DNA from: an archaeon
Lineage (GTDB): Archaea > Asgardarchaeota > Thorarchaeia > Thorarchaeales > Thorarchaeaceae
Reading direction: 5' to 3'
Length of the DNA: 32,000 nucleotides
Assembly (NCBI GenBank): GCA_024275415.1
Contig: JAJRZD010000063.1
Location: 13,035 to 45,034, forward strand
Position numbers and translations under genes: made by a program. Positions 1 to 32,000 of this stretch are shown here, in pieces (positions within the stretch are counted from its first letter, which is position 1; each line of letters starts with the position of its first letter). The notes beneath the pieces are model-generated. The model did no database searches, was not told the origin of the DNA, and saw nothing but the letters and a program-made list of their open reading frames with translations.

Positions 1-483
1 CCAGACTTGGTGATTGCAGACGAACCCACGACAGCGCTTGATGTTACAATCCAAGCTCAAATCCTTAAACTCATGCAAAAACTTCAGAAAGATCTTGGAC
101 TGTCATTGATTTTAATCACTCACGACCTATCAGTGATTGCTGAAACTTGTGATAAGACAGCGATCATGTATGCAGGTAGGATAGCCGAGCTTGCGGATGT
201 TGTTTCCGTGTTCAAGGAACCAATCCACCCATATGCGACAGGTCTTGTCGGTGCAATTCCAAGCATGGTAAAAGCTGAAAAGATGAAACTGACCTCGATT
301 CCAGGTTCGCCCCCTGATCTTATCGATCCACCTACTGGATGTAGATTCCATCCAAGATGCCCCTACGCAGAGGACATATGTTCAAGAGAAGAACCATCGT
401 TCGATGAAATAGATCCAGGTAGATTCGTATCATGTCACTTCCATGAACGGCTACGAGGAGAACTGACAGTAGATCTTGAATAG
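1..483 (+). CDS. oppD: Oligopeptide/dipeptide ABC transporter ATP-binding subunit (OppD/DppD family), 5'-truncated by window edge
   Basis: Frame open from base 1: PDLVIADEPTTALDVTIQAQIL (Walker B/D-loop), ITHDL (H-loop), HPYA..L, C-terminal GCRFHPRCP...VSCH oligo_HPY tail. Confidence 0.95.
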   Translation, partial: PDLVIADEPTTALDVTIQAQILKLMQKLQKDLGLSLILITHDLSVIAETCDKTAIMYAGRIAELADVVSVFKEPIHPYATGLVGAIPSMVKAEKMKLTSIPGSPPDLIDPPTGCRFHPRCPYAEDICSREEPSFDEIDPGRFVSCHFHERLRGELTVDLE

Positions 484-496
484 GAGGTAGAAAAAA

Positions 497-1555
497 ATGA
501 CAACTGATCAATATAGACTTGAACAGTCCACAGATATTGCGGAAGGAGAACCATTAATTCAAGTGCGAAACATGCGAAAATGGTTTCCAGTCAACACAGG
601 ATTTCTCTCCTCCCTACTGTACAAACAAGAGCTTTTCGTGAAAGCAGTTGATGGCGTAACATTTGATGTCATCAAGGGAGAGGTTCTTGTTCTTGCAGGC
701 GAATCCGGATGTGGAAAGACCACAACGGGTAGATGTATATTGAACCTTGAAATCCCCACTGATGGAAAAGTAGTCTATGCGGGATATGACCTCAGTACAC
801 TCGACAGGAATGAGATGAAAGAACTGCGAAAAAGAATGCAAATCACATTTCAGGATCCATACGAGTCACTGAACCCCAAACAAAGTATCGCGAGCATAGT
901 TGAAGAACCCCTTACTGTACACAAAATACCTCTATCTCCGAGTCAAAGGAGAGAACGCGTTCTTGAAGCACTTGAAAGTGTTGCATTGACACCAGCGGAG
1001 GATTACATCGACAGATATCCACACGAGCTTTCTGGCGGACAGCGACAGAGGATTTCGGTAGCTCGAGCACTCATCCTTCACCCAGAGTTCATGGTTGCTG
1101 ATGAGCCTGTTTCGATGCTGGATGTGTCGATTCGTGCAGAAATCCTGAACCTACTTCTTCAACTCAGAAAAGAGTTAGGGCTGACCTATCTCTTCATCAC
1201 ACATGACCTGGCAGTTGCCACATATATCGCTGATAGAATCGGCATCATGTACCTTGGTAAGATCGTCGAGATGGGACCGGCTCATGATGTGGCTTTTGAC
1301 CCACAGCACCCATACACTCGTGCGCTAATCTCAGCTGTACCTTCTGGAGATCCAACTGTGAAACGAAGGGTGGAGTCACTGAAAGGAGAGCCACCGAGCC
1401 CAATCAATGTGCCAACTGGTTGCAGGTTCCATCCACGATGTCCATATGCTCAGGAAATCTGTGTGAGGGAGATCCCTGAAGATAGAGACATGGGTAACAA
1501 TCACTATGTGGCATGTCACTTTGCTGGAGAGTTGGGTGACGCGCCCAGTCAGTAA
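497..1555 (+). CDS. oppF: Oligopeptide/dipeptide ABC transporter ATP-binding subunit (OppF/DppF family)
   Basis: Walker A GESGCGKTT, signature LSGGQRQR, Walker B VADEPVSMLD, HPYT and GCRFHPRCP tail; GGAGGT RBS directly after the upstream stop. Confidence 0.95.
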   Translation: MTTDQYRLEQSTDIAEGEPLIQVRNMRKWFPVNTGFLSSLLYKQELFVKAVDGVTFDVIKGEVLVLAGESGCGKTTTGRCILNLEIPTDGKVVYAGYDLSTLDRNEMKELRKRMQITFQDPYESLNPKQSIASIVEEPLTVHKIPLSPSQRRERVLEALESVALTPAEDYIDRYPHELSGGQRQRISVARALILHPEFMVADEPVSMLDVSIRAEILNLLLQLRKELGLTYLFITHDLAVATYIADRIGIMYLGKIVEMGPAHDVAFDPQHPYTRALISAVPSGDPTVKRRVESLKGEPPSPINVPTGCRFHPRCPYAQEICVREIPEDRDMGNNHYVACHFAGELGDAPSQ

Positions 1556-1566
1556 CACAACAATGC

Positions 1567-1608
1567 TGGGACAGGCTAGCCCCTGTCCCATACGCTTTCT
1601 TTTTTCAG
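1567..1608 (+). terminator. Hairpin + T-tract terminator after the opp operon
   Basis: TGGGACAGG(1567-1575)-ctagcc-CCTGTCCCA(1582-1590): 9-bp perfect stem followed by TTTCTTTTTTCAG. Confidence 0.75.
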
Positions 1609-1627
1609 TCAATTCCACTGAGGTGTT

Positions 1628-2068
1628 ATGTTGAAAGAACAATCTGACAGACAAAGAGTATTGGGGGCTATCAAAACCTGTTTATCGAACGCATACGATA
1701 AAATACAGGATGCCATGGATGCTCTAGATGCCATTGGAGACGGATCCTTAGGAGCAGGAATGACTACTATCATAGGGGGTTATGCTATGCCTAACCCCAA
1801 AGAGAATTATCGTTCTGCATTGATTGATATCGATTCTGCAGAAAAGGCATTGAAGCCGCTAATCCGCCGTTTCAATGATGGTCGGGTCAATCGGGAACAT
1901 TTTGCTGATGATGAGGCAGTAACCCTGATGACAGATATCGCCGGATTCGAGTATGACATCCTTATTATGAAACTTAAGAATAAGACAGGTAGAGAAAGCG
2001 TTTGGTATCGATTGCGAGACCTCTCCATAAAAATCGAAAAGGTCTACAGGTTAGTTTCCAGAGAGTGA
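1628..2068 (+). CDS. Hypothetical alpha-helical protein (146 aa)
   Basis: GAGGTG RBS before ATG; protein-like composition; no family motif recognised. Confidence 0.75.
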   Translation: MLKEQSDRQRVLGAIKTCLSNAYDKIQDAMDALDAIGDGSLGAGMTTIIGGYAMPNPKENYRSALIDIDSAEKALKPLIRRFNDGRVNREHFADDEAVTLMTDIAGFEYDILIMKLKNKTGRESVWYRLRDLSIKIEKVYRLVSRE

Positions 2069-2160
2069 ATACTCGCCAAAAATTCTATTCTTTGAAAAAG
2101 GTAATAACCAGTCAGTATGGATACAGCATGTAGGACACTACTACCTCAGAGGGGTCTATC

Positions 2161-2826
2161 ATGAGCGCAAAGGCACTACGGCAAATAGAAAAACAACTCC
2201 ACAGAGCGATTTCCCTCCTGATGCATACTCAGGACACCCTATTTCGAATAACGGAATCATTGCGGCCGACCGAACAAGCGCTCATAAGAAAGGAATTCGA
2301 AACAAAGACAGTAGTAGACCGAGGGGAGTCCAAAGTCGTCCTGTGTCTTGAGGAGGAGCTAGCTAGTTCAAAGGCATTCAAAAAGGCCCTTTCAAAGATT
2401 GGGAAGCGGAAGCCCACTCTTGTTAGGATTCCGGAAAAAAGTGATTCCCATCTGACGAATCTGACCATCGCAAGAATGATACCCTCTGATGTACTTGCCA
2501 GTGAGAACGGATCGGTAGTCATAGCCAACATCCAAAAGGAGAAGATGCTGAAACACCTTGAGGACAAAAAAGCTGTCATCATTGGGACACGGTATCTTCT
2601 TGATGACAAGAGCACTATTGGGAAGCTCTCGGAGTCCTTTGTGGAGAAGAACATGACTGTCTACACCGACAACGGACTCAACGGTGGGGGACAATTGACC
2701 TATGAACTCGTCAGGACACTTGAGCACAGGCTAAATACCTCTGTGGTAGAGATTACCCTCAGTTGTTCGGTCGCAGAGAATTCCGGAATGCTTGAGAAAG
2801 TTCTACAGAGCCTTCTTTCTCTATAG
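2161..2826 (+). CDS. Hypothetical protein (221 aa); C-terminal part faintly resembles the N-formylglutamate amidohydrolase-like fold
   Basis: GAGGGG RBS. Segment VYTDNGLNGGGQLT...SVVEITLS loosely recalls the FGase pattern N.PY.GG..T...alQiEin. Family call is weak. Confidence 0.7.
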   Translation: MSAKALRQIEKQLHRAISLLMHTQDTLFRITESLRPTEQALIRKEFETKTVVDRGESKVVLCLEEELASSKAFKKALSKIGKRKPTLVRIPEKSDSHLTNLTIARMIPSDVLASENGSVVIANIQKEKMLKHLEDKKAVIIGTRYLLDDKSTIGKLSESFVEKNMTVYTDNGLNGGGQLTYELVRTLEHRLNTSVVEITLSCSVAENSGMLEKVLQSLLSL

Positions 2827-5800
2827 GTGATGCTATTGACTAGTGACTCCTCGATGAAGGAAATGAACCTTCCATTTCCTCACGGTATCGAAGTGGAGCT
2901 TCAGATCATTAGAAGGGATGGCTCATGGATAAGGGGCGAAGAGATACTGGCTATCTTTGACAGACTGGTATCAAATGCAATATCACTATTGGACAAGAAA
3001 ATCAGGAAGTCCTTCGTACCATCAGTCAAAAAGAAGTTTCGACATGCCACACAAACCGAGGAAGGCGAACGGGGCTCCCGAGTCGTTGCAACATATGAAG
3101 ACCCCAATGGAGAAATCAAAGAGTTCACATTGGTCGGGCATGATCCTAATGTGACAAGTCTCACATGGATCCTTGAGATTGCAACACCACCTTGTACGAC
3201 TCTGGAAGAACTAGCGTGGTGGGTTCAGACACTCATTGCAATCTCATACGAGTCACTCCCAAAGGACGCGAATGCCACATTAATATCTACGGGGCTCAAT
3301 CCTGCACAGGAGTATTTGAAGAATCTCTCTTTCGGAGAGCACCATCACATTCTTGGGCCAGATACCTCAGAGAGGGTACGAATAGGAGTATACAATCTGA
3401 TTCGCAACTTCATCCCACATATCATCGCCCTTACAGTGAACTCGCCATTCGAAAACAAAAGGACGACAGACGAAGTGTGGGTCGATGACAAAGGCAAGAC
3501 ACGGGCACCCAAGTGCAAGAGGTCGATCAGACTTTTCAGGAACACGACCCAGCTGGGCCCGATAAATGAGTTTGAATTCATCCCCCACTTGAAAGATGCT
3601 GATGTTGAGGGTTTTGCACGCCATGTCAATAGAAGCTATGCAAGGATGGTTGACCTCTATCCCTTCACTCGCTTGAGCACAATCGAGCTGAGAGTATCTG
3701 ATACCCAGATCTCAGTTCCTAGGCGAGTCGGTATGGCATTGCTACTACAGGCACTTGCCCTTAAGGCAAAAAAGATGGTCGAAAATGGCATCGATATCCC
3801 AGAAGTGGAGGCTGCGTCGCTGGCATCGAACCGAGAAGCTGCAGTTGAGGCAGGACTCTGGGGGCCTTTCAGGGTAACAAAGACTGATCCAAAGTCCGAG
3901 TTCGCCAAGATATATAATATGAGGGTCAACGACGATGGAACCATTGACGAAAAACGGAAAAATCGTTTCCTAGGCGATGCAGTGAATTCTATGCTGTTCC
4001 TGATACGTGATGAGCTTGAGGAAATTGGCTTCATTGACAATCCGTTCGTGCAGCCGTTGTTGGTGTCAATCTATGGCAGCGAATTTGTTGCTCCCCGTAC
4101 GACAGGAGCTGACTTCCAGCTTGATGTATACGCAAAGTCAGACCTGAACCTTGTAGTTCTTCTACGAAGGCTGACAGAAATAACACGTGAGTGTTGTATC
4201 AATTGGCTCTACGACCCACTTGAAGGAACCCCACACCTACCTACATGGTTATGCTGGTGGAAAGGCGTCGAGCCAGAAATAGTAACTGAGAAAGAGCGAA
4301 TCTTTGCGGGTCAGAAAGCACATGTGTCAATCTCTATCCGGAACGTCCTTGAAAAAGATTTAGTGGATCTGACACTCACCTATACGATTGAGGACGCAGA
4401 CCGGCATGTCGTGGAACGCAATCTAGTTCCCATCATGAGGATAGAATCGGGTGAGATTTTTGTAGAACATATTGAATTCGAAACCTCGAAAGGAGTGCCG
4501 GCATACAACATCCTTGCCACGGTAGGGTTGGCGGGGCAAGAGATTCATGTTTCAGGGACAATCCAGACCTTTTGGACAAAGGCTACAATCAGACCCACTA
4601 CGACAACAATCTTCGCTGACGGGGCTACACAGATACCTTTCACGGGTGAGATTGAAACAAGTTTCCCTGACACGGAATTCTTAGCAGCGAAAGTGAGTGT
4701 TGTGTCACCTGGGCGAGAGAAAGTCCTTGCAGAGGTTGAACAGCCACTGTCAGTTGAACCTGGAGGAGTCATCTCATTCAAGAATGAAGACTTCCCACCC
4801 CTAGTGGTGCCTGATGATTTTTCTGAGGGCGTTGAGAGATGCATCCTGAGGATCAGTCTCTCAGATTCAGACGGGGAAGAGGTCACTGCGAACACATCTC
4901 GACCGTTCTATATCGGGTTTGTGCGAAGGGGACCAAAGATAATATTGGATGCGGACATAAAGGAGTCGTATAGACCGAGAGAGAAGATAATAGGAAATAT
5001 CGAGTTGAAAACTAGTGGACAAGCCATAGAAAAAGACGCCACGGCTTCGATCGTGTTCGTTGCGGATTCTGGGAGACGACACCCGATTACAACAATTCCG
5101 ATTGAGGAACTGGCAAAGGGGCCAAAATACTTTGAGTGGACGGTTCCCGCAATTCACTCAGAGAACACCTCAGAACGGACTGGTGTGCTGCGTGTGGACT
5201 TGCTCAACGCATCAGAGGTCATAAGCTCGACTCAGTCAAAACGGTTCAAGTTAGAACACATCGGTGTCAGGATGAGCATCGATTCTCTTCGTATCCCGAC
5301 CGCCACAGAGATTGGAGGGAAAATCACAGGATGGCTCCGGATACGACGGAACACGGAATCAGGAGAAAAAGCGATACTCGACTTGATCTTCAAATATCCC
5401 GATGGAGCAGAAATCCACGCATTCTCGCAGTCTATAAGACAAAGTCGCAATCTATCGGTGGCATTCGGACCAATCGAAGTCCCTGAGCCGCCATCCGGTA
5501 AGAAGTTTGACCAAGTGGATCTTGAAGCTAGGCTGTCTTATGGAGGATCTGTAATAGATACAAGGACTGAAAGTCTAAGGTTAGACGGGAAAGACGAACC
5601 GCATATGGTGCGAATATCCTTTTCTGGACTTCCCACTTTCGTTACTCCTGACGAAACACTACATGCCACCATACATGTCACAAATCTGTCCAGAGAGGAG
5701 ATGCCATGTATGCTTGCCGTACAGCTCGATACTGTAAAAGGGCCAATTCCTATCTGGCAAAAGGAGATATTGCTCAAGCCAAAAGAAACTGGGCTATATG

Positions 5801-6282
5801 CTATCAGCATTGATATCCCGTTGTCCTTGGAAATGAGTACAGCATATCTGACTGCAAAAGCCACGACCACGAAGGGAGTTACAAGGGGCTCAAAACGCCT
5901 TAAGATAAAAGCAGTTGAGGAGGCTCACTTTCATTTCAGCTACATGATCAAGGATTCCAAGGGAGTGGAGATTCCAGGTCTCGTCCCTAGAGTCACGCCA
6001 ATCAAACTGATTGTCATTGGAAAGGCAACCACCAAGGCACTAGATGATGTTAAGATTCTTCTCAGGATAATGTCCAGAAGGAAGGTCGTCAAACTCTTTG
6101 AGATAGACACCAAAGATATCACACGACGACACGATAACGAATTTGAGATAGAAATCCCTTGGACCACACCTTCAGTGGATATGGTCACAGGATTCTACAT
6201 CGAAGTATTGGTCGAACAGGGAGGGCAGATATTACCCGACCGTGCAGTAAAACAAGCACCAAAGCAATTCACGGTGTATTGA
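2827..6282 (+). CDS. Glutamate--cysteine ligase family 2 (GCS2/YbdK-like carboxylate-amine ligase) fused to about six C-terminal Ig-like beta-sandwich domains
   Basis: N-terminal ~475 aa carry GIEVELQ, ILEIAT, FGEHHHI, IALTVNSPF, TIELRVSD (GCS2 motifs). Residues ~483-1151 are repeated ~105-aa beta-strand-rich units. Start may be TTG at 2836 (AGGTGA RBS). Confidence 0.85.
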   Translation: MMLLTSDSSMKEMNLPFPHGIEVELQIIRRDGSWIRGEEILAIFDRLVSNAISLLDKKIRKSFVPSVKKKFRHATQTEEGERGSRVVATYEDPNGEIKEFTLVGHDPNVTSLTWILEIATPPCTTLEELAWWVQTLIAISYESLPKDANATLISTGLNPAQEYLKNLSFGEHHHILGPDTSERVRIGVYNLIRNFIPHIIALTVNSPFENKRTTDEVWVDDKGKTRAPKCKRSIRLFRNTTQLGPINEFEFIPHLKDADVEGFARHVNRSYARMVDLYPFTRLSTIELRVSDTQISVPRRVGMALLLQALALKAKKMVENGIDIPEVEAASLASNREAAVEAGLWGPFRVTKTDPKSEFAKIYNMRVNDDGTIDEKRKNRFLGDAVNSMLFLIRDELEEIGFIDNPFVQPLLVSIYGSEFVAPRTTGADFQLDVYAKSDLNLVVLLRRLTEITRECCINWLYDPLEGTPHLPTWLCWWKGVEPEIVTEKERIFAGQKAHVSISIRNVLEKDLVDLTLTYTIEDADRHVVERNLVPIMRIESGEIFVEHIEFETSKGVPAYNILATVGLAGQEIHVSGTIQTFWTKATIRPTTTTIFADGATQIPFTGEIETSFPDTEFLAAKVSVVSPGREKVLAEVEQPLSVEPGGVISFKNEDFPPLVVPDDFSEGVERCILRISLSDSDGEEVTANTSRPFYIGFVRRGPKIILDADIKESYRPREKIIGNIELKTSGQAIEKDATASIVFVADSGRRHPITTIPIEELAKGPKYFEWTVPAIHSENTSERTGVLRVDLLNASEVISSTQSKRFKLEHIGVRMSIDSLRIPTATEIGGKITGWLRIRRNTESGEKAILDLIFKYPDGAEIHAFSQSIRQSRNLSVAFGPIEVPEPPSGKKFDQVDLEARLSYGGSVIDTRTESLRLDGKDEPHMVRISFSGLPTFVTPDETLHATIHVTNLSREEMPCMLAVQLDTVKGPIPIWQKEILLKPKETGLYAISIDIPLSLEMSTAYLTAKATTTKGVTRGSKRLKIKAVEEAHFHFSYMIKDSKGVEIPGLVPRVTPIKLIVIGKATTKALDDVKILLRIMSRRKVVKLFEIDTKDITRRHDNEFEIEIPWTTPSVDMVTGFYIEVLVEQGGQILPDRAVKQAPKQFTVY

Positions 6283-6554
6283 GTTTCATCTTCAGAGAAT
6301 ATTATACGATTGTAAAATGCCCCGTTTGCTGAAAAAAGTGTGAATAATACTGCTGTAGAATAGAAAAAGCTTCAAGATAGGCGATGACAAGTTCGACAAA
6401 TCATGCTGTCAAGACCAAAGGTATAATAGGGACAATTCGAGCTTTTCGTATTAATCGGAGCAACCAACCAACTCCTGATTTACAACCATAGAATAAGCAA
6501 TGATGTATCCAAAATTTGACAGTCAATGACGCAGAGAATAAAGGAAGTGATAGC

Positions 6555-7487
6555 ATGTTGGAGTTGCTAACAAATAGCGTGGTTTCAGGGCTAATTGTAA
6601 TGGCCATCTTGGGAGCATTGTCATACAAGCTCCATTTTGTTGATGTTTCAGGCTTGATCAGCGCATTCGTTGTCGGTGTTACCGTCTGGTACACTGGAGG
6701 AGTCGCTGCATTCACGATACTTCTCTTCTTTTTCCTTGCTTCAGGCGTTGCTACAAAGTTCAAGTACAAAGCAAAGGCCAAACAGAACCTTGCTCAAGAA
6801 GGAAAAGGAAAACGCTCGTGGAGGAATGTCTTCGGCAGCGGTTTCATTCCCATGATGTTCTCAATAGGGATATACATCTTCAATCCCATGGGACCGTTCA
6901 ACCTGACCTCGGATCCATTCATGTCTTTCGCAATGTTTGGTGGATTTGTTGGGTCAGTTGCCACGACAACCGCAGATACCCTCGCGAGTGAGATTGGGGT
7001 CTTCAGTAAGAGCAAGCCTCGCCTCATCACGAACCTGCGAAGAAAGGTTCCAAGAGGAACTATTGGCGCCGTATCGCTGTTGGGTGAGGGAGTCGCTATT
7101 CTCGCAGGAGTAATGATTGGAATAGTGGCAATTTTCTTCGCTCTTTTTGCTCCTGCCATGATCCCGGTTTACACATACGAGCAGTTCATCATCATTTTCC
7201 CACTGTCAGTCCTGACAGCACTCATTGGCTGTAACTTGGATAGCCTTTTTGGTGCGGTTCTTCAGAACAGGTTTGTATGCGAGATCTGTGGGGCAATAAC
7301 AGACAAGGAGTTCCACTGTGACTATGAAACGAAGTACGTAGGAGGATTTAGGAGCTTCACAAACACCTATGTCAATTTCGGATCCTCTGGAATGGGAGCT
7401 ACTCTTGGGATACTCTTGGGTGCTGGTCTATTCGTCTGGATCCTAGGAGGTTTGTTCTTCTGGATCTTGGTATCATCCAGCAATTAG
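6555..7487 (+). CDS. DUF92 (TIGR00297-type) integral membrane protein with a CxxC...HC metal-binding insertion
   Basis: GKGKRSWRNVFGSG, ATTTADTLASEIG, LITNLRRKVPRGTIGAVSLLG, LDSLFGAVLQ, N..VNF motifs; insertion CEICG...FHC. ATG at 6555 preferred over 6516. Confidence 0.9.
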   Translation: MLELLTNSVVSGLIVMAILGALSYKLHFVDVSGLISAFVVGVTVWYTGGVAAFTILLFFFLASGVATKFKYKAKAKQNLAQEGKGKRSWRNVFGSGFIPMMFSIGIYIFNPMGPFNLTSDPFMSFAMFGGFVGSVATTTADTLASEIGVFSKSKPRLITNLRRKVPRGTIGAVSLLGEGVAILAGVMIGIVAIFFALFAPAMIPVYTYEQFIIIFPLSVLTALIGCNLDSLFGAVLQNRFVCEICGAITDKEFHCDYETKYVGGFRSFTNTYVNFGSSGMGATLGILLGAGLFVWILGGLFFWILVSSSN

Positions 7488-8800
7488 GTGCCCTTATCGT
7501 CGAAGCATCTGTGGAGAGATTCCTCTAAGTCATGTCCTTTCTTGTAGTACTGTAAAAGATCCGAAACAAATTCAGGATTCAAATCATCACTAGATGTTTC
7601 ATAGGAGAACAGCTCAAGCTGCCCTGACTAGCCAGTCATAAGACCAAACTTGGTCTTGTCCAATGTTATCAATGCCTCGGCATTCGAATGCTTACGTAAC
7701 GCGCTCATTGGATTGACACCAAGCTGAAGTTTGGCGGTGTCCCATTCCTGAGCGGATATGAGTAGGACATCTGCTTGTTTCAGAATGGGGCCTATACTTG
7801 GAATCCCAAGCTCCCAGTAATGCGGCGAACACCGGAACACAAGGGGGACGTTGTTAGCTTTGCAGTAGGTCGCTAGGGATAACGCGACCTCCACGAAGAC
7901 CTCGCCGATATAGACAATCCCACTGTTTTTGACCACATCCCATGGGATTTGGGAAGGAGAATCTATGGATAGCGAGAATCCTTCATCTATACCAACCAAA
8001 CTATGCCTGTTCGTACCTTCCTCGATTATGAAAGTTTCATTGGTTCGCTTAGCGGGTTCGATGACAAAATGGGTCACATCCACATCCTGCGCAACCAGAT
8101 GGGACAGGATGCTCCATCCATTCAAGTCATCGCCTACTGAAGAAACAAATACGACCTTTGAGTTACTACTGGCAAGATGAGATGCCAGCTCAATACTGGA
8201 TCCCCCTGGAAAGCGGGACGGTATAGCACATGTGACCTCAGAAGTCGCCGCAAGAGGTTGTTTGCATTGTATCCATGTGAATATCGCAGAAGAACCCAAG
8301 ATGACAAAGTCAGGAGCGTCATATCTAACGGAACCCTCCATCATCAGTTTCGTCCGGACTCTTGGAATTACCTCAAAGAAGATTGATTCCTCAAGGTTAT
8401 GCTTCCTATAGAACGATATAAGGTTCGTAAGATAATCTTCGAGCAACGACTCGGTCAGCGAGCTAATATCTGAGGGGAGCCCCTTTGAAAAGAATCTCAC
8501 AAAGGACCAGCCCGGTTCGGTCAACTCGTGATAGACGACACGTTTCCCCTTTTCGACTCTTGAGTTTGTACGAATAAGTCGGTATTTTCGCAATGCATCA
8601 AGATATTGGATTATGCTCTTATTGGAGTGCGATAAGGTCTGTATCAGATCTTTCTGAAGAACAGTGCCCGTTTTTTCGAAGCATGGGAGCACACTTGGAG
8701 CAATCTTTGACGCCAGTACGTCCTTGATGAACATGATTCGCTCCTGATGATTGGAGGGCATCAGGAGGATATAGGGCCAGAAGTCGTGTGATTCTGTCAC
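7484..8800 (-). CDS. Winged-HTH + degenerate PfkB/ribokinase-fold protein (putative ligand-sensing regulator); contains one in-frame TAG at 7628-7630
   Basis: N-terminal wHTH (LQKDLIQTLSHSNKSIIQYLDALRKYRLI...VYHELTEPG); PfkB motifs PGGSS, SSVGDDLNG, QADVLLISAQE. Frame stays open for 47 codons after the TAG, to TAA 7484-7486. GGAGGT RBS (8808-8813, minus) before GTG. Confidence 0.8.
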
Positions 8801-8857
8801 TTCCTAGACCTCCGAGAAAGTTAAAATATTGGTCTTCCTACAGGTACTAATGTACAA

Positions 8858-8886
8858 ACATACTTATGTAGTTTACTTGACTACAT
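8858..8886. promoter_or_regulatory. Overlapping inverted repeats, candidate operator in the divergent regulator/ECF promoter
   Basis: ACATA-ct-TATGT (8858-8869) and ATGTAGT-ttacttg-ACTACAT (8866-8886). Confidence 0.45.
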
Positions 8887-8907
8887 TGAATGAAGGGAGA
8901 GAATGCA

Positions 8908-9696
8908 ATGTCTAGCTTTCCAAATTCTAAAGCATATCCATGGGCGCTGACAGGAGTGTTTGCGGCAGTACATTTGGTTCTCAGTATCATCCCAGCAATC
9001 CCTGCTGTCGGTGGTGGGGCCATCTCGCTGGGCGCAATATCGGGCCCTCTGGTCGGGTTCTTGCTGGGACCTATCTATGGTACGCTTGCCGTTTTGATAG
9101 GTACCATCATAGGACTGTGGGCCAATCCTACAGCTGCAATCCTGGGATCTTTTGTGATCTTCCCCCCTACAGTGGGTGCCTTTGTAGCGGCCACCATCAG
9201 GGCAAAAAAGGCAATCGTTGTCCCAGTTTTCACCATATATGCCGCCCTGTTGTTCTTTCTAGGCCCTCTAGGAGAATACACACTGATCTACATGCAGGTG
9301 CACATAATAGCAGCGATACTCGCACTCTTTATGGTTCTGCCTCCGTTAAGGGATTCTTTTGACAACATAGTGAAAGACAAGTCGCCGAAGAATATCGTGC
9401 TTCTAATCATTTCCTATTGGATCCTGAGCTTTGCCGCTCTCATGGCAGACCATGCGATTGGTTCAGCCATTGGAGTTCCGTACTTCAATACAGTCCTTGG
9501 ATGGTCAGTTCCAGACCTGAAGTTCATCTTCATTGATCTTATCATCTATGTCTTCCCAATTGAAAGACTGTTGATGTCATTCTTACTGGCGTTCACGATA
9601 TTCGCTCTAGACCGAGCGCTATCTAAGACTCAGTTCAGACCGCCCTTGATTTCAGATAGAACATCTCATATACAAGAATTGCCTAGCCAACAGTAG
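8908..9696 (+). CDS. ECF-type transporter S-component-like membrane protein (substrate unknown)
   Basis: ALTGVFAAVHLVLSIIP...GPLVGFLLGPIYGTLAVLIGTIIG is the typical S-component N-terminal pattern; multiple TM helices; no T/A subunits nearby. Confidence 0.75.
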   Translation: MSSFPNSKAYPWALTGVFAAVHLVLSIIPAIPAVGGGAISLGAISGPLVGFLLGPIYGTLAVLIGTIIGLWANPTAAILGSFVIFPPTVGAFVAATIRAKKAIVVPVFTIYAALLFFLGPLGEYTLIYMQVHIIAAILALFMVLPPLRDSFDNIVKDKSPKNIVLLIISYWILSFAALMADHAIGSAIGVPYFNTVLGWSVPDLKFIFIDLIIYVFPIERLLMSFLLAFTIFALDRALSKTQFRPPLISDRTSHIQELPSQQ

Positions 9697-9698
9697 AT

Positions 9699-9736
9699 AG
9701 AATAGCGCTTTGCGCTATTCTCCCTTTCTTTTTCAG
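9699..9736 (+). terminator. Hairpin + T-tract terminator after the ECF S-component gene
   Basis: AGAATAGCGC-ttt-GCGCTATTCT 10-bp stem (9699-9721), then TTTCTTTTTCAG. Confidence 0.75.
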
Positions 9737-9997
9737 AGTGCGCAGTTAGTCTTAAACCATCAGAGGTAGCGATAATATGTGTGGCATTGTCGCATTCCAT
9801 CATTGGTTGTGAATCACAGACTTCAACTCAGCCGGTATGCCTAAGTGTGTCCTGTGCTCACAAGACTTGTGTCCTCTTGACAGCTCTGCGAGGAACGAAG
9901 CTTCATAAGATTTCGCACCACATAGGAGCTTGGAACGGGGGACTCTAATCCGTTCACCGTTGACATGTGGATAACAAAAAAAGGAGTATCATGAACA

Positions 9998-10831
9998 ATG
10001 CAGATAGAAGCATTTTGGTTCGGACTTTGGTTCCTTGTCATAGTGTTTGCCATCTTTCTCTTGATGTTCATCGTAAGTGGCATCAAAGTCCTGAAAGAAT
10101 GGGAACGCGTTGCAGTCCTGAGACTTGGCAAGTTCAAACATATCAGAGGTCCGGGTATCATTTGGATAACCCCGATGTTAGACAAGGTAGCCATGAAAGT
10201 ATCATTACGGTTGCAGACCTACGCGTTCAAGACAGAAAGGTCTCTTACTAAAGACAACGTGCCTGTGGTCGTTGATGCTGTTATGTATTTCAGGGTCATC
10301 GATGTAGAAAAAGCAATCCTAAGCGTAGAACGTTACAATATCGCTGTGGAACTCGCTGCTCAGACCACCCTAAGAGAAACAACAGGGAAGGTAACTTTGG
10401 ATCAACTGCTCTCTGACCGTGACAGCATCGCCGCTCACCTCCAAGAGCTTATTGATGAAAAGACAGAGCACTGGGGCGTAAAGGTCACTGCAGTGGAAAT
10501 CCGTGATGTGGTCATCCCAACACAACTCCAAGATGCAATGAGCAGGGAAGCTCAGGCAGAACGTGAGCGGCGCGCACGCATCACTCTCGCACAAGCTGAG
10601 CTAGAGTCCTCTGAAGCTATGCTCAAAGCAGCTCAACTATACGAACAATCCAGTGTTGGCTTCGTCCTTCGTACCTGGAACATCATGCAGGAAATTAGTA
10701 AGAACGCCAATCTAATAATTATGGTGCCTACAAATATTCCCGAGGTGGGCACAACTGTAGGTACGGCAGCAGCTCTGTCAGCTGGGACAGGTGGAATGAG
10801 GATTCCAAAGAACAAGGGGACAGACGTGTAA
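9998..10831 (+). CDS. SPFH/band-7 (stomatin-like) protein
   Basis: N-terminal TM helix, WERVAVLRLGK, GPGIIWITP, TKDNVPVVVDAV, AQTTLR, WGVKVTAVEIRDV, AMSREAQAERERRA. Confidence 0.95.
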   Translation: MQIEAFWFGLWFLVIVFAIFLLMFIVSGIKVLKEWERVAVLRLGKFKHIRGPGIIWITPMLDKVAMKVSLRLQTYAFKTERSLTKDNVPVVVDAVMYFRVIDVEKAILSVERYNIAVELAAQTTLRETTGKVTLDQLLSDRDSIAAHLQELIDEKTEHWGVKVTAVEIRDVVIPTQLQDAMSREAQAERERRARITLAQAELESSEAMLKAAQLYEQSSVGFVLRTWNIMQEISKNANLIIMVPTNIPEVGTTVGTAAALSAGTGGMRIPKNKGTDV

Positions 10832-10865
10832 GAAGAGAATCACGATCTGGTGAGAGGTGAAAGAA

Positions 10866-11567
10866 ATGGACGCCTGGATAAAGATCCTTGTGGTCATGAT
10901 ATTGATATCGGCCCTGAGCATGGTGTTGGGAGTGCTGATTTTCGACCCATTCTACGGGCTGATATTGATAGGGATAATCCTGACCCTGCTCGTCTTGACC
11001 GTGGATCCCGCGACTGGAAAGGCAATGGCGCAGGTGACGATTCCCATCGTTATCATCCTGTTCGTATTCGAGCTCGTGCTCTTTGGAGCTGATCTTGTAT
11101 TCAACCCATTGATGATCTTCGTTATCGGCGCCGTACTCTACATGCTCTTCTCCATGTTCACTGGCGGAGGTATTGTAGAAGGTGGATTCATTGATGCGAA
11201 GTTGTCACTGAAGCTCTTTCCGATCTATGGTGGTGCTATCATCTTGGCGTGGTTCCTGGATCCTACGGGGCATCTGCCCGTGTACATCATGGTTGGTACT
11301 GTGTTTGGGCTGATGTTGCTGTATATGGGATTCCTGAGAAACTACGACAAATGGCCGCAGTACCAATACGGGAAGATGAACAACCTCTTTGCATTGACTG
11401 ACATCAACCCCAAGGGGAAAGTCAAGAGCGGAGCAGAGATATGGTGGGCTAAAACGATGGGTCCACCAATCATGGCTGGTGAGCGTGTGAGAGTGCTTGG
11501 GCTGTCGGGGATGACAATGATAGTCATGAAGGACGAGTCAAGTGAGCTCACACTGGATCAAGCATGA
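10866..11567 (+). CDS. nfeD: NfeD-like membrane protein (stomatin operon partner, no ClpP-like protease domain)
   Basis: About 6-7 hydrophobic helices, then the C-terminal OB fold GKVKSGAEIWWA...GERVRVLGLSGMTMIV; directly downstream of SPFH gene; GAGGTG RBS at 10854-10859. Confidence 0.8.
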   Translation: MDAWIKILVVMILISALSMVLGVLIFDPFYGLILIGIILTLLVLTVDPATGKAMAQVTIPIVIILFVFELVLFGADLVFNPLMIFVIGAVLYMLFSMFTGGGIVEGGFIDAKLSLKLFPIYGGAIILAWFLDPTGHLPVYIMVGTVFGLMLLYMGFLRNYDKWPQYQYGKMNNLFALTDINPKGKVKSGAEIWWAKTMGPPIMAGERVRVLGLSGMTMIVMKDESSELTLDQA

Positions 11568-11573
11568 TACAGC

Positions 11574-11611
11574 AAAAAGGTAGGGATGTCCTACCTTTCT
11601 ACTTATTTTTT
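11574..11611. terminator. Bidirectional hairpin terminator between convergent nfeD and CPBP genes
   Basis: AAAGGTAGG(11576-11584)-gatgt-CCTACCTTT(11590-11598), with an A5 tract on the left and a T6 tract (11606-11611) on the right. Confidence 0.65.
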
Positions 11612-12435
11612 CGAGCGAACTTGTCAAGCAATAGGTATACGACAGACAATCCAAACAGGAAGCCAGCAATCGTGGTGATTCCCCATTCTATCTGGAAAAT
11701 CTCCGGCAGGATAACGGTTTCGCGCGGATAGACAGGGAACAGGATATACGCAAGCATGTTCCACATGAAATGGAACCCGATGGGCACCCACAGTTTCTCG
11801 CCAGACCAGTAGTAGGAGTACGATAGGACGACAGCCCCAAGAGTTATGTTCAACGTGAAAAGCAGAACAAGATGGGGTGGCACCGAGCCCAGTGGCGACC
11901 ACCAGCTGAAATGGAAAAGTCCAAAGACCAAGGAGCTGATGATGATACCTTTGCCCTTGCCGACGATGTTCACGATTCGAGTCGTGAGATAGCCCCTGTA
12001 AGCAAGTTCCTCGAAAATGGCAGTAGGCACAGTGATAATGATCTCGTTTACGATGAGATCAGCAGTGAGTACCTCAGGAGGGTTCAGTTGCCCTCCAAAG
12101 GCCAAGGCGAAAATGACAACTAGGATTGCAGCCAAAGAACCAGCAATGGCACCAACGACAAGATTCGAGAACATGTCCTTGTCATCAAGATCCAATCCGA
12201 GCTCGGCAGTTGAAGAACCACCTTCCCATCTCACAAAGAATAGCACTATGAAATAAAGAAGGGCAAATGTCAGGAAGAATAGTCCGGTCGCGACAAGGGC
12301 ATATGATTCTGAACCGTAGAAGGCCCCAGCGATTATTGGGGACATTTCAATGATAAGAAGCATCAGCCCTGCAAAGAGAGTGACCCTAAGTATCTCAACA
12401 TCGCGACTGCTCTGACTGTGTTCACGCACTTTCAT
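11599..12435 (-). CDS. CPBP family intramembrane glutamic endopeptidase (CAAX/Abi protease)
   Basis: FEELAYRG (EExxxR), FGLFH (FxxxH) and HFMWN (HxxxN) motifs; multi-TM. Start uncertain (12435 or 12462). Confidence 0.92.
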   Translation of the reverse strand: MKVREHSQSSRDVEILRVTLFAGLMLLIIEMSPIIAGAFYGSESYALVATGLFFLTFALLYFIVLFFVRWEGGSSTAELGLDLDDKDMFSNLVVGAIAGSLAAILVVIFALAFGGQLNPPEVLTADLIVNEIIITVPTAIFEELAYRGYLTTRIVNIVGKGKGIIISSLVFGLFHFSWWSPLGSVPPHLVLLFTLNITLGAVVLSYSYYWSGEKLWVPIGFHFMWNMLAYILFPVYPRETVILPEIFQIEWGITTIAGFLFGLSVVYLLLDKFARKNK

Positions 12436-12678
12436 TGTAGGAACCAATGAGCCACAGGACAATACATCGTTAAATCTTGTCCTATAGATTCACACGCGAT
12501 TTGATTATCAGCACACTTTTCGTACATATAAGATATGCCAAGCCACCAGATCAGAGAGAAAAAAAAGTACATAGAGCCAACTGATTTAAGTACCCGATGT
12601 GAATCGGACTGTAACATTCATTCATGCTTTGGCCTGAAAGATAACCTGAAGAAGTGAAAACGATAGGAGCGTACATTT

Positions 12679-13863
12679 TTGTCAGATACGAGAAGAATGT
12701 TACTGGATTTCGAAACCGATGAAGTCGGTCGAAAAGCACGGGACGATCCAAAAGTGCGCAAATCGCTCATCAAGGCTCTATCGGACACTTCAGATATCGT
12801 TAGGCAGCGTGCCCTTATTGCGACTATCGAGCTTGGTGACCCTACAATTGTGAAGGATATTGTCAAGTCGCTCAAGGACGAAGATGACGAAGTGAGAGTT
12901 GCTGCTGCCGAGTCATTGGCATACTACAGGCAGCCATCCACAATACCATATCTGTTAGAAGGGCTGAAGGACTCTAATACGTGGGTCAGATCCCACTGTG
13001 CCAACGGGCTTTCCAAGTTGATTGGCGGGCCAATCTGGGCGCGGTTGAAAGAAGAGGATGTTGACACGATACTCGCTGATTTCCCAGAGATGGATGAAGA
13101 ACAGATAAGACAGTTCATGATTGATCTAAAGGTCAGAGAGAACGAGCTCGATAAATTCATGCATTGGCGTAGGAAAAACTTCGAGATTGACATAGACCCC
13201 TCAATTATAGAAGAGCTAGAAACAAAACCACTGATTCTAGAAGGTGCGGACATCAGTGCGCCTGTGAAACCCACTTCTGCTTCGGGTATCTCAACAGAAG
13301 TAGAGGAAATCCTTGCCGAGCTTCCAGACGACATCAGAAGCACTCTACCAGAAGAGGACTTGCGACGATTGACTCCCTCCACTGCGCGAGAGCTAGTGGA
13401 CTCCTTGCTTGCATCATTCGTCAAGAAAGAAGAAGAAAAGCCAAAGAAGAAGAAAAAAGTAAGAGTCAAGAAAGTCCAGAGATCCAAGAAGAAAAAGGGC
13501 CCCACAAAGGAAGAGATGCTTGAGAAGATTCCTGAAGAGATAAGGACACAGATTCCCCCAGATGTCCTTGATGACCTGACAGTAGAGGACTTGGAAGCAC
13601 TCATATCAGCAGATAGTGACGGCGCCAAGTTGCTGCCGGATATCAAAGATGACGAAACAATAGTCAAACCGTCAAAGCCCAAGAAACACAAGAAGATGGC
13701 TGATGCACGGTTCCAGACTCTGACAGACAAGTACGGTGAGGAGAAAGCGGAGATCCTTCTCAGCATACCTGAGGACATGCTAGCCGGAATTCCCGACGAC
13801 CAGATCGAGGAGATGGACATCGATTCCCTGAGGGATCTTGCAGATGCCCTCGCACCAAGGTGA
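12679..13863 (+). CDS. HEAT-repeat protein with Lys-rich linkers and three ~33-aa C-terminal repeats
   Basis: PBS-lyase-type HEAT units (LIKALSDTSDIVRQRA, IVKSLKDEDDEVRVAAAESL, LLEGLKDSNTWVRSHCA); AGGAG RBS before TTG. Confidence 0.85.
   Translation: MSDTRRMLLDFETDEVGRKARDDPKVRKSLIKALSDTSDIVRQRALIATIELGDPTIVKDIVKSLKDEDDEVRVAAAESLAYYRQPSTIPYLLEGLKDSNTWVRSHCANGLSKLIGGPIWARLKEEDVDTILADFPEMDEEQIRQFMIDLKVRENELDKFMHWRRKNFEIDIDPSIIEELETKPLILEGADISAPVKPTSASGISTEVEEILAELPDDIRSTLPEEDLRRLTPSTARELVDSLLASFVKKEEEKPKKKKKVRVKKVQRSKKKKGPTKEEMLEKIPEEIRTQIPPDVLDDLTVEDLEALISADSDGAKLLPDIKDDETIVKPSKPKKHKKMADARFQTLTDKYGEEKAEILLSIPEDMLAGIPDDQIEEMDIDSLRDLADALAPR
13303..13845 (+). repeat. Three degenerate ~33-aa protein repeats
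   Basis: EEILAELPDDIRSTLPEEDLRRLT (from 13303), EEMLEKIPEEIRTQIPPDVLDDLT (from 13510), AEILLSIPEDMLAGIPDDQIEEMD (from 13747). Confidence 0.8.
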
Positions 13864-13869
13864 TTCTAC

Positions 13870-15174
13870 CTATTCATTTCCCCTGATAACAATGGCAAAC
13901 TCGCTTGCCAACCTACCATACCATTCGAGCAAATCACGCATGTTATCCACATGACGATAGGTTCCATTGCCGTATTGGGCAAGTGCCAACATGAGTTCCT
14001 CATCCAGTTCGCTTCGTTCGCCCAACCCTATAGTGTACATCACAAAGCGGTTGCGGTCAGGAAAACGCTCTTTCATTATCTTCAAGGGGGGAGGGCCAGC
14101 TGTCGTCATTCCATCCGTCAACAGGATAATCATTGTCGGTTTGCTTGGGTCTCCGAATGCCTCAAGCACATCTGCGGCTTTGGCTAGAGCATTCCCCATA
14201 TTCGTGAGTGTTCCACCTTCTTCTACCTTATCCACAACATGAGTGCTTATGATTTGAAGCCCTAGAGCTTTCTCACGTCCCGTACATTCTACAAAGGGCT
14301 GGACGTCACCTGTGTCTGCATTCAAGAAAGTCATCTCTTGGACTTCCTTCTCGAATGTGATGACACCGACCTTCTCTCCGTACCCTCGTCCTACCTTCTC
14401 AGCAAGGTAAAGCAAGACCGCCATTGCTGCAGCCTCGGCCCTGCTTACACTACCGCCTTCATTGAACCTATCAAGAAATGCCTGTACTTCAGGGTTGTCA
14501 CCTGCAAGATCCTTTAGTCCCTCACGAGCATGTGCTATGTCCTGAACAGGAACATCAGTAGTCTTCATCGAACCGCTGGTGTCAATGCACAGAATCGCAT
14601 TGAATGGCGTCGCGATACCGATAGTCTTGAACTGGTAACCGGTTTTTTCTTTCAAAGCCTCGAAAGCCAGCTTCGCAAAGCTCTTACCTGTAAGATTAGG
14701 TCGAGTGTTCATTATCTCTACTTTCACATCCAAGTCGGGCCAGTTGAAGGACATGCTTGGGTATACCAGTCGTCCATCAATGAGTTCCTCAAGGGAATCC
14801 ACCTTCTCTGCCGCTTTTGTGACAAGGTCTTCCGCATTCGCATCTTCAGAGAGAGGTTTGAGACCAAACTCCACATATTCGAGAGCAATCATATCACGCT
14901 CATATAGGGTGACATCTACAATATCACCTTCCATCAAAAGTGATGCTTCCAAAACCAAGGTGTCAATGTAAATCTGGTCTTCAGGTACATCATTGCTTTT
15001 TCGAATTTCTGCAGCACCCCAGAAACTGCTCTCGGGGTCTTCAAAGACGACGATGGATCCAATCTCTGCATCCAGTGTTTCAGCGACCTTCGGATTCAAA
15101 GTTGCATAACCACGAAGATCCCCACCATCTACAATCTCAAGACTTACCTTCGCGACGATCGTGATTGCCTCCAT
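13870..15174 (-). CDS. CDC48/NSF N-terminal-like (double-psi barrel + subdomain 2) domain fused to a vWA domain with intact MIDAS
   Basis: N-terminal RGYATLNPKVAETLDAEIGSIV...IYIDTLVLEASLLMEGDIVDV pattern; vWA AILCIDTSGSM, GGTLTNMGNAL, IILLTDG, MYTIGLG. Confidence 0.82.
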   Translation of the reverse strand: MEAITIVAKVSLEIVDGGDLRGYATLNPKVAETLDAEIGSIVVFEDPESSFWGAAEIRKSNDVPEDQIYIDTLVLEASLLMEGDIVDVTLYERDMIALEYVEFGLKPLSEDANAEDLVTKAAEKVDSLEELIDGRLVYPSMSFNWPDLDVKVEIMNTRPNLTGKSFAKLAFEALKEKTGYQFKTIGIATPFNAILCIDTSGSMKTTDVPVQDIAHAREGLKDLAGDNPEVQAFLDRFNEGGSVSRAEAAAMAVLLYLAEKVGRGYGEKVGVITFEKEVQEMTFLNADTGDVQPFVECTGREKALGLQIISTHVVDKVEEGGTLTNMGNALAKAADVLEAFGDPSKPTMIILLTDGMTTAGPPPLKIMKERFPDRNRFVMYTIGLGERSELDEELMLALAQYGNGTYRHVDNMRDLLEWYGRLASEFAIVIRGNE

Positions 15175-15204
15175 TATTCCTTACTTTATTCTGCTCGTTA
15201 AGGG

Positions 15205-15211
15205 ATATAAA
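15205..15211 (-). promoter_or_regulatory. TATA box of the CDC48N-vWA gene
   Basis: TTTATAT on the minus strand ~30 nt upstream of the ATG at 15174. Confidence 0.5.
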
Positions 15212-15226
15212 CAATGGTACACTGTG

Positions 15227-16732
15227 CTAGCGCCCCAAGAGCTTCGGGATAGAACCTATAAAGGGTGCCTCTTCCTTTTCATAGTTTGTGTTCTTGGTCA
15301 GATGCCTGATGATTTCTTCTCCGATATTGGCAGTTGCATAATATGTTGTTCGTACCGAATCTTTCCCTCGGGTCCGAATCGATGCAACAGTGAGCACATC
15401 GCCAGGATTCTCTCGGATCCATAAATGAGACTCGTACCCTTTGCTCTTGTTTCTCAGTGTCACGATGTACGAATCATGGTGAATGCCATTGTACCCGCCA
15501 TCCCCAACACTTCGAACTCGGGGCCATGTATTCTTGGGAGGGATCATCATATCAACTGACGACAGATCCCACTCGCTCTGATGGATGATCTGAACAAGCG
15601 CGTCTTCCACTTGTGATCTAAGAGTGCCACTCGTGTTCGGGCATGCCATTTGTTTCGAGAGAGCCTTGCTCTCAAGGCCAGAATTGAAAGGCTTCTGAAC
15701 CAATGACAGAGTATTGCCACCAAGAATACGCTGGACATCTGATAGATCCCCAGGAAAATCTCGTGAAAGAGCTTGCAAGATGAATTCGGCACCCTGGACT
15801 GAGAGGAAGCTGTAATCGGTTCCAAAAAGAAGTGTTTCAGACCAGTTTCTCGGTTGTACTCTCTCGGATGCCATCTCGAAGAGAAGGGGGATATCCTGAT
15901 CATGTAATGTGGAAGTGTCGGCTGTAAATGCAGGGTCTTTGAGGACATCGTAAAGCTTTGGTGATGCTGGGCTCATCCCGCAATGTGCCAGAATAACCTT
16001 GAGATTGCCAATTGACTCCTGATAACGAGGGTCTTCTCTCATAGTAGTCACTAATTGATGAATTCGAGTCACGGTCCGTATGTTCCGAGTATCAAACAAG
16101 ACGGGAATTCGAAGTTCTGCTGCTCGATACACGACCCGCTGAACCATCTCATCCTCTAACTCATCGATGAACAGCTGAGCCAGAGGATGTAGTTTGAGAC
16201 CTCTAAGACCAAGATCTAGGATTGCACGATCTAATTCCCGTACCGCAATATCATCATCACCACGGGTAGCATCTGTCGGATCCACTCTTGCAAATCCGAT
16301 CAACCTGCTGGAATGAGGAGCGCGTGTAGTCCAACCAGCAATTTTATCATTCGATATCTTGAAGGATGCAGAACCATCAGAGTTCTGCTTGGAATAGTCG
16401 TCAGAGTATGGGAATACTATTGTTCTGTCAACAAGCCAGCCATGCTTCATCCTACTCCAACTATCACGGCTTGAGAAAATCTTGGCGACGAATGGTGTCG
16501 GAATGGCATCCACGGGCTCAAATAGCAGCTCATCCCGTTCGATAGCCCTCTCGGCCAACCGCCTCATCTCAAACCAGAGAAGCTGGAAGAACTCGTACGA
16601 CCCTGTGGGAGTATTCCTGTGAGTCTTCTCACGTCCCATATGATGATGTGCATCAACAAGATAGAGATGAAACAGGTCATCTTTCTTGATGGATTGTTCA
16701 GGGATGTCTTCAATAGCTCGTATCACGAGCAT
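15227..16732 (-). CDS. Amidohydrolase family (Amidohydro_2-like) metal-dependent TIM-barrel hydrolase with ~150-aa C-terminal extension
   Basis: VDAHHHMG, GFARVDP, GLRGLKLHP, ILAHCG, LLFGTDY, RILGGN; GAGGTG RBS upstream. Confidence 0.9.
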   Translation of the reverse strand: MLVIRAIEDIPEQSIKKDDLFHLYLVDAHHHMGREKTHRNTPTGSYEFFQLLWFEMRRLAERAIERDELLFEPVDAIPTPFVAKIFSSRDSWSRMKHGWLVDRTIVFPYSDDYSKQNSDGSASFKISNDKIAGWTTRAPHSSRLIGFARVDPTDATRGDDDIAVRELDRAILDLGLRGLKLHPLAQLFIDELEDEMVQRVVYRAAELRIPVLFDTRNIRTVTRIHQLVTTMREDPRYQESIGNLKVILAHCGMSPASPKLYDVLKDPAFTADTSTLHDQDIPLLFEMASERVQPRNWSETLLFGTDYSFLSVQGAEFILQALSRDFPGDLSDVQRILGGNTLSLVQKPFNSGLESKALSKQMACPNTSGTLRSQVEDALVQIIHQSEWDLSSVDMMIPPKNTWPRVRSVGDGGYNGIHHDSYIVTLRNKSKGYESHLWIRENPGDVLTVASIRTRGKDSVRTTYYATANIGEEIIRHLTKNTNYEKEEAPFIGSIPKLLGR

Positions 16733-16871
16733 AGGTCGTCAGCACCTCGTGGGAGAAGAGATAGCGGTGCAAGTGATAAACTATTGCATATCTTTAGATG
16801 GATGAGATACACTTTAGACATAAAACGTTTCATTCCAACTGAAGAGCGTAGAGTAGAGGAAGATAGAAGAA

Positions 16872-19490
16872 ATGTTAGTTGTTGAGGACAGGGACACGAA
16901 CGAGGTAACAAGGTTCTTCGTGATTGACGCATATGCGAAACTAGGCTCCATCCAGATTGGAACAGATATTCAGGTCTTCGATCCTCAACGCTTACTGAGA
17001 TATTATGCACTTTTAGAAAATCAACTATTCGACTTCGCAGCACGATATTCTGAGGCTTTCAAGTATCTCCCGAGAAGAGCATATTCATACCTATCTAAAC
17101 CCCCGCTTCTTAGTGATATAACTGCAAGCCTAGCATCATCGGGAAATGATTTCTGGACAGTGGATCAATTCGTCATTCACCCGTTGACTGAGATCTCTTC
17201 AAAACCCCTTCCACGATACCAACAAAAGAACAATGTAGAATCATGTGTTAGATGGTCGACCCAGACAGGTGTCGCTCCGAGATTGTACAATGTTTCAGAT
17301 CTAGATGTGGATAGTAGCAGGTACAATTGGGCGGTGTCGATAGATGCATCGGCCCTCTCGAAGACTATGAAAAGGTCTTTGAGCAACGAACTGCTAAAGG
17401 CAATAAACCATAGTCAGCCTATCTATATCCGAATCGAGAGAAAGGAAGAAATAGCGCGCCTCCTTGAATGGCTTGTTGTCCTCAAGGACGCTGGAATGCC
17501 TAGTCCTACGATATTCCTTGCAGTGACCGAGCATAGAGGATGGGAAAACGAGCTGCTGAAACTTCTCCAGATGAAGGGGGTTCATCTGCTTTTGTCTGGG
17601 GCGACCATAGGCTCATTATCAACCCTCATCAACAGATTGAAAGATTCGGAAAGAACCGATGAGTGGTCAAAGAAATTCATGTATGCTAGCTCATATCCTG
17701 AAACCCAGAAAGGCGACAGTCTTACAGAGATTCTCAGCTTCTTTATGAGCAGGAATCTTGATGCCTCACGCATAGAGATCCAAAGGGTTCTTGGGGGTAA
17801 CATGATACAGGCATTAGCACCAATAAATGACCGCCTTACTTTTGAGCCCAGTAAGTCGTCAGTGGCTGCGGAAGGTGTGTTTGGGAAACCAGCATTTCTT
17901 GAGCTGCTTCGTCTGTTCAGATTGCTGTCCACACAGAAACAGCTTGAGATACTATCTGCGGAGATGGTGACTGATAATCAGGGAGGGCACGTTAAACTGG
18001 GCTCAATCATACTTTCGATCAGAGCATCTAAACAGAACAAGTTTCGGAAAGTCCTCATCCAACAGGAACGAGACGAATCATTGAGAGTGATTGGATGGCA
18101 AAAGCCTTTCAACGTTGCCTATCAAACAAGGGATTGGGTAACGCTACAAACCCAAGCCCGGGCATCAGTGAAAGGGCCAGTCCTAGATTCACCAAGCCAT
18201 GTTGGTACATTCAATAGGATGCTCCTTGACATCTTGGGAATACGGGACTCTGTGGGCGTATTGTCATCATTACATTATGGTATTGAAGAAACTGGGATGA
18301 AGGCTGGCTATATCGGTCTTTGCACGGAGGATGCCAAAGCAATAGGTGTGAAAGAAGGAAATCTTGTCACAGTCTTGGATGCAGATTCGAATCACCTTTG
18401 GGGTGCAATTGTACAGACCAGTCGTGGTTGCCCTTCCAAAAGAGTGGGGGTATCAAGAAACGACCTGAAGTGTTATGGCATGGACGCGTCCTCACAGGTA
18501 GACATTGTCAAATACGTAGACACATTATCCGAATGCGACAGAGTTTTGCTTACCTATAGGAGAACATTAGGCTTTACCAACTCAGAGCTTGCTGCATTCC
18601 TGCACATGACAAGCGATGAAATCATCGAGTCGGTGACCAGCCGGATAATAGGATTGGGAACTCGCTTCGTGACTGCTAAAGGTTTAGAATTAGAGGTGCG
18701 GAGAACAGCACCGCCAATAAGAAAAGGAGAGCTTAGCAAGGCAAACAATGCAGCAATAGAGATACAGCCAATAGAATTCCTAAATGAATTGAACGTGATC
18801 CTTGTGCTGGGCAACGGCAATGATATGTTGGTACGTGATGTAAAGATAACAACCCCAGAGGTGATCCGGAAATCACTTGACACATTCTCAAAAGAAATCC
18901 CTGAGATTGGCGCCTTTTTGAGTTCCATGGGAAAAATCGAGCATAGATGGAGTATCTCAGCCATATCCGCATTGGACTTGATACGCCACTTCAGAAACAA
19001 CGAATCAGAGGGGGTCATCGGCATGGTCTTGGCTGACAATATACCACACAAATTCACTATTCAGAAGAATCAGGAGCTGCAGGATTACATCAGATTCGAC
19101 AGTGATATCCAGAACGATGATATCTTCAAATCGTTGGTTTATTCAATCCTTGATGCAAAGGAGATATCCAATGAACCCACCAAACCAAGTATTCTTTTCA
19201 GGTCAATCGCTGAGATGCTAGAGGATCTCGGCAGCGATCGGCCAACATTAGTTATCCTATTTGTATCAAGGATTGACGAGATAGAGGAGATTATTCCGTT
19301 CCTACAATCAATTCGTTCTGCAAGAAACTACAAGTTACTAGTATTCGGAGTAGGAAATGATTTTGAGAAGGACAAAACGGAAGAGATGATGAAGGGCATA
19401 GATGCCAAGATCCACAAAGTGATAGAGTATTCACTATTCGAATTCCAAGGATCGGTTGTTTCTGCTATTCAGGAATTATGTCATTTCTGA
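16872..19490 (+). CDS. Catalytically degenerate fusion: pseudo-amidohydrolase + extension domain + CDC48-N-like + pseudo-vWA (paralogue of the two divergent genes)
   Basis: FWTVDQFVIHP~GWLVDRTIVFP; IQRVLGGN~VQRILGGN; DADSNHLWGA~DPESSFWGA; PEIGAFL~PEVQAFL; RPTLVILFVS~KPTMIILLTD. Metal ligands replaced. Confidence 0.85.
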   Translation: MLVVEDRDTNEVTRFFVIDAYAKLGSIQIGTDIQVFDPQRLLRYYALLENQLFDFAARYSEAFKYLPRRAYSYLSKPPLLSDITASLASSGNDFWTVDQFVIHPLTEISSKPLPRYQQKNNVESCVRWSTQTGVAPRLYNVSDLDVDSSRYNWAVSIDASALSKTMKRSLSNELLKAINHSQPIYIRIERKEEIARLLEWLVVLKDAGMPSPTIFLAVTEHRGWENELLKLLQMKGVHLLLSGATIGSLSTLINRLKDSERTDEWSKKFMYASSYPETQKGDSLTEILSFFMSRNLDASRIEIQRVLGGNMIQALAPINDRLTFEPSKSSVAAEGVFGKPAFLELLRLFRLLSTQKQLEILSAEMVTDNQGGHVKLGSIILSIRASKQNKFRKVLIQQERDESLRVIGWQKPFNVAYQTRDWVTLQTQARASVKGPVLDSPSHVGTFNRMLLDILGIRDSVGVLSSLHYGIEETGMKAGYIGLCTEDAKAIGVKEGNLVTVLDADSNHLWGAIVQTSRGCPSKRVGVSRNDLKCYGMDASSQVDIVKYVDTLSECDRVLLTYRRTLGFTNSELAAFLHMTSDEIIESVTSRIIGLGTRFVTAKGLELEVRRTAPPIRKGELSKANNAAIEIQPIEFLNELNVILVLGNGNDMLVRDVKITTPEVIRKSLDTFSKEIPEIGAFLSSMGKIEHRWSISAISALDLIRHFRNNESEGVIGMVLADNIPHKFTIQKNQELQDYIRFDSDIQNDDIFKSLVYSILDAKEISNEPTKPSILFRSIAEMLEDLGSDRPTLVILFVSRIDEIEEIIPFLQSIRSARNYKLLVFGVGNDFEKDKTEEMMKGIDAKIHKVIEYSLFEFQGSVVSAIQELCHF

Positions 19491-19744
19491 AATTGAACTA
19501 GTCGCTCAATGGCTGACAGTTGGATATCCAGTTGGTTTGCTTGGGTTTCTACGTCATCAATCAGGGTCTGGATATTTTCAAGCAGATCAATTATGTTGGA
19601 CTCGATAGACTCGCTAGACACTGATTCATTCTCTTTAGTCATCTTCAAGATTAAACGCTCAACATCGCGAATCCGTCTATTCAAATCGAGTAAGGTTTCC
19701 AGAGAGTCTAGATGTGAAAGAAGAGCGTCCATCAACTGCATCAC
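19481..19744 (-). CDS. Small coiled-coil protein (87 aa)
   Basis: Heptad L/I pattern throughout; start overlaps the upstream stop codon (translational coupling). Confidence 0.7.
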   Translation of the reverse strand: MMQLMDALLSHLDSLETLLDLNRRIRDVERLILKMTKENESVSSESIESNIIDLLENIQTLIDDVETQANQLDIQLSAIERLVQFQK

Positions 19745-20922
19745 CTAATATCCCTACTAAGAGTTTCAAGTCTTTTCTCAAGATGCCTTAGACGTTCATG
19801 AAGAGCATCCATCCGATCAATCGTTTCTTTTATCCGTGATTCGAGATGAGTGGGTATCTCCTGTGGGGAATCTTCCTGCGATTTGTTGCTAAGACGTTCT
19901 AGTTCACTCAGTATCGCCTCAGCCCGTTCCACGCGCTTCAGAGTATCGTAGACATCGATGTCGCTCAAGATATGCTCAATCTTCGAGAGAATTTTCTTTT
20001 CCTTTGATGTTACTTCATGAGTTTCTCTGGCAATTGGTGCGAGTCTGTCATCTTTCAGGTCGTCGATAATCGTATGGGGCGAACCTGTAATCTCTTCGGA
20101 TTTTGCCCATAATGGATTCAAAACAAGAGCACCGAATTCGTCCATGTCTTCCTGTCCCGAGATTGTGCATGCCATAATGTTTCGGAGTCCATCCCAGAAG
20201 AAAGACTCTAACTTGGATCCTCGGCGATAGAAACAAGCAGCTATTGGGTCACGAATCAGAAGGTTCTCAACCATCTGGACAACCCAGTTGCTTTGTAGAA
20301 GTGAAAGGATTATACAATCGTTCGTGCGACCTTCTTTGAATAGGATATTATCTGTTCCCGATGAAGAAACACGCTCGGGAATCCAGCTTTTGGGGTTGGC
20401 CCAATTAGATGGCATACGGATTGCGAACCCTGCGGAGTCCCCGGAAGTTGCAATATGTTCCATGAGGTAGTCAATATAGTCGATTGCAGGTTCGGGGTAT
20501 GTTCTCTCAGGAAGCCTATCCGCTTCATGCTGGAGCACGAACCTTACAATCTCATGGGGCGTTTGTCCTTTAATCCTGAATACGATAAAGCTCCGCTCAA
20601 CTGATTCACCGTCCTCGAATACTCTGAATGCAATAACCAGCTTCTCATCAGAAATGCCACTCGCCCCGTAGATTATGATCCCAAAGTCGTCATGGTGAGA
20701 GATGCCCCTATCAAGCACAGTACGGATAGTGATGCTTAGGGGGATCACGTAATCAACTTGGTTGGGTTTTGACCCTAGGGCACCAGTGAAACCTTTTCTA
20801 ACAGGACTGTCATCTAACCAGCCAGGTGTCAGATGATTCCCGACAAGCCTGACAGCAAGGTATCCTACGAGTTCATTATTAGCATACATGGAATCCAGTG
20901 CATCTATGAGGCTCTCAGACAT
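19741..20922 (-). CDS. Hypothetical protein: alpha/beta N-terminal region and C-terminal coiled coil
   Basis: GGAGGTG RBS before ATG at 20922 (not 20982); TTTATAA box ~60 nt upstream; C-terminal heptads (IDRMDALHERLRHLEKRLETL). Confidence 0.8.
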   Translation of the reverse strand: MSESLIDALDSMYANNELVGYLAVRLVGNHLTPGWLDDSPVRKGFTGALGSKPNQVDYVIPLSITIRTVLDRGISHHDDFGIIIYGASGISDEKLVIAFRVFEDGESVERSFIVFRIKGQTPHEIVRFVLQHEADRLPERTYPEPAIDYIDYLMEHIATSGDSAGFAIRMPSNWANPKSWIPERVSSSGTDNILFKEGRTNDCIILSLLQSNWVVQMVENLLIRDPIAACFYRRGSKLESFFWDGLRNIMACTISGQEDMDEFGALVLNPLWAKSEEITGSPHTIIDDLKDDRLAPIARETHEVTSKEKKILSKIEHILSDIDVYDTLKRVERAEAILSELERLSNKSQEDSPQEIPTHLESRIKETIDRMDALHERLRHLEKRLETLSRDIR

Positions 20923-21152
20923 TTGATACACCTCCAATCTTTTTCCAGAAACTGAGAATGTCATTGAAGCGAAAGGACGCATTATAAAGCGGTGTCATGT
21001 TCTTTGTCCATATCCTTCCTTCGCGGTTCTTGTGAGGCTTGTTCGCAATCAATTTCCCAGCTCCTGATAGGACATCCCATATGCATCCGATTGCCGATAA
21101 TAACCTTCTGACTGAGATCCATCAGATATCCGATACCATTACACAACGGATT

Positions 21153-22295
21153 CTAGTACACACGGGTAGTGTATATCTTGCTTGCGATTGCCTTAGAGCC
21201 GTAATATACCTCGACTTTCAGACTAGCCTTTTCCTTAGACTCTGTCATGGGAACAAGGCTAAGATCCAACTGCCGGTCGCCCCTAGGACCAATCTCATGT
21301 TGCTCATTGGTTATCTCTGAAACACCGTCTTCTGTTGCCAATGTGACAATCACTCGAATGCCGATGATGGTTGAGCTGGGATTTTTCACACGAATCTTAT
21401 AGTTGAAGGCTCTCCCTGCAATCAATGCATCAGGTACATCTCCTAGAGAAACCTCAATACCAATTTTGCCTGCGGTAAGTGGCCGACCACGGGGCCATCG
21501 TGGTATTCTCTCCAACTCTAGGAGACGAGAAAGTGATATCTTCAACTGTCGAAGTTCCATGCCTAATTGGTCAGCTGCCGTCCCAATATCAAAGGAGCCA
21601 TCATTTGCCTCATAGTAATCGAGAACACGACGGTCGGACTCGATGAGGTCGCTCATTCCCTCAAGGATTTTCAAAATAGCGGCAGGTAGTTCATGTGCCT
21701 GAGAGAGAGAAAAGTAATTCCCATTTTCCATCGATTCTGCAATCTTCCTGAATGACTTTTCTACTAGGGGATTGCAACCGATGATGAACCCAAAGACAGT
21801 CGATCCATAGTCTACAACTAGCTCTTGGACTTCATTGCACGGATCATATCCTTTAGGACAGCCATCAGGGAAGTAATCATCACTAAGAGAGTTGTATTTA
21901 CGCCCATGAGGCGGAGCATCGCCCACAAGCAGAAGAACCTTGTATGCGTCCTTATCCCATGAGAGCTTCGTACGGGCATCATGCAACCCATCGGCTACTG
22001 CCTCGGGAGTGTCACCACCTTCTGAGGGGCGCAGTCGTGATATCTCATCATGGACTTCCTTGATGCGTGCAGAAAAATCAAAGACCTTGGTAGTATAGGT
22101 CCTGTCCTGTGGCGGATGATCCCTGTATGAAACGACCGCAAAGCGTATGGCAAGACCTTCTGTCTTCGTCACAATCTTGTCTACGATGTCAAACAGTGAA
22201 TCCTTGACCGCACGGATGTCATCTTTCATTGAACCGGTGGTATCAACCACAAATGCTACATCTATCTTGGCTGTGTGAATACAGATCCACCCCAT
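21153..22295 (-). CDS. vWA domain (intact MIDAS) + winged-HTH-like segment + C-terminal Ig-like domain
   Basis: DVAFVVDTTGSM, RFAVVSYRDH, GGDTPEAVADGL, LLLVGDAPPH; FDIGTAADQLGMELRQLKISLSRLLEL; IAGRAFNYKIRVKNPS...LKVEVYYG. Start ATG 22295 preferred over 22403. Confidence 0.85.
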   Translation of the reverse strand: MGWICIHTAKIDVAFVVDTTGSMKDDIRAVKDSLFDIVDKIVTKTEGLAIRFAVVSYRDHPPQDRTYTTKVFDFSARIKEVHDEISRLRPSEGGDTPEAVADGLHDARTKLSWDKDAYKVLLLVGDAPPHGRKYNSLSDDYFPDGCPKGYDPCNEVQELVVDYGSTVFGFIIGCNPLVEKSFRKIAESMENGNYFSLSQAHELPAAILKILEGMSDLIESDRRVLDYYEANDGSFDIGTAADQLGMELRQLKISLSRLLELERIPRWPRGRPLTAGKIGIEVSLGDVPDALIAGRAFNYKIRVKNPSSTIIGIRVIVTLATEDGVSEITNEQHEIGPRGDRQLDLSLVPMTESKEKASLKVEVYYGSKAIASKIYTTRVY

Positions 22296-22381
22296 GTTAG
22301 TTTGAGTCTGTGGGCAATTAAGCCTTTTCAGGAATAGGAACGAAGGAGATTTTAATGGATTCGGTGACGAGATAGGTGTGA

Positions 22382-22762
22382 ATGACGATGAGCGAGATAC
22401 CAATTACTTTTGAGTTTGAAGGGGGAATAACCCTTGACGGAGTTCTGGACAGGGTGATGGCCCCATTGATCATTGAGGAATTGAAATCTAGAATGCCAAT
22501 AGAAGGCAGGGCTGCATTTCTCAGGGGTGAGATGAAAATCACATTGAGTATCAATAAGGGCAATCTAAAACCTACTAAAAGCGTCAAACGAGGAGATATT
22601 GCCTACATGCCACTAGGGGACTCGCTATGCATCTACCTACAGGACATGTCTACATTTAGCCAAGTGACTGTCATTGGTAGAATCAGGTCAGCTGATGAAG
22701 ATCTTGATTCCTTAACTGTAGTTCGAAGAGGGAGTCTGGCGACGATAAGGTTAGATGAATGA
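22382..22762 (+). CDS. Cyclophilin-like family protein (Cyclophil_like / TM1367-like)
   Basis: VKRGDIAYMPLGDSLCIY matches the GDiaYWppG.alcIF family motif; 126 aa. Confidence 0.8.
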   Translation: MTMSEIPITFEFEGGITLDGVLDRVMAPLIIEELKSRMPIEGRAAFLRGEMKITLSINKGNLKPTKSVKRGDIAYMPLGDSLCIYLQDMSTFSQVTVIGRIRSADEDLDSLTVVRRGSLATIRLDE

Positions 22763-22764
22763 TA

Positions 22765-23316
22765 TCACAAACGTTGTAGGCTCTTCAAAAGATCTTCATT
22801 CGCATCTCGTTCAACTTCAGATGGGTCTACAATCATGCCGGACTCGTACGTTTCGAGAATCACCTCGAATCCAGAGTCAGCCACTCTCTTGAACCCCTTG
22901 CTTGAAAGGGATCTGACCTTCAAATGAGTAGTAGCGAATTCAGTCTTTTCTGAACTCGTAGTCGGTGGGACATCAAATCTAAGCTTGGAGGTCGTTCTTC
23001 TGAGAGCTTCTCGGGTTTCAGCCAGTTGTGTCTGCAAGTCCTTGCGCTCCTTGCGTTCAAATTCGAGTTGACTTTTGATGTCTTCAAACTCACTACGCTC
23101 TACATAGTCCTTTAGCTTGTCAATCCAGACTAGCGTAGTTCCGTTGAATCTACGACTCGTGGCAACATAATCCATTGCCTTTAGTACGGCTACAACATCG
23201 TAGACTCTACGTTTTGGGACTCCTAGCATTTCAGCTATCTCATCGCTCCGAATCCCTTCCTCCCCGGCGTTTTGAAGGAGCAAGATAGACCTCCGAGCAA
23301 GCTCGACCAATTTCAT
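22765..23316 (-). CDS. E2F/DP-like winged-helix transcription factor with coiled coil and beta-rich C-terminal region
   Basis: IAEMLGVPKRRVYDVVAVLKAMDYV resembles the E2F/DP signature AE.L.V.KRRIYDI.NVL; followed by a ~35-aa coiled coil; GGGGTG RBS before ATG 23316. Confidence 0.78.
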   Translation of the reverse strand: MKLVELARRSILLLQNAGEEGIRSDEIAEMLGVPKRRVYDVVAVLKAMDYVATSRRFNGTTLVWIDKLKDYVERSEFEDIKSQLEFERKERKDLQTQLAETREALRRTTSKLRFDVPPTTSSEKTEFATTHLKVRSLSSKGFKRVADSGFEVILETYESGMIVDPSEVERDANEDLLKSLQRL

Positions 23317-23358
23317 ATTCCAAAGCACCCCATACAGAATCCGATGATAGGCTCACCT

Positions 23359-23375
23359 GCTATCTTCAAGATAGC
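23359..23375. promoter_or_regulatory. Perfect 17-bp palindrome upstream of the E2F-like gene (candidate operator)
   Basis: GCTATCTT-C-AAGATAGC, 43-59 nt upstream of the start codon. Confidence 0.5.
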
Positions 23376-23619
23376 TTCCCAAGGTACTATTTAATGGTTT
23401 GTGTTATTCCGTTTTTTGTTGTCGGTTTTTCGCGGGTAATACAGCTTTCGAAAAATGTTAGTTAAGATTTTTAGATAGTGTCTTCAAAAAATCGAAATCA
23501 TACTCCATTGAGAGTGGCAGAGTGATTGGTATTTGAGGTGATGTGTACACCGACAATTTCTTAACAGGGCATAAGGAGGGCCAGCCCAGATTTGACATTA
23601 CGCCACGAGGGTGGATGCA

Positions 23620-24951
23620 ATGAGTCGAAAGAAAGTAATAATTATGGGTGCTGCGGGTCGCGACTTCCATAATTTCAACGTGTTTTTCAGAAACAACGAG
23701 AATTACGAGGTTGTTGCTTTTACTGCTGAACAGATTCCTGGCATAGGTGACAGGATATACCCTCCCGAACTCTCAGGGGAGTTGTATCCCGATGGAATCA
23801 AGATATATCCTGAGGAGCAACTGCCTGAGCTGATCGAGAAGTTCCAAGTGGAACAATGTATTCTTGCCTACTCGGATTTGTCATACGACACTGTCGGACA
23901 TAAAATCGCATGGGTGAACTCTTTAGGAGCAGACATCCGACTAATGGGAACAAATACCACCATGATCAAGAGCAACAAGCCCGTTATCGCTGTGTGTGCA
24001 GTCAGGACAGGTTGTGGGAAAAGTCAGACCTCGCGACGAGTAAACAAGATCCTCGTTGATATGGGTCTCAAACCTGTGAACATCAGACATCCGATGCCAT
24101 ACGACCCAGACTTGACAACACAGATTGCTCAGCGTTACGAAAAGCTCGAAGATATGGACAAATACAACTGCACCATCGAAGAGCGCGAAGAATATGAACC
24201 TATGATCAACATGGGTGTTATCCTATACGCTGGAGTTGACTATGGCAAGATTCTGGAGCAGGCTGAGCAAGAAGCAGACGTGATTACTTGGGACGGAGGA
24301 AACAACGACTTCCCATTCTACAAACCAGACCTTCTCATCGTGATTGCAGATCCGCACAGGCCCGGACATGAGATCGAATATTATCCTGGTGAAACAAACC
24401 TGAGGATGGCCGATGTGGTTGTAATAAATAAGGTCGAAACAGCTGACTATGAAGATGTCGAATATGTACGAGAGAACATCCTCTGGGCAAACCCAGATGC
24501 GATGGTCATCGATGCTGCATCACCTGTTGTTATCGAAGACCTTAGCATTATCAAGGGCAAAAGAGTTATCGTTGTGGAGGACGGCCCTACAGTGACCCAT
24601 GGTGACATGCCATACGGCGCAGGGTATATCGCTGCACGTAAAGCAGGAGCAATCATAGTAGATCCTCGGCCCTTCGCGGTAGGAAGTATAAAAGAAACTT
24701 TCGAGAAGTATTCACACCTTGAAGATGTCCTCCCTGCAATGGGTTATGGGAAGAAACAGATCGAGGAACTTGAGAAGACTATCAATGCAGCAGATGTTGA
24801 TGCTGTCGTTATTGGTACTCCAATCGACCTTGGGAAGCTGATAAAGATCAACAAGCCAGCCACAAGGATTCGATATGATCTTCAGGAAATCGGAAGACCG
24901 AATCTTGAGGATGTCCTAATGGACTTTGTAAAGAAACATAATCTGAAATGA
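23620..24951 (+). CDS. COG2403 P-loop protein, cyclic 2,3-diphosphoglycerate synthetase-like / arginine synthetase (ArcE)-like
   Basis: KKVIIMGAAGRDFHNFN, YPPELSGELYPDGI, Walker A AVRTGCGKS, IRHPMPY, IEEREEYEP, WDGGNND, EDGPTVTHG. Confidence 0.88.
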   Translation: MSRKKVIIMGAAGRDFHNFNVFFRNNENYEVVAFTAEQIPGIGDRIYPPELSGELYPDGIKIYPEEQLPELIEKFQVEQCILAYSDLSYDTVGHKIAWVNSLGADIRLMGTNTTMIKSNKPVIAVCAVRTGCGKSQTSRRVNKILVDMGLKPVNIRHPMPYDPDLTTQIAQRYEKLEDMDKYNCTIEEREEYEPMINMGVILYAGVDYGKILEQAEQEADVITWDGGNNDFPFYKPDLLIVIADPHRPGHEIEYYPGETNLRMADVVVINKVETADYEDVEYVRENILWANPDAMVIDAASPVVIEDLSIIKGKRVIVVEDGPTVTHGDMPYGAGYIAARKAGAIIVDPRPFAVGSIKETFEKYSHLEDVLPAMGYGKKQIEELEKTINAADVDAVVIGTPIDLGKLIKINKPATRIRYDLQEIGRPNLEDVLMDFVKKHNLK

Positions 24952-24952
24952 A

Positions 24953-24997
24953 GGAGAGAGTCCGGCTCGATCCGGACACCCTCCAGTCCCTTTTTTT
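24953..24997 (+). terminator. Hairpin + T7 tract terminator
   Basis: GTCCGG(24960-24965)-ctcgat-CCGGAC(24972-24977), extended by GGAG/CTCC; T7 at 24991-24997. Confidence 0.65.
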
Positions 24998-25901
24998 ATC
25001 CATCCCTAGTATTGTCGGGCCGTGTCACCAAATCGGCATACACAAGCGTGAGAAATACATACATCACTGGTCCGAGTAGGAGATTTGTGAGAATTGTCAC
25101 TATCAGAGATGCTGTTTCAGCTCCAATCACAGAGCCTACTACTGAGAGAAAGCTAGAGATGGTGAAGTCAATGATGAAGAGAACTACTAGTAATAATGTC
25201 CAGCCAACTACAATGTGAACGACTTTCCCACGCGTTAGTGCGAAAGAAGAATGGATGCTCTCGGTTGGGTTCTGTCTGAATGCCACAATAAAAACAGGTG
25301 ATGTGATTATCCTAGTAAGTAGTATTATTGCGATGATACCAAAGACGATGTAGAGGGACAGCCCATTGATCATAATCTGATAGTCTTCAGTATAGACCCC
25401 ATAGACCATCATTGTTTGCCCTGGCGATAGACAAATTCCCCAGATGACCCCAATCAACAGCTGGATGACGAGCATCGCTGCCAGATTAGAGAATCCTGAT
25501 GATATGCTGTATTCGACGCTAGGAGCCCCCTTGGTCAGGTCATCAAGTGCGAATTTCACAATGCTTCCGGCAACGAATGCCGCCACCACAAGCCCGAGAA
25601 ACACAAACACAGCTGATACACCGAGGATAACCGAATAATTTGAATCATTGATTTCTGGGAATAGTATGCCATTCAGAATCTTTGTAAGAAGTGCCCCAAT
25701 GTCGCTAGCAAATAGAGTAGTATCGAGGGAGCCATACATGGAATAGCCGACAATTGCCTGCAGAACAACGAACATTGCAAGCGGGATACCAGCAATGATG
25801 ACATAGGACTTTATGTTGCGAAGCCACAGTGCAAGCGTCTTTGTGAGCAGCTCTATGGATGAGAGACCCTGCTGTACTTCTGGGAACGTGTCAGAACTCA
25901 T
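24996..25901 (-). CDS. Polytopic membrane protein (about 6 TM), family uncertain
   Basis: Alternating long hydrophobic helices; SISSGFSNL and SIHSSFALTRGK motifs recall GDPD-membrane-domain-like proteins. Confidence 0.8.
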   Translation of the reverse strand: MSSDTFPEVQQGLSSIELLTKTLALWLRNIKSYVIIAGIPLAMFVVLQAIVGYSMYGSLDTTLFASDIGALLTKILNGILFPEINDSNYSVILGVSAVFVFLGLVVAAFVAGSIVKFALDDLTKGAPSVEYSISSGFSNLAAMLVIQLLIGVIWGICLSPGQTMMVYGVYTEDYQIMINGLSLYIVFGIIAIILLTRIITSPVFIVAFRQNPTESIHSSFALTRGKVVHIVVGWTLLLVVLFIIDFTISSFLSVVGSVIGAETASLIVTILTNLLLGPVMYVFLTLVYADLVTRPDNTRDG

Positions 25902-25995
25902 GAACCATCCTCATTTTCTTGTCATTCATTGCCGGTCTTATAATACCTACCAAGCTAAGTGTATGTCCGTAAGTGATTGCTACCAACCGGGTGTT

Positions 25996-27588
25996 TTATG
26001 CGGGCTTGGGCCGGATATCCAAAATCTCCATGAACTTCATCCCACCGGCTTTCTCCAGTAGCTGCTCGAATGTCAGTATTTTCACAGAAGGAGTGACCTC
26101 AGTACTCCGCTTGGTAACTTTCATTACTTCTGAAATCAATGCCGAATGGTTTCCTATGGCAGAACTCTTTGGTGCCACATAGATATTCAGGATGTCCATA
26201 CTATAAGGGTCATTCATGTCCTCTTTTGCTACTTCGATCTGAAGCTCCTCTATATCTGAAAGAGCTAGCAAATCTGCTCTCAATGCGGTCAGATTGACAG
26301 TTGCGCCCTTAATCTTCTTCTCACTGAGCCCCATGACCTCCATCTGCATCTCGGTATCATTCGTTCGTCCTATGTCCCAGAAGAATGGGCCATCCAGTCC
26401 GCAGACCGGGCACCTGCCTCGTTCCTGATGGGACGCGACATCACCAAGCAAGAAACCTTCAAAGACGGTCCCGGTGCTATCGAGATGGAACAGGGTCATA
26501 TACCCAGATTCGTCATCCTCTACAAAATCGTACGTTCCATCATCATTGAATTTGACCAATTCGAAAGCGAGCATGAGCGGCGACACATTATGATAGGGAC
26601 CGTGACGGGCACATTGTGCCGCAAAGGAAACCTTGCTCTCAGATGACGCATATCCTCCAATGATACGAACCTCTTTTGCACCCTTTTCTTGCAGGATGTT
26701 CACAATATCATCTGCAACTGTATCGTAGATTTTCTCTCCAGCCAGATAGACAACGACCTTGTCCGGAGCTTCATATTTGGTATCAGCCATTGTCTTGAAG
26801 AAGCGGTTTCGGAGGTAACTGGGCATACCGGCAAACCCATTCACCTTGAAAATACCTGCCATCTCTACCAATTTGTCACTTGGAATAGCTCCTCCGGCGC
26901 TGCTAGCCACATAGAACTTGGATATCTGTCCCAGTCCCACATTGGTCGCATGCCATCCCAAGTGCGGTGCATGTGGAAACAGATTCATGCTCACCATTTC
27001 CCAGCCTTGAGAAACCCAAGAATCCACAGCAATCTGTCCGGCTTTTGTGCAGTTCATAGAAAGCAGCTCATAGTCATATCTAGTAAGAAAGACCGGAGTG
27101 GGAAGCCCTGAGGCACGGCCTGAGCTGAGCCAGAACTGGAGAGGGGCATATTGGTAGGTCATCTTCTCTTTCAGCCGTTCCATGGCAGCAGACCCACCTA
27201 TCCGAGTCTTAACACGAATGCCATTGTTCCGGATGAACCTGTATAAAGCACTCTTGCCGGATTCTTGTGCATAGGTCATCAGGTTCCTAGCAATCTCGGC
27301 AGGGGGGCGTTCACTTCCATCTACCTGAGTGGGGTTGAGTACAAATTCCCTCAAGTGATCCTTGTATTCCTTTTTTCGCACAAGCGGGATCTTGTATTTT
27401 GCCCAATCTTCGATGCATGTCAAGTTGAACGGATCAATGTTATTCTCCTTGAAAAGCCTGCGATAGTAAGGATGATTTGGCCAGACTTGATATCGGATAA
27501 ATGCTCTGAATTTCTTGTCCTGCATCTCCTTGATTTCATGGTGATTGGTTCTCTTTAGTTCTTGGAATGTGAACGTCGTTTTTACCAT
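25996..27588 (-). CDS. Phenylacetate--CoA ligase/coenzyme F390 synthetase-like adenylate-forming enzyme (ANL superfamily)
   Basis: VWPNHPYYRRLF, KIPLVRK, P-loop-like SSGRASGLPTP, GMPSYL, LAGE, GYASSE, FLLGD, IGR, IKGATV. Confidence 0.8.
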   Translation of the reverse strand: MVKTTFTFQELKRTNHHEIKEMQDKKFRAFIRYQVWPNHPYYRRLFKENNIDPFNLTCIEDWAKYKIPLVRKKEYKDHLREFVLNPTQVDGSERPPAEIARNLMTYAQESGKSALYRFIRNNGIRVKTRIGGSAAMERLKEKMTYQYAPLQFWLSSGRASGLPTPVFLTRYDYELLSMNCTKAGQIAVDSWVSQGWEMVSMNLFPHAPHLGWHATNVGLGQISKFYVASSAGGAIPSDKLVEMAGIFKVNGFAGMPSYLRNRFFKTMADTKYEAPDKVVVYLAGEKIYDTVADDIVNILQEKGAKEVRIIGGYASSESKVSFAAQCARHGPYHNVSPLMLAFELVKFNDDGTYDFVEDDESGYMTLFHLDSTGTVFEGFLLGDVASHQERGRCPVCGLDGPFFWDIGRTNDTEMQMEVMGLSEKKIKGATVNLTALRADLLALSDIEELQIEVAKEDMNDPYSMDILNIYVAPKSSAIGNHSALISEVMKVTKRSTEVTPSVKILTFEQLLEKAGGMKFMEILDIRPKPA

Positions 27589-27611
27589 TATAGATGACCC
27601 ACCAGTAAGAG

Positions 27612-27698
27612 TAACTTCAAATTAGGAGTCAGACGAAATCCGGATAATAAAACTTGTGAGAGGCTGAGGAGTCTGCATTACCTAACTTCATATAGGAG
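27612..27698. repeat. Imperfect direct repeat in a divergent promoter region
   Basis: TAACTTCA-aatt-AGGAG (27612-27628) and TAACTTCA-tat-AGGAG (27683-27698). Confidence 0.55.
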
Positions 27699-27762
27699 AA
27701 AGTAATAATAACAGCAAAAGTATTTCACACCAATACAATAAGCACTTGTGGGAGCTGAACCA

Positions 27763-28194
27763 ATGTCCGAAACCGATGAGAAACTACAGAAAGGCATAAT
27801 CGAACTTGAGAAAGGTAATGATAAGAAAGCATTCGGATACTTCAAGGATGTCTTCAAAGACAGACAGGAAAGGCTCCTGAAGAAAGTGCAAGACAACCCG
27901 AAATCACCCACATTGATGCTGGACGCGTTATATATGATCCACGCGCTTGTCTGGCTGAGAGTTGCAGAAGCAGGAAAAGAAAGAGGAAGAGCCCTCGAGT
28001 TGATGGGACAGGCAGTTGGCACTGTCGAGGCAGCTCGGACAGCACTGGGGCCACTCGTTTCTGGACTTGCTCAATGGGCACAGGAGAAGAACATCAAGGC
28101 AGTCTACAACAAGGCCCGTGGTCTTCTAGCAGCTACGACTGACCTTGAGGATATGGCGAAAAAGGCACTTGAAGCTCAAAGGAAGATGAAATAG
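27763..28194 (+). CDS. Hypothetical all-helical (TPR-like) protein
   Basis: EKLQKGIIELEKGNDKKAFGYFKDV is TPR-like; GGAG RBS before ATG 27763. Confidence 0.7.
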   Translation: MSETDEKLQKGIIELEKGNDKKAFGYFKDVFKDRQERLLKKVQDNPKSPTLMLDALYMIHALVWLRVAEAGKERGRALELMGQAVGTVEAARTALGPLVSGLAQWAQEKNIKAVYNKARGLLAATTDLEDMAKKALEAQRKMK

Positions 28195-28199
28195 ATTTC

Positions 28200-28538
28200 T
28201 TATCGGCCTCCCATGTATTCCTTCCAATCCTTCGAAGGAAATCGTTCTGTCATTGTTTCCATCTCTTTAAGGACTGCCTCTTCAAGATCTATATTGAAAT
28301 GGTTCGCGAGTTGTACGAAGAGCGAGAAAGACTGAGCGAACTCTCTTGAAAGCCCATCCTTTGTTGGTGCGTCATGGCCAAGCCCTTCTGGTTTGTATCC
28401 TTCCTCATAGGAGATATATCGTGAGAGTTCGCCCAATTCTTCAATAAGATGTACGAATATCTGAGAGGCACGAAACTTGTCCCAATCGCGTTCTTTCTCG
28501 AATTCGGCTTTACGCCTCTGGATCTCTCTCAAATCCAT
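28200..28538 (-). CDS. MazG-like nucleotide pyrophosphohydrolase
   Basis: MDLREIQ...ERDWDKF, HLIEELGEL (EExxE), REFAQ, LANHFNIDLEEAVLKEM...RFP; real start ATG 28538. Confidence 0.85.
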   Translation of the reverse strand: MDLREIQRRKAEFEKERDWDKFRASQIFVHLIEELGELSRYISYEEGYKPEGLGHDAPTKDGLSREFAQSFSLFVQLANHFNIDLEEAVLKEMETMTERFPSKDWKEYMGGR

Positions 28539-28539
28539 C

Positions 28540-29235
28540 TCATGCCATCCTCTTCGTGATTTGCAGCACTTGTGCCCTTGCTTGAGCAAGTGATATCTCA
28601 GGCGGATTAGTAAGAGTGCCAAGGGGTAAATCATCAGGTAATGGTGTACTGCCAAGGAACATTGCTTCGCTGACATGGTTCATCATCTCTACAGGAGGGA
28701 GAACCGCACAGGCAAGTTTCACACCTGTTTTCACATCAGGAAGATTGGTGATAATGTTCCATATCCTTGTCCCATCTGTACACCTGCATTCGGAAAGCTT
28801 GTCGGAGCCTTCAACGGAGGAAATCTGACTTATCTCGACAGATAGAATATCCACTGCCAGTCCCGGTTCATCATCAAACTCCCTGAGTCTGGCAGGGAAC
28901 CCTCTGACTATCCGCAGAGAGTATTCCACTTCAGCCAATACCATCTTCTCCTTTACAGTACTGGGTTTGTGTCCAGAGGACAGAGCTGCTCGGTACAAGT
29001 CCTCGAATTCAGCAATGGCCGAAACCAATTTCTGAGTAGCTTCAAAATCAGCCAGTATTTGGGAATCTTGATAGGAATATTTCACCTCATAGAGAAGTCC
29101 TCCTGCTATTGCTAGAAGATCTCCTAGTTTACCATAGGAGATGTGCATCTTCAGCTTCCTGTTGGAAACAATCTCGTTCAATCTCCGTAGAGCGTCCTCA
29201 AGTATCAATACTCGAGCGTCTTTTGCGGTATCCAT
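28540..29235 (-). CDS. Archaeal tRNA-binding protein with C-terminal OB/EMAP-like domain (COG2517-like)
   Basis: MDTAKDARV N-terminus, LLYEVKYSY, C-terminal CRCTDG...IITNLPDVKTG...AVLPPVEMMNHVSEAMF; real start ATG 29235. Confidence 0.85.
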   Translation of the reverse strand: MDTAKDARVLILEDALRRLNEIVSNRKLKMHISYGKLGDLLAIAGGLLYEVKYSYQDSQILADFEATQKLVSAIAEFEDLYRAALSSGHKPSTVKEKMVLAEVEYSLRIVRGFPARLREFDDEPGLAVDILSVEISQISSVEGSDKLSECRCTDGTRIWNIITNLPDVKTGVKLACAVLPPVEMMNHVSEAMFLGSTPLPDDLPLGTLTNPPEISLAQARAQVLQITKRMA

Positions 29236-29390
29236 TGCTATCACGCTCAGTGTCCATCTGAACCACTGATAAAATCGTCGATGTGCAGGCATAGGTGGTC
29301 TGAAGTCTATATTAGCAACAGTTTTGGTGTGCAAACAGATTCTGTGTTGTTCTATCAGCCCATATGAACATAGCTCGGTAGATATGACCT

Positions 29391-29406
29391 GAAAAGTGAT
29401 ATAAAG
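29391..29406 (+). promoter_or_regulatory. BRE/TATA promoter of the longin-wHTH gene
   Basis: GAAAAGT-GATATAAAG ~30 nt upstream of TTG 29435. Confidence 0.55.
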
Positions 29407-29434
29407 AAAGAAATGGTACATTCACATAACCCTG

Positions 29435-30064
29435 TTGGAGAGACATAGATTGATTCAGGCCCTATATATCTTGGTTGCTGACAGCGGCCTTTGCGTGCTT
29501 GACAGGAAATATGGACAGGCAGAAATGGATCCAAATCTAATCAGTGGATTCTTGACAGCTTTGATCTCATTTGGACAGGAACTCAGTTCAGGAAATCGGG
29601 TACATGTGATTGACTTTGGTGCATTTGACATCTGTCTCTCTTTGAAGAACAACATTATTGTGGCCGCAACAGTTGACAAAACTGATGATGGAAATGCCGC
29701 AATGGCTGTTCTGGCTGATGTGAATAACCAATTTGTGAAAGCATACTCAGATGTCCTTGAGAACTGGGACGGAAATCTAGAACCTTTTGAGAGCTTCGTT
29801 CCGACGGTAGATGAGATCACACAGAACGGCAAAGCATCTGAAATGAGAATCCTTGTGCCAATCCTTAAGGGAAAGGTTTCACCGATGCTGGTCAGACTGG
29901 GTCAGATATCTCAAGATGTCTTTGATGTTGGAAAGAAATGTCAAGGAAAGCTGACAGTACGGGATATTGCCGACCAGTTGGGAAAGCCCGTCAAGGATGT
30001 CCAGAAGGCATTACACACTCTTGAAGACATGAAAATGCTAGAGTGGAAAGAGATAGGTCACTGA
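29435..30064 (+). CDS. Asgard-type longin-like domain fused to a C-terminal winged HTH
   Basis: LYILVADSGLCVLDRKYG..MDPNLISGFLTALISFGQEL...FVKAYSDVLENWDGNLEPFESF is a longin pattern; C-terminal GKLTVRDIADQLGKPVKDVQKALHTLEDMKMLEW. Confidence 0.82.
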   Translation: MERHRLIQALYILVADSGLCVLDRKYGQAEMDPNLISGFLTALISFGQELSSGNRVHVIDFGAFDICLSLKNNIIVAATVDKTDDGNAAMAVLADVNNQFVKAYSDVLENWDGNLEPFESFVPTVDEITQNGKASEMRILVPILKGKVSPMLVRLGQISQDVFDVGKKCQGKLTVRDIADQLGKPVKDVQKALHTLEDMKMLEWKEIGH

Positions 30065-30102
30065 CCTATTCTCGATCTCATGCCACTCCGCGCCGATTAG
30101 TT

Positions 30103-30810
30103 CTATTGGGCGGCGCCCCATTCATTTCCTGCAGTGATAAGTATCAGGCCAATTACAATCAGTCCTGGAGCTAGAACACCACTCGCGCCATAAAGAAGGA
30201 TTCCAGTCATGTCCATTGCAAAACGGGCTGAATGAATCACACGTCCTGCAAACAAAACAAGAAATCCTAGGCCAAGAATAAAGTTCGATTTACGTAGGAC
30301 GCCTCCTGACACCCATGAAAGATACCAGAAAAGGAAAGGTATGAAAAGCGCATACGCAACTCCACCAAGCCCGACTATGATCGTCGTGATTTCGCCAGGG
30401 GCTATAACGAGCAAGATACCAATGAGAATGGCGGGTATTGCAAAAGCGATTTCCGCCCATCTCTTACCAATGATGAGGAACCCGGCAGTTGCAGACAGTG
30501 CTGCGAGGGCCATCCATTGGAAGAAACCTCCTGCTTGAATCCATACCGCAGTGCTGCCTAGATATGGCTCTATGCCTGTCAACGTACTAGGAAGTGATCG
30601 GGCATCTGCATAGAAGTCTCCTACAAAGTAGAAGACTCTGCCAATGGCAAGAAGAAGGAAGAACATCGCCATGGCGAATGAAAACGGATTCCTTGTCTTT
30701 CGCCACCTGAACAACAGGAGCATGACGAAAATCAAGAAGTAGTATCCGACAACCAAGAACCAAAGTCCTATGTGTACCTCACGAATGATCATATCGAAGG
30801 TCTGCAGCAT
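30103..30810 (-). CDS. Polytopic membrane protein (about 7 TM), function unknown
   Basis: Seven hydrophobic segments, e.g. LWFLVVGYYFLIFVMLLLF and FAMAMFFLLLAIGRVFYF. Confidence 0.82.
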   Translation of the reverse strand: MLQTFDMIIREVHIGLWFLVVGYYFLIFVMLLLFRWRKTRNPFSFAMAMFFLLLAIGRVFYFVGDFYADARSLPSTLTGIEPYLGSTAVWIQAGGFFQWMALAALSATAGFLIIGKRWAEIAFAIPAILIGILLVIAPGEITTIIVGLGGVAYALFIPFLFWYLSWVSGGVLRKSNFILGLGFLVLFAGRVIHSARFAMDMTGILLYGASGVLAPGLIVIGLILITAGNEWGAAQ

Positions 30811-30949
30811 TTTAGTTTCTTCCTATCCATTGCTAATACAGGCAATGTGTGCGTACTAGCAAATAAAACTATGTTGGATTTTCAGGTTGAAGCGATACAC
30901 TCAAGTAATCCCTATATTCTGCAAATTTCTCATTATATGTGGTGTTTCT

Positions 30950-31360
30950 TTGAGCTCTAAGGGATTTTGGACTCTACGATATGAAGACGGCACAGAAGAG
31001 AAATTCATAGATATTAGAAGGAAAATCGGAAATCGAATCATCCGTGCATACCTGCTAGATGCGATACTGAACTCGGAAAAGGTAGATACCATGAAGGCAT
31101 CTCTTCGAGGGCCGAAAGGGGAATTCAAGGATTTTGCAAAGTTCCTGATTCTGAACGCATCACAAGATGGTCTTCAATTCAGGATCCTTGCAGAAACAGG
31201 GGTCTATGAGAATCTACGGGTAGTTGGAACAGACAGTGAAGAAATCGCAAATCAAGATCCTGATGCCCTTGAGAAACAATTCTGTGATGCCTTACAGAAC
31301 CATGTTGAATGGAATGCATCATTGACTATCAGTGTGGATAGCAGAATCAAACCAGAATAG
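30950..31360 (+). CDS. Hypothetical protein (~136 aa)
   Basis: Protein-like from TTG 30950 (GTGGTG RBS); no family recognised. Confidence 0.7.
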   Translation: MSSKGFWTLRYEDGTEEKFIDIRRKIGNRIIRAYLLDAILNSEKVDTMKASLRGPKGEFKDFAKFLILNASQDGLQFRILAETGVYENLRVVGTDSEEIANQDPDALEKQFCDALQNHVEWNASLTISVDSRIKPE

Positions 31361-31374
31361 AGTAGTGATAAGAA

Positions 31375-31569
31375 ATGGTCCTAAAACGATTTGCCAAATG
31401 TCCGGTCTGCACAAAGAAAACGGTATTAAACGTGCCAGAGGGAATTATCGGGAAAGCAAAACGTTTTCCGTTCACTATCAAAGTGCGCCATAACGACCAT
31501 TACTTCTACATCAACCTTGATAGCCAAGCATGGATAACGGATATCCTGAAACCTGAGATGGTAGAATGA
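31375..31569 (+). CDS. Small putative metal-binding protein (CxxC...HxxH)
   Basis: KCPVCTK...RHNDHYFYINLD; 64 aa; coupled to the upstream gene. Confidence 0.7.
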   Translation: MVLKRFAKCPVCTKKTVLNVPEGIIGKAKRFPFTIKVRHNDHYFYINLDSQAWITDILKPEMVE

Positions 31570-31571
31570 GC

Positions 31572-32000
31572 TTATCCGATATAATGATCAGAGGGTCTGT
31601 CACCATTCTCTTCTGAAGCTGTCTTCTGTTCGATCTCCTTCATCACCCAATCGATGAACTCCGCAACTTGTACAGCTCTGTCATCAAGCAGATTAAGGGT
31701 GTCTTTGAGATCTAGGAGCTGCGCTATCTTGTTAATGATTTCCCGTGATGCACGATAGTCTGCTTTAATGACACCCATTGTTTCTCCCAAAAAACAAGCC
31801 GATTCGATACCATAGTATTCTGATGCCCATGATGGGACAAAGCCATTTGCTCCTGAAATCACTCCTTCATTAGTAAGGACTGTGCCTTCCAATGCTACGA
31901 TTTGTTCAAGTAGTTTCTGAGAACTGGCGGAAACAAAGATACGTGGCGGTGCAGGATAGACCTTGAAGAATTCAGCATAGTTCTGTTCATAGGCTGCCAA
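31572..32000 (-). CDS. Hypothetical protein, 5' end outside window
   Basis: Open frame to the window edge; helical C-terminus. Confidence 0.7.
   Translation of the reverse strand: MAAYEQNYAEFFKVYPAPPRIFVSASSQKLLEQIVALEGTVLTNEGVISGANGFVPSWASEYYGIESACFLGETMGVIKADYRASREIINKIAQLLDLKDTLNLLDDRAVQVAEFIDWVMKEIEQKTASEENGDRPSDHYIG

Follow-up and report, generated by a model that had tools for sequence, protein, structure and literature searches.

The Amidohydrolase_2 family (PF04909, COG2159) comprises TIM-barrel hydrolases and decarboxylases. vWA domains with a MIDAS site are known from ANTXR2, ITIH1, Rpn10 and bacterial proteins of the BatA/BatB type, scaffold-type vWA domains without this site occur in eukaryotes, and the Cdc48-type N domain (PF02359) is known from Cdc48, p97, VAT and NSF, in which AAA+ rings follow it. 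DEPDC5/Iml1 (Sea1), a component of GATOR1/SEACIT, has an NTD that resembles the Sec18/NSF N domain and a SABA domain that resembles the Sec23 domain (review PMC8534245), and its domain order is therefore the same as in a Cdc48N-vWA protein. Dead paralogues kept under selection have been described as pseudoenzymes, and Rosetta-stone fusions report the interaction of proteins that are separate elsewhere.

The window analysed here (the whole stretch of DNA, 32 kb in length), from an Asgard archaeon of the Thorarchaeota, contains an Amidohydrolase_2 gene and a Cdc48N-vWA gene on the minus strand, facing a plus-strand gene for an 872-aa protein in which both are joined. Three ORFs of 434, 501 and 872 aa had been reported in a preliminary description of this DNA, and their coordinates and lengths were confirmed. 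The 872-aa protein is likewise a dead paralogue under selection and a fusion that may report an interaction; in contrast to the usual pseudoenzymes and Rosetta-stone fusions, both modules of a two-subunit unit have been inactivated together in one chain, and in some genomes the dead copy persists where the active pair is gone. The explanation that we favour as a whole, with a probability of about 0.55, is that the fusion is ancient and dead, that the hydrolase and the vWA protein form an enzyme-adaptor heterodimer, and that the fusion, no longer catalytic, serves as a binder or scaffold with an independent role.

Homology of the fusion and loss of its metal sites

The stand-alone hydrolase (P0002, 501 aa; 15227-16732, minus strand) matches PF04909 with 40.8 bits (cut-off 26.4), and over 200 homologues share 50-75% identity with it. 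Its ligand set is complete, including HxH after strand 1, His at strands 5 and 6 and Asp at strand 8 (D27, H29, H31, H182, H250 and D306). The nearest solved Amidohydrolase_2 structures (3nur, 3ij6, the gamma-resorcylate decarboxylase 3s4t and LigW 4inf/4qrn) are very distant, with a best E of 0.0016, and unlike the known members P0002 carries an extra C-terminal beta domain and, by the complex prediction, would depend on a Cdc48N-vWA partner bound over its active site.

This partner (P0001, 434 aa; 13870-15174, minus strand) is composed of a double-psi barrel (aa ~9-90), a second subdomain and a vWA domain, and is ~80% identical across Thorarchaeota. The vWA domain was recognised by Pfam VWA_2 (43.6 bits, cut-off 27) and contains the MIDAS motif DTSGS at residues 198-202 and an invariant D354. 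Pfam CDC48_N (PF02359) gives no match to P0001 alone; it matches 13 of the 28 members of profile A4 (best E 4.7e-5), and residues 11-86 of this profile align with the N domains of Cdc48A, TER94 and p97 in the PDB at E 7e-5 to 4e-3. The p97 N-D1 chains are also strong Foldseek matches. Here, however, the Cdc48-type barrel precedes a vWA domain and no AAA+ rings come after it, and it is predicted to contact the rim of an enzyme active site rather than a UBX or ubiquitin-like fold.

Neither half of the fusion (P0003, 872 aa; 16872-19490, plus strand) has a direct Pfam match, and pairwise BLASTP was marginal for both the hydrolase (E 0.005 over 77 aa) and the vWA protein (E 6e-4 over 240 aa). By hhalign, columns 8-439 of the fusion family profile (A1) align with nearly the whole amidohydrolase family profile (A2; 397 columns, 98.4%, E 5e-15), including the extra C-terminal beta domain, and columns 479-866 match almost the entire vWA family profile (A3; 385 columns, 99.3%, E 1.2e-20). 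When the fusion-family HMM was searched against 1.84 billion proteins, positions 1-400 retrieved stand-alone amidohydrolases of the DAHHH type and positions 470-850 retrieved stand-alone Cdc48N-vWA proteins, both at library-wide E of 1e-8 to 1e-18. P0001 and P0002 are the only paralogues of the fusion in the window's own genome. On this profile evidence the 872-aa protein is a single-chain paralogue of a two-gene unit, Amidohydrolase_2 plus Cdc48N-vWA. The homology to both neighbours in order, which had been proposed from alignment by eye, is thereby borne out by HMM-HMM comparison, and the order of the halves (hydrolase, then vWA) is indeed the transcription order of the minus-strand pair.

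The N half of the fusion (aa 1-440; 16872-18191, plus strand) corresponds by hhalign to the Amidohydrolase_2-like barrel with the shared C-terminal beta domain (aa ~355-410). It is followed on the same strand by a Cdc48-N-like double-psi barrel and second subdomain (aa ~455-637; 18234-18782), which align by hhalign with the N part of P0001 and have an AF2 pLDDT of 85-90, and by a vWA domain without MIDAS (aa 638-872; 18783-19487), for which the vWA fold was confirmed. The AF2 model alternates strands and helices at aa 150-315 and has a four-strand sheet further on (within aa 150-440). For aa 1-150 the pLDDT is below 50, and the barrel assigned to the N half therefore comes from the profile alignment only, and the fold-search listings for the fusion are filled by its vWA domain.

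D27, H29, H31, H182, H250 and D306 are invariant in 16 of 16 diverse stand-alone hydrolases, and also in family A2. All five catalytic or metal ligands compared are replaced in the N half of the fusion: HxH is changed to YxK at aa 21-23 (H29 to Y21, H31 to K23), H182 to Q182, the beta-6 His H250 to G243 and the beta-8 Asp D306 to S274. The MIDAS residues D198, S200 and S202 are changed to G647, G649 and D651 (DxSxS to GNGND), and D354 to S799 (TD to VS). In a table of 36 fusions the MIDAS motif is gone from all Thorarchaeota members and HxH from 35 of the 36, the sole keeper having Asn for the beta-8 Asp; relics persist in distant members (HxH in P0285, DxSxS in P0333). By these alignments the fused copy has lost the hydrolase's mononuclear metal site as well as the MIDAS site of its vWA domain, which confirms the earlier claim that every metal ligand is lost. 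Two of the motif pairs then given were one residue out of register (AHCG pairs with SGAT, and GTDY with ASSY), which leaves that conclusion unaffected. The N half thus differs from known Amidohydrolase_2 proteins in being without any ligand, and the vWA copy resembles the scaffold-type vWA domains of eukaryotes in lacking MIDAS.

Selection, distribution and origin of the fusion

Of the 76 genomes sampled from the family, 70 contain the fusion, as ORFs of ~870-920 aa. In the same genome pairs, at dS of 0.7-1.0, dN/dS was 0.076-0.103 (fusion), 0.087-0.100 (hydrolase) and 0.013-0.027 (vWA protein). Purifying selection therefore maintains the fusion, and it acts on it as strongly as on the active hydrolase. 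Its resemblance to the neighbours might otherwise be ascribed to chance or low complexity, or the ORF might be a neutrally drifting pseudogene, as the marginal BLASTP scores and the interrupted frames in two genomes (four in-frame stops in G152, one TGA in G075) could suggest. Both alternatives are refuted by profile and library-wide E-values of 1e-15 to 1e-20, by full-length intact frames in about 65 genomes and by the dN/dS of ~0.08-0.10, and the probability that we leave to them is negligible.

In phylogenetic trees, the halves of all fusions group apart from every stand-alone homologue, with support values of 85/84 (C half) and 100/99 (N half), and the trees of the two halves have a congruent internal order. 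The window's own vWA protein groups with proteins of Odin/Asgardarchaeia and Korarchaeota. Because its halves form one group apart from the stand-alone forms, the fusion is considered an old paralogue lineage, which is also present in Jordarchaeia/Freyarchaeota, although long-branch attraction between rapidly evolving sequences could have exaggerated this clade. The trees indicate one ancient fusion event before the split of the Thorarchaeota, Jordarchaeia and Asgardarchaeum-like lineages in which it occurs. An inverted duplication of the local pair, as first supposed, is not supported by this topology, and a recent local duplication is disfavoured, since both half trees agree on a fusion common to other Asgard lineages.

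Three genomes that are 95-98% complete (G005, G016 and G055) have an intact dead fusion and lack stand-alone members of both the hydrolase and the vWA family, and loci with a fusion and no adjacent pair were found in Jordarchaeia. The retention of the fusion without the active pair in the three genomes argues that it has a role of its own.

Predicted assembly and possible roles of the module

The fusion of copies of both neighbours in one chain implies that the two neighbours themselves may work as a physical pair. Three complex predictions for P0001 and P0002 gave ipSAE values of 0.76, 0.67 and 0.66 (median 0.67), with 0.00 for the best control. This score is the model's own confidence, from alignments built for this analysis; of solved complexes 58 of 80 reach the mark used for it, and of mismatched pairs 2 of 110. 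The runs had at least 80% of contacts in common, and the pLDDT of the partners was at least 79. In the predicted interface, which includes H250 and residues next to HxH and D306, the adaptor covers the hydrolase on its active-site face; the predicted contacts do not include the MIDAS site. Within Thorarchaeota the predicted interface residues were more conserved than the rest (0.82 vs 0.66, permutation p<0.001; 0.90 vs 0.82, p~0.005), a difference that is confounded by the proximity of these residues to the active site and is absent from broad alignments. A heterodimer of the stand-alone hydrolase and the Cdc48N-vWA protein, with the fusion as its Rosetta stone, is moderately supported by these models. 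Of the heteromeric complex proposed earlier, the engagement of hydrolase and vWA protein thus holds up, on the fusion itself and on the median ipSAE against the control, whereas an obligate complex with the fusion is weakened by the three genomes without an active pair.

In the mechanism that we propose, the Cdc48N barrel and the vWA base would sit on the active-site face of the hydrolase TIM barrel, and from this position the adaptor would gate or deliver the substrate, probably a carboxylate-bearing peptide or protein. The dead fusion would keep the closed two-module architecture with a remodelled and highly conserved pocket (YPETQxGD, N121 and W128). In the fusion, the conserved YPETQxGD motif (aa 275-282) occupies the former active site, Y275, P276, T278, Q279, G281, D282 and H221 are invariant in the fusion family, in which the region of the former active site ranks among the best-conserved stretches.

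This conservation, together with a dN/dS as low as that of the active enzyme, would also fit a fusion that is still an enzyme, with a new metal-independent centre around YPETQxGD, H221 and E199. LigI is an Amidohydrolase_2 member that works without metal. Against such a centre, every residue that is invariant at the catalytic positions of the stand-alone enzymes has been replaced, including the beta-8 Asp, and at three positions (the first His, H182 and the beta-8 Asp) the replacements differ between fusion lineages, unlike a catalytic set. We therefore consider a surviving enzymatic activity very unlikely.

The preliminary description had viewed the dead fusion as a regulatory or scaffolding subunit of a hetero-oligomer with the active pair, controlling or localising the enzyme, for example by standing in for one active heterodimer within a larger assembly. 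A common intergenic region of 139 bp (16733-16871) lies between the fusion and the divergently transcribed hydrolase-vWA operon, and this arrangement, with a vWA match ~2-3 kb away on the opposite strand of the same contig, recurs in roughly 50 sampled family genomes. Support of active partners by inactive amidohydrolase-fold subunits is an established phenomenon, as in the inactive DHOase-like subunit of Pseudomonas ATCase. Such a subunit is nevertheless difficult to reconcile with the three high-quality genomes that have the fusion and no pair, or with the Jordarchaeia loci, and we judge this model rather unlikely, though the strongest of the alternatives. We prefer a fusion that acts as a non-catalytic binder or scaffold and is not merely a regulator of the pair. 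AT-rich stretches can be read in the 139-bp region, where a promoter role is putative.

A probable partner of the fusion would be the adjacent HEAT-repeat protein (394 aa; 12679-13863, plus strand; Pfam HEAT_2, E 1e-28), a constant flank of the module in synteny. In the genomes without the active pair its gene immediately precedes the fusion in the same orientation, and this adjacency alone is the basis of the suggested partnership. A GCS2-like carboxylate-amine ligase (1151 aa; 2827-6282, plus strand), with a weak Pfam GCS2 match and a long beta-rich tail, is loosely linked in this window, ~7.6 kb from the module. In other Asgard classes a GCS2 ligase directly adjoins the pair or the fusion: an orthologue (35% identity, E 6e-111) sits between them in locus L009, and in Heimdallarchaeaceae (L008) a shorter GCS2 gene immediately precedes the vWA gene. 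With one query, no ligase was matched in two of the three fusion-only genomes, nor in two genomes without pair and fusion; the ligase would therefore be tied to the pair at best. The hydrolase might reverse an amide bond made by this linked GCS2-type ligase, a step that is weakly supported.

A link of the module to AAA+ ATPases had also been suggested. Pfam detected no AAA+ or MoxR family member in P0001-P0003 or in the other 29 ORFs scanned in the 32-kb window, which speaks against that link and sets the pair apart from vWA systems with such a partner nearby. The only ATPase in the window is an ABC transporter subunit at 497-1555.

Likeness to DEPDC5/Iml1

Common descent of the Asgard Cdc48N-vWA proteins and the NTD-SABA part of DEPDC5/Iml1, with the surrounding ligase-hydrolase-adaptor module serving reversible amide tagging, is a doubtful idea, to which we give little credence. 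If it were true, the GATOR1 nutrient-sensing scaffold would descend from an archaeal enzyme adaptor, and the MIDAS-less, ligand-free fusion half would illustrate, in an extant protein, the transition from a metal-dependent adaptor to a pure scaffold.

The idea comes from Foldseek searches of the PDB with models of P0001 and the fusion that were built independently. For P0001, DEPDC5/Iml1 occupied ranks 1-9 (E 1e-10 to 2e-9, alignments of ~430-450 columns). For the fusion it took nine of the first 11 ranks, the first five among them (E 1.5e-12 to 3e-9). The TM-scores of these matches were low (0.13-0.26). No DEPDC5 chain was among the PDB profile matches listed (60 of 165), the VIA-align table was filled by canonical vWA domains and did not list DEPDC5/Iml1, and the IML1 model PF12257 matched nothing in the genome at E<=10. 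The NPR2 model, for the Nprl2/Nprl3 partnership, gave only noise (E 0.2-0.35) on other contigs. Compared with SABA, the vWA domain here is closer to canonical vWA domains. P0001 also differs from DEPDC5/Iml1 in that the SHEN, DEP and CTD domains are absent, the protein ending after the vWA domain at 434 aa, and it is encoded beside a hydrolase and a ligase rather than beside longin GAP subunits.

Homology and origin of the fusion protein

Three genes make up the module studied here. P0001 (13870-15174, minus strand) encodes a 434-aa Cdc48N-vWA protein, referred to as the adaptor and matched by Pfam VWA_2 at 43.6 bits; P0002 (15227-16732, minus strand) encodes a 501-aa hydrolase matched by Pfam Amidohydrolase_2 at 40.8 bits (cut-off 26.4); and P0003 (16872-19490, plus strand), divergent from P0002 over 139 bp, encodes the 872-aa fusion protein, in which no Pfam match was found. 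Pairwise BLASTP of P0003 against P0002 and P0001 gave marginal matches (E 0.005 and 6e-4, respectively) that were too weak alone to decide, and family alignments of 12 fusion proteins (A1), 23 hydrolases (A2) and 16 vWA proteins (A3) were therefore built. In profile-profile alignment, positions 8-439 of A1 matched almost the entire A2 (probability 98.4%, E 5e-15 over 397 columns), with the hydrolase's additional C-terminal beta domain inside the aligned region, and positions 479-866 matched almost the entire A3 (385 columns; 99.3%, E 1.2e-20). A search of 1.84 billion representative proteins with the A1 HMM recovered about 30 clusters of full-length fusions (828-907 aa). Ranked under these were two sets of shorter proteins: those of about 420 aa aligned to positions 470-850, and those of DAHHH type (about 480-510 aa) to positions 1-400, with library-wide E values down to 5e-18. 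When the same search was applied to the genome of origin (3.5 Mb), the two neighbours were the only matches besides the fusion itself. On the strength of the profile alignments and the library-wide E values, chance similarity was rejected, and the homology of the 872-aa ORF to both neighbours, proposed in the preliminary description, was confirmed; two of the motif pairs listed there were one residue out of register, which leaves the conclusion unaffected. A word-based homologue search had returned only 13 relatives of the fusion and made it seem rare, a picture corrected by the HMM search and the genome survey.

Jordarchaeia/Freyarchaeota and an Asgardarchaeum-like lineage carry the fusion as well. 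In the ML trees, the 13 fusions made up a single group in each case, separate from 17 stand-alone hydrolases for the N-terminal half (support 100/99) and from 23 stand-alone proteins for the C-terminal half (support 85/84), and their internal branching was identical in the two trees. P0001 itself clustered with proteins of Odin/Asgardarchaeia and Korarchaeota, away from the fusions. These topologies fit a single ancient fusion event, with long-branch attraction as a caveat on both trees. A recent inverted duplication of the local pair, the origin first suggested, was rejected, as both halves of the fusion are separate from all stand-alone homologues and P0001 does not group with the fusions.

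Loss of the metal sites and maintenance of the fusion

Across 16 diverse stand-alone hydrolases, residues D27, H29, H31, H182, H250 and D306 do not vary, and the fusion has D19 (kept), Y21, K23, Q182, G243 and S274 at the corresponding positions. Likewise, DxSxS, the metal site (MIDAS) of vWA domains, was located at the expected place in every stand-alone Cdc48N-vWA protein examined and is replaced in the fusion by GNGND, with VS in place of TD. The fusion can thus be regarded as a dead copy, as claimed at the outset, and represents a rare case of both subunits of an enzyme-adaptor pair being inactivated together in one chain. Among distant members of the fusion family, P0285 from Jordarchaeia retains the HxH metal motif and has Asn in place of the beta-8 Asp, and P0333 retains DxSxS; such relics are as expected of stepwise decay from an active ancestor. 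YPETQxGD, N121, W128 and H221, in the region of the old active site, are invariant in A1, and this region has not been left drifting.

A total of 301 genomes of the phylum were surveyed, 76 of them from the family of the window. The A1 search detected the fusion in 70 of the 76, and its frame, about 870-920 aa long, was intact in nearly all of them. Two exceptions were recorded: four in-frame stops in G152 (2 TGA and 2 TAG within the main match, G152:C3:785286-787911, plus two further TGA in an N-terminal fragment) and one TGA in the fusion gene of G075 (G075:C1:542839-545460), which may indicate decaying copies or sequencing errors. For species pairs within one genus (dS 0.7-1.0), dN/dS was 0.076-0.103 in the fusion, against 0.087-0.100 in the hydrolase and 0.013-0.027 in the vWA protein. 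The dead fusion is maintained by selection, in agreement with the earlier proposal, and its reading as a pseudogene was rejected on account of a dN/dS like that of the hydrolase and of the nearly always intact frames. In roughly 50 genomes, by a count of the survey matches, the vWA gene shares a contig with the fusion at a distance of about 2-3 kb and runs on the other strand, and the gene order of the window is repeated in four of the compared loci (L001-L004). The Cdc48N-vWA family as a whole was present in 173 of the 301 genomes at E<=1e-20; proteins of the P0001 type are ATPase-less and about 80% identical across Thorarchaeota.

Three genomes from three genera (G005, G016 and G055; 98%, 95% and 97% complete) carry an intact fusion of 862, 886 and 874 aa, respectively, with dead HxH, directly downstream of a HEAT-repeat gene on the same strand at a distance of about 100-125 bp, and whole-genome A2 and A3 searches of all three found neither a stand-alone hydrolase nor a stand-alone vWA protein belonging to these families. 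In G290 (88% complete) the hydrolase adjoins the fusion and the vWA gene was not found, probably owing to a fragmented assembly. Among the sampled genomes, no high-quality genome of the family was seen with the pair and without the fusion. The fusion is apparently independent of the pair, as far as gene content can tell, and the supposed dependence on active partners was not upheld; the idea that regulation of its active paralogues is its sole purpose is weakened because these three genomes keep the fusion without them. The HEAT-repeat protein of the window (12679-13863, plus strand) always flanks the module and, being encoded directly upstream of the fusion in the genomes without the pair, is a constant neighbour and a candidate partner of the fusion. 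That a dead chain has been kept very long, even after loss of the active pair, points to a non-catalytic function.

Predicted binding and structural likenesses

Finding two proteins of separate genes joined in one chain is a classical indication that they interact. Complex prediction of P0002 with P0001, run with the A2 and A3 alignments and three controls, gave ipSAE values of 0.76, 0.67 and 0.66 (median 0.67), as against 0.00 for the best control. Of 80 solved complexes, 58 attain that mark, as do 2 of 110 mismatched pairs. At least 80% of contacts were common to the runs, and the pLDDT of the partner was at least 79. These models support, rather than show, binding of P0002 to P0001. Since the fusion joins copies of both, there is strong computational evidence that the hydrolase and the Cdc48N-vWA protein act as one physical unit, and the physical coupling put forward in the preliminary description gains support from the fusion itself and from the predicted complex. 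In P0002 the predicted interface occupies the face of the barrel that bears the active site (residues 33-34 just after HxH, H250, 275-283 and 309-315 just after D306). On P0001 it is formed by the Cdc48N barrel (16-19, 48-51, 72-81 and 106-113) together with the base of the vWA domain; none of the MIDAS residues is among the predicted contacts. Within Thorarchaeota, conservation is higher at the interface than in the remaining residues (permutation p<0.001 and p~0.005), a comparison confounded by closeness to the active site; no such enrichment was found in the broad alignments. The predicted active-site interface is concrete and testable, and would tie together two Asgard proteins of very high conservation, one of them an unusual metal hydrolase.

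The AF2 model of P0003 had a mean pLDDT of 73 (440-870 confident at 85-95, 150-440 moderate and 1-150 poor), and that of P0001 was only moderate (pLDDT 66). A broad profile of 28 Cdc48N-vWA sequences (A4) matched by sequence the double-psi barrel of the Cdc48/p97/TER94 N domains (E 7e-5 to 4e-3), and Pfam CDC48_N was detected in 13 of the 28 members; therefore, the CDC48N-vWA label given earlier holds. The closest solved relatives of P0002 are remote Amidohydrolase_2 proteins (3nur, 3ij6, gamma-resorcylate decarboxylase and LigW; best E 0.0016). Feature searches of the ESM Atlas gave no usable match for P0001 or for the 413-aa neighbour, and its shape search returned vWA clusters only.

In Foldseek searches, DEPDC5/Iml1 chains (from human, budding yeast and the human GATOR1-fission yeast chimeric complex) ranked first for both models, ahead of p97 N-D1, with E values of 1.5e-12 to 3e-9 (P0003) and 1e-10 to 2e-9 (P0001) and with low TM-scores of 0.13-0.26. 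The front half of this GATOR1/SEACIT scaffold has the same two-domain layout as the adaptor: its NTD has been likened to the N domain of Sec18/NSF and the following SABA domain to a domain of Sec23 in COPII vesicles (PMC8534245), and the order therefore matches Cdc48N-vWA. The vWA domain of the adaptor is, however, nearer to canonical vWA domains than it is to SABA. In VIA-align, canonical vWA domains filled the matches listed and DEPDC5 was unranked there; no DEPDC5 chain was among the best 60 of 165 PDB profile matches; and in the genome, PF12257 (IML1) had no match at E<=10 and PF06218 (NPR2) nothing meaningful. The DEPDC5 likeness is thus a shared layout and not a demonstrated relationship. 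The host lineage belongs to the archaea closest to eukaryotes, and if the likeness is due to descent, it would have implications for how eukaryotic nutrient signalling arose. NPRL2-like longin proteins, and no DEPDC5 homologue, have been reported in Thorarchaeota by Liu et al. (bioRxiv 10.1101/2020.10.19.343400). The module is real and conserved, and is undescribed in the searchable literature, in which no mention of an Asgard vWA-amidohydrolase module or of an Asgard DEPDC5 homologue was found; its function is one that we infer.

Gene neighbourhood of the module

A GCS2-like carboxylate-amine ligase of 1151 aa with a long beta-rich tail is encoded about 7.6 kb upstream of the pair (2827-6282, plus strand) and is the orthologue of a gene in locus L009 (35% identity, E 6e-111). 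A GCS2-type ligase lies directly between the pair and the fusion in L009 and L006 (Asgardarchaeum-like); in a Heimdallarchaeaceae locus a shorter GCS2 gene immediately precedes that of the vWA protein, and a Jordarchaeales locus has a GCS2-type ligase gene at about 7 kb from its fusion gene. This adjacency in other Asgard classes suggests a ligase-hydrolase-adaptor module. In five genomes compared for co-occurrence, a search with the ligase had no match in two of the three with the fusion alone or in the two with neither fusion nor pair, and any tie of the ligase would at best be to the pair. No similarity was detected between the 221-aa ORF upstream of the ligase (2161-2826) and the 207-aa gene in the corresponding position of L009. 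No AAA+ gene was found by Pfam in the 32-kb window; the AAA+ involvement once considered gained no support, and a MoxR/AAA+-dependent system was rejected.

The conserved downstream set on the minus strand consists of an 87-aa coiled-coil protein (19481-19744), a 413-aa protein of no known family with a coiled-coil C-terminus (19741-20982) and a further vWA protein (VWA_4; 21153-22403), with orthologues at the same positions in L001 and L003. The 413-aa protein had only a weak ZapB match in Pfam, and its N-terminus is suspected to be Roadblock- or longin-like. Between its 372-381-aa orthologues and the VWA_4 gene, a third Cdc48N-vWA-like gene (383-387 aa, similar to protein P0348) occurs in other Thorarchaeota at L001:10926-12089 (minus) and L003:12075-13226 (minus); it is absent at this position in the window, and profile A1 found no further copy genome-wide. 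In genomes of f9, another large Asgard family (e.g. G162:C28:30752-31981), the Cdc48N-vWA match falls within open frames of about 700-760 aa, and the adaptor there therefore has a large extension. A cyclophilin-like protein (22382-22762, plus), an E2F/DP-type winged-helix protein (22765-23328, minus) and a 446-aa P-loop-like protein (23611-24951, plus) follow in an order conserved across Thorarchaeota loci. In L006, the fusion gene is followed downstream, at about 0.5 kb, by an Arf-family small GTPase gene (11037-11702, minus), an adjacency that may be coincidental.
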